64,000 bases of DNA from a virus. The position numbers were made by a program, and so were the translations under genes. The stretch spans positions 11,917-75,916 of IMG/VR virus record IMGVR_UViG_3300042398_001156, one strand, 5' to 3'. Positions 1 through 64,000 of this stretch are shown here, piece after piece (within the stretch, counting starts at the first letter, position 1; each line of letters begins with the position of its first letter). The notes beneath the pieces were generated by a model. It worked only from the letters and a program-made list of their open reading frames with translations. It was not told where the DNA came from and did not search any database.

Positions 1-3000
1 TAATAAAATATTTTAATAAAGTTAATAGATACTAAAGCTTTAATTTTAATTTCATCCTTTTTAACACGCATAGAACTTACATAAGAAGCTAAACGTTCGT
101 TCATGTATTGATCATAATGATCTAAAATATCGTTGGCAGCTTTATTTAAAAACTGAATACTAAAACGTGTTTCACTATCAATGGTATTACTTGGACGTAT
201 CATAAAAAGTTGCCCATCTTCTGAGTAAAATAAAACCATTTGATTAAAAATTTGTATAACGTCTGCGTACTTTTTATTAACAAGTAAGTTATATAAAACA
301 ATTTGTTTAAGCCATGCTACACCCGTAACGTTTTGTTCAATCTGATTTGTAGTTGTATTAAGTTGGGTTGTAATTGTTTCTACACGGTAAACAGCGTAAA
401 GATGTTGCGTTGTAAATACAAGAATAATAGTTTTATACTGTAATACTTTTACAATCTCTTCTGCAAATTCTACACGGTTGCGTTCTTTAAACCAGTAAAA
501 TTTACCTTCTTCTGAAATAAATAAAACATTTTTGTTCCATACAAGTAAACGACTATCTTCAAAGACAGTTAAACTATTGCTTGTTTGTATTTGCAACGGT
601 TCATTAATAAGTACTTTATCTATATACGTAACACTAAATGCATCTTGTGCGTACACTAAATTAACTGTTTGTCTTAAAGAAGTGGCGTTCCATACAGCTT
701 TTAATGTTTGACGTTCTTGATAATTTTTGCCACTGTATTCTGATTCTTGGTAAGGTCTCATGTAAAAAATAATATTAATACCTTTTTCAAAAAAACCTGC
801 GCTTACAAGATTAGGTACATTAAGACTTACTGGTGTAAATCTGCCGACTAAACCAGTAGGGTTATTCCAACGATAATAAAAATTAGTTCTAAGATCACGG
901 TATATTGTGTTATTAACAAAGTTAGCAGGAAATGCTGTACCACTTATAGCTTCCCATTCATTGCCACTTGGACTTTTTCTTTGTCGATAAAATGTACCTG
1001 TGCCTGCTTGTATCGTAGCATTTTCAGCTGCATTAGTAATAGTATAACGTGTCGGATTGGAATCATTTATTAATACAGCAGGTGTACCTGAAGCATACCA
1101 TGGCGGCTGTGCGGTACCATAAACAGCGTTAGAAGTAAACGTACTAAAGCTAGATCCTACAGGTGTTTTAAGTGTAGTAAGATCTGTACCAATCTCCCAT
1201 TTTAAAGTATCCCAGTTAAACTTATTAAAATTAAAGTCGTTAAAATAGAATGTGTTTTGTCTTACAAGATAATCTTGTGGAGTATTAAAATAATTTAAAG
1301 AAGCAAATACAAATCTATAATATTCTGTTGTACCGCCGGGGTTATTAATAGCAAACAATTGACCAAGATACCCACTAGCAGCTGTCCATCGATAGTAACG
1401 ATTATTTCTTTCATCTAAATATAAACTATTTAATTTAAATGTAGTCCCTTGATTGCTACTGTTAAGAGGTCCCCAAGTATTTGTTCCTGGTTTTACACTA
1501 GGGTTGTAACTAATAAGTTCAGACCACACTGCTTTTAATTCAGGTTGCGTTTGAATTATTTTTTGATACATTTTACCTGTACTTTGTACTTGAACAATTG
1601 TATTTAAAGGAATGTCATTAACTTCTATACCTGTTAACACTACAAGTGTTTGACCACCTTCTACTATAGTACTTTCTGTAGCAGCATAATAAGGTGCTTG
1701 TGTTCCAAATGCTGAATTAGAAGTAAATTCATTGATTGCATTTGTCTCAACATAAGTATCATTACCAGCATATGGAAGTAAATGAAAAACAACACCGTCT
1801 CTTGTTTTAAAAATATTAAGTCTTTTTATTTCTGCTATTAGTTCAGATCCTGTTAAAAGAAAATCGTATTCGTCTTCTTGTGTTTCTTTACTAAAAGTAT
1901 GATACATCTTTTCAAAATCACTTATGTCATTATTAACACTAGATTGCATTAGCTTATCAAATGTTTCATACCTACCTGTACTCACTTCTGTTTGTATATC
2001 GTACAAATAAAAAAAAGCATTGCTACTTAAACCATCAATTACTTCTATTAAAGTTTTATAATCTATAATGTTATTAATTGCGGATTGCCAACTATTATTT
2101 CTATTTGTTATAGCAGTAAAACTTTCTTGTCCTGTACCTGTTTTATACGTACCATTACTATTACGTGAAGGAAATTCTTGTGTAACTAACCCTTCACTTG
2201 AAACACTTTTACTACTAAACGTTCTATTTAAATTTTTTGAAACAACGTAAATTAAATAACGTGCACCCTTATAATGATTAGTTTGTTTATCAGCGTTTCC
2301 TAAACTTGTACTGTTACTTCTATCAGAATCTAATAAAACAGTACCTGGACCATTAGGTTGAGTATTATCAACGGATGGAGTGTATCTAAGCCAAGGACTG
2401 GACATAATAGTATCCCCTACTTCATCACCTATTTCTTTACCAGTATTAAATATTTCAAAACGATAAGCCCATTTATCAGATATGTTAGGAGTGTTATTTA
2501 AATCCAAATACGCAGGGTTTAAAACAAAGTAAGGTTTAATATTGTAATTAACATTAGGAAGAATAAAGTTAGTAACATACTGATCGTTGTCATCATAAGT
2601 ATAAATAAAGTTTCCTAACGTGCTAACTACACCTCCTTCAACCGGACGTGTTTGTTCTGTATATAATGTTTGAAATACGTTAGGAATAATAGATTTAGAC
2701 ACAGCTAAATTACGTTCAGTAGGAGCAAGTGTTGGATGCTCAAACATGTAAGGCAATCCTTCAACAACTAAAGTATCTGCAGCACCTTCACTTGTTTGGT
2801 TTTGACGGTAACGAAGTTGAAGAATAAAATTAAAAGGTGTCTGTCCATTAACACCTGTATTTAATGTGACCTTTACAAGAGCGCGACTAATACCATTTTC
2901 ATCATAAATGTGTTCAATCTTAGTATCTTCAATAGGAGTAATTTTATTTATGAATTGTGTAATTGTATTAGCTAGTGTAGTAGTATTTCTATAAGCAGCA

Positions 3001-3434
3001 ACATAACTTACTTGTGGAATTAGCACTTGCGTAAATAAATAATTCCAATCATAGTTAGCTATTTTAGAAATAATAGGTAAGTAATAGTTAGTTATCTTAT
3101 CATTGTACCCAGATATTTCTGCAATATATGCAGTGTTGTTATTCAGATCAAAAAGAATATATTGCCCTATTGTATTGTCTTTATAAATAATAGTTTTATT
3201 ACTTAATGAAATATGTTTATTAAAGTCTGGGCTACCTTCAATAGTATTTTTTAATGTTGTTGTTAAATATCCTTCACGCGGTTCTACAGATTGACCTGTA
3301 TCAGATACATCAAAGTTTACCATGTGTTTAAACAATCCTTCGTTTAAAGGATCGGTGGTTGCGACAATTCCTAGATATCTAGTGTTGTCGTAATACGATT
3401 TTTCAGGAAACCCCTGTACCGCTTTTCTAGCCAT
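1..3434 (-). CDS. Large tail/stabilisation protein (tail tubular B / P22 gp10-like nozzle), >1140 aa, truncated by the left window edge; missing from the supplied ORF track
   Basis: ATG at 3434 overlaps the upstream stop (MARKAVQGFPEKSYYDNTRYLGIVATTDPLNEGLFKHMVNFDVSDTGQSVEPREGY...). Frame was spot-checked as open at ~1200-1260 and 1-80. Beta-propeller-like segments (RLLVWNKNVLFISEEG...IILVFTTQHLYAV). Directly follows the adaptor gene. Confidence 0.6.
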   Translation of the reverse strand, partial: MARKAVQGFPEKSYYDNTRYLGIVATTDPLNEGLFKHMVNFDVSDTGQSVEPREGYLTTTLKNTIEGSPDFNKHISLSNKTIIYKDNTIGQYILFDLNNNTAYIAEISGYNDKITNYYLPIISKIANYDWNYLFTQVLIPQVSYVAAYRNTTTLANTITQFINKITPIEDTKIEHIYDENGISRALVKVTLNTGVNGQTPFNFILQLRYRQNQTSEGAADTLVVEGLPYMFEHPTLAPTERNLAVSKSIIPNVFQTLYTEQTRPVEGGVVSTLGNFIYTYDDNDQYVTNFILPNVNYNIKPYFVLNPAYLDLNNTPNISDKWAYRFEIFNTGKEIGDEVGDTIMSSPWLRYTPSVDNTQPNGPGTVLLDSDRSNSTSLGNADKQTNHYKGARYLIYVVSKNLNRTFSSKSVSSEGLVTQEFPSRNSNGTYKTGTGQESFTAITNRNNSWQSAINNIIDYKTLIEVIDGLSSNAFFYLYDIQTEVSTGRYETFDKLMQSSVNNDISDFEKMYHTFSKETQEDEYDFLLTGSELIAEIKRLNIFKTRDGVVFHLLPYAGNDTYVETNAINEFTSNSAFGTQAPYYAATESTIVEGGQTLVVLTGIEVNDIPLNTIVQVQSTGKMYQKIIQTQPELKAVWSELISYNPSVKPGTNTWGPLNSSNQGTTFKLNSLYLDERNNRYYRWTAASGYLGQLFAINNPGGTTEYYRFVFASLNYFNTPQDYLVRQNTFYFNDFNFNKFNWDTLKWEIGTDLTTLKTPVGSSFSTFTSNAVYGTAQPPWYASGTPAVLINDSNPTRYTITNAAENATIQAGTGTFYRQRKSPSGNEWEAISGTAFPANFVNNTIYRDLRTNFYYRWNNPTGLVGRFTPVSLNVPNLVSAGFFEKGINIIFYMRPYQESEYSGKNYQERQTLKAVWNATSLRQTVNLVYAQDAFSVTYIDKVLINEPLQIQTSNSLTVFEDSRLLVWNKNVLFISEEGKFYWFKERNRVEFAEEIVKVLQYKTIILVFTTQHLYAVYRVETITTQLNTTTNQIEQNVTGVAWLKQIVLYNLLVNKKYADVIQIFNQMVLFYSEDGQLFMIRPSNTIDSETRFSIQFLNKAANDILDHYDQYMNERLASYVSSMRVKKDEIKIKALVSINFIKIFY

Positions 3435-4764
3435 TATAACCCCATATTACTTGCACACTATAACTTGTAGTTGGATTGTTAGTAGAAACATTACCAGCAT
3501 ACCATGTAGGAGTAAACACGTTGTTTGCTGTACTACCTGCCCAACCTGCAGGCCTATTAACTTCTAAAACTCTTGTTTTAATAACTAAACGTTTGCCTAG
3601 CACTACAGGAAATGCACCAGCTTCAATTGTTGTTACTGAGTCAGGTATAACAATTTCAAATAACGACGGTGTGTTTGCAAAAGCATTAGCTCCTATAGTT
3701 GTTAAACCCTGGTTTAATAAAATTGTATGTCCTTTAAAACCATCAAAAGCATTTGCTTGAAGTTCTAAAATACTTTTAGGTAAATAAATACCTTGTGTTA
3801 ATAGATCAGGACTAGGTGCTGGTGGAGTGTTAATAAAATTAGTCTTGATTGTTTTAGCTTGAGTTCCACCAATATACTCCGGAATAATTAAGTTAACAAG
3901 AACAAGACGTGCAGCTGTCGAAATAGTAACTAACCCTTGAACAGTAACTTCTAAAGTATTAATAAAGCTCCAAAAAGCATAGAAGTTAAGATCAGCACGC
4001 ATCGGTACTTTTATTCCACCAGCTACTCCAAGTTGGTTAACTGTATAACCATTTGACGCAGTAACACCTGAAGCACGATGTTCTCTAGTCCAACCGTTAA
4101 AGGTATATATAAACTGTCCGTCTAAAGAAGCAAATACATTAAAACCTGCTGTTGGATATTTAATCGTAGCAATTTCATCATATAAATAAACTTTACTATC
4201 TATTGTAAAAGAATTACCTACGGGTATGTAAAGGTTGTTATTGTCAGGATAATAGTTAATTCTAAATCTAAATGTAGGAATATTTAAATTACGTTCATTA
4301 TGTTGGATAATACCTTGTGCTGTATCTAAACCAAAAAACACACCTTGATCCGGATTTTGTCTGAATTCAACAGGAACACTATTAAATTCTTTTTGGAACA
4401 TATCAAATAAACCTTCTTGCATCTCAAGTAAATACTTATTATAAATCGTAGTAAACTCTTCATCTCTTGCTAATATTTCCGAAGCAATGTATGGAATAAT
4501 AACACTATGAAAGTATTCTTCTTTAATAATTTCGTACTCTGCAATCGTTTGGTCGACGCCATTTGCATCTTTTTCAGTTTGAGGAATACTATACGTATCT
4601 GTAGGATTTTTTAAATATAAAGTAAGTTTAGGATACCTGGTGCCTAAAAAACTATTAATCTTTGTAATAGCTTTGTCAGCATCGTACTTAACATCAAACC
4701 AAGTAAGGTTATACCTTAAGGTTAATTGGTTAAGACGGTCAAGCAGTTCTTGTTGTGTTAGCAT
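3427..4764 (-). CDS. Putative head-tail adaptor-like N-terminal domain fused to an InlB B-repeat-like domain and BspA-type leucine-rich repeats
   Basis: Helical N-terminus (DADKAITKINSFLG...FHSVIIPYIASEILARDEE); YTFNGW...ADLNFYAFW (B-repeat-like); LPKSILELQANAF / LNQGLTTIGANAF / IPDSVTTIEAGAF (BspA LRR consensus). Lies between scaffold and tail genes. Confidence 0.6.
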   Translation of the reverse strand: MLTQQELLDRLNQLTLRYNLTWFDVKYDADKAITKINSFLGTRYPKLTLYLKNPTDTYSIPQTEKDANGVDQTIAEYEIIKEEYFHSVIIPYIASEILARDEEFTTIYNKYLLEMQEGLFDMFQKEFNSVPVEFRQNPDQGVFFGLDTAQGIIQHNERNLNIPTFRFRINYYPDNNNLYIPVGNSFTIDSKVYLYDEIATIKYPTAGFNVFASLDGQFIYTFNGWTREHRASGVTASNGYTVNQLGVAGGIKVPMRADLNFYAFWSFINTLEVTVQGLVTISTAARLVLVNLIIPEYIGGTQAKTIKTNFINTPPAPSPDLLTQGIYLPKSILELQANAFDGFKGHTILLNQGLTTIGANAFANTPSLFEIVIPDSVTTIEAGAFPVVLGKRLVIKTRVLEVNRPAGWAGSTANNVFTPTWYAGNVSTNNPTTSYSVQVIWGYNG

Positions 4765-4786
4765 TTCAAAAGGTCCTCACATTTTG

Positions 4787-4797
4787 ATTATAGCACA
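4787..4797 (-). promoter_or_regulatory. Extended -10 promoter (TGTGcTATAAT)
   Basis: TRTG + TATAAT just downstream of a terminator and upstream of the SD/ATG at 4764. Confidence 0.6.
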
Positions 4798-4825
4798 AAA
4801 GTTTTTAAACAATAGTTCAATTAAT

Positions 4826-4847
4826 AAAAACACACCCGAAGGTGTGT
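4826..4847 (-). terminator. Intrinsic terminator after scaffold gene
   Basis: Minus strand ACACACC-TTCG-GGTGTGT followed by a T run. Confidence 0.75.
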
Positions 4848-4855
4848 CTTTAGTT

Positions 4856-5785
4856 TTACTTCTTACGATTACTTGCTTCAGTCAGTAAGTCTGATAACGA
4901 TACGCCGTTGTTATTAATAGGTTTAGGTTGTGTGCTTTGTGCCGGATTTGCAACTGGTACTTTAGTTTGTCTCGCACGTTCTTCTTCCCATTTAGTTTTT
5001 GCTAGACCTACTGCGCTGTCAACTTGTTGTTTTAACAACTTATCACGGTACACAAGGATGTAAAGATCTTGCAAGTCTCCGCCTTGAGCTAACCATTGGT
5101 ACGGGTTTTTCTTTACAGACATTGCATCTTTAAAGAAGTTGTTGACTTCGCTACCTTTAATATTCATGTTTTGTTGAAGATTCGTAAGGGCTCGATCCAT
5201 TGTAATTTGAAGTCTTTGCTTTTGGATTTCAATCTTATCACGTTCAATACGATCAATTTCAGCTTGAACTTCAGGAGTAATGCCTTTAGCTTCAGCTTTA
5301 ACTTTAGTATCAGAAGTATTCATAGCTGTAGCTAAAGCTTCATAGTCCATCTTACCTTCCTTCATAAATTCTTTAAGTTTGAATTCATAAGACCCGGCAG
5401 TATAACGTTGAACTAATCCTTCAATCTTTTCTTTACCAGCTTTTTCAGCAGCATACTTATCCCGAATTTCTTTCATCGGGTTAACTTTGCCGTCTTTCTT
5501 TTCGTCTGGTTTAGCGTCAGCAGGTTTAGTTTCAACCGGTTTAACATCAACAGGTTTAACTTCAGGAGTTACTTCTGCAGGTTTTGCAGGCGTTGGTTCA
5601 GCTAGTTTAGCTTGAACTAATTGATCGGCTGCTTTATCAACAGGAGTTGCCGCATCAACTTTAGGTTGTTCAACCGGAGCTGCTGCTACTGGAGCCGGAG
5701 CTGGAGTTGGAGTTGGAGTAGGTGCGTTACCTGCTCCTTGACTTAACGCTTCTTGTAAACTAATTTTATTCTTTTGGTCTGCCAT
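4856..5785 (-). CDS. Putative capsid scaffolding protein
   Basis: Pro/Ala/Lys-rich disordered N-terminus, coiled-coil core, short C-terminal helix; lies in the morphogenesis cluster downstream of portal. Confidence 0.6.
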   Translation of the reverse strand: MADQKNKISLQEALSQGAGNAPTPTPTPAPAPVAAAPVEQPKVDAATPVDKAADQLVQAKLAEPTPAKPAEVTPEVKPVDVKPVETKPADAKPDEKKDGKVNPMKEIRDKYAAEKAGKEKIEGLVQRYTAGSYEFKLKEFMKEGKMDYEALATAMNTSDTKVKAEAKGITPEVQAEIDRIERDKIEIQKQRLQITMDRALTNLQQNMNIKGSEVNNFFKDAMSVKKNPYQWLAQGGDLQDLYILVYRDKLLKQQVDSAVGLAKTKWEEERARQTKVPVANPAQSTQPKPINNNGVSLSDLLTEASNRKK

Positions 5786-5787
5786 AA

Positions 5788-5946
5788 TTACTTCTTACCT
5801 TCTTTCTTAACAAGTTCTTGTTCTTGTTTATTAATTTCGCCAACAATGCTTTCAATAAACTTAACAACTTGATCGTATGGTAGTCTAGATAAAGCACTTA
5901 AGATAACTTTAACTTCTTCTATCGTAAACTCTAATTTGTATTTCAT
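5788..5946 (-). CDS. Small hypothetical protein (52 aa, MKYKLEFTIEEVKVILSALSRLPYDQV...), not in ORF track
   Basis: SD AGGAGG upstream; fills the gap between neighbours exactly. Confidence 0.7.
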   Translation of the reverse strand: MKYKLEFTIEEVKVILSALSRLPYDQVVKFIESIVGEINKQEQELVKKEGKK

Positions 5947-5947
5947 T

Positions 5948-6301
5948 TTATTTACCTCCTTTAAATATTTTTAGTAATTCAATGAATACTTTTGTTTTAA
6001 TAATCGACTTATCGATTTCGTCTTGAACATACTTTTCAATCTGATTGCTACCTGCGATTACTTGATTCTGACTTATAATGTTTTCAATTTCTTTAATCGT
6101 AGATAAATTAACATCAATGTTAGACGTATCAAGTTTATCAGGCTTAGGTATATGAATGTCTGGCACTTTTTTACCTAAAGATACTTTAGATATATAAGAC
6201 GCAGACACTCCATACTTTAGTGCAACATCTTTGTTTAGCATCCCTAACCCTACGTCAGCTAAGATTTGCATATCAATCTCAGCGCTAATTCGTTTTGGCA
6301 T
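5948..6301 (-). CDS. Helix-turn-helix DNA-binding protein
   Basis: GMLNKDVALKYGVSASYISKVSLG is an HTH pattern. Confidence 0.65.
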   Translation of the reverse strand: MPKRISAEIDMQILADVGLGMLNKDVALKYGVSASYISKVSLGKKVPDIHIPKPDKLDTSNIDVNLSTIKEIENIISQNQVIAGSNQIEKYVQDEIDKSIIKTKVFIELLKIFKGGK

Positions 6302-7496
6302 TAGTTACTCCTTTCTTTATTTCAGCCAGATATAACAACCCAATTGATCGACGACTAATTAGGTTTGTCATTAACTGTGTATCCATAAAGACATTACTAT
6401 AGTCTATTGCTAAAGGTACTTGTAATAGTAAGGGTGCAATTTTAGACACAGCATTGATAATTATCCAAAAGGGATCTTGTTGGTAAGAAGATACTGCTGT
6501 GACTGTAATAAGAATTGCAAACAAGAATGTATTTACAACTGTCCAAAGAACTTTAGTTCCTGCATCACGTACAACTCGACGTTCGTTACTATTAATAAGA
6601 GAGTAACTATCTACACTTACACCTTCATTATCACTTCCGTTATAAACAAACATAGGACTTATGTATTTAAAATATTTAACATAACCATCAATAACGTACT
6701 CAACAATGTAATCATCTTCTAGTAGTTGTAGCAGTCTTTCTTTTTTTCTTAAGTAACTCCATTCTTTCCATGAAAGTTTTCCTAAGTTTTTAAGAACAAC
6801 AGATGCTTCGTCTTTATTAACTTTAAGTTTATCAAAGTATGGTTTAAGTTTTTTTCGTATATGATAGTTTGCTTTGCGTTCTATCTTGTCAATTTTAAAT
6901 TTAACATTAATTTTATGTTGTTGTATTTTACGGAAGCGATTAAAGATGTCATGTATCCACGGTTCAAACGTAACTGGGTCTAAATGTTTTTCTGTCATCT
7001 CATCCACTTCTTTACTTAAGTCAACAAACTTTTTGTACTTTTCTTTTGATAATGTCACAAGATAGTTAAATAAACTATAAAATAATATAATTGCGGAACC
7101 TAATGAAATTGTTGTTGTTATATACCAGAATGGATACTCAAAGAAAAACTTAGTGTTGACTTGAACTTTAAAGTTAACAGGAATTTCTACTTCAAACGGA
7201 TTTGTTCCAGGGTTTACAATAACGTAATTAGCAACGTATAAATTGATCGCTTGTTCTGAATACCACGTAATACGATAGTTAACGTTTTCTTCTTTCATTG
7301 TAAGATATTCACCATACGTTGTATCAACAGCTCCGACTGTATACTGTGCTTGACCTTCAATAACAGGAAGCACACCGTTAATGCCTAGAACAACAAGTAA
7401 TGAAAGTAATAGAAAAATAACGCTACGTGACTTTTTATTTGTAAGTACGTTGCTTGTACGTTCTATTAAAGCTTCAATCTTTGTTTGTTCTGGCAT
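6285..7496 (-). CDS. Multi-pass membrane protein, unknown function
   Basis: About 4 hydrophobic segments (VIFLLLSLLVVLGI; ITTTISLGSAIILFYSLF; VLWTVVNTFLFAILITV; FWIIINAVSKIAPLLL). Confidence 0.7.
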   Translation of the reverse strand: MPEQTKIEALIERTSNVLTNKKSRSVIFLLLSLLVVLGINGVLPVIEGQAQYTVGAVDTTYGEYLTMKEENVNYRITWYSEQAINLYVANYVIVNPGTNPFEVEIPVNFKVQVNTKFFFEYPFWYITTTISLGSAIILFYSLFNYLVTLSKEKYKKFVDLSKEVDEMTEKHLDPVTFEPWIHDIFNRFRKIQQHKINVKFKIDKIERKANYHIRKKLKPYFDKLKVNKDEASVVLKNLGKLSWKEWSYLRKKERLLQLLEDDYIVEYVIDGYVKYFKYISPMFVYNGSDNEGVSVDSYSLINSNERRVVRDAGTKVLWTVVNTFLFAILITVTAVSSYQQDPFWIIINAVSKIAPLLLQVPLAIDYSNVFMDTQLMTNLISRRSIGLLYLAEIKKGVTNAKTN

Positions 7497-7497
7497 A

Positions 7498-7731
7498 TTA
7501 AATATCCGTTAAAGTAAACGTTGCTTTTTTAAGTAATGCGTATTGTTCATCACGTTCGGTAACTTCAACATAAGTAGCAGTAATAGGTTCACGTACATCC
7601 GCTAACCAAACAGTTAAAGCGAATGCTTCCGGTGTTTGTAGCGTAGCAGGAATCGTTAACTTACCAAAAGCTACAATAGATCGAGTATCAACTGCGACAT
7701 CTTTTAATTCGACAAATCTAATTTGTTCCAT
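7498..7731 (-). CDS. Hypothetical protein (77 aa)
   Basis: SD GGAGG; tightly packed in operon. Confidence 0.7.
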   Translation of the reverse strand: MEQIRFVELKDVAVDTRSIVAFGKLTIPATLQTPEAFALTVWLADVREPITATYVEVTERDEQYALLKKATFTLTDI

Positions 7732-7744
7732 ATTTATTTACCTC

Positions 7745-8200
7745 CTAAATGTGGATTACATATTCTACACACTCACCAAAGCGTTTGACTTCTTTAGCAT
7801 TAACTAGTCTTTCTAATCCTTTAGCATAACGAATGTTGTCTTTGTGCAATATTGCGCGTATAGGTCTCATATATTTTTTAAGCTGTTGGAACATTTCAAT
7901 CAATAAACTTAATGATCCTGCGCGATAGCGTTTGTCTATATAAGTTTCTGTTATAAATAAACAGTCATCTCTTTCTAAATCTAGTGATACAAACCCAACT
8001 GTAATACCTTCGTTGTTAACTAACATTAAACACTGTCCTTTAATTAACTTATAATGTAACACGGTTAGTTTAGTAAAAAAGTGTTGGTTATCAAAGAACA
8101 GTAATTTTTTATCTTCTTCAGACATTTTTGTAAACATTTCTATTACTTTATATAAATCAGGGTGGCTGCTGTAATGTATCATCCGATGCTTGGATCCCAT
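7745..8200 (-). CDS. GNAT-like acetyltransferase-fold protein
   Basis: NEGITVGFVSL...LFITETYIDKRYRAG resembles GNAT motif A; size fits. Confidence 0.5.
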   Translation of the reverse strand: MGSKHRMIHYSSHPDLYKVIEMFTKMSEEDKKLLFFDNQHFFTKLTVLHYKLIKGQCLMLVNNEGITVGFVSLDLERDDCLFITETYIDKRYRAGSLSLLIEMFQQLKKYMRPIRAILHKDNIRYAKGLERLVNAKEVKRFGECVEYVIHI

Positions 8201-8475
8201 CCACCGTCACTATCTTCGTATGGATTTTGCGGTTCTTCAGTTACATCTTCATAGTCAGGTTCGTCTACGTCTACGTCTACGTCAGGAACTGGTACATCTA
8301 TATACGTTTCAGTATCAATCACAGTATTTGTTTCTGATTTTAAAGTTGTTACAATTTTACTATGTTGACAATTTTTACAAAAGTAAATATCAATTAAACG
8401 ATCTAACCCTTGAATCTTACTGGACAACAATGTTAATCGTGTGCTTTCACACTTGTCACATTTTAGTTCCATCAT
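8179..8475 (-). CDS. Zn-ribbon protein with acidic tail
   Basis: CDKC...CKNC; D/E-rich C-terminus. Confidence 0.65.
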   Translation of the reverse strand: MMELKCDKCESTRLTLLSSKIQGLDRLIDIYFCKNCQHSKIVTTLKSETNTVIDTETYIDVPVPDVDVDVDEPDYEDVTEEPQNPYEDSDGGWDPSIG

Positions 8476-8941
8476 TCTTTACAGGTTCCTCCTCTTTAAT
8501 TTCTTTAGCTAAATCTTCAATAAATCGTTTGTGATCAGCCGCTTCTTCAGCGTTCATTTCCATAACAGTGTTTTGTTGATGCACAATAGCATCAGCAATA
8601 AACTGAACATCAGGAAATAATTCTGTAAGCATATCATTAAATACTTTAGCAATCGTATCGTGAAGCGACTTGCGAGTTTTATACAAAGCATTATCTTTAT
8701 CACCGTCTTTAAAGATGTATGCTTTTGCTTCTACTTCACTACTACTTGCCGGTCTCATCACAGGTAGATCAGCTAACACTGCAACTAAACCTAAACGCAC
8801 ACCAGTTAAGATTGTACTAAGGTATGGTTTAATATCGGTCACTACACCTGGTTTTAACTTAGGTAAAATTTTACCTTCAATCGTTCCAGTAATAGGATTA
8901 GCTACGAAACTAAATTTAATCACTTTGTCATTCTTTGGCAC
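8456..8941 (-). CDS. Hypothetical protein (161 aa)
   Basis: SD AAGGAGG with an alternative start codon; own promoter upstream. Confidence 0.7.
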   Translation of the reverse strand: MPKNDKVIKFSFVANPITGTIEGKILPKLKPGVVTDIKPYLSTILTGVRLGLVAVLADLPVMRPASSSEVEAKAYIFKDGDKDNALYKTRKSLHDTIAKVFNDMLTELFPDVQFIADAIVHQQNTVMEMNAEEAADHKRFIEDLAKEIKEEEPVKNDGTKM

Positions 8942-8982
8942 AAGTATGCCTCCTTGTTTTCTATGAGTATATCATAACATAT

Positions 8983-9012
8983 AAAAAACACAAGATGTGT
9001 ATATCTTGTGTT
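8983..9012 (-). terminator. Intrinsic terminator after portal, followed by extended -10 elements (8966-8981)
   Basis: AACACAAGAT-atacac-ATCTTGTGTT + T run, then TATGTTATGATATACT. Confidence 0.7.
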
Positions 9013-9035
9013 CTTTGTGTAATATTTACAATTGT

Positions 9036-10772
9036 TTACTTAAAGCCTTGCCCCATTTGTGGGTCTTGTTGCATCGCATTCTTTTCTTCAATTAAGATTG
9101 TAATTGCTTGTTGAGCGGCTTGTTCTTCAGATAACCCTTGCGATAGTAACCGACTAAAGATTGAAGCAAAATTAGTAAGATCAGCCACCAATGTTTCAGC
9201 AGTACTATCTTGTTCATTCTTTTCAAGTCTTTGTAAAAACAAATCTTTTTGTGGAAAGTCTGAGTACTTAATAAGATCTTGTGGCGTAATAATCTGAGGC
9301 TTGATTTGATACTGTGCTTGCATTTCGTATAAAGCTTTAGCAGAATCAAACAAGTTTGCTTGGTTCATCGGCAGTAATGTAGATGCTGCAATATTATAAT
9401 CAAACTTCATACCACGTTCACGTAAGACATCAAATTTAATATTACGTTGTTCGATAACTTTATTAGTACCTGTTGCAGATAGTTTTGGAACGACATAAGT
9501 TTTATCACCGCCATACGCAAAGTAGTATTCTAATACAAGTTTAGTTAAGTCTTCACAGAATTCTTCAAGTAAAGTAATCCGTGAGTTATCCGTAAGCATG
9601 GTTACACGTGCTTGAAACGCTTGCGTCGCTCCGGTAGTTTGAATACTGTTTGTCATACGACCTTTATAGTATGGGTCAACACCCGTCACTTGAAAGATAG
9701 ACTGTTCTAAACGTTGTTTAATATTACCTAAGTCCGGAATAACTGGAACGTCAACATAATAAACTAAATTACGCGGATCACCTTTGGTTTCAAACGAAGC
9801 ACCAGGAGTACCACCGTAGTCTGCAAACGATCTCATGTTAATACGTCCATCTGTATTAACAAAGCGTACGCGATTAAGTACGCGATATGGTTGCGTAGCT
9901 TCCATTGAGTCGAGCATGTTAAGGGCAACCACCGTATTAAGAATCTTTGTTAGCTTAGAGTTTCCATAAGGATTACCATCTGGACGTTGAGGAGTGTAAA
10001 CAACTACTGGAAAGCGTTTAAGTGGAATGTTTAAGTTTTCATAAATAATCGTATCTTCGTTTAACATAAAGACTTGATCGATCGTACCATTCTTATTACG
10101 CATAAAGCATTCAACCAAAGAGACTGTGCGGTTGTTAGTGATTGTATTATTTTCATAACCTGCAATACGATTGGTTGCAGTCTTATCACTCATGACACCT
10201 TTATACTTTTCCATAAACTCTTTAACACCATCTTTAAAGTCAGGGTTATCAACTAAAGTGTCGATGTTAACGGCACGTTCAATAAAGATTGCTTCACCAT
10301 CTTTATAAGAATCAACACTTGGATCAAAGTAAAGTTCTTGTGGCGACATTGCTTTTAGTTTAATGTGGCCTTTTGCACTGTCCCAGTCTACGCGCATAGC
10401 ACCAACGTTATACAACTCAGCGTTTTCGCCAACGTGTAAGAATTTATTTTTCATTCCCCACTTGCTCCAGTTGTAAGCAATGAATGCGTTAAGATCTTGC
10501 ACTGTCTTTTCATCTTGAATATATCTAGGCGTTAACGTTCCAATAAACGAACCGCTATAAATAGAGTTCATAAAACCTTGGACAACATATTCAAAGTAGT
10601 TCCAGTCAGGTGTAATACTATATTCTTTTAAGTTCTTTTTAAAGTAAGCCCAGAACTCGCCTTTATAAAGTGAACGAATTAAACGCCACTCACGTAGCTG
10701 TCCTTGTTTAAACGAACGAAACTCATCAAACTTTTGTTTAACTTTAAAAATATCGTAGGTAAACTTAGGCAT
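9036..10772 (-). CDS. Portal protein (P22/podovirus-like)
   Basis: 578 aa, close downstream of terminase; SPQELYFDPS, RFPVVVYTP...GNPYGNS, IFQVTGV, TTGAT motifs; Gln-rich C-terminus. Confidence 0.85.
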   Translation of the reverse strand: MPKFTYDIFKVKQKFDEFRSFKQGQLREWRLIRSLYKGEFWAYFKKNLKEYSITPDWNYFEYVVQGFMNSIYSGSFIGTLTPRYIQDEKTVQDLNAFIAYNWSKWGMKNKFLHVGENAELYNVGAMRVDWDSAKGHIKLKAMSPQELYFDPSVDSYKDGEAIFIERAVNIDTLVDNPDFKDGVKEFMEKYKGVMSDKTATNRIAGYENNTITNNRTVSLVECFMRNKNGTIDQVFMLNEDTIIYENLNIPLKRFPVVVYTPQRPDGNPYGNSKLTKILNTVVALNMLDSMEATQPYRVLNRVRFVNTDGRINMRSFADYGGTPGASFETKGDPRNLVYYVDVPVIPDLGNIKQRLEQSIFQVTGVDPYYKGRMTNSIQTTGATQAFQARVTMLTDNSRITLLEEFCEDLTKLVLEYYFAYGGDKTYVVPKLSATGTNKVIEQRNIKFDVLRERGMKFDYNIAASTLLPMNQANLFDSAKALYEMQAQYQIKPQIITPQDLIKYSDFPQKDLFLQRLEKNEQDSTAETLVADLTNFASIFSRLLSQGLSEEQAAQQAITILIEEKNAMQQDPQMGQGFK

Positions 10773-11221
10773 TATTGTTTACCTTCTTTCTTTTTCGGTG
10801 GCTCAGGCATAACTGGACCATCCATAATTTCTTCAAAGGTTTTAGCAATCGCATCGTTTTGACGTTGTGTGCTTGCAATAATTGCTTCTTCAATTTGTCT
10901 TTGACGAATACGTTCTTTTTTTGCAGCTTCTTCTTTTTGTTGTTCAGTTAATTCTTCTTCAGCTTCTTCTGGGTTATCTCCCATTGTATTATGTTTTGCA
11001 GCATCAATGATTGCTTGAATAGGCAAAGTAATATCTCCATCGTTATCAGGAGTTCTGCCTGCTTTATTAACTCCAGTTTTATTTCGGGATGTACGCGCCG
11101 AGCGGTTTGTTAAAATTTTCTTCGGATCCTTCATCATTTTCGTCATATACACTAGTTGCATATACTGGCCCACTGCTACCAGAATAAGTAATATTACTGC
11201 CAAAGCTGTTAGAATTTCCAT
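10772..11221 (-). CDS. Membrane-anchored hypothetical protein overlapping the terminase 3' end
   Basis: SD AAAGGAG; N-terminal TM helix MEILTALAVILLILVAVG; stop abuts portal ATG. Confidence 0.65.
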   Translation of the reverse strand: MEILTALAVILLILVAVGQYMQLVYMTKMMKDPKKILTNRSARTSRNKTGVNKAGRTPDNDGDITLPIQAIIDAAKHNTMGDNPEEAEEELTEQQKEEAAKKERIRQRQIEEAIIASTQRQNDAIAKTFEEIMDGPVMPEPPKKKEGKQ

Positions 11222-12950
11222 CGTTTATGTTCTCCTTTAATGGATCATAATATTGAACTGTCTTTTTAATTATAGCATTCTTTTGTTTATCATGAACGAA
11301 AGCTTTTCCACTAGGCAAATATACACTAAGTTTTAATTCTTGTAAATTATGTGGTAGCTCAACAACAACAAACTCTAACGCAGTAACACCGTGGTCATTA
11401 CCATCTTCAGGTTTGTCTGTCGGTGTTCCGTTTTTGTCAAGTTTAAATTTATAGTTAAGTGCTTCATCAATTAAAAACTCACATGTAGAAAATACTTCCA
11501 TTTGATTATGGTTAAGTAATGAATTCATTTTAATAATACGTGCATCATGTGATGCAAACGAAGGATCAAAATATAAACCTTCTGCTTCAAACATACTGCC
11601 AATAGTGACTAAGTTACTTTCACGCTTGCTATAACTACGTCCGTCAAATCTAGGTAGCATAAGTAAACCATCGAGATCTGTACCATTGATTCTAGTTTCT
11701 TTACGATACTCTTTTGCCAGCGTTTTAATATCAGAGTTGTTGATACGTAGTTCGTCATACACATAAAGCTTCTTTGTTTCTGTAGAAAATGCTGTATAAA
11801 TCACGTGAGTTGGGTCATTTATGCCGTAATCTACCCCAATTGCGTAGTATAATACGCGCTTTCCTGACTCGTCAAATGCTCTAGGAAGTGGGTGTGGAGG
11901 GACAATACTGATCCCAAAGTTAGGGAATACTAGGTTACTTGAGAAGTTAAAGCTACCTTTATAGTATTGTTGGATGTATGCTTTGGATTTTCCTCTAGTT
12001 TGTTCTTGTTCATACGTAGCAGGTAGGTAAGGGTTAGCACTTGTAGAGATAATCTGTGTATACTTTTGCGGATCTCGATCCTTGTTGTACTTATATCCTT
12101 CGTTATATGCATCTCCATAAAACTCTACAGTTTCTGAATCTAATAAAAACTTAGACTTTACCCAACCTGAGTCAGGGTTTGTTTCTAAGTTAATGTGTCT
12201 AGCATCGATTCGATACTTAGGTTTAAAGATTTGTTGGTTTGGATCCCATTGCATAACAGGTTGTCCGTTTGAATCTGTTTCAGGAATCATAGCATTGGTA
12301 TTACGGATACGAGATTGCAACATGGTGAACGCAGCGAAGTTAACATCAGATGATTCTACAATTACCGCCATCGTTAAGTTAATCGACTTTAGTTTTGTTT
12401 CATCATCAAACGAACGAAACAATATTTCAGACCCATTGGTTAATTGCAGTTCATGCTTTTGATCGTTCTTACGTCGAATAAGTTTCATAGGAAAAATACT
12501 ATAAAACTCTTTGACAAACGTAGCTTCTAACGCTGGGTATGTTCGTGCAGTTACTGCAACACGTGCTCCAGGTATTAACATAATATGTTTAATCACATCT
12601 TCGATGTTGGCACGAGACTTACCAGAACCATATCCACCTGCTGTCATCTTATAACGTTCACGTCTACGTAAGAACATTGCTTGATATGCTGTTGGTTTAA
12701 AAGTATTAACCAATGTTCCACACTCTGGGCATTCTTTAAACGTACTGCTTTCACTACCGTTAACAGCTTTAGCTGCTACTAAAGGTTTGTTACAACGTGG
12801 GCAATGTTGAATATGACTAACATTAATATATTGTGGGGCTGCTTCTGCTAACGACGCTTGTGGTTTTATAGAAATACTTTTGGTAATGTCAAAAACTTCA
12901 CCGGTATTTTTGTCAACTAAATGTTGTTCATCAAGAATTGACTTAGGCAT
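11079..12950 (-). CDS. terL: Terminase large subunit with N-terminal Zn-ribbon
   Basis: Walker A GGYGSGKS; KLKSINLTMAVIVES Walker B region; ETNP coupling motif; nuclease GVDYG and DGNDHGVTA; CPRC...CPEC. Confidence 0.92.
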   Translation of the reverse strand: MPKSILDEQHLVDKNTGEVFDITKSISIKPQASLAEAAPQYINVSHIQHCPRCNKPLVAAKAVNGSESSTFKECPECGTLVNTFKPTAYQAMFLRRRERYKMTAGGYGSGKSRANIEDVIKHIMLIPGARVAVTARTYPALEATFVKEFYSIFPMKLIRRKNDQKHELQLTNGSEILFRSFDDETKLKSINLTMAVIVESSDVNFAAFTMLQSRIRNTNAMIPETDSNGQPVMQWDPNQQIFKPKYRIDARHINLETNPDSGWVKSKFLLDSETVEFYGDAYNEGYKYNKDRDPQKYTQIISTSANPYLPATYEQEQTRGKSKAYIQQYYKGSFNFSSNLVFPNFGISIVPPHPLPRAFDESGKRVLYYAIGVDYGINDPTHVIYTAFSTETKKLYVYDELRINNSDIKTLAKEYRKETRINGTDLDGLLMLPRFDGRSYSKRESNLVTIGSMFEAEGLYFDPSFASHDARIIKMNSLLNHNQMEVFSTCEFLIDEALNYKFKLDKNGTPTDKPEDGNDHGVTALEFVVVELPHNLQELKLSVYLPSGKAFVHDKQKNAIIKKTVQYYDPLKENINDGNSNSFGSNITYSGSSGPVYATSVYDENDEGSEENFNKPLGAYIPK

Positions 12951-12951
12951 A

Positions 12952-13386
12952 TTATAATCCTAGCTTTTTGTTTTCAGGAACAGGTGGTAAAAACTCAGTC
13001 TCGTCTGCAGTTAGTGGAGTTTGAATATAAATGTATTGCACAGGCGTCGCAAAGTTAGGACGATGATCGTCACGGTATTTAATTGCGGCGTTTAGTTTAG
13101 TAGCATCAGCCATCCCAACATGCACACCGTCTTTCATATACTTGTTAACAATAATCCCTGCTTGGGTATAAATAATTTTATCAATGTAATCTTGCACTCG
13201 GCTGTCAGATAAAAACATTTGCCAATCGTGATAGTTAGTATTTTGGCCAATCAATGTAGCAAGTTCGTGTGGGTTTGATATAAATAAATTATCGTATATA
13301 TGTGAAACTGTTTCTGCAAAGTTCCATAAGTTAACAAGATGTAATAACTTAACTTCTGTTTTAGTAAACATTTCTAATGAAATCAT
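12952..13386 (-). CDS. Hypothetical protein, possible terminase small subunit
   Basis: 144 aa, helical, immediately upstream of terL (position only). Confidence 0.4.
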   Translation of the reverse strand: MISLEMFTKTEVKLLHLVNLWNFAETVSHIYDNLFISNPHELATLIGQNTNYHDWQMFLSDSRVQDYIDKIIYTQAGIIVNKYMKDGVHVGMADATKLNAAIKYRDDHRPNFATPVQYIYIQTPLTADETEFLPPVPENKKLGL

Positions 13387-13994
13387 ACTTTACCTTTCAA
13401 GTGAGGTAGGTTAATAGCCATGCCTCTACGATTTGATTCCAAAATTAAAGGAACCTTTTGTTTATAGTATACACCTTTTGATTTGCTCATACGATATAGT
13501 ATAAAATTTTCTATAGGATAAAACCTAGTCAAGTTAATAACTTCTTGTCTGGCTTTAGCAAGTGTTGTAAAATATAACTCTTGCATACGCACACCTTGTT
13601 TTTGAACAAGCAAAGCACCGTTAAGAGTACCTTGTTTATAATTAACACCGGTAATTCCTTTTAGATTATTAAGACCATTGTGTTTTTCTAAATCGTTTAA
13701 ATATTTTAAATTAACAAAAAGGTGTTGAAACGTTGATCTTAAAAACACCAACGTATATTTTTTAAATTCATTGATAAGCCAATCGTATCCATCTTTAGTT
13801 AAATAAAGTTTATAGTCATTATAAATACTAATGTCATTGTTATCTAAAGTAAAAGGCAACTTACTGTGTAGTGCATAAGCTTTAAGCACAACAGCAACGT
13901 TGCCTGATCTTAAGGGATATTTTTTAATCTGTTCAGGAGTTAAGATACCAATAGTAATACATTGGTCTATATATTTGTCGACTAACTCTTTCAT
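13383..13994 (-). CDS. Hypothetical protein (203 aa)
   Basis: Coupled start/stop with neighbours. Confidence 0.7.
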   Translation of the reverse strand: MKELVDKYIDQCITIGILTPEQIKKYPLRSGNVAVVLKAYALHSKLPFTLDNNDISIYNDYKLYLTKDGYDWLINEFKKYTLVFLRSTFQHLFVNLKYLNDLEKHNGLNNLKGITGVNYKQGTLNGALLVQKQGVRMQELYFTTLAKARQEVINLTRFYPIENFILYRMSKSKGVYYKQKVPLILESNRRGMAINLPHLKGKV

Positions 13995-14284
13995 TACATA
14001 CCCGAGATAGCTTCGTCTAATGCAGCCATTTGAGCTGCGTCTTCTTCAGTATCTTCTTCTTGGATAGGTTCTGGTTCTGGAGCAGTAGTTGCGCCAGCAG
14101 AAATGGTCATACTTGATTCAGTTAATTCTGTAACAGTCATGCCCATAGAATTAACCATGTTCAAAACTTCAATCAATTGCATTTTATCCATTTCGCCTAC
14201 TTCTACAGACAACATTCCTTGGTCTTCCATTTCTTCAAAACCAATGTTCATTCCTTGTAGAGCACTAATAATTTCTTCAAACAT
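13994..14284 (-). CDS. Highly acidic Met-rich protein (96 aa)
   Basis: SD AGGAGG; one Lys and no Arg; many E/D/M. Confidence 0.7.
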   Translation of the reverse strand: MFEEIISALQGMNIGFEEMEDQGMLSVEVGEMDKMQLIEVLNMVNSMGMTVTELTESSMTISAGATTAPEPEPIQEEDTEEDAAQMAALDEAISGM

Positions 14285-14285
14285 T

Positions 14286-14756
14286 TTATTTACCTCCTTT
14301 TTGTATCATATTATGCAGTATCGTCCGATAAGGTTCCGCCACCATTTCCATATCTTGCATATGAACATCATAGTGACCATTTTTAATGAGCTCAGCGTGG
14401 TACATAAACTTACCGAACGCGTCATCTGATTCTGGAATATACTGACGGGCAAACAATTCTATTTCTAATCCTAAGGTTTCATCACCTTTAGATTGTTCTT
14501 CAGGATATGGCATTTCGATTTCTACTTCGATTGGCATTTCAATTCCCATTTCCATGGTTTCTGGGAATACATACAGGTATTGTTCGTCTACGCTATAGTC
14601 CACACCTTTTTCTTCAAGGTGGTCCATCATTGATAGCATTAACATTTGATCAACATCTGTTAAATCAACGACAATCTTTTCCGGCCATTGTTCATAAGGA
14701 ACACTCATGTCATCGAGCATCATCATAAATTCAGTACATTTTGGATCCATGTGCAC
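14286..14756 (-). CDS. Acidic Met-rich protein (156 aa), likely paralog of 13994-14284
   Basis: SD GGAGG; promoter upstream; similar hydrophobic pattern over the first ~60 aa. Confidence 0.65.
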   Translation of the reverse strand: MHMDPKCTEFMMMLDDMSVPYEQWPEKIVVDLTDVDQMLMLSMMDHLEEKGVDYSVDEQYLYVFPETMEMGIEMPIEVEIEMPYPEEQSKGDETLGLEIELFARQYIPESDDAFGKFMYHAELIKNGHYDVHMQDMEMVAEPYRTILHNMIQKGGK

Positions 14757-14776
14757 AAGTTATCCTCCGCCTTTAA

Positions 14777-14787
14777 AGTATATCACA
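14777..14787 (-). promoter_or_regulatory. Extended -10 promoter (TGTGaTATACT)
   Basis: TRTG + TATACT upstream of SD GGCGGAGG. Confidence 0.55.
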
Positions 14788-15136
14788 AAAATTCTTTCAG
14801 TAAATTTGTTTCTACTTCTGTAATAACATTACCATACTTTATAAAAAATTCACAACGTTCTTTTAAAACGTTTAGCTCTTCGTCCGTTGCAATTAAAAAG
14901 TACCGGTTAGGACTTGACGCTTTAATATAGTCTCGCCACCACTCTTGTAGTGGAGTCAGGTCATAGTAACTGGTACCTTTGAACTCGACGTAGATCGTAC
15001 CGCCGTGTTTAGGCAATTGCAAAAACCTGTCGGGAAACCCTTTGGAGGTGACGACAGGTCCTTTAATAGCGACAATCTCTTTGGACTGGCACCAGCGTAC
15101 GAAAATACTTTCTAATCGTTTCTCAGTTGTGCTCAC
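14783..15136 (-). CDS. VRR-NUC family nuclease
   Basis: EKRLE...GFPDR...YVEFK...LTPLQ matches the VRR-NUC PD-(D/E)xK pattern. Confidence 0.85.
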   Translation of the reverse strand: MSTTEKRLESIFVRWCQSKEIVAIKGPVVTSKGFPDRFLQLPKHGGTIYVEFKGTSYYDLTPLQEWWRDYIKASSPNRYFLIATDEELNVLKERCEFFIKYGNVITEVETNLLKEFL

Positions 15137-15594
15137 TACTCTATGATACCATTTTTACGCAATGTATCAATGGTACCTTTGTAGAGATCACGTTGTTCTT
15201 CTAAGTGTAAATTTTCTAAACGTAAGTCTTTGATTTGTTTACTGGCGTTACTTATCACGTTAAACAATAAGTTAAACAAGTCTCGCGTGATAACATGTGC
15301 ACGTTCACCTGCGCTGTTGATATATTGGTTACCATAGTTAGCTTTGGTGTTCTTTTCAACAATACAAAACCGACGCTTGTTACTATTAGGCATCGATGTT
15401 TCGCATTCCAATAACTGTAAGCTGGTTGTATCTAACAAGATCCGTTCACTGCCTGGTTTAGAAACTACCATGCCCATACCACCGACCACTTCTTTAGTAA
15501 CTTGTTCAGGATTTTCAGTTGCAGTGTCTAACGTTGCGTTACGTTTTTCTTGCGTGACTTGTTGAATCTTTTTATTAATTGCTTCGAAGTCCAT
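15136..15594 (-). CDS. Hypothetical protein with C-terminal coiled coil
   Basis: ORF packed in operon. Confidence 0.65.
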   Translation of the reverse strand: MDFEAINKKIQQVTQEKRNATLDTATENPEQVTKEVVGGMGMVVSKPGSERILLDTTSLQLLECETSMPNSNKRRFCIVEKNTKANYGNQYINSAGERAHVITRDLFNLLFNVISNASKQIKDLRLENLHLEEQRDLYKGTIDTLRKNGIIE

Positions 15595-15596
15595 GT

Positions 15597-15923
15597 TTAT
15601 AACTTCTTTCCGTGTTTATACGGACGGGTAATATTGAACTGGTGTTTTTCTAAAACGGCAGCTTCCATGTCGATGCCAAAGTATTCAGCCAAATCTAATA
15701 CGCGGATAATGACGTCGGCAAGTTCAGCTGGGATACCTTCTGGTTTACCACCTTCGCTATAGTATGCTTCTTTTTCTTTACGACCATTGCGGTATTCTTC
15801 TAAAGCTTCGGACAACTCTGAGTGAACCAGCGCAATAAGTTCAGGAATATCTCGGTGTTTTTCCCACCAGCCATGTTCTTTAGCGTTGTGATGAATCATT
15901 TCTTGTAGTTGTTTAAGATGCAT
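15597..15923 (-). CDS. MazG-like all-alpha NTP pyrophosphohydrolase
   Basis: IALVHSELSEALE...ELADVIIR...K...N..RPYKHGK. Confidence 0.85.
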   Translation of the reverse strand: MHLKQLQEMIHHNAKEHGWWEKHRDIPELIALVHSELSEALEEYRNGRKEKEAYYSEGGKPEGIPAELADVIIRVLDLAEYFGIDMEAAVLEKHQFNITRPYKHGKKL

Positions 15924-15925
15924 AA

Positions 15926-16129
15926 TTAATCCTTCTTTTCTACGTAACAGATTTCATAACCCATTAACGTGTGTTTTGTTTTTTTAAACTTACCATTAAG
16001 CGCCAGTGAGACCATCGGTCTCGACACGGCTATGTACGCAGCGACTTCGTCTTGTGTTTTAAAAATATGCCATTCATCTGTGTCTAGTTTACGCACACCG
16101 ATTAAACCACGTCTATGCTTCTTGTTCAT
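15926..16129 (-). CDS. NUMOD1-like HTH protein
   Basis: FKTQDEVAAYIAVSRPMVSLALNG...GY. Confidence 0.65.
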   Translation of the reverse strand: MNKKHRRGLIGVRKLDTDEWHIFKTQDEVAAYIAVSRPMVSLALNGKFKKTKHTLMGYEICYVEKKD

Positions 16130-16313
16130 CTTTAACTTCCTTAAGTTGATATTTTAGAAATGTCCAACCGTCTTCAGCAATTTGGGGAATACTAACGAGT
16201 AAATCCCCACCATCTAAAACTTGTAACACTGTGCCTATCATTCCTTTACGGATACCTTTGACAATATCTTTAAGGTGGATGTTATGGACAACGACTTTAC
16301 TTCCTTTTTGCAC
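16113..16313 (-). CDS. Small SH3-like hypothetical protein
   Basis: KGSKVVV...GMIGTVLQV...QLKEV beta pattern. Confidence 0.55.
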   Translation of the reverse strand: MQKGSKVVVHNIHLKDIVKGIRKGMIGTVLQVLDGGDLLVSIPQIAEDGWTFLKYQLKEVKDEQEA

Positions 16314-16485
16314 GGGCTTTCTCCTTTGCTTTATCAGCGGCGATATCTCTTTCGACTTCTAAGTAACCAAGCTTATGCTCTAACTGTAATCGGATCTTGT
16401 CATTACGTTCCATCTTAATACTTAGTTTTAAAAATGTAATTGCTTTATCGTACGTTTCGAATGTACGCCCTAAGATTCTAATCAT
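16297..16485 (-). CDS. Hypothetical protein (62 aa)
   Basis: SD AAAGGAGG; overlaps neighbours. Confidence 0.65.
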   Translation of the reverse strand: MIRILGRTFETYDKAITFLKLSIKMERNDKIRLQLEHKLGYLEVERDIAADKAKEKARAKRK

Positions 16486-16870
16486 GTGCTCCTCCTTTCG
16501 TTACGGCTGGGTAAACCTGCAGCAAATCTTTTAACATCTCTGGTCGATCTGCATAGATCCGTTTACGCAGTAACTCTTTTGTTAACTGGTACATCGGATT
16601 GTTTTCATTAAACATCACGTAGTAGTAGAACTCGGTGCCGTGTTTACAAACATACTTATCGTAATACAGATACTGCCCTGCAACTTGGTAGAAGTCTCTG
16701 ATCGTTAGTCTTCCATCTCTTTCAAACACATTGTGTTTATAAATCTGGTACAGTGTTGTCGCTTTAACCAAGGCTGTTTTACTTCTTATCGCATCTAACT
16801 CTTCTATGTTATGTTCAATCTTGTGGGCTTTGATATCAATAAACTTTGTAAAGAATTCTAGTGTTTTCAT
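16478..16870 (-). CDS. Hypothetical protein (130 aa)
   Basis: Coupled ORF in operon. Confidence 0.65.
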   Translation of the reverse strand: MKTLEFFTKFIDIKAHKIEHNIEELDAIRSKTALVKATTLYQIYKHNVFERDGRLTIRDFYQVAGQYLYYDKYVCKHGTEFYYYVMFNENNPMYQLTKELLRKRIYADRPEMLKDLLQVYPAVTKGGAHD

Positions 16871-17046
16871 AAGTAGTCCGCCATAATTGATTCTAAATCT
16901 TTAATTGCTATAATTTTAACTTCACCTGTTTTTGTAACTATCGTTATCTTACTATCGACAATTTTTACTTTTATACTTAGCTCTCGGTTGATATAGATTC
17001 CGTCAGGTTCTTTGACGAAACCCATATTCAGTAATTCAGTGTGCAT
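16867..17046 (-). CDS. Hypothetical protein (59 aa, MHTELLNMGFVKEPDGIY...), not in ORF track
   Basis: TGATG overlap with helicase stop and ATGA overlap with the next gene. Confidence 0.65.
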   Translation of the reverse strand: MHTELLNMGFVKEPDGIYINRELSIKVKIVDSKITIVTKTGEVKIIAIKDLESIMADYL

Positions 17047-18635
17047 CAGAGTAGCAACTTCTGGATTTCATTATCGAAGAAGGTGGTGCGTTTTACACCT
17101 TGTACATAATAAGAACCGTTCTTATGTATCATCGTTGCTTTGGCTAAGTGTCCTTCAATTAAATTTTGGAAACCGTTAGTACCTTTGTTACGAATTGCTT
17201 TGCGTCCATTGGCTTTACAGTATTGTTCGTACATCCGATAGAGATCACTGCGCAACATTTCATCTTTGTTATTTGTCGTAACGTTAATGCATTCTTGCCA
17301 GAACATCCCGATGATGTCTGAGTCTACTCGGTACTGTAAGAACTTTTGTTCGATGTTATGTGGCTTTGGTTCTTGTTTAATCTTAAGTCCCTTATGCTTA
17401 AAGTAATTGAGATATAACCAAGCTTGGATTTTAGGGTACTCTTCTGCCAACTTGTTTAAGAGGTTGGGGTCCTCTTTTACAATCTTAAAATCAAATGGGA
17501 CTAAGATTAATCGTTTGAAAATAGGATCAAGTGCAGACCAGTCTCCAAAGTTAATCAACGAGTTAGCAATCACAAGCGGCGTTCCACAAACATTAACTTC
17601 ATAGTTTCTGGAATACGCTGGACGAATGACAGTCATGATCTTATTGCCAAACTCATCGCGTCCACCTTCAGTAATTTCTTTAATGTTCTGTGTAGATGCA
17701 ACCATGCGTTCATCGATCTCATTAAAGATTAATAAACTTCTACCTTCGGTTGCAGCCAACGCGTCATCTTTTTTATACGAGCTTTGTGGTTGTGAGTTTA
17801 GATACTCAGCGTTCATACGGACAGCATGCGGTCCAAGAATATCTTGTAAGACTTTGATGACTGTACTCTTACCGTTACGACCTGACTCACCGATAAAGTA
17901 AATCATCACTTGGTTGTAGTTGTATGGTGACATCAAGTACGCTAACACTTTATGAAAGTAAGCAACTCTATCTTTGTCGTTTAACATATACTCACTGATC
18001 AACTGTAACCATAATGTCGGTTCATCGTCTGTCGTGTTAATCGGAACTGGACTAATGTGCATCAAGTGTAAGTCTTGGGTATCTTTAAAGGCAACTGGTT
18101 TTAGATTGAAGCTGACTTTGCTCATGTCGAGAATCGCACGGCGTCCATCCGTGGTTTCAAAGTAGCGTAAGTTTTCGGTTGCATTCACAATGTCAGCACT
18201 CTTACGTATCGTAAAGATAATTGCTGTCTTGATCCGTGCAGCTAATGCGTTGAGTCTACCTGGAACAAAGAATGCTTTGGCGTATCGGTAAAAGATTTCA
18301 TCCTTTGCCGCTTCAGCTTCTTCAGCAACGACACTGAAAAAGTCTGTCAACATATTGCGTAGCTTGGTCTCGTCTTGTTCGAAGTGCCATAGACCATTGG
18401 TGTTGTCATAGACCAACATCTGTTCTTTGTCTTCGACATACTTGAAGTACGAACCTAACCACTCAAATGTTTTTTGTGGAATCGGAATCGCAGCATCACT
18501 TGTCAACTCAGCGACGAACCTTTTAATTTCTGGTTCGGACAAGTTCGAACGATCTTGAAACATTGTGAATACTTCTTTCACGTGCTTACGAAGATGCGCT
18601 TTGTAACTCGTCAAGTAGTTATTAAAAACTGCCAT
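17046..18635 (-). CDS. SF3 helicase, poxvirus D5 / P4 alpha C-terminal type, with no recognisable primase domain
   Basis: GESGRNGKST Walker A, LLIFNEID Walker B, IAN sensor, KRLILVPF, C-terminal wHTH (LYRMYEQYCKANG). Confidence 0.88.
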   Translation of the reverse strand: MAVFNNYLTSYKAHLRKHVKEVFTMFQDRSNLSEPEIKRFVAELTSDAAIPIPQKTFEWLGSYFKYVEDKEQMLVYDNTNGLWHFEQDETKLRNMLTDFFSVVAEEAEAAKDEIFYRYAKAFFVPGRLNALAARIKTAIIFTIRKSADIVNATENLRYFETTDGRRAILDMSKVSFNLKPVAFKDTQDLHLMHISPVPINTTDDEPTLWLQLISEYMLNDKDRVAYFHKVLAYLMSPYNYNQVMIYFIGESGRNGKSTVIKVLQDILGPHAVRMNAEYLNSQPQSSYKKDDALAATEGRSLLIFNEIDERMVASTQNIKEITEGGRDEFGNKIMTVIRPAYSRNYEVNVCGTPLVIANSLINFGDWSALDPIFKRLILVPFDFKIVKEDPNLLNKLAEEYPKIQAWLYLNYFKHKGLKIKQEPKPHNIEQKFLQYRVDSDIIGMFWQECINVTTNNKDEMLRSDLYRMYEQYCKANGRKAIRNKGTNGFQNLIEGHLAKATMIHKNGSYYVQGVKRTTFFDNEIQKLLL

Positions 18636-18697
18636 GTCTGTATCTCCTATCTTGGAATTATCCCGCTTTCATCGGGCTTTTTCCTACTTCTGCTATG

Positions 18698-18726
18698 AGT
18701 ATAGCATAGTAGAATTTATTTGTCAA
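18698..18726 (-). promoter_or_regulatory. Consensus sigma-A/sigma-70 promoter for the helicase operon
   Basis: TTGACA-17 bp-TATACT with extended TG. Confidence 0.8.
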
Positions 18727-18770
18727 CACATGCAACACAGAAAGTACACAGTCTGTGTAGTACATCTTGT

Positions 18771-18950
18771 TTACATTGTCAAGTAAAATATTAAACTTGC
18801 GAGTCCACCCACTGCTGCAGAAACTCCTAACACATAAAGCAGTCCTATAATAAATGGCAACCATCCAAACATGATCAGTTCATATACTGGTGTACGTTGG
18901 ACAAACAACATAAAGAATAAGGCGACACTAAATGCGACAATGAATACCAT
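18771..18950 (-). CDS. Small two-TM membrane protein (59 aa), not in ORF track
   Basis: MVFIVAFSVALFFMLFVQRTPVYELIMFGWLPFIIGLLYVLGVSAAVGGLASLIFYLTM; TAATG coupling to the upstream gene; SD AAGGAG. Confidence 0.65.
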   Translation of the reverse strand: MVFIVAFSVALFFMLFVQRTPVYELIMFGWLPFIIGLLYVLGVSAAVGGLASLIFYLTM

Positions 18951-19624
18951 TACTTTTTCTCCTTGCTGACGATGTCCGCTTCATAGAGGAAGTCGTCTGT
19001 GTCTTCGGTGACCCAAGCATGCTCTTGTTCACAGCTATACTCCTGGGTATTAATCTTCCAAGGTTTGTCTTTGTACTCCTTGGTCACGAAGCTCGGTTCA
19101 TACCAGCGTAAGATCCGGTTGTTGGGTTGCAGTGCGAACTGTCCTGTCTCCAACATGATGAAGTGATGGGACTTATGTTCTTGGGGATCTTCGGATAACG
19201 TGAAGTCCATCCCGTTGTTCTCGTTCGCTCCCCATTGGATCGTGTACAAGTAAGTCCCTTCTAACGTCGTCCGGTTTTTCATCCTGACATCGACACTAGC
19301 ATTATACACATAGTTCAAGGTCACTAAGCTAAAGACTTTAGAGAAGCAGTCCCACAACTGTAGACTATGGAACGGGTAAGTCTCCCAGACCTTTTCGTCT
19401 TCAGGGATCTTCCACGCCAAGGCAGAGATCGGTAACTTGTCCCGCATCATGCCATACTCGGTCAAGACTTGGAACAGTGCCGCCGAACCTTCGTTGCATC
19501 TGATTGAGATCAGAATTGCCTTTGTGTACTTGCCTACGTATTCAGGCGCATCAGGCTTGTCAAAAAAGAACCCATCCCGTACGTATACTTTCATTGGCGG
19601 CAAGCTTGCTTCGATGTATGCCAT
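18950..19624 (-). CDS. Conserved phage hypothetical protein (224 aa)
   Basis: MAY...LPP; LPISAL; LQLWDCFS; EHKSHH; GQFALQPNNR recalled as a widespread uncharacterised phage family. Confidence 0.7.
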   Translation of the reverse strand: MAYIEASLPPMKVYVRDGFFFDKPDAPEYVGKYTKAILISIRCNEGSAALFQVLTEYGMMRDKLPISALAWKIPEDEKVWETYPFHSLQLWDCFSKVFSLVTLNYVYNASVDVRMKNRTTLEGTYLYTIQWGANENNGMDFTLSEDPQEHKSHHFIMLETGQFALQPNNRILRWYEPSFVTKEYKDKPWKINTQEYSCEQEHAWVTEDTDDFLYEADIVSKEKK

Positions 19625-19641
19625 AGTGATCTCCTATCCGT

Positions 19642-19652
19642 AGTATAACACA
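19642..19652 (-). promoter_or_regulatory. Extended -10 promoter (TGTGtTATACT) at the start of the leftward arm
   Basis: Upstream of SD AGGAG and ATG 19624. Confidence 0.6.
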
Positions 19653-19966
19653 GGCAACACAGATATACACAACAACCTGCAGAACCTGTGCACCTGCTTC
19701 TGTGATAGCTGCCGAACTCACGCACCTGCTTCTGGTAAGACAAGCGGTCGGTTTCTGGGTTTAGTATATCATACCTTAGCCGACATCTGTCCAGGATCGA
19801 CTATGGTTGCGACTTAACGTCCTACGAAGGGCTGGCGAATTAAGGTGCCATCTCTATGTGGTAGCGCATGTAGTATAAGTAGGCACTTCCCTTGGAGTAT
19901 CCTATAGAGTGTCTATTAGATATATATAATATAGGAGGTATAAGGACTGACTGATTGTTTAAAAGA

Positions 19967-20048
19967 TATACTACTTATACTACTTATACTACTTTAGTCG
20001 TTGTAGACGGTATGTTTGCTCAAAGGCTTATACTACCTGTATACTACC
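19967..20048 (+). repeat. TATACTAC iteron-like repeats
   Basis: (TATACTACT)x3 at 19967-19993; TATACTACC at 20029 and 20040; inverted copies at 19870 and 19640. Confidence 0.75.
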
Positions 20049-20539
20049 ATTGGAGAAAAGGGCGCTAATATATATTTATATATATTATACCCCCTACAGC
20101 AATATTGCATTTAAGAACCACCCCCCCCTATACCCCTATAGGTCACCCCCCTCCCCCACATATACCATATGTACTACGACAATAGGTACACGTAAAAACG
20201 TCATGCCGCAAGGCATCTACCTCTTCTGCGCGTCAGAGCCCACATAACCCGCCAGGGCACAGCAAACTTCCAGTTTGCGATCCGTGCATCATCAGATGTT
20301 ATTAAGGCTCCCTACGTGTTATCATCCTTGGATTCATAAGTTTTTTCCGAGTACCTCTAGTTGTCATTACATATATTATGTTTCTTACCCCCCCTAATCA
20401 ATCATATCTAATCCACACCCAAGCACTTCGCTACCCGCTCAATCCGTTCTCCTCCTCCGGCCTCGCCCGGACTTGTTTTAAAAAGCACAGCACATCCTAG
20501 CCGTCAGCTACCCCCGCAAAACCAGAGGAGGGCATCATC

Positions 20540-20764
20540 ATGCCATTTTATATTCATGTTGGAGGGAAGGGTGAAACTACAAAAGTTTTCACTATTCAAG
20601 TTAAAGACCAAACTACTGGTCTTACTAATTCACTTACCTTGAGAGGTAATGTGAATTGGACAAGAGATGCAGGGAAAAATATCCTGCTCTCAATATCGAA
20701 CGCAGTCGATCCTACTTTAGGGGCACCTGCGGGCTCCTATATTTTCGGCGAAAAGAAAAAGTAG
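20540..20764 (+). CDS. First gene of the rightward arm, hypothetical (74 aa)
   Basis: SD GAGGAGG; followed by a terminator. Confidence 0.7.
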   Translation: MPFYIHVGGKGETTKVFTIQVKDQTTGLTNSLTLRGNVNWTRDAGKNILLSISNAVDPTLGAPAGSYIFGEKKK

Positions 20765-20767
20765 TTT

Positions 20768-20798
20768 GAAGGGATCTTCGGATCCCTTCCCTTTTTTT
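20768..20798 (+). terminator. Intrinsic terminator
   Basis: GAAGGGATC-TTCG-GATCCCTTC followed by CC and a T run. Confidence 0.85.
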
Positions 20799-20980
20799 AA
20801 ATCCCGAAGGGCTTTTAAATCCATTACATAGAATCTATACATAGATTCGTTTAATCACAATATGTGGGATGTTCCCACTTAGGTTTTAGTACTTTCCATA
20901 TAAAAAAGTACATATATGAACTAATAAGGTAAATTCCTTTAATAGTTCACCAAAGCTTATTGCTCTAGGAGGGGCACAAC

Positions 20981-21127
20981 ATGCGTAAAAACGCAAAGAC
21001 AAGTCGTTGGGTTTTAATACAAAATTTTGATTTAAAATCAAAGACATTCAGTACTACATTTGACAAACCTGTTTTATATGAAGTTAATACAGGTCGTATT
21101 GTTACTAAATGGCCTACAATTAAATAA
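20981..21127 (+). CDS. Small early protein (48 aa, MRKNAKTSRWVLIQNFD...), not in ORF track
   Basis: SD AGGAGG. Confidence 0.6.
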   Translation: MRKNAKTSRWVLIQNFDLKSKTFSTTFDKPVLYEVNTGRIVTKWPTIK

Positions 21128-21245
21128 TGCGGGATAGGCTGAACAACGTAAGTCCTATCTTGTGTCTATTAGCAGTTACCCTTCTGCTATAACAAAAAGG
21201 GAAACCAGGGTTGTGACCTACACAAAGCTTATCTAGGAGGATAAT

Positions 21246-21647
21246 ATGTCTAAAAAACTAAAAGAACTGTATATTGCTTTAAACAATGCAATGAATTCTG
21301 GACGTATTGATGAAGAGTATCTTCAATACATTGATCGTCTTCAAGATGAAATACAAGCATTAGAAAATCAAACACAAGAACCTATGCAACAATTATCAAT
21401 ACTATCTGTCTATCACGTTCCATCACTAGAAAAATTGTATATTAAAGTTGTTGATGTAGATGGTCCACGTTATGTTTTAGAACTTGTTGAATATAAAGAA
21501 GATGCTTCTGTGTTCAATCAAGATCAAGTCAAAGAATTACTTGAAGATTTTCGTTCACATAACAAAGACCAAGCTTACTTCTCTAATGAACTTCTTCATA
21601 CTGAAATGAAAAAAGGTCTTGTTGAATTTCACAAGGAAATATTATGA
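21246..21647 (+). CDS. Early hypothetical protein (133 aa)
   Basis: SD AGGAGG. Confidence 0.75.
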   Translation: MSKKLKELYIALNNAMNSGRIDEEYLQYIDRLQDEIQALENQTQEPMQQLSILSVYHVPSLEKLYIKVVDVDGPRYVLELVEYKEDASVFNQDQVKELLEDFRSHNKDQAYFSNELLHTEMKKGLVEFHKEIL

Positions 21648-21823
21648 CATTCGAAGAATTCTGTAAACAAGCTGAAGCATCTCCCTTCCACTGGGAGATC
21701 TTCGGCGAAATGAATGAACTTCTACATGAAGGTTATTCAGAACAACAAGCTTATACCCAAGCATTAGCTTACGGATATGACTTGGAACAAGAAGCATTAC
21801 GCTTTGAAAAAAGTCTACAATAA
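21644..21823 (+). CDS. Acidic early protein (59 aa, MTFEEFCKQAEASPFHWE...), not in ORF track
   Basis: ATGA overlap; SD AAGGA. Confidence 0.65.
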   Translation: MTFEEFCKQAEASPFHWEIFGEMNELLHEGYSEQQAYTQALAYGYDLEQEALRFEKSLQ

Positions 21824-21884
21824 CATAGTAAACTACACAGACTTTACACACCTGTGTAGTTTGCGTTTAATGAAAGGAATAATT

Positions 21885-22055
21885 ATGGAACAGACAGTGT
21901 TACTTTCTCACAATGCTATGATTCGTATAGCACAAATTCAACATGAACTTTCTGCTATAGAACAAGGATATACCGATATGCTTAATGGTAATGAAACTAT
22001 TACAGATAGACTTCTTATTTTAAGTTATGAATTATTAGACATAATTAGTAAATGA
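21885..22055 (+). CDS. Early hypothetical protein (56 aa; start revised from 21777)
   Basis: SD GAAAGGA before ATG 21885. Confidence 0.6.
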   Translation: MEQTVLLSHNAMIRIAQIQHELSAIEQGYTDMLNGNETITDRLLILSYELLDIISK

Positions 22056-22068
22056 AAGGAACTTTTAA

Positions 22069-22245
22069 ATGAAAAAGTTAGAGACTAAATACGCACATCG
22101 TAGAGAACCCGATTACGTTTTATTTGAAATCCTACAAGCATTGTTAGCTGCACGTGCAAAGATTCGTGCCAAAGATAACAAACGTTATGAAGAAAAACTT
22201 CAAACGATTATCGATGAACTCTACCAAGAGTTAAGAGGAATATAA
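22069..22245 (+). CDS. Early hypothetical protein (58 aa, MKKLETKYAHRREPDY...), not in ORF track
   Basis: SD GAAAGGA; abuts next gene. Confidence 0.65.
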   Translation: MKKLETKYAHRREPDYVLFEILQALLAARAKIRAKDNKRYEEKLQTIIDELYQELRGI

Positions 22246-22246
22246 T

Positions 22247-23023
22247 ATGTTAAGAGGAAGAGACATCATTGTATACCTTGCTATTAAATACCAAGGCGAT
22301 TGGAACGCTATCTACCAAGCAATTAAAAACAAAGAGCTTGTAGATGAACCAACAGTGCATGAAACATTAGCTAAAGAACAAGCAAAGGTAGTCACCATCA
22401 TAGATGAAGATTACCCTGAAAAACTAAAGAGGATTTATAAACCACCTTTTGTGCTTTTCTATTACGGCAAGTTAGATACATTACAATACCGAAAATCATT
22501 AGGTATCTATGCAGAAAAACTTACCGAGTATAGTTTGTCAACAGCACAAAATATTCTTGGTCAAGTCAATGCAGATACTACCATGATTATGATTAACAAT
22601 GACCAAAGTCCACTATTCAGTCGTGCTGTTGATCATAATGTAACGATACTTAATTCAAGTATTAGAGCATTACAATCAGGAGAAAAACTTGTTATGAGTG
22701 AATACCCGTCTGAAACAACTGGTACAGCTGACCTTAAAAATTGGGCAGCAAGATTGATTGTTGGCTTATCTGATGTTGTATTCTTACCAGAAACAAAAGC
22801 TAAAGTTGCTAAGATTACTGCTGGGTACTCAGCCTACTTAAATAAACAAGTAGCAATTGTACCTCAACAAGCTAATAGTAAAAACATTAGCAATCAACTC
22901 ATTCAAGAAAACATAGCCAAAGTTGTCTTGCATGGCAAAGATATCTTAGCTATGTATAACGATGTCAAAGATTCATCAGCACCACCTAACCCTGAACATC
23001 TTAAAGAGTCAGGTATAAACTAA
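22247..23023 (+). CDS. dprA: DprA/Smf-like protein (degenerate Rossmann core)
   Basis: TIIDEDYPEKLKRIYKPPFVLFYYG, VMSEYP, RLIVGLS, ITAGYS...KQVAIVP, SNQLIQE..AK are DprA motifs. Confidence 0.75.
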   Translation: MLRGRDIIVYLAIKYQGDWNAIYQAIKNKELVDEPTVHETLAKEQAKVVTIIDEDYPEKLKRIYKPPFVLFYYGKLDTLQYRKSLGIYAEKLTEYSLSTAQNILGQVNADTTMIMINNDQSPLFSRAVDHNVTILNSSIRALQSGEKLVMSEYPSETTGTADLKNWAARLIVGLSDVVFLPETKAKVAKITAGYSAYLNKQVAIVPQQANSKNISNQLIQENIAKVVLHGKDILAMYNDVKDSSAPPNPEHLKESGIN

Positions 23024-23126
23024 ATATATTGTGGTTGTGCATAAGCACCACGTAAAAGACTTAACGTACCCTTTCCCCCTAGAAATAACGGTAAGTCTTT
23101 CCACACTTAAAAACAAAGGAGCCCTT

Positions 23127-23363
23127 ATGGGTAGAAAACAAATAGACAAATGGTTTACAGTCGAAGGACGTTTCGATATTACTTTGCGAATCATGGCTAA
23201 AGATAAAGCTGAAGCCATTGCATGGGCAAAAGAAAAGTTTAACGGTAGCTTATTTCAAATCAGCACTGCTGAAATGTTACCACCTGCTGGACCACAACTT
23301 ATCATGATGGCTACAAAGAAAATTAAAAAGCCACGCCGTGACAAACATACATCTTGGGTATAA
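23127..23363 (+). CDS. Early hypothetical protein (start revised from 23031)
   Basis: SD AAAGGAG before ATG 23127; A...EAIAWA motif typical of small phage proteins. Confidence 0.6.
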   Translation: MGRKQIDKWFTVEGRFDITLRIMAKDKAEAIAWAKEKFNGSLFQISTAEMLPPAGPQLIMMATKKIKKPRRDKHTSWV

Positions 23364-23366
23364 GCT

Positions 23367-23819
23367 ATGGGCTTAGATCAAATACTTATCTCAAGTAAAC
23401 GTGGTACCGTTATTGATTGGCGTAAAGCTAATCAAATACATGGTTGGTTTGACCACCAATTAGGTGGAGTTAAAAACGTTACAAAGTACCCGGTCAAAGT
23501 CACGCAATTAGAATTCTTATTAGAAGATTGTATTCGTGTTAAAGAACATCTTATTGCAGGTGGTATGAAAGGTTTCGAAAAAGTAACAGAACGTGGTACC
23601 AAAGATGGACAACCATTCGAGAAAAAAGAAATGGTTCCTATGTTTGTTAACGTTAGTTTAGCACAAGAACTGTTACCACCTACCCCAGGATTCTTCTTCG
23701 GAGGTTATGACTTCGATGAATGGTATCTTAAACAAATAAATGAAACAATTGAAAAACTAATGCAAGTCTTATCAACAAAACAAAAAGGCGAACGATTTTA
23801 CTACGAAGCTTGGTGGTAA
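23367..23819 (+). CDS. Conserved phage hypothetical protein (150 aa)
   Basis: MGLDQ...WRKANQIHGWF...LLP..PGFFFG..DEWY...YEAWW. Confidence 0.75.
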   Translation: MGLDQILISSKRGTVIDWRKANQIHGWFDHQLGGVKNVTKYPVKVTQLEFLLEDCIRVKEHLIAGGMKGFEKVTERGTKDGQPFEKKEMVPMFVNVSLAQELLPPTPGFFFGGYDFDEWYLKQINETIEKLMQVLSTKQKGERFYYEAWW

Positions 23820-23827
23820 TTAATTCT

Positions 23828-23857
23828 TACCCCATTTAGATATAACTAAGTGGGGTA
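23828..23857 (+). terminator. Stem-loop, possible terminator
   Basis: TACCCCATTTAG-atataa-CTAAGTGGGGTA directly after a stop; weak U-tract. Confidence 0.5.
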
Positions 23858-23962
23858 TCTTCACAAAGAACTTTGGGCTGTAGCATAGGATGAGAGCTAG
23901 TCTCAATACCCTCGTAAGTCTAATCCCCCAACGATCCGGTGCAAGTCCGGTAGGAGAAACAT

Positions 23963-24124
23963 ATGGAAAAAATATTTCAATTCAATTACTTAAAAAAGTT
24001 TTTACAAAAATATCGTTCATCAAAACGTGCCGATCCAATGATGATTAAAGTCTTCGATAGTATTCTATCTGATATTGAAACAGACATTATAAGTGAAGAC
24101 TTGAAAAGGAGAAACCTTAAATGA
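23963..24124 (+). CDS. Hypothetical protein (53 aa), not in ORF track
   Basis: SD AGGAG; ATGA overlap with the next gene. Confidence 0.6.
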   Translation: MEKIFQFNYLKKFLQKYRSSKRADPMMIKVFDSILSDIETDIISEDLKRRNLK

Positions 24125-24297
24125 AATGTCATGAATGTAACAGTTCAAAGATAATGTTAGACGATCGTCCTCAACTTATTGATGGTTCATTAGTATTCAA
24201 TTACATTTGTAGTAATTGTTTACATTCAGGTGAACATCAAAAACAAGTAAGTAAAATTAAAATAACTTACGAAAATAAAAGGAGTAAGAAAAAATGA
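24121..24297 (+). CDS. Zn-ribbon protein (58 aa, MKCHECNSS...YICSNCLHS), not in ORF track
   Basis: CxxC...CxxC; SD AAGGAG; ATGA overlaps at both ends. Confidence 0.7.
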   Translation: MKCHECNSSKIMLDDRPQLIDGSLVFNYICSNCLHSGEHQKQVSKIKITYENKRSKKK

Positions 24298-24509
24298 AAC
24301 AAGATTACACCTATCTTATAGGTAAACTTATTGTCATCGTCTACATGGACGGTGAACCACATTACAATGGACGACAAGGTGTTGTCAATTACGTTGATGA
24401 CATGGGTCAACTTCATGGTACATGGGGTGGACTTGCTGTTAATCCACAAGTAGATAAGTATGTTATCTTACAACAACAAGAACAAGAAAGAGGACCAGCA
24501 CATGACTAA
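24294..24509 (+). CDS. DUF4314-like protein
   Basis: MDGEP...GRQGVVNYVDDMGQLHGTWGGLAV...DKY. Confidence 0.7.
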   Translation: MKQDYTYLIGKLIVIVYMDGEPHYNGRQGVVNYVDDMGQLHGTWGGLAVNPQVDKYVILQQQEQERGPAHD

Positions 24510-24654
24510 ATTAAACTTACAAAAACTTGTAGCTTACTTAGTAGATGAACTAAGAAATCTTGGTATGGACCCCAAGGACTTAACCTATATTCTTAGACTA
24601 CATGGTATGTCTGATGAAGACATTTTGGAATATTATGGCATCTCAAGTAACTAG
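24502..24654 (+). CDS. Hypothetical protein (50 aa; start revised)
   Basis: SD GAGGA before ATG 24502. Confidence 0.55.
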   Translation: MTKLNLQKLVAYLVDELRNLGMDPKDLTYILRLHGMSDEDILEYYGISSN

Positions 24655-24850
24655 TGAACGTATACGTGCAGTCTATAATAGACTACATAAACTTATGGTC
24701 AATGATTTATTAACCATGAATTTTGACGATCATGTTCTATACACACAGCAACTTAATAAGTTAGCTGAACTTATGAATGTTTTAATATTATTAGTCGAAC
24801 GCTTTAGTAAAGAAGAAATGTTAGACAAAAGTATCGGCATGTCCGAATAA
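24635..24850 (+). CDS. Hypothetical protein (start revised)
   Basis: ORF fills the gap; helical. Confidence 0.5.
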   Translation: MASQVTSERIRAVYNRLHKLMVNDLLTMNFDDHVLYTQQLNKLAELMNVLILLVERFSKEEMLDKSIGMSE

Positions 24851-24865
24851 AGAAAGGTATATCAA

Positions 24866-25765
24866 ATGACAACAGCAGAAATAGTACAACGTATGCGTGA
24901 TGACCTTTCAAAAGGTCTAACTAAAGTTGTATCTAACGATGGCTATCGATACTATACGGATACATTAACTCAACAAATTATTGTACCGATTACTACCCCA
25001 GATGAAACTGCCTTGCTCTATGAAAAGCTAATGATTAATACAATCAGTGCTAAACAAGATGCAAGCAAAGATTTATTCTCAACACTACCAAGAGCATCCA
25101 TGTTCGTAGGTCAACCAGATACTGGTAAGACTTATCGAGCAGAAGAAATCGCTAAACAATGTGGTATCGAACCACTGTTTAAAATGTGTAGAGATAATCT
25201 TAACCTCGAAACTTTATTCGAAGACTTTAAATTACTGGATGGTAAACCTACATTCGAAGAATCACTTGCTATTAAAATGATGAGCGATCCACAGAAGCGT
25301 AGATACATTATCATCTTAGATGAATTCAATACCCTGTTAACCGGTGTAATGAAAACATTCCAACCTATCCTTGATGATACGTCAACCACATTTGAGTATC
25401 GAGGTAAGGTCTATCATAAAAATTTTAACTGCAAATTTATTGTTACCTTAAACGATAAAGATAAAGGTATCAGTATTGTTCCCGATGCAATCTTATCACG
25501 CGTTGAACTCACGTTCTTTGAACCAGTTCCAACCAGTACAATTGCTAAGTGGACAACTGTAAATGTTGAATGGATTAATAATCTATTTAATATTTATAAA
25601 GTGTTAGGTCTTACTAACATCTTTGGTACACGCCAAGTAAAAATATTATATGGCAAACATATCGATCGTATTCGTAATCATCTCTATGGCATTTGCAAAA
25701 TGACAAAGACAGATGATAAGCTACTCGACACATTGCAAGTACAACAACTTGTAAATAAATTATAG
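24866..25765 (+). CDS. MoxR/CbbQ-type AAA+ ATPase
   Basis: GQPDTGKT Walker A; IIILDEFN Walker B; FIVTLN; DAILSR. Confidence 0.85.
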   Translation: MTTAEIVQRMRDDLSKGLTKVVSNDGYRYYTDTLTQQIIVPITTPDETALLYEKLMINTISAKQDASKDLFSTLPRASMFVGQPDTGKTYRAEEIAKQCGIEPLFKMCRDNLNLETLFEDFKLLDGKPTFEESLAIKMMSDPQKRRYIIILDEFNTLLTGVMKTFQPILDDTSTTFEYRGKVYHKNFNCKFIVTLNDKDKGISIVPDAILSRVELTFFEPVPTSTIAKWTTVNVEWINNLFNIYKVLGLTNIFGTRQVKILYGKHIDRIRNHLYGICKMTKTDDKLLDTLQVQQLVNKL

Positions 25766-25777
25766 AAAGGAATAGTC

Positions 25778-26032
25778 ATGGACTTTGAATTATTTTATCC
25801 CATCACTCAAGAAGAATACGAAAGTATTCAACGCGACCAATGTAACGGTGTTATTAAATACACAATTAAAAAGCCATTAGAACGATCAGATCTTAAAGAT
25901 CTAAATAAAATCATGGCTGTCTGTGGTGTCAACGATACCTATAGACACATTGGATACATAGACTTATGGGATGTATGGCAATCCGAAGACAAGTTATACT
26001 TAAGACACAGAGTCCTTGACTCAACCGATTAA
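25778..26032 (+). CDS. Hypothetical protein (84 aa)
   Basis: SD GAAAGGA. Confidence 0.6.
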   Translation: MDFELFYPITQEEYESIQRDQCNGVIKYTIKKPLERSDLKDLNKIMAVCGVNDTYRHIGYIDLWDVWQSEDKLYLRHRVLDSTD

Positions 26033-27638
26033 CATGGAAGAAAATAAAAAACCAGTTGATCCTATCAAGCAAGCATATGCAAATGTGCTTCAGTTTATTA
26101 CAAACAATTTTTATACAAGTGATGGTAAAGAAATTAAAGTCATCATTAACAATGAAGACACAGATAATATGTACGATGGTAATAAGATTGTCCTAAGTGA
26201 ATCACTTATGGATGCTTACGGTACATTAAATTTACCAAGGTTCCTAATTTATTATCATGAATTAGGACACCATTTGTATTCCAAAGGTTTATTTGTAATG
26301 TTAGAAACATGGCGCAAGATAAATACTGGTCCATTAAAATGGATTGAACACTATCACCATCTAATTAATTGGATTGAAGATTTTTATATCGAAAAGAAAT
26401 TAAAGAAAGATCATAGTTATCTTACTGATGTCATCGACTGTATTCGCAAACTTAAACCAGAGTATGACATCACACAGCTACCGTATGCATTCAATTATTA
26501 TTATGTATACGAAGCCCCGACTCCTACCTTAACTTATGCTGATCAATTAATATTTAAAGGATACATTGATAAGCTCATGTCCTTTAGAGACACAAACAAA
26601 ACCAGATTTGGTATGGGTATACTAACAACACTCAGTATTAAACCAAGTAATGAAACACAATTTGCTACAACAATCATTGAGTTTTATAACTGGTGCATAA
26701 GTAAAAAGATATTTGATAACACAAATAATCCACCACCTCCACCACTTAAAAATCCTAATCAACATATCAATCCTTTAGATAACAAAGGTCAGATACAACA
26801 ATTCTTAGATAAACTTGATAAGCAAATAGGACCTGACAACCATTTAAATAATGGAGGAACAAGTACTGACCACAGTAAAACTGTAGGTGAGTTCGATTTT
26901 TACAAAGAAGAATCGCATATTAAACAACCTACTGATTTAATTAAAGGAGAACTTGTTCAAGAAAAAACTTTGATTAATAAAGAACTATTGGATATGTCAC
27001 AACGTATTCAAACAGACCATCATACATTAGATGGATTGTTTACAGCACAATACAAAGATTCTATTACTATACAACCAAAGGTTAATGTTCTTAACTTCTT
27101 TAATCCACATCGCTTAGCCGATCAGAATTTGTTCTTAGAAAAAGGACATACCTATATGAACGTTGCAATTTATCGCGACATATCTGGTAGTACTGAAGGT
27201 TCTATCCACGAAATCATGAGTGATGTATGTGAACAACTATACAAAGATATACCTGTCGACATCACTTATTATTTATATGCAAGTGGTGACGTCAGTATTA
27301 TCCAAGTACCTTATATCAAATGGTCTGATAGTAATAACACACCAAAACAATATGAAGAAGATCCACTCTATAAACAATTAAGTGGCGGTACAAACAGTGA
27401 CGCAATTGCCGATGTCATTACCCAACAACTATCTGATAAATGGTTAAACATTATCGTAACCGATGGTGATCTAAACTCATTGATGGCTAGACAAAACATT
27501 CACGCTTTGCTAAAGAATGTATTTGTCGTCTCTGTATCCAGTGAACTAGATAACAATTTAAAAGGTATTTCTATCCGAAATAAAAACGATGTAACAAGTA
27601 TTAATAGTATGTTACAGTCAGTTAATTTGTCTGGTTAA
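26016..27638 (+). CDS. Zincin-like (HExxH) + VWA domain protein, MoxR partner (CobT-like architecture); start may be ATG 26034
   Basis: YYHELGH...NWIED; MIDAS DISGS, GGT, IIVTDG. Confidence 0.82.
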   Translation: MTQPINMEENKKPVDPIKQAYANVLQFITNNFYTSDGKEIKVIINNEDTDNMYDGNKIVLSESLMDAYGTLNLPRFLIYYHELGHHLYSKGLFVMLETWRKINTGPLKWIEHYHHLINWIEDFYIEKKLKKDHSYLTDVIDCIRKLKPEYDITQLPYAFNYYYVYEAPTPTLTYADQLIFKGYIDKLMSFRDTNKTRFGMGILTTLSIKPSNETQFATTIIEFYNWCISKKIFDNTNNPPPPPLKNPNQHINPLDNKGQIQQFLDKLDKQIGPDNHLNNGGTSTDHSKTVGEFDFYKEESHIKQPTDLIKGELVQEKTLINKELLDMSQRIQTDHHTLDGLFTAQYKDSITIQPKVNVLNFFNPHRLADQNLFLEKGHTYMNVAIYRDISGSTEGSIHEIMSDVCEQLYKDIPVDITYYLYASGDVSIIQVPYIKWSDSNNTPKQYEEDPLYKQLSGGTNSDAIADVITQQLSDKWLNIIVTDGDLNSLMARQNIHALLKNVFVVSVSSELDNNLKGISIRNKNDVTSINSMLQSVNLSG

Positions 27639-27667
27639 CACCAGAGAAAAGGAGTATAATTATATAG

Positions 27668-28606
27668 ATGAATATCTATCAACTCGTCTTCGGTGTTGAC
27701 TCTGGACAAGTCAACTGTGCCTTTCATGATGACTCCAGACCTAGTGCTGGCATAAGTCATGAAGGGCAATACAACTGTCTAACTTGTGGAGCAAAAGCCC
27801 ACAATGAAATTGGATTTATATCTAAGTACTTTGGCGTCAGTCAAAGATATGCAGCAACAATCCAATCGTCTCTGATCAAAGCAGAAGAGTATAAGTATAA
27901 CAAGAATCCAATTAGTGAAGAACAAAACAACTACCTTAAAGGCATAGGCCTTAGTGATGCAATCATAAAAGATAATTTCTTTATGGCATCCACAGGTAAG
28001 TTAATGTACGAACACAAATGGAATGGAGTTAGAGTAGGTACAACTTGGTTTAACAATCCAGGTTTATCTAATCACAATGCTACTGCTGCTAAGTACAAGT
28101 ATGGTCCAGGTGTATTCTCAGGAATGCTAACACCTTATGATGTTGTTCAAGCTAACAACACAATCATTATTTGTGAAGGCGAAAAGGATATGCTAACAGC
28201 ACGATCCCAAGGTATTACCAATGCAGTTGCTAAGCTTGGTGGTGCTAAGTCTTATATCATCGGAGGTAAAAATCTAGAGAACAAAAATGTTGTCTTGGTT
28301 TATGACTGTGATGAAGCAGGTAGAGCTGGTGCAAAACAAGATGCGCAAATACTTACGGAACGTTTTAAGTGCAAAGTTAAAGTCATTGACTTAGGTTTAG
28401 GCGACGCCGAAGACCTCAATGATTTCTTTGTCAAACATAAAAAGACACCGCAAGATTTGTATAATCTATTTAAGACCACGCCTATTTACATAGCCGAACC
28501 AGAAACGGCGTTATCGAAACTACATAAGCTTGTATCTAAACTCACACCCGATGAGATCGATCAACTCGTAGTTATACTGAAAGAAAAACAAGGAGAAAAA
28601 CAATGA
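27668..28606 (+). CDS. DNA primase (Zn finger + TOPRIM)
   Basis: CAFHDD..PS...CLTC; IIICEGEKD; YDCDEAG; EDLNDF. Confidence 0.88.
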   Translation: MNIYQLVFGVDSGQVNCAFHDDSRPSAGISHEGQYNCLTCGAKAHNEIGFISKYFGVSQRYAATIQSSLIKAEEYKYNKNPISEEQNNYLKGIGLSDAIIKDNFFMASTGKLMYEHKWNGVRVGTTWFNNPGLSNHNATAAKYKYGPGVFSGMLTPYDVVQANNTIIICEGEKDMLTARSQGITNAVAKLGGAKSYIIGGKNLENKNVVLVYDCDEAGRAGAKQDAQILTERFKCKVKVIDLGLGDAEDLNDFFVKHKKTPQDLYNLFKTTPIYIAEPETALSKLHKLVSKLTPDEIDQLVVILKEKQGEKQ

Positions 28607-29055
28607 ACAAACCTTCATTAAAAGACATTCTAATTAAGGACGCAAACACTGCCAAGACCCAAGGTGGTATTGTCAACGAAGTGTTGGCACCTGGAAGTTA
28701 TGTTGCTAAAGTGTTAGGCTTCACCGAAGAAGAAGCTTATCAATTCGTCACTGTTGAAATCAACAAGAAGAAATTTAATTTCTTTTACAACTACCACTTA
28801 CGTGGCACAACTGATTTAGATGGTACGTTAATCAACTGGATCAAAGCGTTAGCTACAATCCCAGTTAAAGATACTACATCACTATTAGAAATTGCTAACA
28901 GTGCAATCGGTTCCAGTTATAAAGTTACTATCTATAACTACGTATCAAAAACTGGTAAGAACGCTGGCAAAACTCAACACGGTATTTCTTTCAAAGATAA
29001 ACCAGTGTTAGAAACCACAACGATTCAAACAGAACAAGTTGAATTACCATTCTAA
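28603..29055 (+). CDS. Putative single-stranded DNA-binding protein
   Basis: LAPGSYVAKV OB-like start; C-terminal ...EQVELPF tail; lies between primase and helicase. Confidence 0.65.
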   Translation: MNKPSLKDILIKDANTAKTQGGIVNEVLAPGSYVAKVLGFTEEEAYQFVTVEINKKKFNFFYNYHLRGTTDLDGTLINWIKALATIPVKDTTSLLEIANSAIGSSYKVTIYNYVSKTGKNAGKTQHGISFKDKPVLETTTIQTEQVELPF

Positions 29056-29064
29056 ATAATACAA

Positions 29065-29090
29065 AACCTTGCGGTGTATAGGTAAACCGC
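29065..29090 (+). promoter_or_regulatory. Predicted H-type pseudoknot in the leader of the helicase gene
   Basis: ACCT/AGGT crossing GCGGT/ACCGC; near-identical copy at 60926-60954 (-). Confidence 0.55.
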
Positions 29091-29114
29091 TTTCTTAAAG
29101 AAAGGAAAGACATT

Positions 29115-30437
29115 ATGAAACACGCCTATCTGTTATATACAGGGTATGGTAAAACTAAAATGTGTTTAGATAAAATAATGGCTGCTCCTACCAAACCAAG
29201 AACGTTACTTATAAGTACAAAAAACGTGATTGAATCTTCATGGATAGGCGAAATAAATAAGTGGTACAAAGATAAAATATCTTACGGATATATTACAGGT
29301 AAACTTAAAGAAGAAGATCGTATACAAGTTGTTAATCAACAGTTCGATATCTTCGGAATGAATACCGAAATGATTGACTGGTACATCAGTCATACCACCG
29401 ATGTTAAACGTAAGTCTTATGGCAAACAAGGTGTTAAATTACACTACGACGAACAACAATTGATTGATCGTTTCGATCTATTAATCATTGACGAAGTAAG
29501 TTTGTTTAAGAACTATCGTTCACAAAGGTTTAAACTTATTAAGAAGTGGGCACATCAAATCAAAAACGTTATGATTCTGTCTGCCACACCAACACCTAAA
29601 AATATAGAAGACATATGGGCACCCATCTATTTACTAGACGGTGGTCAACGCTTAGGATATACCATCACAGAGTTTAGAACTAACTATGCTATACCTGTAC
29701 CATTAATGAATGGGCAGAATCGTTATCAATATTCTATTGAAGCGACCAATCATATTCTAAACCTTATCAAAGATGTATCAACCAGTATACCTGAGCCAGA
29801 CCAACCATTGTTTCCAGAGCCTATTGTCAAGAAACTTATTATTAAACCAGACCCAATCACTGAACAACTGTTAAAACAATTTAAACAAGACTTCATTATC
29901 AAACTTGATAACGGAAATAATCTTATTGCTTTTAGTAAGACTCAGTTGATTAATAAGATTAACCAGATAGCTAGTGGTAATGTGTATAACCAAGATCAAG
30001 TTGTTCATCTTAATGAACTAAAGATCCGAGTATTAATGCAACGCATTAGTACAATTACTACGCCAATATTAATTACATATACATATGTATTTGATAAAGA
30101 ACAATTACTTAAGATACCTGGCACACGATTGTTATCTAACAAAGAAGATTTCGAAGATTGGAATGCCAACAAAATAAAAATTGGTATCCTTAGTCCATTC
30201 AGTGCAGCACACGGACTTAACCTACAGTACAGTGATTGCAAAGATATATTCTGGTTCAGTCCAATATGGGACACAGAAAAATGGATACAAACAAACGCAC
30301 GTATATGTAGACGTGGTCAAACAAGAGAAGTAACTGTCAATGTTTTATTACTTAAAGATAGTTATGACGAATACGCATTTGAATTGTGCCAAGAAAAATT
30401 CAAAGCACAGTATAGTAACTTAGTAAAACTAAGATGA
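29115..30437 (+). CDS. SNF2-family (SF2) helicase
   Basis: TGYGKT, LLIIDEVS, LSATP, SAAHGLNLQ, QTNARICRRGQ. Confidence 0.9.
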   Translation: MKHAYLLYTGYGKTKMCLDKIMAAPTKPRTLLISTKNVIESSWIGEINKWYKDKISYGYITGKLKEEDRIQVVNQQFDIFGMNTEMIDWYISHTTDVKRKSYGKQGVKLHYDEQQLIDRFDLLIIDEVSLFKNYRSQRFKLIKKWAHQIKNVMILSATPTPKNIEDIWAPIYLLDGGQRLGYTITEFRTNYAIPVPLMNGQNRYQYSIEATNHILNLIKDVSTSIPEPDQPLFPEPIVKKLIIKPDPITEQLLKQFKQDFIIKLDNGNNLIAFSKTQLINKINQIASGNVYNQDQVVHLNELKIRVLMQRISTITTPILITYTYVFDKEQLLKIPGTRLLSNKEDFEDWNANKIKIGILSPFSAAHGLNLQYSDCKDIFWFSPIWDTEKWIQTNARICRRGQTREVTVNVLLLKDSYDEYAFELCQEKFKAQYSNLVKLR

Positions 30438-30449
30438 AAGGGGACCTGT

Positions 30450-32438
30450 ATGGTCAAATATCTTATCTATGATACTGAAACCTCAGGTCTCAATATCATT
30501 TCCGACAAGCCGTTTATGTTTCAATATGGATTGGTTGATCACAACTTAGAACTATTAGAAACCAAATGGTTTCACGTGAAAGATACTGCAAGTCGTGATA
30601 TGTTTGTACAACATTTGAATAGTATTCAAACGATTGTCGGACATAACATTAAGTTTGACGTGCACATGGCCATCAATCATGGTATCGATTCAAAGTTATT
30701 TAGTAATAAAAACTTCATTGATACCGCTGTATTAGCCAGACTAGTACTAGACCATGACATTCAAACAGACAAAACATTTTCTGTTGCGTTAAAAACACTA
30801 GGTGTTCGATACTTAGGTATTGATTCTAACCAAGAAGAACGTTCATTGAAAATGGAACTTAGCCGACTTGTGTCTGAACACAAACAAAAGATGAAAGATT
30901 ATTTTACAGCCAATAACTTATGGGATACAAAACAATCTGCTACTAATCAAACCAAAACACTTAACCATATATATAGCGATTGGAATAAAGTATTTCATTT
31001 GTATCCACAATACACAGCAATAAGAAAACAATTCTTACAAGCTAATCCAGAACCAACCTATGAACAATGTTCTAACGTTGTGACTTATGGTCTTACTGAT
31101 ATTAGATTGACCCATGGTTTACTTAAACTATGGTTCCCTAAAGTGGTACAACTTCAACAAGTTGAAACACTTAAACGTATTAGTAATGCAACCTATCCAC
31201 TTGTTGTGATGGAACGTCAAGGTCTTACTGTCGACGTTAAACAAGTACTTAAAGATAGAGCTAAAATCGTAGATGAATTATCTAAGACAAAGATTGTTGA
31301 TACAAGAACGAACACTGAGTTATCCATTGGTCAACACGCTAAGCTTAAAGACTTATACGAATATGAATCCGGTGAACAATTAGAAAGCTCTGATAAAGAA
31401 ACACGTAGTGAGATCGAAGATGTATCTCCAGCTGCTAAAGCAGCAAATTACATAGCTAAATTAGATAAGTATCTTAATACCTATGTTCGTTCTATATTAG
31501 ATAAGCTTACAATATTCAACGGTGAGTACCGTGTCTTTACCCAATACAACTTAGCCGGTACTATTACAGGTCGTTTATCTTCTGACTTCCAACAGTTCCC
31601 TAAAGAACCAATTACATTAGCCGATGGAACAGAAGTTAATATTCGTAGTTGGTTTGTAGTCCCAAGCAAAGACAAGTACATGTTCTACTTTGACTACAGT
31701 CAAATGGAACTACGCTTGCAATGTGAATGGACTAACATTGTAAATGGTGAGCCAGACATTAACATGGTCCGCGCTTTTACACCATACAAATGTATACAAC
31801 GAGATGGTAAATACTATCTTGAAGAAGACCAAACTAAAGAGTGGAAGCCCACTGACTTACATGGCTTGACTACAAAGAACGCATTCCCAGGCATCGATGA
31901 AACACATGCTGACTGGAAGAAATACCGACAACTCGGTAAGCGTACGAACTTCGCAGTTAACTATGGCGCTGCTGCACCTAAGATTCAACAAGCATTAAAG
32001 GTAGACTTTCCTACTGCACAAGCATTAGTACAAGGTTATCGTAAAGCTTTTGCTGGTGTTGTCGCCTTTGGTAAGTGGATTAGTAACCGTGTTTATATCA
32101 CGGACAATATCCCTAACCTATTACTGCGTCGATACTTTAGCCGCAACAAACATCAACTACAAAACTGGTTGGTGCAAGGTAGTGGCGCAGACATTCTATT
32201 ACTAAAGCTCAGAGAGATCTATGAGTATATTAAATCTAAACCACACTGGAAGTTTATGATTACAGTGCATGATGAATTAGGATTTGTATGTTCTGATATC
32301 CCTGAAGCCCAGCTTAAAGAAGAAGTAAAATATATACAAAACTTAATGACACATAGCATGACTGCTGTTGATATCATTAGTGATGTAGAATACACCAAGA
32401 CCAAATGGTCAGAAAAGGATGAGTGGCATGGAGTTTAA
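30450..32438 (+). CDS. polA: DNA polymerase, family A, with 3'-5' exonuclease
   Basis: YDTET, GHNIKFD, TGRLSS, DYSQMELR, KRTNFAVNYG, VQGSGAD, VHDEL. Confidence 0.95.
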   Translation: MVKYLIYDTETSGLNIISDKPFMFQYGLVDHNLELLETKWFHVKDTASRDMFVQHLNSIQTIVGHNIKFDVHMAINHGIDSKLFSNKNFIDTAVLARLVLDHDIQTDKTFSVALKTLGVRYLGIDSNQEERSLKMELSRLVSEHKQKMKDYFTANNLWDTKQSATNQTKTLNHIYSDWNKVFHLYPQYTAIRKQFLQANPEPTYEQCSNVVTYGLTDIRLTHGLLKLWFPKVVQLQQVETLKRISNATYPLVVMERQGLTVDVKQVLKDRAKIVDELSKTKIVDTRTNTELSIGQHAKLKDLYEYESGEQLESSDKETRSEIEDVSPAAKAANYIAKLDKYLNTYVRSILDKLTIFNGEYRVFTQYNLAGTITGRLSSDFQQFPKEPITLADGTEVNIRSWFVVPSKDKYMFYFDYSQMELRLQCEWTNIVNGEPDINMVRAFTPYKCIQRDGKYYLEEDQTKEWKPTDLHGLTTKNAFPGIDETHADWKKYRQLGKRTNFAVNYGAAAPKIQQALKVDFPTAQALVQGYRKAFAGVVAFGKWISNRVYITDNIPNLLLRRYFSRNKHQLQNWLVQGSGADILLLKLREIYEYIKSKPHWKFMITVHDELGFVCSDIPEAQLKEEVKYIQNLMTHSMTAVDIISDVEYTKTKWSEKDEWHGV

Positions 32439-33339
32439 TGACAAGACACATAAGTATTCACACGAAGGTATTGAATACATAAGCGTAACCCAGCTTATTA
32501 AAAAGTATGGACTATCCGTAAACTATGAAGGAATACCTGCCGACATATTAGAGAAAGCCGCAGCTAAAGGTAAAGCTATTCACAAACATTTAGAGTTATA
32601 TATTAACGGAGACAAAAGTATGTTAGGAACAATCAATGAAGTTGATATGTTTGACAACTACATCAAGACCCGTGGTATAGAACCTATGACAGTTAAGTCA
32701 GAACAAATTGTTTATGACACAACCTACAAGATTGCCGGTACCGTTGACTTACAATATGTCGATGGACCTGACAATATTATTGCCGACTTTAAAACTACAT
32801 CTAGTCTACACATAGATGCAGTCGCATGGCAACTTAGTATTTATAACTATATGTTATGTAAAGGTGACGTGATGAGTTACTACTTTAATAAACTTAAAGT
32901 ATTCCATTACACTGGAACTAAACTATATGTTAAAGATGTATACCTTGTAGACTTTGATCAAGTCAAAGCTTTATTAGAAACAAACCAACGAGGTGATGCT
33001 ACATTTAATTATGTTAAACCTAACACCGTTGTTGCTGGTTCTGATGAACAATTAATTGGTCAAATACTAAACGAACTTGATACACACAAAGGTGTGATAT
33101 CTAAATTAGAAAGTGAGCTTGATGTGTTGTTAGATAAAGTTAGAGAAAAAATGGCAGCACAAAAAGACTACAGTTTTTATAACGATCAATACACAATTAA
33201 CTATGTACACCCACAAAACCGAAAGACACTCGATGCTACTAAAGTTAAACAACATCTTCTTAATAATGGTCAGAACATAGATGACTTTATGAAAGAAACC
33301 TTAACCAAGGATAGTGTCAAAGCCGTTTTAAGAAAGTAA
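32419..33339 (+). CDS. PD-(D/E)xK (Cas4/RecB-like) exonuclease
   Basis: SVTQLI, GKAIH, IAGTVDL, IADFKT, WQLSIY. Confidence 0.85.
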   Translation: MSGMEFNDKTHKYSHEGIEYISVTQLIKKYGLSVNYEGIPADILEKAAAKGKAIHKHLELYINGDKSMLGTINEVDMFDNYIKTRGIEPMTVKSEQIVYDTTYKIAGTVDLQYVDGPDNIIADFKTTSSLHIDAVAWQLSIYNYMLCKGDVMSYYFNKLKVFHYTGTKLYVKDVYLVDFDQVKALLETNQRGDATFNYVKPNTVVAGSDEQLIGQILNELDTHKGVISKLESELDVLLDKVREKMAAQKDYSFYNDQYTINYVHPQNRKTLDATKVKQHLLNNGQNIDDFMKETLTKDSVKAVLRK

Positions 33340-33345
33340 TAAAAC

Positions 33346-33369
33346 AGGGGGACTAACCCTCCCCCTTTT
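33346..33369 (+). terminator. Stem-loop terminator
   Basis: AGGGGG-actaaccct-CCCCCT-TTT. Confidence 0.55.
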
Positions 33370-33393
33370 ATTAAGGCATAAGGAGGAAAAACA

Positions 33394-34305
33394 ATGCCAA
33401 TAGTTTTGCAGTCAGCCGTCAAAATTCTTAAGCCCATTAAGGTAATGTCTTACGGACCAACCTATAGTGGCAAAACTCTCAGCTCTTTGTATCTAGCTGT
33501 GGGTGCAGTCATGAACATACGTAAATGTACTGAAGCTGAAGCATACAAACACATAGTCTTGATCGACACTGAGTTTGGTCGAGGCGCACTCTACAATAAG
33601 ATTGGTTTATATAACTATCTTAAGATTGATCCGCCATACTTTACTGAAAAGTTAGTGACCATGCTAGCCGAACTCAATACGATGGAACAAGTTGATGTTA
33701 TTATCATCGACTCCATTACCCACTTCTGGGTTAAAGAAGGTGGCATCTTAGATCAAAAAGCAATGAAGGATAAGCTAGGTGGTAACTCATATACTAACTG
33801 GCAAGACTTTACAACTAAGTTCAATAAGATGATTGACTCTATCTTATCTTCACCTAAACATATCTTTGTCACAGCTCGTGCAAAGACAGACACTGCATTA
33901 GTGACTGGTGAAAATGGTAAGGCAACACCAAAGTCTTATGGCTTAAAGCCTGAACTTCGTGACAATGTTGAATACGATTTTGATATTGTATTTAACATCG
34001 ACAAGATTAGCCACAACTTAATCGTTGACAAAGGTATACCTGGTTTAAAACCTGTGTATGAAATGGCTACACCAAAGACAGGTCAAGAAATCTTTGACTT
34101 GTTTACAGCCGATGCTACTTTACCCACACGTAGTAAAGCTGAAATTGCAACAAGTCTTAGACAAATTGCAAAGACCAACGATATGATCCCGTTTGTTCAA
34201 TTAGAACTACGTGGTCGTAAGCTCGAAGACTTAAACGAAGATGAGCTGAAAGCAATCGAAGCTATACTTCTTAATAACATCAAGAAGATGCAAGTTAAAA
34301 ACTAG
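33394..34305 (+). CDS. AAA_24 / Sak4-like recombination ATPase
   Basis: YGPTYSGKT, LIDTE, IIIDSITHFW, RDNVEYDFD. Confidence 0.85.
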   Translation: MPIVLQSAVKILKPIKVMSYGPTYSGKTLSSLYLAVGAVMNIRKCTEAEAYKHIVLIDTEFGRGALYNKIGLYNYLKIDPPYFTEKLVTMLAELNTMEQVDVIIIDSITHFWVKEGGILDQKAMKDKLGGNSYTNWQDFTTKFNKMIDSILSSPKHIFVTARAKTDTALVTGENGKATPKSYGLKPELRDNVEYDFDIVFNIDKISHNLIVDKGIPGLKPVYEMATPKTGQEIFDLFTADATLPTRSKAEIATSLRQIAKTNDMIPFVQLELRGRKLEDLNEDELKAIEAILLNNIKKMQVKN

Positions 34306-34363
34306 GTAAAATTGCGCTGGCATACCGCTTGGTAGTATGCCTTTTAACTTTGAAAGGAGTACA

Positions 34364-34660
34364 GTGAATGTAAAAGAATTTTTATCAGTAATTGATTTAA
34401 CAAATATAAATCAATTTAAAATTAATAATGAAGTGCTTAGTTTAACTTATATCCAAACAGTATTATCACAGTATGATATAGATACTGTAGAAATTAATAC
34501 AAACTTCATGCCGTTAACTACAAAAGATATACATACTATTATACTATCAGACAACATAGATGATGCTGTTCAATATTTAAATACTGAAACACATCTTCCT
34601 AATAGTCCTAGTTATATTAGTATTTCTATCAATATAAAATTAAAAGAAAGGAGAAAATAA
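34364..34660 (+). CDS. Hypothetical protein (GTG start revised from 34337)
   Basis: SD GAAAGGAG before GTG 34364. Confidence 0.55.
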   Translation: MNVKEFLSVIDLTNINQFKINNEVLSLTYIQTVLSQYDIDTVEINTNFMPLTTKDIHTIILSDNIDDAVQYLNTETHLPNSPSYISISINIKLKERRK

Positions 34661-34661
34661 A

Positions 34662-34928
34662 ATGTTTAAATTTGAATACAACGGAGTTATTTATCAAGCA
34701 AAGTCTATTGAAAAACTTCAACAAATTCTACAAAAAGCAGGTTTAAAAATTGATATGGAAACTTTATTACTTAATGAACAACAAGAAATTTTAAATGAAG
34801 TATTAAATGAACAATCAGAAATTGCTAATGAACAATCAGAAATTGCTAATGACGAACTTCAAGATATTATTAACGAAGAATATGCTGAACAATTAGCAGA
34901 TAAAAAAGTTAATAACAAACTAAATTAA
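34662..34928 (+). CDS. Acidic hypothetical protein with NEQSEIA heptad repeats
   Basis: Exact 21-bp tandem duplication at 34806-34847; SD AAAGGAG. Confidence 0.7.
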   Translation: MFKFEYNGVIYQAKSIEKLQQILQKAGLKIDMETLLLNEQQEILNEVLNEQSEIANEQSEIANDELQDIINEEYAEQLADKKVNNKLN

Positions 34929-34958
34929 TGTTATCGTCTAGCCCACGTTACGGGCTTT

Positions 34959-35069
34959 CTAACTAAACTTTTTATTGGGGTAGTCGGGTAAGACAATCTA
35001 TAAACCTTATGGGCTAAAGATTGTAACGTGGGTTCAACTCCCACCTACTCCACCAAAAAGTTTAGTTAG
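34959..35069. repeat. Perfect 15-bp inverted repeat flanking the tmRNA-like RNA
   Basis: CTAACTAAACTTTTT (34959-34973) ... AAAAAGTTTAGTTAG (35055-35069). Confidence 0.85.
34977..35055 (+). ncRNA. 79-nt tmRNA-like tRNA domain (Ala identity) lacking the mRNA-like domain
   Basis: Acceptor GGGGTAG/CTACTCC-A-CCA with G3:U70; stemless D-loop; ACAATCT/AGATTGT helix; AAC linker; T-arm GTGGG-TTCAACT-CCCAC. Confidence 0.75.
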
Positions 35070-35135
35070 GTTAACTTGTTTTGTACCAACAAGTTAATAC
35101 ATCCACCCCCTCTTTCTAAATGGTACTAAATAATA

Positions 35136-35172
35136 CCAAGCATATAAGCTGATTACTTATATGCTGGTTTAT
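35136..35172. terminator. Hairpin at the convergence of the two arms (probable bidirectional terminator)
   Basis: AGCATATAAG-ctgatta-CTTATATGCT with AT-rich flanks, adjacent to the giant-gene stop. Confidence 0.65.
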
Positions 35173-38100
35173 TTATTTTAATATCATAGCTTGTGATTGC
35201 CTGTATCGTACGTACTGTCTCCATTGAATGTTCTTAACTAAACGATATGGGTTAGTAGTAGGTCTACGCATACGTCCAAACTTATTAAACCAATCTCTGT
35301 ATATGTTTTCATATTTAGCCCAACGGCCATTACGTCCGTAACGATATCTACGCGGTGTATACTTTTCATAATTTTGAACAGTATAAACTAAAGGTATTGT
35401 AGTTACAGGAGTATAAGGTTGTCTAGAAACAAATGGTTTAAGTTTAGATTGTTGTAAATTTTCTCTCATAGGTAATGCATTAAGTACTCTAGTTATTGGT
35501 CCTGCAATAGCAAGCTGTCTAATGCTTTGCATAACATCTCTTGTTTCTAAAAATTTAGCAATACCTTTTAATAAAGGCCTTTGTCTTCCCACTAAAGCTG
35601 CACTAGGATCACTTAAAATATTTTGAACATCATATAAACCTAATCCAATACGCAACCCAAAATTTTTACTAACACGTATCCAACCACTTTGCATTTCTAA
35701 TAATTCAAATTCACTATACTGTCCTTCTTCATCTGCGTATTGACCATAAACACCATCGATAACGTCGCTTAATAAAACAACAATACGTGGGTCCGTAATA
35801 CGATCAATCCAGTTCTTAATAGAACGAACAGGGAATGATAAGTATGGAATGTCAGCAAGTAATTGCATTTCTAAAGGACTACGTAAGCCATAATTAAAGA
35901 AACGTTTAAGAGAATTATTAACAGATTCTTGGAAATTGTAACCACGTAACTGTCTATCAAGTAAGTAACCTGCAATACGACCTACGTTTTCTGTATCAGT
36001 ATTTAAGTCTTCATAAAAAAACTTATAACCAGCTTTTGTAATTCTTAATAATTTACCAAACAAAGTTTTATTAGAAGTACCAGTACGCTGTTCTTCTATC
36101 TCGTTATACACTTCTTTAAATGATCGTGTAGAAAAATCATTAGCATCTAAAGCTACGCGTTGACTTACAAGATCTCTTAAGTAAGCAAAACTTTCTTGAC
36201 GATACGTATCAATCTGTGCATTCGTTTGCATAAAGGCACTGATTTCAAATAAGATATTTTTTAAGTCATTATAATCAGCATTATAAATAGGGTTACCATC
36301 TACATCTTTATACTTAGTATATTTTTTCAAACGTTTTTCAATACGTGCCCTATAAATATTACCTTTATCTTCTCCAAATTTTAAGTTGTCATATAAAGTA
36401 AAGTATTCTGCAAAGCGTATATCTAATAAAAAGTTAACAGAATCACGTATGCTTGTACGATTTAATATAGCTAACACACCATCTTTATTTTTTAATTGGT
36501 AAGTAGTATCATTTGATACTTTACTTAAATCTTCAATAGACTTAACACCAACAACGTCTTCTAATAAAAATTTTAATACACTGTCTAAATCTTTTTGGTA
36601 TACTAAAGCATTATTTTCTAAACGATATTTAATTCTATTTTTTAACTCATCTTGTTTTAATGATTGAGCACCTTCAACGTAACCATTAATTCTATATCTA
36701 ATATTTAAAAAGTTTTGTATAACATCTAATACTTGTTCTTTAGTTATTGCAGTTTTATTTAATAGTAATTTATTTAATTTATCATATGATGATTTTACTT
36801 CTAATAAAGTAAGAATACGTTCTTCAGATATATCTTGATACATATTATACACATCAAAAGTTAAACCCATAATACGTATAATTTCTTTATTGTTTTTTAA
36901 TGTGCCATATATATCAAAGTCTTTATAAATTTCACTGTATAACTGTAACCAAGTATCTAACATGTTACGCATAATAAAACCATAATTAAAACGCATTAAT
37001 AACTTTTCAAGATATTGTAACTGTCCTAACCAAGTTGATAATGGACCTGTAAATTTAAATGGTTTATAAGCAGTTTCATAAGAAGACATTAAGTTATCAA
37101 TAGTAACAAGACCTATGTTAAGTACTTCACCTTGCGCTAGTTTATCTTCAAGCAATTTTAAAAGTCCTTTTAATTCTTTCCAATTTTTAATGTTTATTTC
37201 TTTTAATGTAGGTGATATATCAGATCCTAAATCAATACCATTTAAATCAACGGATGTATATTCTTTACCTTTAAATATAATTTTATTAATAGGTGTTTCA
37301 AAAGTATAAGACTTTTTAATAGGAGCATTTAATTCTTTAACATAATCAATAATTTCTTGGAAAGATTTAAATTTAATATCTTTAGAATGTTTACGTCTTC
37401 CCAAAAACTTATCCCATCTTGATTTATTTTCCCAAGTAGGATCATCTTTAACAAATAAATCACCAACTTTTTTAGCGAGTCCTTCAGTATTATAAGCATC
37501 TTTTTGTACAACTAAACGAATAAAGTCTCTATTAGATACTAAGTATTCATAGAATTCTTTTACATCATATACACGTTTAGTTGTTTTATTACCATTGCCA
37601 TCTAGTAAAACAATATCTTTTTTAAAAATAGAAGCAGCGCTAATTAAAGGATAGATAAGTTTATCCATATTCATTATGTTAGTATTTTTAAAACGATTGA
37701 TATCAGTACTAGTTAATGTAGGTGTGTCACCAAAATATCTTGGAACACCATCTTTAATCATTTCAATTGTTTCACCTTCAGGTGTGTGTAATAAAAAGAT
37801 ACCGCTTGTAAAATTACGAGCAAATGATTTGCTTAATGCACCCATTTGAATTTCTCGTTTCTTTTCTAATAATTCTTTTAAACGATTCTTAAAATACTTT
37901 AACGAATCTTTTAAATCTAATTTTTCTATTTGCTCAATAGATAAAATAATATCTTCTTGTTCTTTTTTTGATGTAACAAGTTTACCCGCAAGTTGTTTTA
38001 ATTTGCTTTGGTTAATATACAATTCATCGTTGTTTTCTTTTAAAGATATTTGCGCTGTGCGTATTTCTCTTACTAAATTTTCAATTTTATAAAATGCTAA

Positions 38101-41100
38101 TTCGTTACTAACGAGTCTACTTATTTGGTCGTTAACACTTTCTTTAGAACGGTTGTTATAAGATTTTTCCTTTTCATTTTTTAATGATTTAAATTCTTTA
38201 AATGAATCTGTTATTTGTTCTATTAATTCTTCAATAGTAATAGGATCTTTTAGTACATCTAAATTTTCATCTTTTAAAAACTGACTAACAGATTCAGTTT
38301 CTAAATCAGAAGCTTTCGAAATACTTGCAAGTGCTTCATTGTAATCATTCCCATAAGGATTACTTAATTTACTTGCAATAATATGTAAGTTATCTTTTGT
38401 TGCACGTGTGCTTGTACTATTCTTAACTGTATTAATACGTTGAGATGTTTGCCCTTCTTCTCCAATTGTAACGTACTCTACATCAACTTCTTTAGATCCT
38501 AAAAAGAAATCTTTAGCGTGTTGATATTTAGATGGTAATAACTCTCTTATGTATATACGTTGTTTATAACCCAAAGATTCTATAATAGTTTTATAAAGAA
38601 AATAACTGTCAGCTAATAAACGAATTTCTTTCATATCTAATTTAGCATTACTATCTGAAGTAACTGCATATCTTGCTTCTATTTCTTTAAAGGTTCCGTA
38701 AGCCATATTAAAGATACGGAATAAACGGAAGCCAACAATACGTAAAGAAACTAATCTTCCTAAAAAATTATTAACTGAATCTTGTTGGCCATTAATTGTA
38801 ATAGTTTTATCTAAAGCTTTTTCTAAATCTTTTTCTTGATTAAATATTTTTGAAACTTCAACAATTATATTTAAGTACTGATTATAAACTGAGTCTGGTA
38901 CGTAAATGTCACCGAACATTTCTTTTTTAGAGTATTCATTTATTAATAAATTTGCGGCGTTTAATGCGCTTGCTTCTGATCTATAGCTACCTTGTAATTG
39001 TGTACTTTTAATTTCAATACGTTTTTCTTTTAAAGCTTTTAACTCTTTATCTTCTATTAATAATTCTTCCATTTCAAAAGTATCTTTATCCATACCAATA
39101 GCAATTGCATTATCGTGGTCATCATCAACACCAAGTGTAATGTCTCTTATACCTACTTTGTTAGCACTTGCTAATACACGGTTTTTAAACGCACGTAAAT
39201 ATTCACTTACAAGCATACGAATAGGTCCATGTTTAGCAATACCAATAATGTTATTAGCTTCTATAGATTGAGTACCTATAGTACCACGATCAACAATAGA
39301 TTGATTTAAATAATTAGAGGCGTGTCTTTGTATTACGTTTTCTAATTTTTCTTTAGTTTTCTTTTTAGCTTTAGGATTTATAGCTTTTTTAAATTCACGA
39401 ATAGCATCTTCGTTTCTTGAAAAATAAAATACATATAAGTATTGTTCATCTACTTCGTCAAATTTATCTACAACAATACCGTTCTTTTGATAGCCTTTAT
39501 ACTTTTTAATAAACTCTAAATAGTGTGGGTTTAATGAAGTTGCATTTTTATAGAACGTATCAAAGTGTCTTACTACAGCATCAACTTTATTAGGACCACT
39601 CATTACTTCCGCAAATGAAGTTAATTCTTTAACAACTAAAGCAGCAGCATATAATTTTTTATATAAGAAAACAAGTACATCTTCTGCATCTTGTTTAAAA
39701 TAATCTTTATGTTTAACTGCATCTACTGCATCTATATAAATTTTTGTTTCTGGGTTATACGCAACTTCTTTAAACCAACCGTTGTAAACTTGATCAGTAA
39801 AATTAGGTAACATTTGTTTAGCAAAATTATTAGCGTCTTTGTTAATTTTTTCTTTAAGATCTTCAAAACTTAATCCTGCTTCTTGATCTTTTAAAGCAGT
39901 TGAATATATTGTGTTTCTAAATGTACCCAATACTTTTTCAAATGTTAACGTTAATGAATCTACAGAAACAATATTTCTTAAAGGATCTTTAAAACTATTC
40001 CAAACATTACCTGTTTGATCTCTATTAATATTTGGGAATATGCTTAACGTAGATTTAGAAGTTTGAATTTTTCTTACACCACCGAATATAAGAATACCGA
40101 CTTTAGATCCTTGGAAACGTGTAACCGTTTCATTACGTCCAACACTGTATAATTTTCTAAAGAATACTTTTTTTATTATTTCAGCGTTAGCTTTTTCTTT
40201 TCGGTTTCTAATAATTTCATCTACGCCCGTTTTAATAATATATTCTTTATCTTTAACTGATAAATGTTTTTCTAAAACTTCACCATTAACAACATTAAAA
40301 TCTTTACGGCTAACATATTGTGTTAAATCATATTTTTTAGCATCAATAATTTTTTGGAATAAATAAGAACGTGCAGCAATATTGAAATATCTTTTATCTT
40401 CTAATGCTTTTTTAACTGCAGCTGGATCTTTGTAGTCTTTTAATTCAAAGTCAGGCGCTGTGTTTAAGTTAAAAAGTTTTCTTATTGCAACGTTTAAAAA
40501 TTCTTTTTGTTCAGTTTCAGTCCAGTCTAAAGTTTCTGGTATAACAAGATTGTTAATATCTTTTTGAATACCTTCGTATAAAGAACCATATAATTCTGAC
40601 CATTTATATGTTGTTCGTATTTTTTCAAAAACGGATTTACCTACAGAAGTATATTCATAACCAATGTTTTGAATACGTTTATTGGTTTTAACATCAGGTA
40701 TTAATTCTTTACGTATTTTTTCTAAGTAGCCTTCTACATATCTTCTTTCTTTTTTAATTGGGTCCCAAGTAAAGTACCCTTCATCGTAATAAGATTCTTT
40801 AGTGGCATCATCTCGATCAAAACGTCCATCAATAAATTGTTGTTGGCTTAAAGCAATCATACCAATAGTATCACCATCGTTATCAGCACCCATCATTTTG
40901 TACATATATGGGTTAGCTTCAATAGCTGCGTGGTCGTGGTAACCTATAATTTTTAAAGTAGGTGTAGAGTTAGCATCTTGGATAGGCCACCGTGCTGTTA
41001 GTACCCAACCAAATTTACGCCCTAACTTATTCTTATAAAAGCTAATAGTATTGTTTTTATTAACAGTGTATAAAATATTTTCAACACCGTTAATACTGTC

Positions 41101-44100
41101 ATTAGTCATGCCTTGTTTATGTAAATGAATAATAAATGCTTCTAGTTCTTCTTTGTTTTTTAAACTTATTTCGTAATTTAATCCTGTATCTTTGACATTA
41201 ATACCACTAAAATTTTGTTTCTTTGCAGTGTAATTAAAAGCGTTAATAAGTTTTAACCAGGTGGTTTCGTCAAGTTTTTCTAGTTGTAACCAGTCTTTCT
41301 TTTTACTTAAAGTTTCCCAAGAGTCTCTAGAAGTTCGTAAATTACCTAAACTTAAATCAATGTTGGCAAGTAATTGTTGTCTAACACCAGGGTGTTTACG
41401 ATATAAATATGTATAGATAGCACCTGAGTCAGATGTTAAAAATTCTTGAGCACGATTCCGTGAAGCTAAATTAATTTCTTTTAATTTAATATCAAACCAT
41501 GATTTATCTTTTGCGTTGCTTTCAAGACGCATGTTAAAGAACATCATGTACTCTTGTGCGTTATCAATTAAAGGTGTTTCTGATCTTGCTTTAATATTAT
41601 CTACGGTTTTTTTAATATCGTAATTGCCATTACTTAATTTAATAGCATAAGCTTCAAGGAACTTTTCAATGCCATAGCTTTGAATTTCTGAGTAAATACT
41701 TATTTCTTTTCTAAAGTCTTGATCTAATAAAACTTTAAAGTCTACACCTTTCATACCTAAAATTGCAACAAAAGAAGGCGTTACAGGTACACCGCCTTCA
41801 ACGTTACCTTTTATATCACGATTAAATATTGCTAACTCAGGGTTACTGTTAAGCCTTGCGTTTACAGACATCTTTTCTGCGGTGTGATCAGCATCAGCAA
41901 TCACATAGATTTCACCGCGTTGTATGTCTAAACCTTTAAAGTTATCAATTACAACATCACCTTTGTCTGTAACACGTTCTATAGTAATGTCTTCTGTAAT
42001 AACATCATAAGTAAGATCACTAAATATTTTTACTTTATTGACAGAGTCTTCGCCAAATAAATCTAATAGAATATTATAATAATCTTCACCAGAATCAAGG
42101 ATAATTTTTCCTTCTTTAATAACAAATAAATCTTTTAATTCTTTGTCTTTAGACGCAAGTATACGTAAGGCACGTTCAGTTAAACCATATTTTTTAATAA
42201 ACGCTTTATTTAAAATAGCAGATGTTTTATTAGGATTATCTAATAATTCTTTACCACGTTTTTGTAACTCAGAATTAACTAAATATTTTCTAATACTATT
42301 CATCGTTTGTTCTAGTACAGCACCCCCAGCACCACGTTGTTGTACCGAAGATTTATTAGCAATAATACTAACACCAAACTTTTCACGTATCCCATCTTCA
42401 AAACGAATAGCACCTTTAAATCCCCACATGCCTAACCAAATTTTCCAGCCTTCATTAGCACCTAAAATTTTAGCTACTTTTCTATCTATAATAAGTGCGT
42501 CTTCATAAGCCGCAGGCATATCCATAAAGCCTATTTCTAAATTCATACCTATCTTGTGAAATATGTTTCGTTTATAAAATTCAAATTGTTTTTCTGTCAA
42601 TTGATTAGGAGTAAACGTATTAATAAGTGTGCCATTTTCTGCTCTTCGTTCTAATAAATCAGTTAATAAATCACCCGTAGCAGGGTTATCTTTAATAGCT
42701 TGTTCAAAATATAATTCTAAAAGCTCTTCAAATTTTACAGATCTATTTAACTTGTCTTCAAAACTGTAGATGTTATTAATTAAACCATACGGTGTATACT
42801 CTAAATATTGTTTATTGTAAGGTAAAATAATACGAGCAGGATTTGTGTTAAGTGTATGTGGCATATCTACGTTAGTAGGTAAATATATAGGTACAGATTT
42901 ACCGGAACTTCCTTCTGCAGATTTTTCTAAATCAAGCAAGACTCCAATCTTGCTGGCACCCTCACTGGTCCAATCTATAACCATGTTTGCACTATAAGTA
43001 GAAGGTACTAATAACAAGTATTTACTTGGGTCATTGCTTACAAATCTAGAAAGTGTACGATCTGCTAATCCTTGGTAAATTGTTTTAGTGTTATTTATTT
43101 TTTCTTTTTTACGTGCATAGTTATGAACATCTAAAAATCTAAAGAATCTATTTTTTAGTACTTGAGTCATGTTAATAACTTCTAAAACAGTATCAGGTAT
43201 AGCATCATCAAAGACTTCGTCTTTTAAAAACTTTTCTGTAAGAACCTTACCACCTCTAACACCTTCATCATTTAATTCAAATAAGCCAAGCTTTCTGTAT
43301 TTTTCATAATGTGATAACACACGTTTAATACTTTCAAAGCTGTGGTCTACACCATCTTCTAAATACACAATATTTTGTGGTAGTTTAGTATGACCAAGTT
43401 TTACTTGACCCTTAGCATCTTTGTAATTAAAGAAACGTTTTAACCAATCGTTAATATCTTCATCTTCTTTAGGTCCTTGTAGTTTAATTGTTTTAACTTC
43501 TAATGTTTTACCAGCTTCAATATAAGTGTAATTAAATTCAAAGGATACTTTACCACCTTTTAAACTAAACTTATAACTATTAACAACGCCATTAAAATTA
43601 TCAAATAAATTAACGATAAAAAAGTTTTCTGTAGGTCTTCTTATTAAAGCAACATCTTCTTTAATAACCAGTGCTTTACGATCTACACCTTCATGTACAT
43701 CTTTATACACACGGGTTACGTTAGGAATGTTTAATTGTTGAATAAACTCTAACCCTTCTTTTTGATTAGCTAAATTTTCTAATGAATCTAAACGTTCTTC
43801 TTTTGCTAGGTTTTCAATGTTTACTTTACCGCCATTTAAAATAGTATAAATGTGATCAAATTCCATTTCTTTTTTAATTGCATCAAGTTTCTTAACTCTG
43901 CTTAAAACTTCTACAAACTTATTAGTAACTGCTTCTGTGTTAACTTCTAAATCAGTTTGTTTTCTGTCAAATTTTAAACGGTTTAATAAATCAATATTGT
44001 TATTAACGTAATCTAATTCATCTTTAATAGCTAATGCAACAAGTGTACGCATGTTTAAAGTATCTATTTTTCCAACAAGATTATCTTTTTCTTTTAATAA

Positions 44101-47100
44101 ACTAAGTAATTTTGTCACACCTTTATTTTTACTAAACAATTCTACTAAGTTAGCAAATCGTTTGTCTTGAATAATATTTGTGTTTTCTTTTAATTTTAAT
44201 ATATTAAAAAATTTATTTAAGATATTAATTAAATCAGCATCATCAATTTTTAAATCAGGAATTTTTTTAAAGTCAGCACCTAGTACTTCAGGTCCAATGT
44301 TATTCCAAGTCTCTACTAATTCTTGAAGCTTAACAATTGCTAAAGCTTTAAACTCTTCAGTCTTTTGATTTATTATATCTTCTATTTTTTTATCAAACGT
44401 AGAACTTGCTGCAACTTTACCGTTGTTTAAAAGAGTAATCATAGTAGTAAGTTCTTGACTACGTTTATTATAAGCGTCTAATATTTTATTTTTTTCTGCA
44501 GCATCCTTGATGCTTATAATAGTAGAATCAATAAATGTAGCTAAAAGTTTTTTAACTTCAGTAGATTCAATATCTATTTTTCCATTAGGACTTTCTTCAA
44601 TTATGCTCATTAACTTTTCTAAAGCTTGCACACTGTTGTTTAATTCTAATTGTAAGTTATCTAATTCTATTTTTAATAGACTATAGTTTGTTATATTCGT
44701 AGAACTATAACCATATTTATCTTCATTAAGTTTTTCTTTTAGAACTTTATTAATTCTATACGTTGTATTTTTTGTAATCTCTTGTAACTTTTTAGAGGTT
44801 TTTCTAAGAATTTCAAAAAGAGTTTCTTTTTTAACAACACCATCTTCTACTTTCTTTGTTAAATCTTCAATTGTTTTTTCTACTTCTTTATATTCTTTTA
44901 ATGTTTTTGCTTGGTCAGTAGCTAACTCTGTTAGTTTTTCTTTATGAGACTTTCTACCAGAAGTTTCAATAAAAGCAATAAATCTAAGTACTTGTTGTAC
45001 TTGTAAATCAATTGAAGTATTTGCTTCGTTATAATTAAAGTCTGTTACTTGATCATCAGCGATGTTTAATTCTTCTTTAACAGCATCTGTAATTAACTGT
45101 CTTACGCTTGTTAATTTAGGATCACCAGCAATACTATCTACACCTTGTTGTATCTGTGCAGTAAATTCTTCTTCCATTATTTTTAATAACTCATCTGTGT
45201 AAGCTAAAATTTTAGCATCTTCTCGTATGTTATGTCTTAACATCCAACCTTCATTAAAATATTTAAATATAGCATTTCTAATATCTAAACGTTTAATAGG
45301 ATCTTTTTCATTAATGTAGTCAAGTACTAAACTTTTTATAGTATTATATTGTGATTTTTCTCCTGTAAATAAACTTACTTTACGACCTTGATTTGTTACT
45401 ATACTTAAACGACTTTCAACATTTTTAATAACATCTTGTATTAAAATGTTTTCTATTTCACGATCAAACTTACCTATAGCTGTTAAGTCAGCTTTGTTTA
45501 AAGGTATACCTTTTTTTAATTTTTGATTAATTCTAGTTATTTCTTTTTTATTAGCAGCAATTAAACGTGCAGCATCTCCACGTGTAACAGCGTCGTTAAC
45601 ACTAGCGTACTCCATGCGTTCTCTTATAGCTTTAGGATCGTTATCTCTTATTAATTGGTAATATAAGTTTACTTTTAAAGTACTAGCAAGACGTTGAATA
45701 AATTGATTGTAGTTAGGAAAGTCAAAATCTTCACCGTTATGTGCAATAATAGGTACATTTTTAGGCGCTGCGTTTACTTCGTTTATAAAAAGACGGGTAA
45801 CTTCTATGTCATTACGCTGACCTATTACATACTTAATAGTAGTATCTATACGTTTATCTAATTCATCTTTTATTGTTTTATTTAAAAGATTATAGTACTC
45901 ATCTTGATCTGTATTTCTCCAAACTTTTTTAGTTTTAGTTGGGTCAGCATTAACCCAAGCTTTAAAGCCTTCCATTTCTTTTACATACATACGTCTTTGT
46001 TGTTCATAAAACCGTGTTAATTCAGGAGACAATTTAGTTTCTACTTTACCGTTTACAAGTTCTTCTGTTTTACCTTCAATAAATATTTGATTTGTCATAA
46101 ATTGATTTAACACATCAAAAGATAATTTACCTTTAACGTTTTTAAATTTTAATATAGTTAATTGATATGGAATTTTATTACCGTTACTATCTGTTACAGT
46201 TTCCATGTCTAAAATAATAAACTCTTCAGGTAAGTTTTGACCTGCTTTTTTCATCTGGGCCATATAATTAAAAGCAGTAATAACACCATCTGTTATACCA
46301 TTATGTAGCCCTATATTTTTTTCACCGTCAGTATTAGTATCTTTAATTAGTTGTACTAATTTATCATAACCACCTATGTAATATTGACCGGCATCTTTAA
46401 TAATTTTTTCAATAACCTCAACACTAGTCTGTTCAACATTAATTTTATTTAAGTTTCTATACGTATCTAAATTACTATTACCATAAGGCTTTTCTTCTTT
46501 TCTAGCACTTATAAGGTTATCATAACGATTCTGTATACCCTTCTTATCGCTTTCAGCTTTTTCTAATAACTCATTTAATTTAGCAATACGTGCAGGTACT
46601 TCTGTAGAGTAATCTTTTAATGCTTCTTTTTCTTTTTTTAAAGCAACAATTTTATCTGTTAGTTCTTTTCTTTGCGCAATTAAATCATCGTGTTCTTTTT
46701 TATATAAAGTAGTATCATTTGATAATATGTAAGACGCAAGATACTCATCTGATATTTCTTTATTTGTTTCAGCACTTACTTTTTTTGCAACACGTTTTAA
46801 CACAGTAGTAGGATCTTGATTACCTTCTGTTTTTAAAACATTAATGACATTATTACTATTTTTAATATTAACTTTATTTTTTGTTATACGACTTTTTAAT
46901 TCTATTAACGCTTTTATAGTCTGTTCTAAATCATAATTCTTTTGATTAGTAATTAAATTATTTATAGTTATTTCAAATTCACCTTTAAGTTCTTTTAATT
47001 GGTCTTTACTATATTTATCTTTAGTAGTTTCTACAACAGTAGATTTATTAATTGCGTCTTCTACTTTTTTAAGTTCATCTAATATATATTCTTTTTGTTT

Positions 47101-50100
47101 AAATGAATTAATATCCATGTTGTCAAAAGGATATGATTTTAATTCTAATAATCTTTCTAATACTAATAAAACTTCTCTTGGTATTTCTATAGTTGTAACG
47201 TTACTTCCTGTACCAACAACTTCAAAACCTTCTTGTATAGAAGGTTGAGCTACGCCTCTGTTTGCTTTTTTTCTTTTTTCTAATTCTTTTTCGTCCGATT
47301 TAAAATCAGATTGTTTTACAAAATAAAGTTTTTCTGAGCTAACATAAGTTATTGGTATTTGTAAAGATGTTGACCAGCTACCAGTTGGTTCATCTCCACC
47401 ACGTACATATAATCTTTCTGTACTACTATTAACTATGTTTTTTATTTTTGTTATAAACGTATTTAATTGATTTCTTACATAAGGATTTTCAATTAAAAAT
47501 TTAAGTATATCATCGTTTAATAAATTTCTTTTTTTCCAATCAATCTTACTGTATTCTTCTTCTTCTTTATTTAATGCTTCTCTAAACTTATCAAATAGTG
47601 GATGACTTTTTCCAAAGGCATCAAACTCTGCTTGGGTTTTGTCAGTGTTTGGTATTTCACGGCCACTATCTACCCAGTCTTTTTTTATTTGTTGATAAAA
47701 ACTTTCTCTTAAATCTGAAGCTTCTTCTAATTTTTCAAACATTAAAACAATTTCTTTTTCGTAAGAAGTTATTTTACTTTCTATTTCTTTTAAACCTTCT
47801 TCTTTTCCAAGTTTTTCTTTAACTTGTAAAACATTTAAGCTACTTTTTATTTTAAAAGAACTTAAATAATTGCTGTCTTCTTTATTAATAGTAGCAATTA
47901 ATTGTTTAGTTAGCGTTAATAATCCTTGAAGTGTAAATTTCTTTAAGTAAATAAGTTTGTTTAATTCTGTTTTGTAACGTTCTTTTGTTATATCTTTTTT
48001 ATTAATTCCTAACTTATGTAAATCATAATTAATTTTAAGTTGCGCGTATGTTGCCCACAAAAATTTACGATATGAAAGCTCATTAGCTCTATCATGTTTT
48101 TTAAATGTAAATGTTTCTTTTTTATTTTTAACATCTTGTATAGCTTTATCAATAACAGTTTCATAATTATCAAAATCTTCCAGTCCAAAAGTATTAAAGT
48201 ATTCATCTTGTGCTTGTGCTAAATAATTTTCTGCTTTATTTAAGTATTCACTTTGTGATTTTAAAAGAATATCCGTACTTTTTTTATCTAGTGTAAGTGA
48301 ATCTTTTAAATCTTTTTGTTCTTTTGCAGCAATTTCTTTAGCAGCACCTTTAAAACTTCCATAGTAAGCTCTTTGAATTTTATTAACATGATATCTAGCG
48401 ATAGCTAACTGTCTTCCTTTACGACTTAAACCATCTTCTGTATCACTAATAATTTTATCACCGTCTGTAAAATATTTATTAATGTTATCAATTCTATTTT
48501 CATTATTTTTAATAATGGATTCATAACCTTTTCTATAAGTACCCCAGGTCTTTTTTGAAACTTTAGAATCTTTTGGATCAACTCCATTAATTAAAGTTTT
48601 TTGAAGTGTATTAATTGTATTAATTTTATCTTCTGCATTTTTAATAAAGTTATTATAATCTTCGACTGTTTGTATATTAATACCTAATTCAATTAATGAT
48701 TTAACATTATTTTCAAAAGTATCTTTTTTATATGTATTTCTAATTTTTGCAAATGCTTTATATTCTTTTGTAGATAACCACGTTTTTGCTTCAATTAAAT
48801 CATCTCTTATTTTATCGTACAGTTCAAAAAACTTAACAGACTTTTTATTTTTAAATTTGTTTATTTTATCTTGGTTTTCTTTTTGAGCCTTTGTTAATAA
48901 TTTTTCATTGAACTCTTCGTATTCTTTAATAAGCGAAGGTGTATTTTCATACACAGCAATTAAAATTTTTTCTTTTCTGTCTTTTGCTTCTTTATCAATA
49001 GTAGTTATTTCATTATTTAAAATAACTTGAGATGATTCTAAAATGTTTATTTGTGTTAATAATTCTAATTCTTTTTTATTTATAGCAGCAAGATCTGTAT
49101 TACTAAAATTAAACATAGATTTTAAACTATCTAATCTATTTGTTAATGTTACAGCTTCTTCTTTTAATTTATTGACAGTATTAGTAATTAATTCCCAGCT
49201 TACAATTGTAGGTAATTTTTTAAAATCATAATCTTTATCTCCAGCTACACCTTCTTCTATAGTATCCCATAACAGTCTTTCCCCTTTATCAAGATTTAAT
49301 TGACTGCTTAAAATTTTTGTAAGGTCATTAATATTTTGAATACGTTTAGTTACTTCACTTCTTTCCTTAGGAGTCATTGCTTCTAAAACAGCTTTAGGAA
49401 AAATAATATTAATAGCTTTTCTAATTGATCCTGCTGTTTCAATTTGATTAGCAAGGCTAGTTAACTTTGAAATATTATAACGTTGCTGTGCGTCTGATAT
49501 AGTTTTTATTTGATCTTCAAGATAACGCAATCTAGTTTGTGCTTGTGCTTTTGTTTTATTGTCAAACTTATTGATAAGAATATAACCCATAACTGCTTGT
49601 ACAAACTCTGGGGTTACATCAAGTAAATGACGACGAGAATTAAAATAATTAACTATGTCTTCTACTTGTTGGTTTATACGTTTTAATTGTTCTGGATCAT
49701 TTATAGAATCAACATATTTTTTAAAATCATTTTTATAAATAGTAATAAATTCTTTACGTTGAGATATATTATTAATAGCAATAGCTATTTCTAAAAAACG
49801 AACAAAGTTAATATCTTCTACTTCTGGTTTAATTAACTTTAATAGATTTGTATATCGTTGCATTAATGCCGTGTAATCAATATTTCTAGAAGGAACTTCA
49901 TCAATATTTTTAGCGTACTGTTCACTTGTGTAATGAAAACTAATATCTCCTAAAGCTTGTTCAATTATTTTAGCAACAGTTGCATTATAGTTTGGATTTG
50001 AATTAGGTATAAATATAACTTTAAAAGTATCACGCATTTGTTGTAATATAATTTTGCTAATATTATTAGGTGTAGTTAAAATATATTTACGTTCAGGTGT

Positions 50101-53100
50101 AACATTTGTATCAGGCACATCTTCATTTTTTAAAACAATAGTATCTAATCTATTGTTTATATCTTCTACATATGTACCTGCGTTAATTAAATAACTGACA
50201 GAATTATAAATATCTCTTAAGATACTATTTTCAAATACATCTTTTTTTGGATTTGTTTCAAACGTTCCCGTAGCTTCTAAAGCTTTAACACGTTTAATGT
50301 TTTTACGTATTTCTTTATCTCTAAATCTATCAACAGCGTCACTCCAAGACCATTTAGCGCCTTCAAATTTTTGATTAATATAAATAGATTTAATCATATT
50401 TAATAATGAAACAAAGACAAAAGCATTATCATTAGAACTAAATTTATTTATTAGTACTATCATTAAGTCATCAACAGTTTTGTACACTTCAAATAATCTT
50501 ACAATTTCTTCATAGTCAGTAAATCCTATTTCAGCAAAAAATTGTCTAATTTTATTAACGCGTGTTATTTCATCGTGTTCAATTTCTTTACCATAAGCAT
50601 GTGTGTATCCTAATATAAATTTTTTAAAATATGACATAAAATCTTTACTATCATTTAGTAAAGGTATTTTCATTAAACTATATAACTCGTAAGGACTTTC
50701 AAATTTATCTTCTGATTTTTTACTTCTAAAGCTAGCCATTACTTTATAAACATTATCATCAATAGGAAGATTTAAATCACCTGTAATAGTTCTAAATTTC
50801 TCAACTTCTATATTATAACTTTTTAGGTACTCTTCAAAAATTTCAACGGTAGTAACTTGATTTTTTCTTTCACGATAAAAAATTAAATTAATAAACATTT
50901 CAGTTATATTACGTATTTGTGGGTCTTGAATATTATCTAAGTATTCATTAACGCTTGCATATTTTACTTGAGGTATAGTGGTGTTTTGGTCTATTACAGC
51001 TACTTTATTAGTAGCACCAAACATCGTATCTTCTAATTTATCTATGATACTTTCGATTGTTTTATTAATATCTAAATTATTAAAAGATAATCCTGGAACA
51101 AGTGCAATTAACTGCACTATAATTTCAGACATACTTGTAACTATTTTTCCGCCTTCTGCGTTAGGGTCGTCTAATGTGTATGTTCTAAATTCTTCTTTAG
51201 GTTTTTTATACCAAGCTGCCACATCTTCTTTATTTTTTTTAATTAAATCAGCTAGTATTGAATTGATAGTATCTTTAGTATTGGGGTCTGCTGCTAAAGC
51301 TTTTTCATACAACATAAAAGCTTCACCACCTAAACGAACAGTAGGGGTTTTTCTTGCGTTTGTACTAATCTTTGTTAAGTAAGTACTTATAGTTTGCTTC
51401 AATAACATTTCTTGTAAACGTAATACTTCATCCTTATTTATACTATCTAAGTTATTATTAAGTTTTAAATCAATAAACATCTTTCCAAAGTTATATAACT
51501 TTTCATAAGAAGAAGATATATTTTGAAATTCATCTTCAGGCAAAGCTTTAATACCCGCTACAAATTGTTCTAAAGTAATGCCTGGTTGACCTAGATACGT
51601 GGCAAATGATCCGGCTACGGATATTAATAGTCTTTTAATATCTAAAAAGTCTTCATCTTTTAATGTATTAAAAACTGTATCTTGATCAATATTAAAAAAC
51701 GATAAAGCGTTTATTAAATCTTCGTTTTTAAAATCTCCGTATTCAAAAATATTTTTATTATTCTTAATAACATAAAGTAAGTTAGACCAGTTTAAATTAA
51801 TAGAAGTGCCTTTAATTCTTGCGTTACTTTCTTTAACTTTTTCTTTATAAAATTTACGTGTTTTTCTAACGCTTCTAGCTATTTGTGTTTCTAAAGTAAC
51901 ACCATCGGTTTGTTTAAGATTAAACATTTCTTTTAATCTTTGTATACCATAAAGTCTTTCTTCTACACGGTTAACAGTATTAAACATTGTTAGATTTTCA
52001 TTATACTTATTATTATCATTAATAAAGTTTGTATTAGCTTCTCTTAAAATTTTTATTCTAGCCGATATTTCTTGTGCTGTAATAAAAAATTCTAAACCAC
52101 TAGTAAAATATTGTTCAAGTTTACCAATAATTTTTTTATAAAAACTTTCTTGTATATATTTTAACTTTGTAATAAAAGAATAAGTAGTATCTTTTAATTG
52201 CTCTAGTGTGTTTAAAAAAACTTTATTGTATATGTCGTTATAGTTATCAAAGTCGATGTCAGAGTCTTTGTATTCTTTTTGCATAACGCTTAAAGCTTCT
52301 TTAACTTTTTCAAGTAATGTAACATCGCCAATTTTAATGGTCGTTAAATAGTTGTATGTATTTGGATCTGATTTACTTACATCTCTTTCAAGGTTATCTA
52401 GATCGTACCCATCTTTTATATATTGATTAACAAAAAATATTTTACCAACAACATCAAGGTTATAACCTTTGTATCCTAATAGTTCGTTAAATCGTCTAAA
52501 CGCTAATTCTTTTTTAGCAAGTCTAAACAATTTTTTAAAGTCATTTGTTTTAGTATAATCTAAAGCAATCGTATTACCAGGTTCCACAATTGCATATTGT
52601 TTAAATAACACAGCATACTTTTGTAAACGTTCAACAACATAATCATAGTGTTCTTGTGTAGTTTTAAAAGGTGTACCTGCTGTATCTTGTTGAGCTCTTA
52701 AACGTTCTACATTTTCTAAATCATTAATAAAGCCGTTTAAGATTCCACCTTTATTACTTTTAACGTTTAATATATTTGTTTCAACTTTACCTTTAATTTT
52801 GCCGGTAGTAGGATCTTTAATTACAATATAATCAAAATAATTAACGTATTTAAATGTATTAGACATTTCTAAAATATCAGTAAACTGTTGTGGAGTTACA
52901 ATAAAAACTTCTCGCGCTCTATTGTTTTTTGTTTTAACACTATTTTCTAATATGTATTTTAAAGAGGAATCTATTTCAAAATTATTACGATTTATTATTA
53001 ATACATATTTATCATTAGAACTATACACATCAAAATTTGAGGAGTCTATATTACTTTCCGATAATTTAGTTTTTAATTTTGAATTTAATTCTAATGTTAA

Positions 53101-56100
53101 AGACTGGTCATTCTTTTTAATAATCTCTTCACCAATAAGACTATTGTAACTTGGTAAACCTTTTACATTATTTTCATTTACATTGCTTGTTCCATCTAAA
53201 GCATAGTGTTCAACAACAAAATAGGTAGTCTTATTATTTTCTATTGATTTTGCAATGACATAAGGATATTCGTCTGTACCCTTTGTATTAAAAAACACAC
53301 GTTCTAACTCTTCAGGATTGTTTAATAAATAATTAAAAAGTTCATTTGGTTCTTCTACTTTTTTATTTTCAATATTTTTACTTACATCTTCATAAAATTT
53401 AATGCGTGCTTGTATATCAATTAATTCAAACTCTAAAGTTTTAATTTGTTCTTCAATAGCGGGAGTCATATCTTTATAACCTTTTAAAATATTTATACGG
53501 CGTATGTTAGATGTTTCTGTATTTTGTAAATTTTCAATGTTTATTTGTTTAGCAAATCCTTTTGTAGTAGTTGCTTGATAAAATGCTATTTTTTCTACAA
53601 ATAATTTTTTAATGTCTTCTGGAATTTTTTTATTTAAAGGATCAATTACACTAAGAATAAACACAGCTTCAATTGTAGAAGGTTTTTGTATTTTAGTACC
53701 ATTAAAGTCCATTGTTAAAATAGGATCTTTTAAAATATTTTTAGCGTTAACCCAAGCATCATGAATACTAGAACGTAAATAAATACTAATGTTACTTGTT
53801 CTATCTTTGTTTACAACTGTTTCTAATATTTCTTTAGTGTTAAGTCCGTCGTATAAAATTTTAAAACCTACATTGTTAAGAAGATCATACTCTGCGTCAG
53901 TTCCTTTAAAACTTTCTCTAGATACATCAATAGTATCATAAATAATATTACGTCCATATTGACGTGCTAAAGCATAATACTCAGTAAGTAATTTACTTCC
54001 TACTTGTGCAGATTTAGCAGGTGTCATGTTTGTAGAATTTTTACGTAGCGTATCAATAATTGCGTATATAGTTTTAATATTAACGTGACGTTTTAACACG
54101 TAATTAAGTAAATATGTTTTTTCTGGCACAGCTTTAGGGTCAGATTTTTTAATATAAATAGCAATACGTCCATCTTTTTCTTCTTCAAAGTATGCTAACT
54201 CTCTTAAATCAACAGATTTTTTATTGTAACGATCAACTTCAATAGAAGCGTTTAACAACCAAACTGTTTTCATTAACCCTGTAGTTAATTTATTTAATAC
54301 AGTATCATCTTTATCTGGGTCTACAAGTACTTGCATATTTCCTAATGTAACAATGTCATTTAAAATATCAAAATGCTTTTGGTCTGCAATTGTTAAAGCT
54401 TTATACACATCCGTGCTTAATGTATAACGACGTTCTGTAAGATTATTTTTATCTTTAATTTCAACTGCACGAATACCATCATTAACAAGATCACGTAAAT
54501 AACGATGTTTATTGTTAAATGGATTACGCCCTTGAAACATTCTAATAAATTTAAATAAAGCATCTCTACTTATTTTTTCATAAATTTCTTCTTTTATAGA
54601 AGGGTCTTTATTTATAATACGATTTACAAAATCATCATATTCTTCTTTAGAGTACAGTGGATTTAACTTACCTAAGTAATCTGAAACAGCTTCACTAACA
54701 GCTACAAAGTACATACGATTAATACGTCTATCTTCACCTTTTTGTAAACCTATTTTAATTGTAATAGGCTCGTCTGCACTATATATAGATGTAATTAAAC
54801 GTACTTTGTAACTTGTACTATCATAAGTTTCTCCACGTTTAGAATAAAGTTTAACTTTTTTGCCGACCGTACTATTACGTAGTGCATCAAAATCAATTTT
54901 AATATCGTTTTTATTTGCAAGCCTTACAAGTTCTTCTGCAAGTTTAGTTAAATAGTACAGATGTCCTTCAGAACGTCTGCCATATTTTTTAAGAAATTCG
55001 TTATAACTCTTAAAAACAACTTCTTCTACAGTACTTGATTCATTAAAGTTTTGATCTGTACTTTCTGCAAACTTGGACATGACAAGTTTAAAAGTAATAT
55101 CTTCTATAAAGATTGCCGACTTACCAGAAAGAATATTTATTAAAGCAGTATATGGATCTTGTTTACCTTCAATTTCTTTAATTGTTATGTCAAATAATAA
55201 ATTACTTAAAACTTCTAAAGGCATACTTTCACTCAGCCTTGCTACTGTTTTTTCTTTTTCAAGATCTTTTTTTACATCAGTTTTTATTTCTTCTTTACGA
55301 TCTTGTTCTTCAAAACGTTCTTGTTTTTTTTCTTCTAATTTTTGTACACGAGCTACTACTTGTTCTCTAAATGTACCTTCTTCATTTTCATCTTGTTCAG
55401 AAAGTATTAACGCAGCTTGTGCTTTGTATCCTTCACGATTTTCTAAAAACTCAATAAACAAACTATTAATAGTATTTAAACGATCTGCAGCTTCTACAAT
55501 GTTTAAACGTTCATCTTTGTTTAATTTTTCAGGAAGTAAATTACGCGTCGCATCTAAATTTAAAAATAAATTTACATCTTGCACTACTGGGTTTAATGAA
55601 AAATAATAAGCTTTTATAAAAGCAAACATTTTATCATACTGTAATTGTTGATTAACTTCTTTTAAAGTTTTAAGAATAATTTCTTTAATGATTTGTTTTT
55701 CTATTTTAGTTTTGTCTGTATCGTTTTCACGTATAGTTGTTAGTTTTTTAATATCATCGTTTAATTGTACAAATCGTTTGTTTAATAAATCTAATCGATA
55801 TGCAAAAGTACCTTCTTTACGTTCTAATAATTTAGAAAATACAACTTCTCTTAATAACGTTAAATTACTTTCTTCTAAACTTACTGGTGTTTCTTTTGAA
55901 CCTTTAGCAATAATGTTGTCAATTAATGCAATGACTTCAAAAATACCACCGTATTGTTTAATTGTATCTACATTAATTAAATCACTAAAACCTGCTTTAT
56001 TGATAACATTCATAAGCATTTCATATTTTTCTTCAACGTCTGTTTTCTTAGACCACACTATAGCAAAGTCTTTAAGATCAGTAGTAGCTAAACCTCGTAA

Positions 56101-59100
56101 CAATACATCTATATCTGTTCCTGGTTTTAATAAACCAAATATAAAACTAAACACACCTTGTTCAACAGTACGTGTGTATGTTAATGAAACATCTACTAAC
56201 TTAAATTTAGCTTGATTTGGTTTAATTAGTTTTAAACTAGCTACAGTTTGTTGGTTACCTTGTTCATCTTCATATGTAGCAGCTACTTTAATTCCGTATA
56301 AGTTAGCAATTTTAACAAGTTCATCCATGCTGCCGTTTTCAACAAAGTCTTCTACAAATTTAGCACGGCTAAAAGTATTACGTTGAACGTCTTTATCTGG
56401 TACTTTACCTGTTTTAACATCATTCAAAGATTCTTTAAGAACTTCTATACGTTTACCAAGAGGCTCTAATGCTTCTTGTATTTTAGATTTTTCTTGTTCA
56501 AGGTCAATAATTTTACGTTGAGCAGCAAGAGCTTCTTCATTTATTTTTTTAACACCTTCAACAGATTCAGTTATTTTATATTCGTTACGATCAACAGTCA
56601 TAATTGTTGATTCATATTTAGACACATCAAGTAACTCAGATGGTGAAAGTTTTTTAATTGGATTAATATAAGTATCAAAACCTTCAAAACCAGAACCATC
56701 TAAAAGTTCATAGTCTATTTTTACATACTCAACTAAACCTGAAATAGGATCATTTTCGCTACCACGTTTAGTTTCTTTTTTTGTAATACGACCTACAACA
56801 AAACCCTTACCTTCAACCGTTACTAAAATAAAATCGCCAACTTTTACTTTAGTTGCTTTTTTATAAACTGGTTTTGTACCTGCTGACGCTGTTAATTTTT
56901 TTGTTGCTATAGCATTTTTTGCGCCTGTATTAGCAGCCTTTGCTGAATTTACAACAACTTTTAATTTCTCAACTTCTTTTGTTTTTTCGTCTAAACTTTT
57001 ATTTAAACGTTCAACATCTTTTTCAATGTCATCTAACTCTTGTGTAATTAAAGCACTAGTTTTTACTAACTCTGTAGTATTACTATACATACGTAAACTA
57101 CTTACAACTTTTAATAAGTTAGCTAAAGTCTTTTCTATATCTAATGTTAATTCGTTTTTAACAACAAGAATTACTTTTATAGCATTCATTACATTTGCAG
57201 TAACTTTATAATACTCAGTAACATGGTCGTAATTTAATAAAGCATTCTTTTTTGCACGATACATTAAAACGTTTCTGTCTTTTTGTTTAACACCTTGTTT
57301 TACAAAGTCATCTAAATTATCTTTATGATCAGCTTCAAACTTAGCTACTTCATCTCTAATAGTTTTCGCATTAGATTTAGATATTCTTATTTTAATACCA
57401 GCGCCTGTTTCATAATTTATAACTTGTTCATCAATATATTCTTGATCAGCTTCAAGTTGTTTTGTATTAGAATCTAACATTGCTTGTAAACGATCAGTAT
57501 TTTCTTTGTTTGCTTCTAACTCTTCTTTAACAGTAGACGCATCTAACTCTGTTTTTACAGCAGCGTCTACTAAAATTTTCATTTGTTCGTTTTCTTTTTT
57601 AGTCCGGTTTAAAACAGATTCAAATGTATCATTACTTTTTTGAAGATCAGTTTTGTTTTTTAAATCTTCTAATAATTGTTTAGTAACTTTGTCTAAAGAT
57701 TCTTTAACATCTTTAACGTTTTCAACTGTGACTGCGCTTTGTTTAGCATCAATATTATTTGTTAAAAAATTTTTAAAAGAAATAATGCTACTAACTAATC
57801 CTTTAGCTGCAATAGACATTGGGTTAGATAAATGTGTTATAAACCCTGCTAAAACATCAACATTATCAATATGGTTTTTTAAAGATTCAAACTGTGTATA
57901 TAATTTAGCAGCAAGAGTTGGCGTAATTTTAATATCTAATTCTTTATAAGCTTCAAATAATAAAGTCGGTTCATCTTTATTTGCACCGTATGTTTTTTTA
58001 AGTTCTCTAAAAGTATTATCAAATCGTTCGATTAATTTTTTTTCATCAGCAGTCAAAACATTTTTTGTTTTTAAGGTTTGATATTGTGTGTAGTTATCTT
58101 GAATTTCTTTTTTAAATTCAGAAGATCCTACCATGTAATTATAATTAGGATTTGTAAAAACATTATTTAATAAATTATTAACTGCTACAATTTGTGGGTC
58201 TAAATCTGTCATAAGAACTTTTGCTTTTTCGTTAAGTTGTACGCCAGCGCTAACATACTGATTAGTTAAAAAAGTTTTTACACCTTTTGCACCATTAGTC
58301 ATCCAAGCTTTAACTAATCTTTTAGCTAGTACTTGTTTAACATTTCTGTCTAATCTATAACTAAAAATACCTAAACTATCAACTGCTTTTGGTAGCCCAT
58401 CAATTTTAGCAACTCCTCCACCAGCCATTTTTATTTTGTTACCTTCGTGTTCCATAACACGTGCAATAACAGAAGCACCAATTTCGCTTGTGTATTCTTC
58501 GTAATACTTATTAATTACTTCTCTAGCATTTTGAGGGTCTATTAAAAGCTCTCCTAATGTAGAAATAGCAGAGTTACCAAGCTCACCTAAGTTTATTCCA
58601 GCAGCTTCTCTGATGTCATCAAACATAACAGAACTGTATAATTCATCACTTGTTCCCCAAGATTTTGCAAGAGCATCAATCATAGCCTTTGAATCACCTT
58701 TAACTAAACCTAGTAAGATAGATTTGTTTCTAGTAGCTCCGTATAAGTTATCGTTAATATCTCCATACACAGAAATAGCAGAAACAAAACTTACTTGATC
58801 TGGGTCTGCAGGTTTCCAAGGACTGTATTTTTCATCTAAAGGAGCAGTAAATGCACTTATACCTTGTAATGTCATCATAGATAAACCAGCTCTTACTTGA
58901 TTACCTATAGCACTTGTTCCTAACCAATTAGCTGTTTGTCTTAATAAATTTTTTTCTCCTAATAAATATTTAGGTTTTAATTTTGTACCTACGTTAATTC
59001 CACTACCAACAAGATTAATTAAAGCAGGCACAGCTATAGTAGATACAATGGTTGCAATACTACTTAGTGGACGTTGCGCCATCCCTGAGTACAAGTTTTG

Positions 59101-60486
59101 CATAAACATACTTTGTGCAATTTGACCTTCAGTACTAAAGGATCGTCCAACAGTTCTACCTACTAAAAATCCTTGAAGAGCAGAAATCCCTATTGATGCA
59201 ATAGTACCTACACCACTAATTGCAGTACCTAATAAGCCACCGCCACCTACTTCTATAGCACTACCTGCTAAAGCTACAGAATCAGCAACAACTGCTAATG
59301 CATTAAACGCAGTATTAAAAATATCACCTTGTTGAATGCTTTGTGTTAAACCTGTAACAGAGGTTCCTAAACTATAGACATCTGCAGCAAGCCCTACTCC
59401 AGGAATAAACCTTGCGCCTGCTTCAGTTATTTCTTTAACAACTTTTTTTCCTGCTTTAGTAGTAACAACACCTAAAGTATTTACTACACCTGCAGTATTT
59501 AAAATATCATTTGCAGTATTAAGCGTACGTGCTGTATCTTTAACAGCACCACTAATACGAGCAGTATCACTAATTATATTTGTAATATCTTTAATGTCAT
59601 CAGCTTTTGTAGCAAGCTTTGTTGCTGTATCTGTGACTGTGTTAATAGCTTTACTTGCGTCTGTTAAAGTATTTTGAGCTTTTGCTAAATTATTGCTTGC
59701 TTCTACAGCTTCTTTTTGAGCTTTAACTAATGCTTCTTCTGCATTAATACGAGCTGTACTAGTTCTTCTTAAAGGCTTTGCTTTTTCATAGTTATCTTGT
59801 GCAATTTGTAAAGCTTCTTGTTTTAATTTATTTAAATCTTCAGCACTTTTTAATGATGTTTTAGCTACATCTTCAGCAGTTTTAGCAGTTTGTATACCTT
59901 TAACATTTTCTACTAAATCATTGTTATAACCTTTTAATTTTTGTTTTAATTCAAAGTCATCTTTATATAATTTATTTATTTTTTTAACTTCAACATTATA
60001 TTTATCAATTAAAGGTTTGTTTTTTCTATAGTTACGAAGTTGTTCAAAACGTGCTTCTTGATAACTTTTAAACTTTGAAGTAGGTCCTTGTAAAGCGTTA
60101 GGTCCTGTTGTAAAAGGAACTTGCCAACTAGTAGGTTTCCAAAATTTAATGTCTGTTAAAGCTGATCGAATGTACCCACTGCTTAAACCAGCTCCAATAC
60201 CTGCACCTACAACACCGCCTATTGCTCCATATAATTCGTAAGTATTATCTTCAGGTAACGTATACCGTTCTCGTATGCGCTCCATAAAATCTTGGTTGTT
60301 AACAGCAAAAGGAGAGATAGCCCATTGCTGTAAAGTACGTGTGAACTGCTGATTAGAAAATTGTCTTGCTTGCCCAAAGCCACGCATACCACTGTAAAAA
60401 GGAGCGAGCGCAGGACGTGCATAAATACTTCCTGGGTTCAATTTATTGTATGCAACTTTTCTTAAACGAGGTAATAATAATGCCAT
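35173..60486 (-). CDS. Giant 8437-aa polyvalent protein containing a single-chain two-barrel (beta/beta'-like) RNA polymerase; putative virion-ejected RNAP
   Basis: AYEDALII, GWKIWLGMWGFKG, GEIYVIADADHTAEKMSVNAR (beta-like); SGAIYTYLYRKHPGVR, WVLTARWP, MGADNDGD (beta'-like); DME/AHNGEDFD DEDD motifs; downstream of major capsid. Confidence 0.85.
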   Translation of the reverse strand: MALLLPRLRKVAYNKLNPGSIYARPALAPFYSGMRGFGQARQFSNQQFTRTLQQWAISPFAVNNQDFMERIRERYTLPEDNTYELYGAIGGVVGAGIGAGLSSGYIRSALTDIKFWKPTSWQVPFTTGPNALQGPTSKFKSYQEARFEQLRNYRKNKPLIDKYNVEVKKINKLYKDDFELKQKLKGYNNDLVENVKGIQTAKTAEDVAKTSLKSAEDLNKLKQEALQIAQDNYEKAKPLRRTSTARINAEEALVKAQKEAVEASNNLAKAQNTLTDASKAINTVTDTATKLATKADDIKDITNIISDTARISGAVKDTARTLNTANDILNTAGVVNTLGVVTTKAGKKVVKEITEAGARFIPGVGLAADVYSLGTSVTGLTQSIQQGDIFNTAFNALAVVADSVALAGSAIEVGGGGLLGTAISGVGTIASIGISALQGFLVGRTVGRSFSTEGQIAQSMFMQNLYSGMAQRPLSSIATIVSTIAVPALINLVGSGINVGTKLKPKYLLGEKNLLRQTANWLGTSAIGNQVRAGLSMMTLQGISAFTAPLDEKYSPWKPADPDQVSFVSAISVYGDINDNLYGATRNKSILLGLVKGDSKAMIDALAKSWGTSDELYSSVMFDDIREAAGINLGELGNSAISTLGELLIDPQNAREVINKYYEEYTSEIGASVIARVMEHEGNKIKMAGGGVAKIDGLPKAVDSLGIFSYRLDRNVKQVLAKRLVKAWMTNGAKGVKTFLTNQYVSAGVQLNEKAKVLMTDLDPQIVAVNNLLNNVFTNPNYNYMVGSSEFKKEIQDNYTQYQTLKTKNVLTADEKKLIERFDNTFRELKKTYGANKDEPTLLFEAYKELDIKITPTLAAKLYTQFESLKNHIDNVDVLAGFITHLSNPMSIAAKGLVSSIISFKNFLTNNIDAKQSAVTVENVKDVKESLDKVTKQLLEDLKNKTDLQKSNDTFESVLNRTKKENEQMKILVDAAVKTELDASTVKEELEANKENTDRLQAMLDSNTKQLEADQEYIDEQVINYETGAGIKIRISKSNAKTIRDEVAKFEADHKDNLDDFVKQGVKQKDRNVLMYRAKKNALLNYDHVTEYYKVTANVMNAIKVILVVKNELTLDIEKTLANLLKVVSSLRMYSNTTELVKTSALITQELDDIEKDVERLNKSLDEKTKEVEKLKVVVNSAKAANTGAKNAIATKKLTASAGTKPVYKKATKVKVGDFILVTVEGKGFVVGRITKKETKRGSENDPISGLVEYVKIDYELLDGSGFEGFDTYINPIKKLSPSELLDVSKYESTIMTVDRNEYKITESVEGVKKINEEALAAQRKIIDLEQEKSKIQEALEPLGKRIEVLKESLNDVKTGKVPDKDVQRNTFSRAKFVEDFVENGSMDELVKIANLYGIKVAATYEDEQGNQQTVASLKLIKPNQAKFKLVDVSLTYTRTVEQGVFSFIFGLLKPGTDIDVLLRGLATTDLKDFAIVWSKKTDVEEKYEMLMNVINKAGFSDLINVDTIKQYGGIFEVIALIDNIIAKGSKETPVSLEESNLTLLREVVFSKLLERKEGTFAYRLDLLNKRFVQLNDDIKKLTTIRENDTDKTKIEKQIIKEIILKTLKEVNQQLQYDKMFAFIKAYYFSLNPVVQDVNLFLNLDATRNLLPEKLNKDERLNIVEAADRLNTINSLFIEFLENREGYKAQAALILSEQDENEEGTFREQVVARVQKLEEKKQERFEEQDRKEEIKTDVKKDLEKEKTVARLSESMPLEVLSNLLFDITIKEIEGKQDPYTALINILSGKSAIFIEDITFKLVMSKFAESTDQNFNESSTVEEVVFKSYNEFLKKYGRRSEGHLYYLTKLAEELVRLANKNDIKIDFDALRNSTVGKKVKLYSKRGETYDSTSYKVRLITSIYSADEPITIKIGLQKGEDRRINRMYFVAVSEAVSDYLGKLNPLYSKEEYDDFVNRIINKDPSIKEEIYEKISRDALFKFIRMFQGRNPFNNKHRYLRDLVNDGIRAVEIKDKNNLTERRYTLSTDVYKALTIADQKHFDILNDIVTLGNMQVLVDPDKDDTVLNKLTTGLMKTVWLLNASIEVDRYNKKSVDLRELAYFEEEKDGRIAIYIKKSDPKAVPEKTYLLNYVLKRHVNIKTIYAIIDTLRKNSTNMTPAKSAQVGSKLLTEYYALARQYGRNIIYDTIDVSRESFKGTDAEYDLLNNVGFKILYDGLNTKEILETVVNKDRTSNISIYLRSSIHDAWVNAKNILKDPILTMDFNGTKIQKPSTIEAVFILSVIDPLNKKIPEDIKKLFVEKIAFYQATTTKGFAKQINIENLQNTETSNIRRINILKGYKDMTPAIEEQIKTLEFELIDIQARIKFYEDVSKNIENKKVEEPNELFNYLLNNPEELERVFFNTKGTDEYPYVIAKSIENNKTTYFVVEHYALDGTSNVNENNVKGLPSYNSLIGEEIIKKNDQSLTLELNSKLKTKLSESNIDSSNFDVYSSNDKYVLIINRNNFEIDSSLKYILENSVKTKNNRAREVFIVTPQQFTDILEMSNTFKYVNYFDYIVIKDPTTGKIKGKVETNILNVKSNKGGILNGFINDLENVERLRAQQDTAGTPFKTTQEHYDYVVERLQKYAVLFKQYAIVEPGNTIALDYTKTNDFKKLFRLAKKELAFRRFNELLGYKGYNLDVVGKIFFVNQYIKDGYDLDNLERDVSKSDPNTYNYLTTIKIGDVTLLEKVKEALSVMQKEYKDSDIDFDNYNDIYNKVFLNTLEQLKDTTYSFITKLKYIQESFYKKIIGKLEQYFTSGLEFFITAQEISARIKILREANTNFINDNNKYNENLTMFNTVNRVEERLYGIQRLKEMFNLKQTDGVTLETQIARSVRKTRKFYKEKVKESNARIKGTSINLNWSNLLYVIKNNKNIFEYGDFKNEDLINALSFFNIDQDTVFNTLKDEDFLDIKRLLISVAGSFATYLGQPGITLEQFVAGIKALPEDEFQNISSSYEKLYNFGKMFIDLKLNNNLDSINKDEVLRLQEMLLKQTISTYLTKISTNARKTPTVRLGGEAFMLYEKALAADPNTKDTINSILADLIKKNKEDVAAWYKKPKEEFRTYTLDDPNAEGGKIVTSMSEIIVQLIALVPGLSFNNLDINKTIESIIDKLEDTMFGATNKVAVIDQNTTIPQVKYASVNEYLDNIQDPQIRNITEMFINLIFYRERKNQVTTVEIFEEYLKSYNIEVEKFRTITGDLNLPIDDNVYKVMASFRSKKSEDKFESPYELYSLMKIPLLNDSKDFMSYFKKFILGYTHAYGKEIEHDEITRVNKIRQFFAEIGFTDYEEIVRLFEVYKTVDDLMIVLINKFSSNDNAFVFVSLLNMIKSIYINQKFEGAKWSWSDAVDRFRDKEIRKNIKRVKALEATGTFETNPKKDVFENSILRDIYNSVSYLINAGTYVEDINNRLDTIVLKNEDVPDTNVTPERKYILTTPNNISKIILQQMRDTFKVIFIPNSNPNYNATVAKIIEQALGDISFHYTSEQYAKNIDEVPSRNIDYTALMQRYTNLLKLIKPEVEDINFVRFLEIAIAINNISQRKEFITIYKNDFKKYVDSINDPEQLKRINQQVEDIVNYFNSRRHLLDVTPEFVQAVMGYILINKFDNKTKAQAQTRLRYLEDQIKTISDAQQRYNISKLTSLANQIETAGSIRKAINIIFPKAVLEAMTPKERSEVTKRIQNINDLTKILSSQLNLDKGERLLWDTIEEGVAGDKDYDFKKLPTIVSWELITNTVNKLKEEAVTLTNRLDSLKSMFNFSNTDLAAINKKELELLTQINILESSQVILNNEITTIDKEAKDRKEKILIAVYENTPSLIKEYEEFNEKLLTKAQKENQDKINKFKNKKSVKFFELYDKIRDDLIEAKTWLSTKEYKAFAKIRNTYKKDTFENNVKSLIELGINIQTVEDYNNFIKNAEDKINTINTLQKTLINGVDPKDSKVSKKTWGTYRKGYESIIKNNENRIDNINKYFTDGDKIISDTEDGLSRKGRQLAIARYHVNKIQRAYYGSFKGAAKEIAAKEQKDLKDSLTLDKKSTDILLKSQSEYLNKAENYLAQAQDEYFNTFGLEDFDNYETVIDKAIQDVKNKKETFTFKKHDRANELSYRKFLWATYAQLKINYDLHKLGINKKDITKERYKTELNKLIYLKKFTLQGLLTLTKQLIATINKEDSNYLSSFKIKSSLNVLQVKEKLGKEEGLKEIESKITSYEKEIVLMFEKLEEASDLRESFYQQIKKDWVDSGREIPNTDKTQAEFDAFGKSHPLFDKFREALNKEEEEYSKIDWKKRNLLNDDILKFLIENPYVRNQLNTFITKIKNIVNSSTERLYVRGGDEPTGSWSTSLQIPITYVSSEKLYFVKQSDFKSDEKELEKRKKANRGVAQPSIQEGFEVVGTGSNVTTIEIPREVLLVLERLLELKSYPFDNMDINSFKQKEYILDELKKVEDAINKSTVVETTKDKYSKDQLKELKGEFEITINNLITNQKNYDLEQTIKALIELKSRITKNKVNIKNSNNVINVLKTEGNQDPTTVLKRVAKKVSAETNKEISDEYLASYILSNDTTLYKKEHDDLIAQRKELTDKIVALKKEKEALKDYSTEVPARIAKLNELLEKAESDKKGIQNRYDNLISARKEEKPYGNSNLDTYRNLNKINVEQTSVEVIEKIIKDAGQYYIGGYDKLVQLIKDTNTDGEKNIGLHNGITDGVITAFNYMAQMKKAGQNLPEEFIILDMETVTDSNGNKIPYQLTILKFKNVKGKLSFDVLNQFMTNQIFIEGKTEELVNGKVETKLSPELTRFYEQQRRMYVKEMEGFKAWVNADPTKTKKVWRNTDQDEYYNLLNKTIKDELDKRIDTTIKYVIGQRNDIEVTRLFINEVNAAPKNVPIIAHNGEDFDFPNYNQFIQRLASTLKVNLYYQLIRDNDPKAIRERMEYASVNDAVTRGDAARLIAANKKEITRINQKLKKGIPLNKADLTAIGKFDREIENILIQDVIKNVESRLSIVTNQGRKVSLFTGEKSQYNTIKSLVLDYINEKDPIKRLDIRNAIFKYFNEGWMLRHNIREDAKILAYTDELLKIMEEEFTAQIQQGVDSIAGDPKLTSVRQLITDAVKEELNIADDQVTDFNYNEANTSIDLQVQQVLRFIAFIETSGRKSHKEKLTELATDQAKTLKEYKEVEKTIEDLTKKVEDGVVKKETLFEILRKTSKKLQEITKNTTYRINKVLKEKLNEDKYGYSSTNITNYSLLKIELDNLQLELNNSVQALEKLMSIIEESPNGKIDIESTEVKKLLATFIDSTIISIKDAAEKNKILDAYNKRSQELTTMITLLNNGKVAASSTFDKKIEDIINQKTEEFKALAIVKLQELVETWNNIGPEVLGADFKKIPDLKIDDADLINILNKFFNILKLKENTNIIQDKRFANLVELFSKNKGVTKLLSLLKEKDNLVGKIDTLNMRTLVALAIKDELDYVNNNIDLLNRLKFDRKQTDLEVNTEAVTNKFVEVLSRVKKLDAIKKEMEFDHIYTILNGGKVNIENLAKEERLDSLENLANQKEGLEFIQQLNIPNVTRVYKDVHEGVDRKALVIKEDVALIRRPTENFFIVNLFDNFNGVVNSYKFSLKGGKVSFEFNYTYIEAGKTLEVKTIKLQGPKEDEDINDWLKRFFNYKDAKGQVKLGHTKLPQNIVYLEDGVDHSFESIKRVLSHYEKYRKLGLFELNDEGVRGGKVLTEKFLKDEVFDDAIPDTVLEVINMTQVLKNRFFRFLDVHNYARKKEKINNTKTIYQGLADRTLSRFVSNDPSKYLLLVPSTYSANMVIDWTSEGASKIGVLLDLEKSAEGSSGKSVPIYLPTNVDMPHTLNTNPARIILPYNKQYLEYTPYGLINNIYSFEDKLNRSVKFEELLELYFEQAIKDNPATGDLLTDLLERRAENGTLINTFTPNQLTEKQFEFYKRNIFHKIGMNLEIGFMDMPAAYEDALIIDRKVAKILGANEGWKIWLGMWGFKGAIRFEDGIREKFGVSIIANKSSVQQRGAGGAVLEQTMNSIRKYLVNSELQKRGKELLDNPNKTSAILNKAFIKKYGLTERALRILASKDKELKDLFVIKEGKIILDSGEDYYNILLDLFGEDSVNKVKIFSDLTYDVITEDITIERVTDKGDVVIDNFKGLDIQRGEIYVIADADHTAEKMSVNARLNSNPELAIFNRDIKGNVEGGVPVTPSFVAILGMKGVDFKVLLDQDFRKEISIYSEIQSYGIEKFLEAYAIKLSNGNYDIKKTVDNIKARSETPLIDNAQEYMMFFNMRLESNAKDKSWFDIKLKEINLASRNRAQEFLTSDSGAIYTYLYRKHPGVRQQLLANIDLSLGNLRTSRDSWETLSKKKDWLQLEKLDETTWLKLINAFNYTAKKQNFSGINVKDTGLNYEISLKNKEELEAFIIHLHKQGMTNDSINGVENILYTVNKNNTISFYKNKLGRKFGWVLTARWPIQDANSTPTLKIIGYHDHAAIEANPYMYKMMGADNDGDTIGMIALSQQQFIDGRFDRDDATKESYYDEGYFTWDPIKKERRYVEGYLEKIRKELIPDVKTNKRIQNIGYEYTSVGKSVFEKIRTTYKWSELYGSLYEGIQKDINNLVIPETLDWTETEQKEFLNVAIRKLFNLNTAPDFELKDYKDPAAVKKALEDKRYFNIAARSYLFQKIIDAKKYDLTQYVSRKDFNVVNGEVLEKHLSVKDKEYIIKTGVDEIIRNRKEKANAEIIKKVFFRKLYSVGRNETVTRFQGSKVGILIFGGVRKIQTSKSTLSIFPNINRDQTGNVWNSFKDPLRNIVSVDSLTLTFEKVLGTFRNTIYSTALKDQEAGLSFEDLKEKINKDANNFAKQMLPNFTDQVYNGWFKEVAYNPETKIYIDAVDAVKHKDYFKQDAEDVLVFLYKKLYAAALVVKELTSFAEVMSGPNKVDAVVRHFDTFYKNATSLNPHYLEFIKKYKGYQKNGIVVDKFDEVDEQYLYVFYFSRNEDAIREFKKAINPKAKKKTKEKLENVIQRHASNYLNQSIVDRGTIGTQSIEANNIIGIAKHGPIRMLVSEYLRAFKNRVLASANKVGIRDITLGVDDDHDNAIAIGMDKDTFEMEELLIEDKELKALKEKRIEIKSTQLQGSYRSEASALNAANLLINEYSKKEMFGDIYVPDSVYNQYLNIIVEVSKIFNQEKDLEKALDKTITINGQQDSVNNFLGRLVSLRIVGFRLFRIFNMAYGTFKEIEARYAVTSDSNAKLDMKEIRLLADSYFLYKTIIESLGYKQRIYIRELLPSKYQHAKDFFLGSKEVDVEYVTIGEEGQTSQRINTVKNSTSTRATKDNLHIIASKLSNPYGNDYNEALASISKASDLETESVSQFLKDENLDVLKDPITIEELIEQITDSFKEFKSLKNEKEKSYNNRSKESVNDQISRLVSNELAFYKIENLVREIRTAQISLKENNDELYINQSKLKQLAGKLVTSKKEQEDIILSIEQIEKLDLKDSLKYFKNRLKELLEKKREIQMGALSKSFARNFTSGIFLLHTPEGETIEMIKDGVPRYFGDTPTLTSTDINRFKNTNIMNMDKLIYPLISAASIFKKDIVLLDGNGNKTTKRVYDVKEFYEYLVSNRDFIRLVVQKDAYNTEGLAKKVGDLFVKDDPTWENKSRWDKFLGRRKHSKDIKFKSFQEIIDYVKELNAPIKKSYTFETPINKIIFKGKEYTSVDLNGIDLGSDISPTLKEINIKNWKELKGLLKLLEDKLAQGEVLNIGLVTIDNLMSSYETAYKPFKFTGPLSTWLGQLQYLEKLLMRFNYGFIMRNMLDTWLQLYSEIYKDFDIYGTLKNNKEIIRIMGLTFDVYNMYQDISEERILTLLEVKSSYDKLNKLLLNKTAITKEQVLDVIQNFLNIRYRINGYVEGAQSLKQDELKNRIKYRLENNALVYQKDLDSVLKFLLEDVVGVKSIEDLSKVSNDTTYQLKNKDGVLAILNRTSIRDSVNFLLDIRFAEYFTLYDNLKFGEDKGNIYRARIEKRLKKYTKYKDVDGNPIYNADYNDLKNILFEISAFMQTNAQIDTYRQESFAYLRDLVSQRVALDANDFSTRSFKEVYNEIEEQRTGTSNKTLFGKLLRITKAGYKFFYEDLNTDTENVGRIAGYLLDRQLRGYNFQESVNNSLKRFFNYGLRSPLEMQLLADIPYLSFPVRSIKNWIDRITDPRIVVLLSDVIDGVYGQYADEEGQYSEFELLEMQSGWIRVSKNFGLRIGLGLYDVQNILSDPSAALVGRQRPLLKGIAKFLETRDVMQSIRQLAIAGPITRVLNALPMRENLQQSKLKPFVSRQPYTPVTTIPLVYTVQNYEKYTPRRYRYGRNGRWAKYENIYRDWFNKFGRMRRPTTNPYRLVKNIQWRQYVRYRQSQAMILK

Positions 60487-60496
60487 GCTGTAGAAT

Positions 60497-60507
60497 ATTA
60501 TAACATA
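60497..60507 (-). promoter_or_regulatory. Extended -10 promoter (TATGtTATAAT) 10 nt upstream of the giant-gene ATG
   Basis: Perfect TRTG-n-TATAAT; no SD between promoter and ATG. Confidence 0.65.
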
Positions 60508-60536
60508 AAAAAACCACTGTAAATTATACAGTGGTT
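60507..60536 (-). terminator. Intrinsic terminator after the capsid operon
   Basis: AACCACTGTA-taatt-TACAGTGGTT + T run. Confidence 0.8.
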
Positions 60537-60556
60537 ATTTTTTACTAAACTAAAAT

Positions 60557-60898
60557 CTACTTAATCTTCTTAAAGTCGCCTGATGCTTGAGTATCCATGA
60601 ACTTTTGTGTGGTCTTAGCGACGCGGATCTGACGATCAACGTGGTGTAAGTACTTCAACAATGCGTTATAGTGTCCACGCGTAATTGAGAACTCTTCACC
60701 ATTTACTGGGAACTTTTTAAAGTTTCCGTTAAATGCCACTGTCACAGTGTCTCCAATATATCTTGCGTATAACGGAGAGATAGAGTATCTAAGATTTGAC
60801 TCTTTGTACAATCTAAAGTCGTTTTCACGAGCTTTGTTCTCTTTATCCGTAACACCTTTAATAAGACTGGATGTTAGTTCAAATGTGTCTTTTGCCAT
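60557..60898 (-). CDS. Capsid-associated hypothetical protein (113 aa)
   Basis: SD AAAGGAGG; directly after MCP; VTVAFNG...FPVNG pattern. Confidence 0.7.
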   Translation of the reverse strand: MAKDTFELTSSLIKGVTDKENKARENDFRLYKESNLRYSISPLYARYIGDTVTVAFNGNFKKFPVNGEEFSITRGHYNALLKYLHHVDRQIRVAKTTQKFMDTQASGDFKKIK

Positions 60899-60925
60899 TT
60901 GAGTGCTGCCTCCTTTCAGTAAGAT

Positions 60926-60965
60926 GCGGTTTGACCTATGCCACCGCTAAGGTTAGTATAACACG
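60926..60965 (-). promoter_or_regulatory. Extended -10 (CGTGtTATACT) followed by a predicted leader pseudoknot
   Basis: AACCTTAGCGGTGGCATAGGTCAAACCGC matches 29065-29090. Confidence 0.55.
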
Positions 60966-60967
60966 AA

Positions 60968-62956
60968 CTACTTGATGTTACTTCCTTTGTCGTTACCTTG
61001 TGCGCCTTCTAAAACATCACGTTCTAGAGCATCCACTGCAGGTTTAATTGCACGTGGGCTTAAGGCTAACAACGCAGCAAAGTTAGCGTGGGTATTTACA
61101 GCCACATCTCTAATAAACACGAAGGTTCGGATTTCAGTTGTAGTAGGTTGTGTAGTTAAAGCAGTCACACCATCAACATCTTTAACCGCTGTACCATCAG
61201 CAGCTCTTACAGTAATTGTAAAAGGTTGTTGGATAAATTGACCTTTTTTATAGGCAGCGTTTGATACGTAGAATGGAACAGGTGCGTTGTTACCTTGAAC
61301 CGCTGGGGATCCAGGAACGCCACCTAAGTTAACACCGTCAACGCGTAGTTTTTGAGCACCATCAAGACCAATTGAGTTCTTGTTGTTTTGTTCGTACGCT
61401 TGATCTTCCGTAAGGAATGATGGTTGATATGGTGCGAACACAACTTTAGCACTGAGTGCTGCAAGTTCAGCATGTTTAGGAATACCATAGGTAACCACAA
61501 CAGCTTCAGGACGCTTGATGGCTAAACCGAAACCATCAACTTTAAAACCAATAGATTGACGTTGGTCGATTGGGTCAGCAACACCAGATGAACCTAAAGA
61601 TTTAATAATAATCTTTGGAGCGTCTGACACGCCTTCCATGACTAATTTGACTAAAGCTTCTGCACCGAAGAGAATACCACGGTGGACAGGAAGTTGCATA
61701 AATTCACCTGCGTCAATTAAAGAATTAATTGCGGCAAGGTCTGCACCTGAAGTAGCACCAGATGCACTAGTAACAGCTTCTAATGCTGTATAGCCTGGGA
61801 CTAACACACCAAAGCTGTTAGCAGTAAGTGTACGAGTAGATTTCATAACACGGCATCTAGCAGGAATTGCTTCATCAAGTGAAGCTTGAATGTTACCTGC
61901 AACTAATGTTGGGAATGTAGTCGTAGGAGTTGTTCCAACTTCCCATCTTACTAATTCTTCAATTGCTGAACCGTCTTTAAGATAAGAAGTTCCATTAACA
62001 TAAACCTTAGCTTTAACTTCTGTATTACCACTTCCGGCAATAACAAAGTCTTGGTGTACGTCTAAATAAAAGAACGTAGCGACAGTCGCTGAAACGTTTT
62101 GAACAGCATACAACCGAATGACTTCAGTAGCATCTGCTTTTTCATAAACACCTGGGAATTCAATATCAGGATATGCGAATTCATCCAACATGGTAGGAAT
62201 AAAGGTTAGTTCAAACATATCGAACGTTTCACCTGAAGTCCAAAGTTTACCAGTCGTTTGTTCGATTTCCATATATTGTTTAATACGTGGGTCGTCGATT
62301 AAACCATTGATGAATTCTGCGGAGCAAACATAATTATATTTACCACCGACAGGCTTAACCATCATGCGTTTCATACGAGCAACTAAGAAGCGAAGATCGT
62401 CTAACGTAATTTCATCACCAAATGCAATTGAACCAAAGCCTGCTTTAAATGCAGCAAAGAATTCATTTGGGGTAGCTAACCAGGTTTTACGTGCGTAAAG
62501 TTCCTTGGTTTGGTTTGCAACTTCACCGTATTGAACGGAGCGTTCTGCAATAACTTCATTGACAATACTTAAGTCAATCTTATCGGTGTATTCTGACCAA
62601 CGTCCGAACGAGAACACGTTACCAACTTCAATAGTTTCGTAAGCATGTTTGTCTGGTGCTGGCGGAATACCTTCCTTTAAGGGAGTCAAGCTTGGAGTTA
62701 ATCCAGCCCAACGACGGAAACGAGCGACATTGTCTCCTCTGCGAATCGTTAAAGATTCTGCAGCTTTTAAGTGTACGTAGTTTTCCTCACCGTACTTGAG
62801 GGTGTCGATTAAAATCGTGTTGTAAAAAATGTTGGGATCAAACCCAGCACGATACACACCATTTTCATCGTACAACATACCGATAACCGTGTTCACGTTT
62901 TGTAAACTGTGTAACGGTAACAGTGCTGTTGCGGCGCCTGTCTTATTAATGGCCAT
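60968..62956 (-). CDS. Major capsid protein, N4-gp56 family, with internal insertion and C-terminal extension
   Basis: FRRW..L.P...PLKEGIPP; FGRWSEYTD; ILFGAEA; IIIKSLGSSGVADPIDQRQSIGFK. Confidence 0.9.
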   Translation of the reverse strand: MAINKTGAATALLPLHSLQNVNTVIGMLYDENGVYRAGFDPNIFYNTILIDTLKYGEENYVHLKAAESLTIRRGDNVARFRRWAGLTPSLTPLKEGIPPAPDKHAYETIEVGNVFSFGRWSEYTDKIDLSIVNEVIAERSVQYGEVANQTKELYARKTWLATPNEFFAAFKAGFGSIAFGDEITLDDLRFLVARMKRMMVKPVGGKYNYVCSAEFINGLIDDPRIKQYMEIEQTTGKLWTSGETFDMFELTFIPTMLDEFAYPDIEFPGVYEKADATEVIRLYAVQNVSATVATFFYLDVHQDFVIAGSGNTEVKAKVYVNGTSYLKDGSAIEELVRWEVGTTPTTTFPTLVAGNIQASLDEAIPARCRVMKSTRTLTANSFGVLVPGYTALEAVTSASGATSGADLAAINSLIDAGEFMQLPVHRGILFGAEALVKLVMEGVSDAPKIIIKSLGSSGVADPIDQRQSIGFKVDGFGLAIKRPEAVVVTYGIPKHAELAALSAKVVFAPYQPSFLTEDQAYEQNNKNSIGLDGAQKLRVDGVNLGGVPGSPAVQGNNAPVPFYVSNAAYKKGQFIQQPFTITVRAADGTAVKDVDGVTALTTQPTTTEIRTFVFIRDVAVNTHANFAALLALSPRAIKPAVDALERDVLEGAQGNDKGSNIK

Positions 62957-62986
62957 ATAGGCCTCCTTTTCTTTGAGAGTTCACGT

Positions 62987-63153
62987 GGCTACTTTAGAAT
63001 TCAGATCTATGCTTTTAATAAAAAACGCCAGAAGGATAGCATTAAATAACATAACGGGAAACTGTTATATTACTTCACTACTCATTCTGGCGTAAGCATC
63101 CATGTATAAACTGCCGAGTTTTACACACTTCGATCTGGACACTAAAGTAGTCC
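62987..63153 (-). ncRNA. ~167-nt multi-stem structured RNA in the capsid leader
   Basis: Nested pairings CTACTTTAG/CTAAAGTAG, CAGATC/GATCTG, ATGCTT/AAGCAT, ACGCCAGAA/TTCTGGCGT; lies downstream of GTGtTATATT (63172-63181). Confidence 0.6.
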
Positions 63154-63283
63154 GCTACTATCTACACGTATAATATAACACGTAGATTTCTGTGTATAAA
63201 AGAAAAACACCGTTTCTTTACAATTCACTCATAATGAAGTGCGATAGAATCGGTGTTTAAGATACAGATAATTTTACAATTAT

Positions 63284-63355
63284 CTATTTCTTTTTCTTCT
63301 TCATAGGAGCGGCTGCCATCTTTTTCATCGCCATTCCTTTTTTCTTCATTGCCAT
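63284..63355 (-). CDS. 23-aa Lys/Met micro-protein MAMKKKGMAMKKMAAAPMKKKKK
   Basis: Purine-rich SD (AAAGGATGG); last gene of a basic-peptide cluster. Confidence 0.5.
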   Translation of the reverse strand: MAMKKKGMAMKKMAAAPMKKKKK

Positions 63356-63385
63356 ATTCAATATCCATCCTTTCTTTTAATTTGT

Positions 63386-63565
63386 CTACTTCATCTTTCG
63401 CAACGTAAGAGCTAATCTAGCTCTCTGCGAATTCTTCGTGTTTCCTTTAGCAAGCTTTTTAAGCGTTGTTACAGGAATTGTTTGTCCTTGTTTAACACCA
63501 GTTGCTTTACGTAATGCACCTGGTTTTTTAACTGCGTCTTGAATCCAATTCTTTTTACTTGCCAT
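63386..63565 (-). CDS. Small basic protein (59 aa, MASKKNWIQDAVKKPGALRK...RARLALTL), not in ORF track
   Basis: Overlaps the upstream stop; recalled as a widespread phage basic protein pattern. Confidence 0.75.
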   Translation of the reverse strand: MASKKNWIQDAVKKPGALRKATGVKQGQTIPVTTLKKLAKGNTKNSQRARLALTLRKMK

Positions 63566-63803
63566 TGGTTCTATACTTCCTAACTTTATTTACTATCGAC
63601 TTAGGTTGTGCAACAAACTGTTTGCCTGCACGATTACCTTGTGCTTTCGCACGATTGGTTGCTGCACGTTCTGATGCACTTAAAGCAGACCACGCTTTTT
63701 CAGGTAGGTATCTTAACTTACCTTCAGAAGGTTTACCGCTTGCGGTACGCCATCGTTGATCTGTCCAACGATCAAGTGAACGTTGACTAGCTTTCTTTGG
63801 CAT
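63555..63803 (-). CDS. Small basic protein (82 aa; DUF5872-related)
   Basis: SQRSL..WT.Q.W...GKPS...RYLP.KAW..LS..E.AAT..AK...GKQFV.QPK. Confidence 0.75.
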   Translation of the reverse strand: MPKKASQRSLDRWTDQRWRTASGKPSEGKLRYLPEKAWSALSASERAATNRAKAQGNRAGKQFVAQPKSIVNKVRKYRTNGK

Positions 63804-63804
63804 A

Positions 63805-63915
63805 TTAGTACATGCCTTTAGACTTTACCATTTTGCCTCGACCAATTTTCTTTTGGTTCCAGACGCCAGATAAAGCTGATCCTTTGTTTTTAAACGGCTT
63901 AGGTGCTTTCATCAT
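63805..63915 (-). CDS. 36-aa basic peptide MMKAPKPFKNKGSALSGVWNQKKIGRGKMVKSKGMY
   Basis: SD GGAGG; ATGA coupling. Confidence 0.55.
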   Translation of the reverse strand: MMKAPKPFKNKGSALSGVWNQKKIGRGKMVKSKGMY

Positions 63916-64000
63916 TTGTATCCTCCACCTTTCTTTTTATATTCACGAGCTAACAATTGTGCTTTACGTGCTGACCATTCACCAGGGTCACCACCCTTCG
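63912..64000 (-). CDS. C-terminus of a DUF5872-like basic protein (5' end outside window)
   Basis: KGGDPGEWSARKAQLLAREYKKKGGGYK*. Confidence 0.75.
   Translation of the reverse strand, partial: KGGDPGEWSARKAQLLAREYKKKGGGYK

What the first reader, a model, noticed from the sequence alone, without database searches (positions are those of the whole stretch)
34959..35069. Miniature tmRNA: alanine tRNA-like domain with no tag-coding region, inside a processing stem
Seen: 34977-35055 has acceptor GGGGTAG/CTACTCC with G3:U70, discriminator A and encoded CCA; a stemless D-loop (TCGGGTAAG); a 7-bp helix (ACAATCT/AGATTGT) closed by only 18 nt; a 3-nt AAC linker; and a T-arm. It is enclosed by a perfect 15-bp inverted repeat. 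Known: G3:U70 specifies alanylation, and a stemless D-loop, long P2 and short linker define the SmpB-binding tRNA-like domain of tmRNA, which normally carries ~250+ nt of pseudoknots and tag ORF in place of that 18-nt cap. Inference: a processed, chargeable TLD-only RNA. It could sequester SmpB and block tagging of phage proteins, release stalled ribosomes without a degradation tag, or decoy tRNA-targeting defences, since it has no anticodon loop to cut.
Basis: partly seen in the sequence, partly recalled or inferred. Interest (0 to 1): 0.88.

Follow-up and report, generated by a model that had tools for sequence, protein, structure and literature searches.

The report
Phage tag-less mini-tmRNA gene
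This lake-water phage carries a real 79-base gene for only the alanine-accepting, tRNA-like end of the bacterial ribosome-rescue RNA (tmRNA). One such RNA was already known from mycobacteriophage DS6A, and here it proves to be a member of a widespread, unannotated phage family that probably interferes with the host's rescue-and-tagging system.

Summary
Window 34977-35055 (+) has a 7-bp acceptor stem with G3:U70, an A discriminator and an encoded CCA. It also has a stemless D-loop, a 7-bp P2 helix capped by 18 nt, an AAC linker and a T-arm. A perfect 15-bp leader/trailer stem (34959-34973 with 35055-35069) encloses it.

It is not a tRNA and not a full tmRNA. ARAGORN finds nothing, Rfam tRNA scores 31 bits and Rfam tmRNA scores 30-38 bits (cut-off 47). 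A covariance model built from 10 unrelated phage elements scores it 55.8 bits. The same model scores the published 'TLD-only' tmRNA of mycobacteriophage DS6A 58.8 bits and true tRNA-Ala genes 41 bits or less.

One restrictive pattern scan of IMG/VR gave 41 further distinct elements with strong P2 covariation and no consistent tag frame. In 11 related lake-phage contigs the TLD core is invariant, while P2, the enclosing stem and both flanking hairpins change by compensatory substitutions. One relative lacks the element.

Most likely it is a processed, alanine-chargeable RNA that titrates host SmpB and blocks trans-translation, as reported for the DS6A-type RNA in E. coli. Expression, charging and binding are untested. 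It is a new member of a known kind. This scan has found the family before on other DNA.

The parts
34940..34956 (+). Upstream hairpin 1 (AGCCC / 7-nt loop / GGGCT), directly before the enclosing stem. It may become the protective 3' end of the upstream mRNA after processing, or act as a weak attenuator.
   Evidence: Appears in the MFE fold. Conserved in 11 related contigs. The closing pair changes A-U to G.U to G-C.
34959..34973 (+). 5' strand of the 15-bp leader/trailer stem that encloses the TLD.
   Evidence: Perfect complement of 35055-35069. T34970 to C is compensated by A35058 to G in L002, L003 and 8 metagenome contigs. Flank pairing has z = -4.7 against shuffles, and most other family members lack it.
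34977..35055 (+). The 79-nt TLD-only (tag-less) mini-tmRNA. In order: acceptor 34977-34983 paired with 35045-35051 (G3:U70), D-loop analogue 34984-34992, P2 34993-34999 paired with 35018-35024, cap 35000-35017, linker 35025-35027, T-arm 35028-35044, A73 at 35052, CCA 35053-35055.
   Evidence: Rfam tRNA 31.4 bits. Rfam tmRNA, model positions 1-374, 30.1 to 38.5 bits. Family model R1 55.8 bits. ARAGORN default finds nothing. The TLD core is invariant in 11 related contigs, and P2 changes to ACATAT/ATATGT by compensatory substitutions.
35000..35017 (+). 18-nt cap of P2, standing in place of the roughly 250-nt pseudoknot and tag-ORF region. It is an A-rich internal loop plus a 2-bp mini-hairpin (CC-UUAU-GG).
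   Evidence: Folds. It aligns to the family consensus AAAGcc..gg.aa. A second allele has an unrelated 26-nt cap with a 5-bp hairpin.
35055..35069 (+). 3' strand of the enclosing stem. It overlaps the last A of the CCA.
35070..35098 (+). Downstream hairpin 3 (10-11 bp stem, 7-nt loop).
   Evidence: Appears in the MFE fold. G-C to A-U and U-A to U.G changes keep it paired in relatives.
35139..35177 (.). Bidirectional intrinsic terminator shared by the + strand replication operon (with the TLD) and the - strand giant ORF.
   Evidence: Terminator scan: 2 found against 0.3 expected. Fold.

Best explanation
Window 34977-35055 is a phage gene for a TLD-only (CDS-less) tmRNA: the tRNA-like domain of tmRNA with the pseudoknots and tag reading frame replaced by an 18-nt cap.

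Shown here: the structure, its conservation and covariation, and its membership in a widespread phage family that includes the published DS6A element.

Inferred:
1. It is transcribed at the 3' end of the replication-gene operon and ends at the terminator at 35139-35177.
2. It is released from the 15-bp leader/trailer stem, for example by RNase III-type cleavage, followed by RNase P at G34977 and 3' trimming to the encoded CCA.
3. Host AlaRS charges it through G3:U70 and A73.
4. It binds host SmpB through its tmRNA-type elbow and P2.

Because it has no resume codon or stop codon, it cannot complete trans-translation. Its most likely effect is to compete with host tmRNA for SmpB, and possibly for EF-Tu and stalled ribosomes. 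That would shut down ssrA tagging and tmRNA-dependent decay of phage products during infection.
For: Anatomy and fold.

The tmRNA model matches both ends around a deleted middle.

R1 was built from 10 unrelated IMG/VR elements. It scores the window 55.8 bits, DS6A 58.8 bits and true tRNA-Ala genes 41 bits or less.

Family covariation on 43 sequences: 98.6% of cells are paired against 77% in shuffles. P2a was never selected for, yet it is 95% paired with all four Watson-Crick types at 4 of 5 pairs. Sliding the partner drops pairing to 53-60%.

25 of 43 caps contain no stop triplet in any frame, so there is no tag ORF.

Within the lineage, the TLD core is invariant in 11 contigs while flanks and caps diverge. 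Contigs with different flanks share the element.

[quoted passage not shown] The DS6A form is reported to inhibit endogenous tmRNA in E. coli (PMC11915505). Both papers cite Mao et al. 2009, which I could not read.

The phage record encodes no SmpB of its own, so any partner must come from the host.
Against: There is no expression, processing, charging or binding data.

The D-loop reads GGGUAAGAC instead of the usual tmRNA GGxUUCGAC, and the linker is UAAC instead of GGAC. SmpB contacts could therefore differ.

Rfam tmRNA scores below its cut-off (30-38 against 47 bits).

R1's score is partly inflated, because its training set was fished with a pattern that shares fixed positions with the window.

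One close relative (L005) lacks the element entirely, so it is dispensable.

Some phages are reported to need host tmRNA, so inhibition is not self-evidently useful (my own recollection, not checked here).
Confidence: 0.6

Rival explanations
1. Tag-less ribosome rescue. The Ala-charged TLD with SmpB enters stalled ribosomes and accepts the nascent chain. With no message to resume on, the peptidyl-TLD is then released or hydrolysed by host factors (Pth, ArfB-like). Ribosomes are freed without tagging phage proteins for proteolysis.
For: All tRNA-side features needed for ribosome entry are retained and invariant: G3:U70, ACCA, T-loop and D-loop GG. Mitochondrial and some plastid tmRNAs also lack a tag frame yet are conserved together with SmpB (PMC11915505).
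Against: Inhibition by a TLD-only molecule is reported whether or not it is chargeable (PMC4131195). That favours titration over productive rescue. No release mechanism is known or encoded nearby.
Confidence: 0.2
2. A purely cis-acting structure. The tRNA-like fold plus long stem serves as an RNase P / RNase III punctuation mark or 3'-end stabiliser for the replication operon mRNA, and the excised RNA has no function of its own.
For: It sits in the 3' UTR between the last + strand ORF (ends 34928) and the terminator. Conserved hairpins flank it and a conserved 15-bp stem encloses it.
Against: A cleavage signal would not need an invariant G3:U70, ACCA, tmRNA-type D-loop and linker. Most family members have no enclosing stem and occur in varied contexts.
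Confidence: 0.1
3. An unusual decoding tRNA, either D-armless or with a long variable arm. One example is the tRNA-Ile(UAU) that ARAGORN draws at a relaxed threshold.
For: Rfam tRNA scores just above its cut-off (31.4 against 29 bits). ARAGORN with -ps95 proposes tRNA-Ile(tat).
Against: That fold needs an anticodon stem with 2 mismatches in 5 pairs and a G.U-rich D-stem. It destroys the perfect 7-bp P2. The 85-nt allele replaces the supposed anticodon arm with unrelated sequence while keeping P2 by compensatory changes. ARAGORN at default settings finds nothing.
Confidence: 0.03
4. A decoy or cofactor in defence and counter-defence. It might be a substrate sponge for tRNA-targeting nucleases, or an RNA partner of an anti-CRISPR-type protein that binds t(m)RNA fragments.
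For: Only analogy. AcrIIIA1 of a staphylococcal phage associates with tRNA and tmRNA fragments (PMC11662646).
Against: It has no anticodon loop to be cut. No associated protein gene is conserved next to it. The two small upstream ORFs have no PHROG match.
Confidence: 0.04
5. A relic of integration into a host tmRNA gene (att-site scar), or a Y-RNA-like tRNA mimic on a Ro60-binding stem.
For: tmRNA 3' ends are common phage att sites (PMC9004378 mentions ssrA fragments in prophages). A tRNA-like module on a long stem recalls bacterial YrlA (PMC4201824, title and abstract only).
Against: Both halves of the TLD are present and covary. The 75.9-kb record has no tyrosine or serine recombinase and no TROVE/Ro60 gene, although the record is only about 71% complete. 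No Y-RNA family matched at E of 10 or less.
Confidence: 0.03

Closest known systems
'TLD only' / CDS-less tmRNA of Mycobacterium phage DS6A (JN698994 28478-28560; tmRNA Website tmID 11587; Mao et al. 2009, as cited in PMC4131195 and PMC11915505)
   Same: The architecture is the same: 7-bp G3:U70 acceptor, stemless D-loop, short P2a, A-rich cap with a small hairpin, short linker and T-arm. Neither has pseudoknots or a tag frame. Both are phage-encoded. My model scores them about equally (58.8 and 55.8 bits).
   Different: The phage lineage and host GC content are unrelated (69% against 47% GC for the element). The window has the D-loop GGGUAAGAC and linker UAAC, where DS6A has GGUGGUCGAC and CAC. 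The window encodes CCA, while DS6A ends ACUA. Only the window element is enclosed in a 15-bp leader/trailer stem.
Bacterial one-piece tmRNA (Rfam RF00023), tRNA-like domain
   Same: Acceptor stem, G3:U70, ACCA, T-arm, no D-stem, and P2 in place of the anticodon arm. The model aligns positions 1-18 and 345-374. The acceptor and T-arm are 31/32 identical to the tmRNA of an uncultured 1.2-Mb Bacilli MAG.
   Different: About 326 model positions are missing: PK1-4, the resume codon, the tag ORF and the stop. The score is below the gathering cut-off (30-38 against 47 bits).
Jakobid mitochondrial tmRNA (Rfam RF02544) and about 65-bp CDS-less plastid tmRNAs (PMC11915505)
   Same: Natural tmRNAs reduced to little more than the TLD, with no evident tag frame.
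   Different: They are organellar, descend vertically and pair with nuclear SmpB. RF02544 does not match the window element at all.
tRNA-Ala
   Same: G3:U70, A73 and CCA. Some tRNA-Ala genes have an identical acceptor and T-stem (L011, L014, L017).
   Different: The window element has no D-stem and no 5-bp anticodon stem with a 7-nt loop. ARAGORN rejects it.

Membership tests
Phage TLD-only (CDS-less) tmRNA, DS6A type | Matches a structure-and-sequence model of the family that was not trained on it, and scores above tRNAs | tested here: met
   R1 was built from 10 unrelated IMG/VR elements. Scores: window 55.8 bits, DS6A 58.8 bits, tRNA-Ala/Val 41 bits or less. Caveat: the training set was found with a pattern that shares fixed positions with the window. 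The 85-nt allele scores only 42 bits because of its longer cap.
Phage TLD-only (CDS-less) tmRNA, DS6A type | P2 helix closed by a short cap, with no pseudoknots and no resume codon/ORF/stop | tested here: met
   7-bp P2 with an 18-nt cap. The two alleles share no frame. 25 of 43 family caps have no stop triplet.
Phage TLD-only (CDS-less) tmRNA, DS6A type | Inhibits host trans-translation or binds SmpB | not testable with these tools
   Known only from the literature for a DS6A-type RNA in E. coli (PMC4131195, PMC11915505).
tmRNA (RF00023) | Acceptor stem with G3:U70, A73 and a 3' CCA | tested here: met
   Read directly from the sequence. Invariant in 11 relatives.
tmRNA (RF00023) | T-arm with a UUC..A T-loop, a stemless D-loop with GG, and P2 replacing the anticodon arm | tested here: met
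   P2 covaries. The D-loop motif is divergent: UAAGAC instead of UUCGAC.
tmRNA (RF00023) | mRNA-like domain with resume codon, tag ORF and stop, plus pseudoknots | tested here: not met
   Only 18 nt lie between the P2 strands. About 326 model positions are deleted.
tmRNA (RF00023) | Score at or above the Rfam gathering cut-off (47 bits) | tested here: not met
   30.1 bits and 38.5 bits.
tRNA (RF00005) | Cloverleaf with a D-stem and an anticodon arm (5 bp plus a 7-nt loop) | tested here: not met
   The cmscan alignment marks non-standard D-stem pairs. ARAGORN at default finds none. The relaxed ARAGORN fold is mismatched and is not conserved in the second allele. The bit score of 31.4 only just passes the cut-off of 29.
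mt-tmRNA (RF02544) | Match to the family model | tested here: not met
   No hit on the element. The best hit in the genome lies elsewhere, at 11.9 bits.
Bacterial Y RNA (YrlA-like) | Match to a Y-RNA model and a Ro60/TROVE partner gene | tested here: not met
   No such Rfam hit at E of 10 or less. No TROVE gene in the record (the record is about 71% complete).

The most novel reading that the evidence does not exclude
The enclosed TLD may be more than an SmpB sponge: a working minimal rescue RNA. It would be released from its 15-bp stem, charged with alanine and used with host SmpB to free stalled ribosomes without a degradation tag. In the 85-nt allele, the cap reads GCA GAU GCU CCU GCU UAA, which could append a five-residue mini-tag (ADAPA). 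That would make it the smallest functional tmRNA known.
Probability: 0.08. Interest if true: 0.85.

Novelty: new member of a known kind. Interest (0 to 1): 0.45.

Why it matters
Trans-translation is the main ribosome-rescue and quality-control pathway in bacteria. A phage RNA that switches it off or diverts it would be a compact host-takeover tool.

As far as I could find in the literature, only one phage example is described (DS6A). Here, a single restrictive DNA pattern recovered 41 more distinct, covarying elements from uncultivated phages, and the window's lake-phage lineage adds 11 contigs. Interference with tmRNA-SmpB therefore looks like a common phage strategy, yet ARAGORN and the Rfam cut-offs miss it.

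The invariant TLD next to freely changing caps gives a ready-made set of natural variants for testing what SmpB and AlaRS need. The enclosing stem gives a testable processing pathway.

Tried and rejected
- Megablast of 34000-36500 against cultured phages: no match.
- Public RNA runs: no RNA holder listed. All 24 holders are lake or freshwater DNA metagenomes, so expression could not be examined.
- Laid DNA contigs: these only showed that contigs with different flanks share the element, plus the 34970 T>C variant.
- mt-tmRNA model RF02544: no hit on the element.
- SmpB, tyrosine and serine recombinases, TROVE: none in the 75.9-kb record. The record is about 71% complete, so absence is not proven.
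- Host assignment: a genome-wide pattern scan found the same acceptor and T-arm in tmRNAs of uncultured Bacilli MAGs, but also in Thorsellia, Christensenellaceae and several tRNA-Ala genes. BLAST of 20 kb of phage DNA against three Bacilli MAGs matched only the tmRNA 3' end, with no spacer-like hits. The host therefore remains a lead only.
- MAFFT alignment of all 41 elements (A2) misaligned the 5' ends, so I built the model from a 10-sequence subset with equal D-loop length (A3).
- A mini tag ORF in the cap: rejected as a general feature. It is kept only as the low-probability novel case for the 85-nt allele.
- Mao et al. 2009 and Jacob et al. 2004 are not held in the library. Their content is cited second-hand.
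- Sigma-70-like promoter scan: 4 sites against 6.4 expected, so uninformative.

Full report
**1. What is there**

The window is part of a 75.9-kb IMG/VR virus record that is about 71% complete. The phage is found in lake and freshwater metagenomes.

The + strand carries a replication module: primase, helicase, family A DNA polymerase, exonuclease and a Sak4-like protein. It ends with two small ORFs without family matches, the last stopping at 34928. An 8437-aa ORF converges from the - strand and ends at 35173.

The 244-nt gap between them holds the finding. The unconstrained fold of 34930-35180 reproduces it (z = -6.9, 0 of 200 shuffles as stable). In order along the + strand it contains:
- hairpin 1 (34940-34956);
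- a perfect 15-bp stem (34959-34973 with 35055-69), joined through a 3x3 internal loop to a 7-bp acceptor stem;
- an unpaired 9-nt D-loop analogue;
- a 7-bp P2 helix capped by 18 nt;
- an AAC linker;
- a canonical T-arm;
- A73 and CCA;
- hairpin 3 (35070-35098);
- a bidirectional terminator (35139-35177).

**2. Neither a tRNA nor a full tmRNA**

ARAGORN finds nothing in the window, the whole record or the relatives. Rfam tRNA just passes its cut-off (31.4 against 29 bits), but with non-standard D-stem pairs.

Rfam tmRNA aligns model positions 1-18 and 345-374 to the two ends and deletes about 326 positions in between. It scores 30.1 to 38.5 bits against a cut-off of 47. The mitochondrial tmRNA model does not hit the element.

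At a relaxed threshold ARAGORN draws a tRNA-Ile(UAU). That fold has a mismatched anticodon stem and breaks the perfect P2.

**3. Relatives**

Four related IMG/VR contigs were found through the neighbouring Sak4-like protein at 80-99% amino-acid identity. Three carry the element. The fourth, L005, has only a 91-nt gap with an ordinary terminator and no trace of the element. A metagenome scan added eight more contigs.

Across these 11 contigs plus the window:
- The acceptor, D-loop, linker, T-arm and ACCA are invariant.
- P2 and the cap exist as two alleles. The 79-nt form has ACAATCT/AGATTGT with an 18-nt cap. The 85-nt form has ACATAT/ATATGT with an unrelated 26-nt cap holding a 5-bp hairpin. 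P2 is therefore kept by compensatory change while the cap sequence is free.
- The enclosing stem changes U34970-A35058 to C-G.
- Hairpin 1 changes A-U to G.U to G-C.
- Hairpin 3 changes G-C to A-U.
- The three leader bases opposite ACC vary freely (ATT, AAT, AAA).

This is the signature of a structured RNA under selection, not of a decaying relic. Assembled contigs from four lake runs with different flanking sequence share the element.

**4. A family**

I scanned IMG/VR with a deliberately narrow pattern: GGGG, 9-14 nt, GAC, 20-50 nt, T-loop, CTCCACCA. It gave 68 loci.
- 10 are ordinary tRNA-Ala/Val genes.
- 9 are 3' tmRNA fragments or lack acceptor pairing.
- 44 unique sequences have a perfect 7-bp acceptor. 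Of these, 41 are unrelated to the window and are 67-93 nt long.

Most of the 41 have the classic tmRNA D-loop (GGUUUCGAC) and GGAC linker. They also have a 5-8 bp P2a, an A-rich internal loop, a 2-4 bp mini-hairpin and a short A/C-rich return strand. The median P2a is 6 bp and the median cap is 18 nt, so the window is typical. 25 of 43 caps contain no stop triplet in any frame, so no tag frame can be general.

I built a covariance model, R1, from 10 of these with equal D-loop length. Its scores are:

| Sequence | R1 bits |
|---|---|
| Other family members | 45-90 |
| Window element | 55.8 (the only hit in 64 kb) |
| DS6A element | 58.8 |
| tRNA-Ala/Val genes | 41 or less |

On the model-guided alignment of 43 sequences, 98.6% of pair cells are standard pairs, against 77% after shuffling and 53-60% after sliding the partner. 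P2a was not part of the search pattern or of my filter, yet it is 95% paired, with double-sided changes at 4 of 5 pairs.

Two caveats apply. Acceptor pairing was a selection criterion. R1 also shares fixed pattern positions with the window, which inflates its score somewhat.

**5. What is known**

Hudson, Lau and Williams (2014, PMC4131195) list mycobacteriophage DS6A as 'TLD only'. They state that a similar molecule, chargeable or not, strongly inhibits tmRNA, perhaps by titrating SmpB (citing Mao et al. 2009).

The 2025 tmRNA database paper (PMC11915505) repeats that the DS6A form inhibits endogenous tmRNA in E. coli. It also reports CDS-less plastid and mitochondrial tmRNAs.

I could not read Mao et al. 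2009 itself. Two full-text searches found no description of a wider phage family.

Earlier notes of this scan report the same family in many other phage genomes. I reached the family independently here, and I tested the DS6A link myself.

**6. How it most likely works**

Shown: an RNA gene with all tRNA-side identity elements of tmRNA and no message.

Inferred:
- It is co-transcribed with the replication operon, since there is no room for a promoter between hairpin 1 and the stem.
- It is excised from the leader/trailer stem, then matured by RNase P and 3' trimming.
- AlaRS charges it and host SmpB binds it. The record encodes no SmpB of its own.
- The result is competitive inhibition of trans-translation.

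The reported independence from charging favours titration over productive rescue. Tag-less rescue remains the main rival. Most family members lack the enclosing stem (only L075 and L055 have comparable flank pairing), so it is a lineage-specific addition and most simply a processing or precursor-stability device.

**7. Host lead**

The acceptor stem and T-arm are 31/32 identical to the tmRNA 3' end of an uncultured 1.2-Mb Bacilli MAG, whose tmRNA also starts GGGGUAG. The same arms occur in other taxa and in tRNA-Ala genes, and no spacer-like matches were found. This is only a lead.

**8. Verdict**

The kind is already described, so this is a new, somewhat divergent member with an unusual enclosing stem. 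Its wider interest is that the family is common in uncultivated phages and unannotated.

Noticed in passing
window 35173-60486 (-): A single 8437-aa ORF, about a third of the 75.9-kb record. It lies between the TLD and the major head protein gene. Its GC content is 25-30%, against 32-40% elsewhere. It has no Pfam match, no meaningful PHROG match and no tandem repeats. The same convergent ORF is open in relatives L003 and L005. Earlier unchecked notes of this scan suggest a fused two-barrel RNA polymerase inside it. I did not test that.
   Followed up: partly
L003 6435-6519 and L089-L096 (85-nt allele): The cap of the second allele reads GCA GAU GCU CCU GCU UAA, an Ala-rich 5-codon frame that starts with the commonest tmRNA resume codon and ends in UAA. 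The window allele has no equivalent frame, and most family caps have no stop triplet, so this is probably chance.
   Followed up: partly
L005 6177-6267: The closest relative without the element has only a terminator-like hairpin in the same gap. The mini-tmRNA is therefore a presence/absence polymorphism within one phage group.
   Followed up: yes
L075 607-686 and L055 8508-8588 (IMG/VR): Two unrelated family members also have strong leader/trailer complementarity around the TLD (12-bp stems, z = -4.6 and -3.0). An enclosing stem may therefore have arisen more than once.
   Followed up: partly
window 18950-19624 (-): A 224-aa ORF matches PHROG 3704 strongly (E = 1e-53). That family is annotated 'ferredoxin' (auxiliary metabolic / host takeover) and lies in the highest-GC part of the window.
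   Followed up: no
L011 (CAIQHW010000454.1) 44-483: A 1.9-kb contig binned as an uncultured bacterium carries a tight Val-Pro-Leu-Ala tRNA array. Its tRNA-Ala shares the acceptor and T-stem with the phage TLD. It could be a phage fragment that was binned wrongly.
   Followed up: no

Follow-up and report, generated by a model that had tools for sequence, protein, structure and literature searches.

A probable DnaQ-like exonuclease domain with an upstream candidate for ExoIII in a giant freshwater phage protein bearing RNA polymerase-type motifs

The PolC-type exonuclease and epsilon (DnaQ), both proofreading domains, Cas2-DEDDh and the N-terminal exonuclease of DinG are modules of the DEDDh type that are fused to, or work with, a larger nucleic-acid enzyme. 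Their motifs follow in the order ExoI, ExoII and ExoIII, their sheet is five-stranded and the Pfam family RNase_T recognises them. TREX1 and TREX2, mammalian DEDDh enzymes that degrade DNA in the 3'-5' direction, are dimers of ~230 aa with the H-x4-D pair of ExoIII placed C-terminally. Among RNase H-like proteins, members of the exonuclease clade have a C-terminal catalytic helix that lies antiparallel to strand beta-1 (PMC3985635), and the term "permut" occurs nowhere in that comprehensive 2014 survey of the superfamily. The enzyme EXD2, of the DEDDy type, is reported to take the ExoIII-bearing segment of its DEDD domain from a non-canonical place, namely through a domain swap between two chains (PMC6648332). 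Inactive derivatives of the fold normally lose their catalytic residues, as Maelstrom did (PMC2628886).

The virion-delivered two-barrel RNA polymerases, giant proteins encoded in the virion gene block of phages, are the other described systems with which this locus can be compared. These include gp66 of the crAss-like phage phi14:2, which in vitro transcribes ssDNA and denatured DNA and hardly any dsDNA (bioRxiv 10.1101/2020.03.07.982082), and gp96 of the Thermus phage P23-45 (PMC10770324), both with a catalytic loop of the DxDGD type. The word "exonuclease" is absent from the full text of the P23-45 preprint and of a survey of crAss-like genomes (PMC7886860), and "nuclease" is absent from the gp66 preprint. 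In the literature searched, we found no description of an exonuclease domain and RNA polymerase (RNAP) motifs within one giant phage protein.

This report addresses a giant phage protein that appears to combine the two. The window, by which we mean the whole stretch of 64,000 nucleotides analysed (positions 11,917 to 75,916 of IMG/VR record IMGVR_UViG_3300042398_001156), contains the open reading frame P0001 beside a major capsid gene (Table 1). Its product is like gp66 and gp96 in its place in the virion gene block and in its DxDGD-type loop, but it is 2-4 times longer than either, and sequence similarity to gp66 or gp96 is not detectable. DNA near-identical to window positions 44000-48000 is carried by 24 freshwater or lake metagenome runs (2016-2024), and no RNA run is listed among the sequencing runs that hold it. 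The source is an uncultured freshwater phage, and it belongs to a new freshwater phage lineage. CheckV puts the completeness of the record at ~71%.

Table 1. Features of the giant protein and its surroundings, with positions in the window.
Feature	Residues (aa)	Window position	Strand	Remarks
Major capsid gene		60968-62956	(-)	giant ORF lies directly downstream on the same strand
Giant ORF P0001	8437 in length	35173..60486	(-)	holds the exonuclease-like domain and the RNAP-type catalytic motifs
Conservation island	4672-4940	45667-46473	(-)	defined by invariant columns across nine giants
Proposed exonuclease domain	~4698-4955	45622..46395	(-)	from conservation, AF2 models and DEDDh structural matches
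ExoIII-like motif LHNGITDGVITAFNYMAQ	4727-4744	46255..46308	(-)	H4728/D4733 with the H-x4-D spacing of DEDDh; LHNxxxDxxIT..NY
ExoI EFIILDMETVT, strand beta-1	4755-4765	46192..46224	(-)	putative catalytic D4760/E4762; D, E and T invariant
Strand beta-2 PYQLTILKF	4773-4781	46144..46170	(-)	P4773 and Y4774 invariant
Helix motif FYEQQ	4826-4830	45997..46011	(-)	F4826 and Q4830 invariant
Lineage-specific helical insertion	~4838-4880	45847..45975	(-)	common only to the closest relative, L009; pLDDT 54-70
ExoII VPIIAHNGEDFDFP, junction of strand beta-4 with next helix	4911-4924	45715-45756	(-)	H4916, putative catalytic D4922; TREX-type AHNGxx(F/Y)DFP
RNAP-type metal-binding loop ADNDGDT	6534-6540	40867..40887	(-)	1775 aa past ExoI; context, outside the domain

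Eight other uninterrupted giant homologues, of >5392 to 7788 aa, are available, and all nine giants have kept both ExoI and ExoII at 24-40% identity in the domain region. Word-index searches gave few matches, these being one shorter protein and three giants. No relative was confirmed among metagenome contigs scanned with an ExoII pattern or in two genome-contig scans (with P0018 as query and with the RNAP profile), and tblastn of the domain against 50,697 phage records gave no match. Conservation among the nine giants is sharply localised. Within the island, 25 columns are invariant in all nine, and there are none in the 310 aa before it (aa 4360-4671). Residues D4760, E4762, T4763, H4916, G4918, F4921 and D4922 do not vary in any homologue spanning them (14-16 sequences; nine giants), and the same holds for H4728, N4729 and D4733 across 13-16 homologues at 24-40% identity.

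The motifs within the island resemble those of DnaQ-like exonucleases. An earlier sequence-only reading had named ExoI, the stretch PYQLTILKF behind it and an ExoII near aa 4915, and all three are borne out; EEFIILDMETV lies at aa 4754-4764 (46195-46227), with D4760 and E4762 numbered exactly as claimed. ExoI, whose D, E and T are unchanged in 14-15 homologues and nine giants, is predicted as a strand in both AF2 models. With hhalign, it is aligned onto the ExoI of the E. coli DEDDh enzymes DnaQ, Orn, ExoI, RNase T and ExoX (pairwise E 0.02-0.04), and IVAHN is aligned onto the ExoII of E. coli DEDDh enzymes; the ExoI profile found no match in the PDB. In ExoII, the residues A, H, G, F and D are invariant and both models place the transition from strand to helix there, while three relatives have Gly or Phe in place of N4917. 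Between the two motifs, the FYEQQ helix is possibly concerned with substrate binding. The long insertion that had been described between ExoI and ExoII is present, but ~40 residues of it are peculiar to this phage and L009; the spacing is 155 aa here and 117-127 aa in other homologues.

The ExoII motif points to one family in particular. When a profile of the ExoII region was compared with the whole PDB, the top 28 distinct sequences were all TREX2 or TREX1, matched at their own ExoII motif (E 0.0055-0.04), and the 29th was a chain named exodeoxyribonuclease III (E 0.076). A profile of the full region also selects the ExoII of TREX1, weakly (E ~0.6). The family consensus IVAHNGxRFDFxN is almost the same as LVAHNGDRYDFPLL of TREX1 and LVAHNGFDYDFPLL of TREX2, and in all of them an additional residue separates HN from (F/Y)D. 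However, sequence similarity between TREX1/TREX2 and the phage domain is confined to ExoII. The phage domain has its H-x4-D ahead of ExoI rather than C-terminally, contains long helical inserts separating beta-3 from beta-4, has no predicted beta-5, and sits in a protein of 8.4 kaa.

Structure prediction gives an RNase H-like core. AF2 models were obtained on two different family members (pLDDT 78.2 and pTM 0.72 for model 1; 80.4 and 0.70 for model 2), and both contain beta1-beta2-beta3, helices, beta4 and a further helix, that is, four confidently predicted strands in the DEDDh chain order with flanking helices. The last strand of the five-stranded DEDDh sheet (order 3-2-1-4-5), beta-5, is not predicted; model 1 has a single bridge residue. 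In VIA-align, where Z of 4.6-5.9 is in a range that the aligner labels as possibly a mere common arrangement and where unrelated helical matches score equally, model 1 matched the PolC exonuclease 2p1j (Z 5.9, 106 aa, 20% identity), Cas2-DEDDh 8fyc (5.5), ExoI 1fxx (5.4), the DinG exonuclease 9ii8 (5.0), 3'hExo (5.0), epsilon 1j53 (4.7), REXO2 (4.7), TREX1 (4.5-4.7, with 18-20% identity to the model core) and ERI2 (4.5), and model 2 matched 8fyc (5.0), 2p1j (4.8) and 9ii8 (4.6, 23% identity). The best structural matches are PolC-type, epsilon, Cas2-DEDDh and DinG enzymes, modules that accompany a larger nucleic-acid enzyme, as the phage domain appears to do. Among the structural matches only the DEDDh exonucleases exceed 100 residues, and all of them span the part of the target from ExoI to ExoII. 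Foldseek E-values for the models are only 0.01-0.2; the best match of model 2 is again 2p1j (E 0.022), and structures of the MAEL domain occur among the weak matches.

Standard annotation does not recognise the domain. Even at E 10, Pfam PF00929 (RNase_T) matched neither the domain of the window nor 11 homologues. The whole virus record likewise lacks a match, whereas control genomes match. Scans of the domain and of the giant protein with Pfam and PHROGs returned nothing relevant, and plain HMMER (phmmer) did not detect the domain against the PDB. A Foldseek search of BFVD gave nothing at E <= 0.001 and two phage "exonuclease" entries at E 0.05-0.08, and look-alikes in the ESM Atlas were unnamed viral clusters only, with scores <0.9.

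Judged from the sequences, the resemblance of the motifs is beyond chance. The DnaQ-like interpretation first proposed from the letters alone has gained support, given that an RNase H-like core is predicted, that the best long matches are DEDDh enzymes and that no homologue has lost the acidic residues. We consider it very probable that the region is a DnaQ-like 3'-5' exonuclease domain of the DEDDh type whose sequence has diverged strongly.

The company of this domain within the protein bears on its possible role. The C-terminal part of the giant protein appears, at the level of motifs, to be of the RNAP type. MMGADNDGD is invariant in all relatives, and the loop can be aligned with E. coli beta-prime around NADFDGD (39 columns, 33% identity, pairwise E 0.014); sequence searches of the PDB and PHROGs with the RNAP-type part gave no match. 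The first conserved block of this module begins at ~aa 5573-6000, that is, 650-1080 aa past ExoII, and the earlier estimate of ~1100 aa ahead of the RNAP core is therefore roughly right. From the exonuclease-like domain to the MGADNDGD loop there are 1,664-1,786 aa in nine of nine giants, and in the giant-protein family the RNAP-type module was always found together with the domain.

The sequence-only reading had suggested a nuclease delivered together with the RNAP, perhaps for transcript proofreading or trimming, for resecting a DNA end or against host defence. A role coupled to the co-resident RNA polymerase is the likeliest in our estimation, with about an even chance. The best candidate for such a role would be to resect the 3'-ended strand of the incoming genome end and so expose a single-stranded template, because the one characterised crAss-like virion RNAP transcribes ssDNA and hardly dsDNA in vitro; the preference of gp66 for ssDNA templates gives a reason for having an exonuclease alongside. 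The second candidate would be the trimming of RNA 3' ends. The strongest of the alternatives, which we still regard as unlikely, is an active exonuclease unlinked to transcription, injected for host takeover or counter-defence and directed against host nucleic acids or defence molecules whose 3' ends are free. Its targets could be host DNA ends, mRNA or tRNA, the DNA or RNA of retrons and other defences, or linear oligonucleotide signals. Accessory enzymes are common in giant ejected phage proteins, TREX-type enzymes degrade stray DNA, and the ~630 poorly conserved residues between the domain and the RNAP module mean that direct structural coupling of the two is not evident. Against this, an accessory counter-defence module is usually present in some relatives and missing from others, whereas here all nine giants have the domain at a constant distance from the RNAP loop, and within the family no RNAP module was found without it.

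In the predicted domain the chain runs from D4760/E4762 of ExoI on beta-1, through beta-2, beta-3 and the helical insert, to AHNG of beta-4 and the helix with F and D4922 of ExoII. If the domain acts as epsilon and TREX do, its carboxylates would hold two divalent metal ions, with the His activating a water molecule, and nucleotides would be cut singly from a free 3' end. The domain is probably still catalytically active; its activity, its packaging in the virion and its role are inferred. A DEDD-derived domain without nuclease activity appears improbable. Like the Maelstrom domain or other pseudo-exonucleases, it would now bind nucleic acid or have a structural function within a giant ejection protein, and the upstream HN...D helix would be non-catalytic. 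Such a domain would fit the missing canonical C-terminal ExoIII and beta-5, a divergence so extreme that Pfam and HMMER fail, and the MAEL-domain structures among the Foldseek matches. It fits poorly with the classical carboxylates, all three of which are invariant at 24-40% identity, as are the His of ExoII and the H-x4-D pair, while their surroundings drift freely.

The position of ExoIII is the most unusual aspect of the domain. The sequence-only reading could not identify this motif, and no invariant H-x4-D occurs on a helix C-terminal to ExoII, where zero residues are invariant over 630 aa (aa 4941-5572) in nine giants. A DEDDy reading (Y-x3-D) of NLYYQLIRD past ExoII was also considered and set aside, its acidic position and second Tyr being variable among homologues. 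What the earlier statement missed is a probable candidate upstream, H4728-x4-D4733, in a motif in which H4728, N4729, D4733, N4740 and Y4741 are invariant. The motif forms the start of a helix, 27 residues ahead of the ExoI Asp, with a linker of 7 residues from this helix to beta-1. The helix has pLDDT >90 in model 1, and means of 77 (residues 41-50) and 93 (residues 51-60) in model 2. The motif carries Thr at D+4, like RNase T and ExoX.

Since the catalytic helix of the exonuclease clade runs antiparallel to beta-1, its C-terminus adjoins the N-terminus of that strand. H4728 would most likely act as the general-base His and D4733 as the last Asp, which are catalytic positions five and six, and a permuted domain would have lost its edge strand beta-5 or kept a vestige of it. 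In space, the two residues would then stand at the ExoIII position. The motif has 38% identity to the ExoIII of epsilon, LHGALLDAQILAEVYL, a value that is not significant. Alignment scores are 10.0 with ExoII (HNxxxD; IHNAAFD) and 9.2 with ExoIII, neither significant, and with the motif about equally ExoII- and ExoIII-like the sequence alone cannot settle permutation. A profile of the upstream motif found no match in the PDB. An artificially permuted family profile gave no gain over the native one in hhalign against five E. coli DEDDh domains, with only the local ExoI and IVAHN matches in both. On balance, we lean towards a relocation of ExoIII upstream of ExoI, in the circularly permuted order III-I-II. 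Like EXD2, such a domain would obtain its ExoIII-bearing segment from a non-canonical place, but through relocation within one chain rather than a swap between two.

Less probable than either alternative above is an active DEDD exonuclease without permutation. Here another copy of the protein or another part of its chain would contribute a general base and a fourth carboxylate in trans, or D, E and D alone would suffice, and the upstream LHNxxxD would be the remnant of an ExoII-like strand-helix unit from a partial duplication. The marginally closer resemblance of the upstream motif to ExoII (IHNAAFD) agrees with this, and EXD2 is a reported precedent for an ExoIII contribution in trans (PMC6648332). 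However, the 310 aa upstream and the 630 aa downstream contain no other invariant His, Asp or Tyr, and in both models the motif lies on a helix and not after a strand. The region ahead of it is helical or coiled, without a strand-rich ExoI-like segment, and so there is no second domain to which the motif could belong.

There is very little to recommend the last alternative, that coincidental motifs in a low-complexity AT-rich giant ORF mimic an exonuclease: a huge Lys/Asn-rich protein will contain short motifs by chance and all database E-values are weak, but the motifs are invariant in at least nine divergent homologues within a sharply bounded island, the ExoII profile ranks TREX alone at the top, each motif has the correct secondary structure in two models and DEDDh enzymes are the only long matches.

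Taken as a whole, the explanation that we tend to favour is a diverged, probably active DEDDh domain with ExoIII upstream and a polymerase-linked role. The full scenario, in which the first circularly permuted DnaQ-like member is injected within an 8.4-kaa virion protein and resects the entering genome end to give ssDNA template for early transcription by its own two-barrel RNAP, is a long shot.

Should the domain be inactive, or the upstream motif non-catalytic, all that would be left of the finding is a nuclease-like module of diverged sequence in a new lineage of freshwater phages. If the proposed order is true, a DEDDh active site arranged III-I-II would represent a new topological variant of a very well-studied nuclease fold, and the permuted order would account for the failure of standard profile annotation to find such domains in giant phage proteins. 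A conserved exonuclease domain in the same giant protein would also offer a testable answer to how virion-delivered two-barrel RNAPs gain access to their template, be it through end resection or through processing of RNA 3' ends.

The major capsid gene directly precedes the giant gene on the same strand, in a 75.9-kb IMG/VR virus record that is about 71% complete and also encodes a terminase, a portal-like protein, a primase, a helicase and PolA. DNA near-identical to window 44000-48000 (33% GC) is contained in 24 metagenome runs from freshwater or lake water, dated 2016, 2023 and 2024. The giant frame is therefore not an assembly accident, and the recurrence suggests a phage population that persists in lakes, spanning 2016-2024. 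ARAGORN reported no tRNA or tmRNA gene in the whole window, including 34959-35069.

Features of the window and of its giant protein (aa, giant-protein numbering unless stated)
Feature	Window	aa	Strand	Remark
Giant ORF	35173..60486		minus	8,437 codons, largest frame of the window
Family-A DNA polymerase	30450-32438		plus	own N-terminal exonuclease-type match, phrog_192 (polymerase aa 56-119)
(L/I)HNxxxDxx(I/V)T..NY		4727-4741	minus	best-conserved motif of the region, upstream of ExoI
ExoI, EEFIILDMETV		4754-4764	minus	D4760, E4762
PYQLTILKF		4773-4781	minus	
Helical insertion	45847-45975	4838-4880	minus	~40 residues between ExoI and ExoII; common to L009 only, absent from other relatives
ExoII, VPIIAHNGEDFDFP		4911-4924	minus	H4916, D4922
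Spacer	43771-45666	4941-5572	minus	~630 residues between island and RNAP module; fast-evolving, mostly helical
RNAP-type loop, ADNDGDT		6534-6540	minus	from sequence

The sequence-only reading had placed ExoI, PYQLTILKF and ExoII in the giant protein, and all three strings, with their numbering, are where it put them. The long insertion that it saw between ExoI and ExoII is present, but about 40 residues of it are shared only with the homologue at IMG/VR locus L009. HMMER, run exhaustively against 1.84 billion representatives, returned just 11 relatives, and further searches added eight giant homologues (proteins P0014, P0015, P0016, P0022 and P0024, and loci L001, L002 and L009). Identity of homologues to the window is 24-40% over the domain region. 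Every sequence covering them keeps D4760, E4762, T4763, P4773, Y4774, H4916, G4918, F4921 and D4922, so that the acidic residues of both motifs are conserved. In an alignment of nine giants over 1,650 residues, 25 invariant columns, meaning identical in all nine, form a sharply bounded island within aa 4672-4940. Not one invariant column occurs across the 310 residues before the island, or across the 630 residues after it, up to the RNAP module near aa 5573. The spacing from ExoI to DNDGD is 1,664-1,786 aa in all nine. Additionally, a whole-giant MAFFT alignment paired the window's 'EKIIKD.G.YY.G.YD.LV' (aa ~4690-4720, window ~46330-46420) with a second, better copy in P0014 and not with the local one, which hints at internally repeated modules in the giants.

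Neither Pfam nor PHROGs detected the domain, nor did a phmmer search of the PDB, and the RNase_T model had no match in the whole virus record. A 51-position ExoII profile was searched against every PDB sequence; the top 28 distinct matches are TREX2 and TREX1 (E 0.0055-0.04). In 29th place comes a chain named exodeoxyribonuclease III (E 0.076), and B-family polymerase exonuclease domains rank lower (E ~0.8). The alignment falls exactly on the TREX ExoII motif, IvAHNGkrFDFsn against LVAHNG(D/F)(R/D)YDFPLL. Similarly, hhalign comparisons with five DEDDh domains of E. coli (epsilon, Orn, ExoI, RNase T and ExoX) placed the ExoI motif on ExoI, with pairwise E of 0.02-0.04, and IVAHN on ExoII.

AlphaFold2 models of the window domain (model 1; pLDDT 78, pTM 0.72) and of that of L001, the most distant relative (model 2; pLDDT 80, pTM 0.70), share one layout: beta-1 with D-x-E, beta-2, beta-3, a helical insert, a short beta-4 with AHNG at its end, then a long helix starting with F-D. 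Structural matches longer than 100 residues are DEDDh exonucleases only, led by PolC-exo 2p1j (Z 5.9 and 4.8 for models 1 and 2) and Cas2-DEDDh 8fyc (5.5 and 5.0), and including ExoI, DinG-exo (23% identity), 3'hExo, epsilon, REXO2, TREX1 and ERI2; 2p1j is also the top Foldseek match for model 2 (E 0.022). Such scores are modest and are matched by those of unrelated helical fragments, so the predicted fold corroborates the assignment and is not decisive by itself. With the motifs on the correct secondary-structure elements, their invariance and the fold matches taken together, the DnaQ-like reading of the domain is well supported.

The domain departs from the canonical DEDDh definition, since it matches no curated model and lacks ExoIII C-terminal to ExoII. 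Over 630 aa downstream of ExoII, the nine giants share no invariant His, Tyr, Asp or any other residue. The string NLYYQLIRD was considered as a Y-x3-D motif and rejected, as its Tyr and acidic positions vary among homologues. Upstream of ExoI lies a motif with invariant H4728, N4729, D4733, N4740 and Y4741, spaced H-x4-D like ExoIII and with a Thr at D+4, like RNase T and ExoX. It sits at the start of a helix that is predicted with confidence in model 1 (pLDDT >90) and with lower scores at first in model 2 (block means of 77, then 93), and in both models a 7-residue linker joins this helix to beta-1. In the RNase H-like exonuclease clade the catalytic C-terminal helix runs antiparallel along beta-1 (Majorek et al. 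2014, PMC3985635), so that the C-terminus of the helix adjoins the N-terminus of beta-1. By count, D4733 lies ~14 helical residues before the helix end and D4760 about five strand residues into beta-1; the two would thus stand at about equal height, consistent with the upstream motif as ExoIII. This motif is probably the ExoIII equivalent. The most economical reading, towards which we lean slightly, is a circular permutation with the order III-I-II and loss of beta-5. Also in favour of ExoIII is an alignment with the epsilon motif LHGALLDAQILAEVYL (38% identity), though it is not significant; against it, ExoII (HNxxxD) aligns with the motif just as well and with as little significance. Its profile found nothing in the PDB, and an artificially de-permuted family profile scored no better in hhalign than the native one. 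The 2014 superfamily survey (PMC3985635) nowhere uses 'permut'.

P0018, a related 1,252-aa protein on an NCBI contig of 1,420,502 bp, has LHN..D, DMET and AHNGKRFD without DNDGD, and is part of a giant gene on a contig as large as a genome. It could indicate a prophage, point to the host (a bacterium with a small genome would fit the size), or reflect a frame disrupted by another genetic code; it had no match among GTDB representative genomes. In other relatives, short domain pieces lie on long contigs (P0003, 522 aa on 79 kb; P0002, 231 aa on 14.9 kb; P0007, 727 aa on 11.5 kb; P0005, 424 aa on 14 kb). The giant frame is thus interrupted in some relatives, which stop-codon reassignment, frameshifts or assembly errors might explain.

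The C-terminal third contains an invariant LxxRxPxQD...MMGADNDGDxxGM block; aligned with E. coli beta-prime, it falls on the NRAPTLH...NADFDGD region, with 33% identity across 39 columns (pairwise E 0.014). Database searches gave this block no further support, and an RNAP reading of the C-terminal part is plausible from the motif. New here are a probable upstream move of ExoIII, the sharply bounded island and its strict pairing with the RNAP loop, in a lineage of freshwater phages whose giant proteins measure 7-8.4 kaa. Our literature search returned no paper that places a DEDD/DnaQ-type exonuclease domain within an ejection protein or a virion RNAP; among the papers matched, 'exonuclease' is absent from the P23-45 preprint and the crAss-like genome survey, and 'nuclease' from the preprint on gp66 (bioRxiv 10.1101/2020.03.07.982082).

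As to its role, a function independent of transcription, in host takeover or counter-defence, would be a serious rival to one in template exposure. Trimming of RNA 3' ends could also be envisaged. The domain is not the replicative proofreader, as the family-A DNA polymerase has its own exonuclease-type match. Template exposure draws on the crAss-like virion two-barrel RNAP gp66, which is efficient on ssDNA and denatured DNA and hardly on dsDNA (same preprint), and on the fixed distance to the polymerase in all nine relatives. A 3'-5' exonuclease in the same chain could strip the entering end of the genome to single-stranded template.
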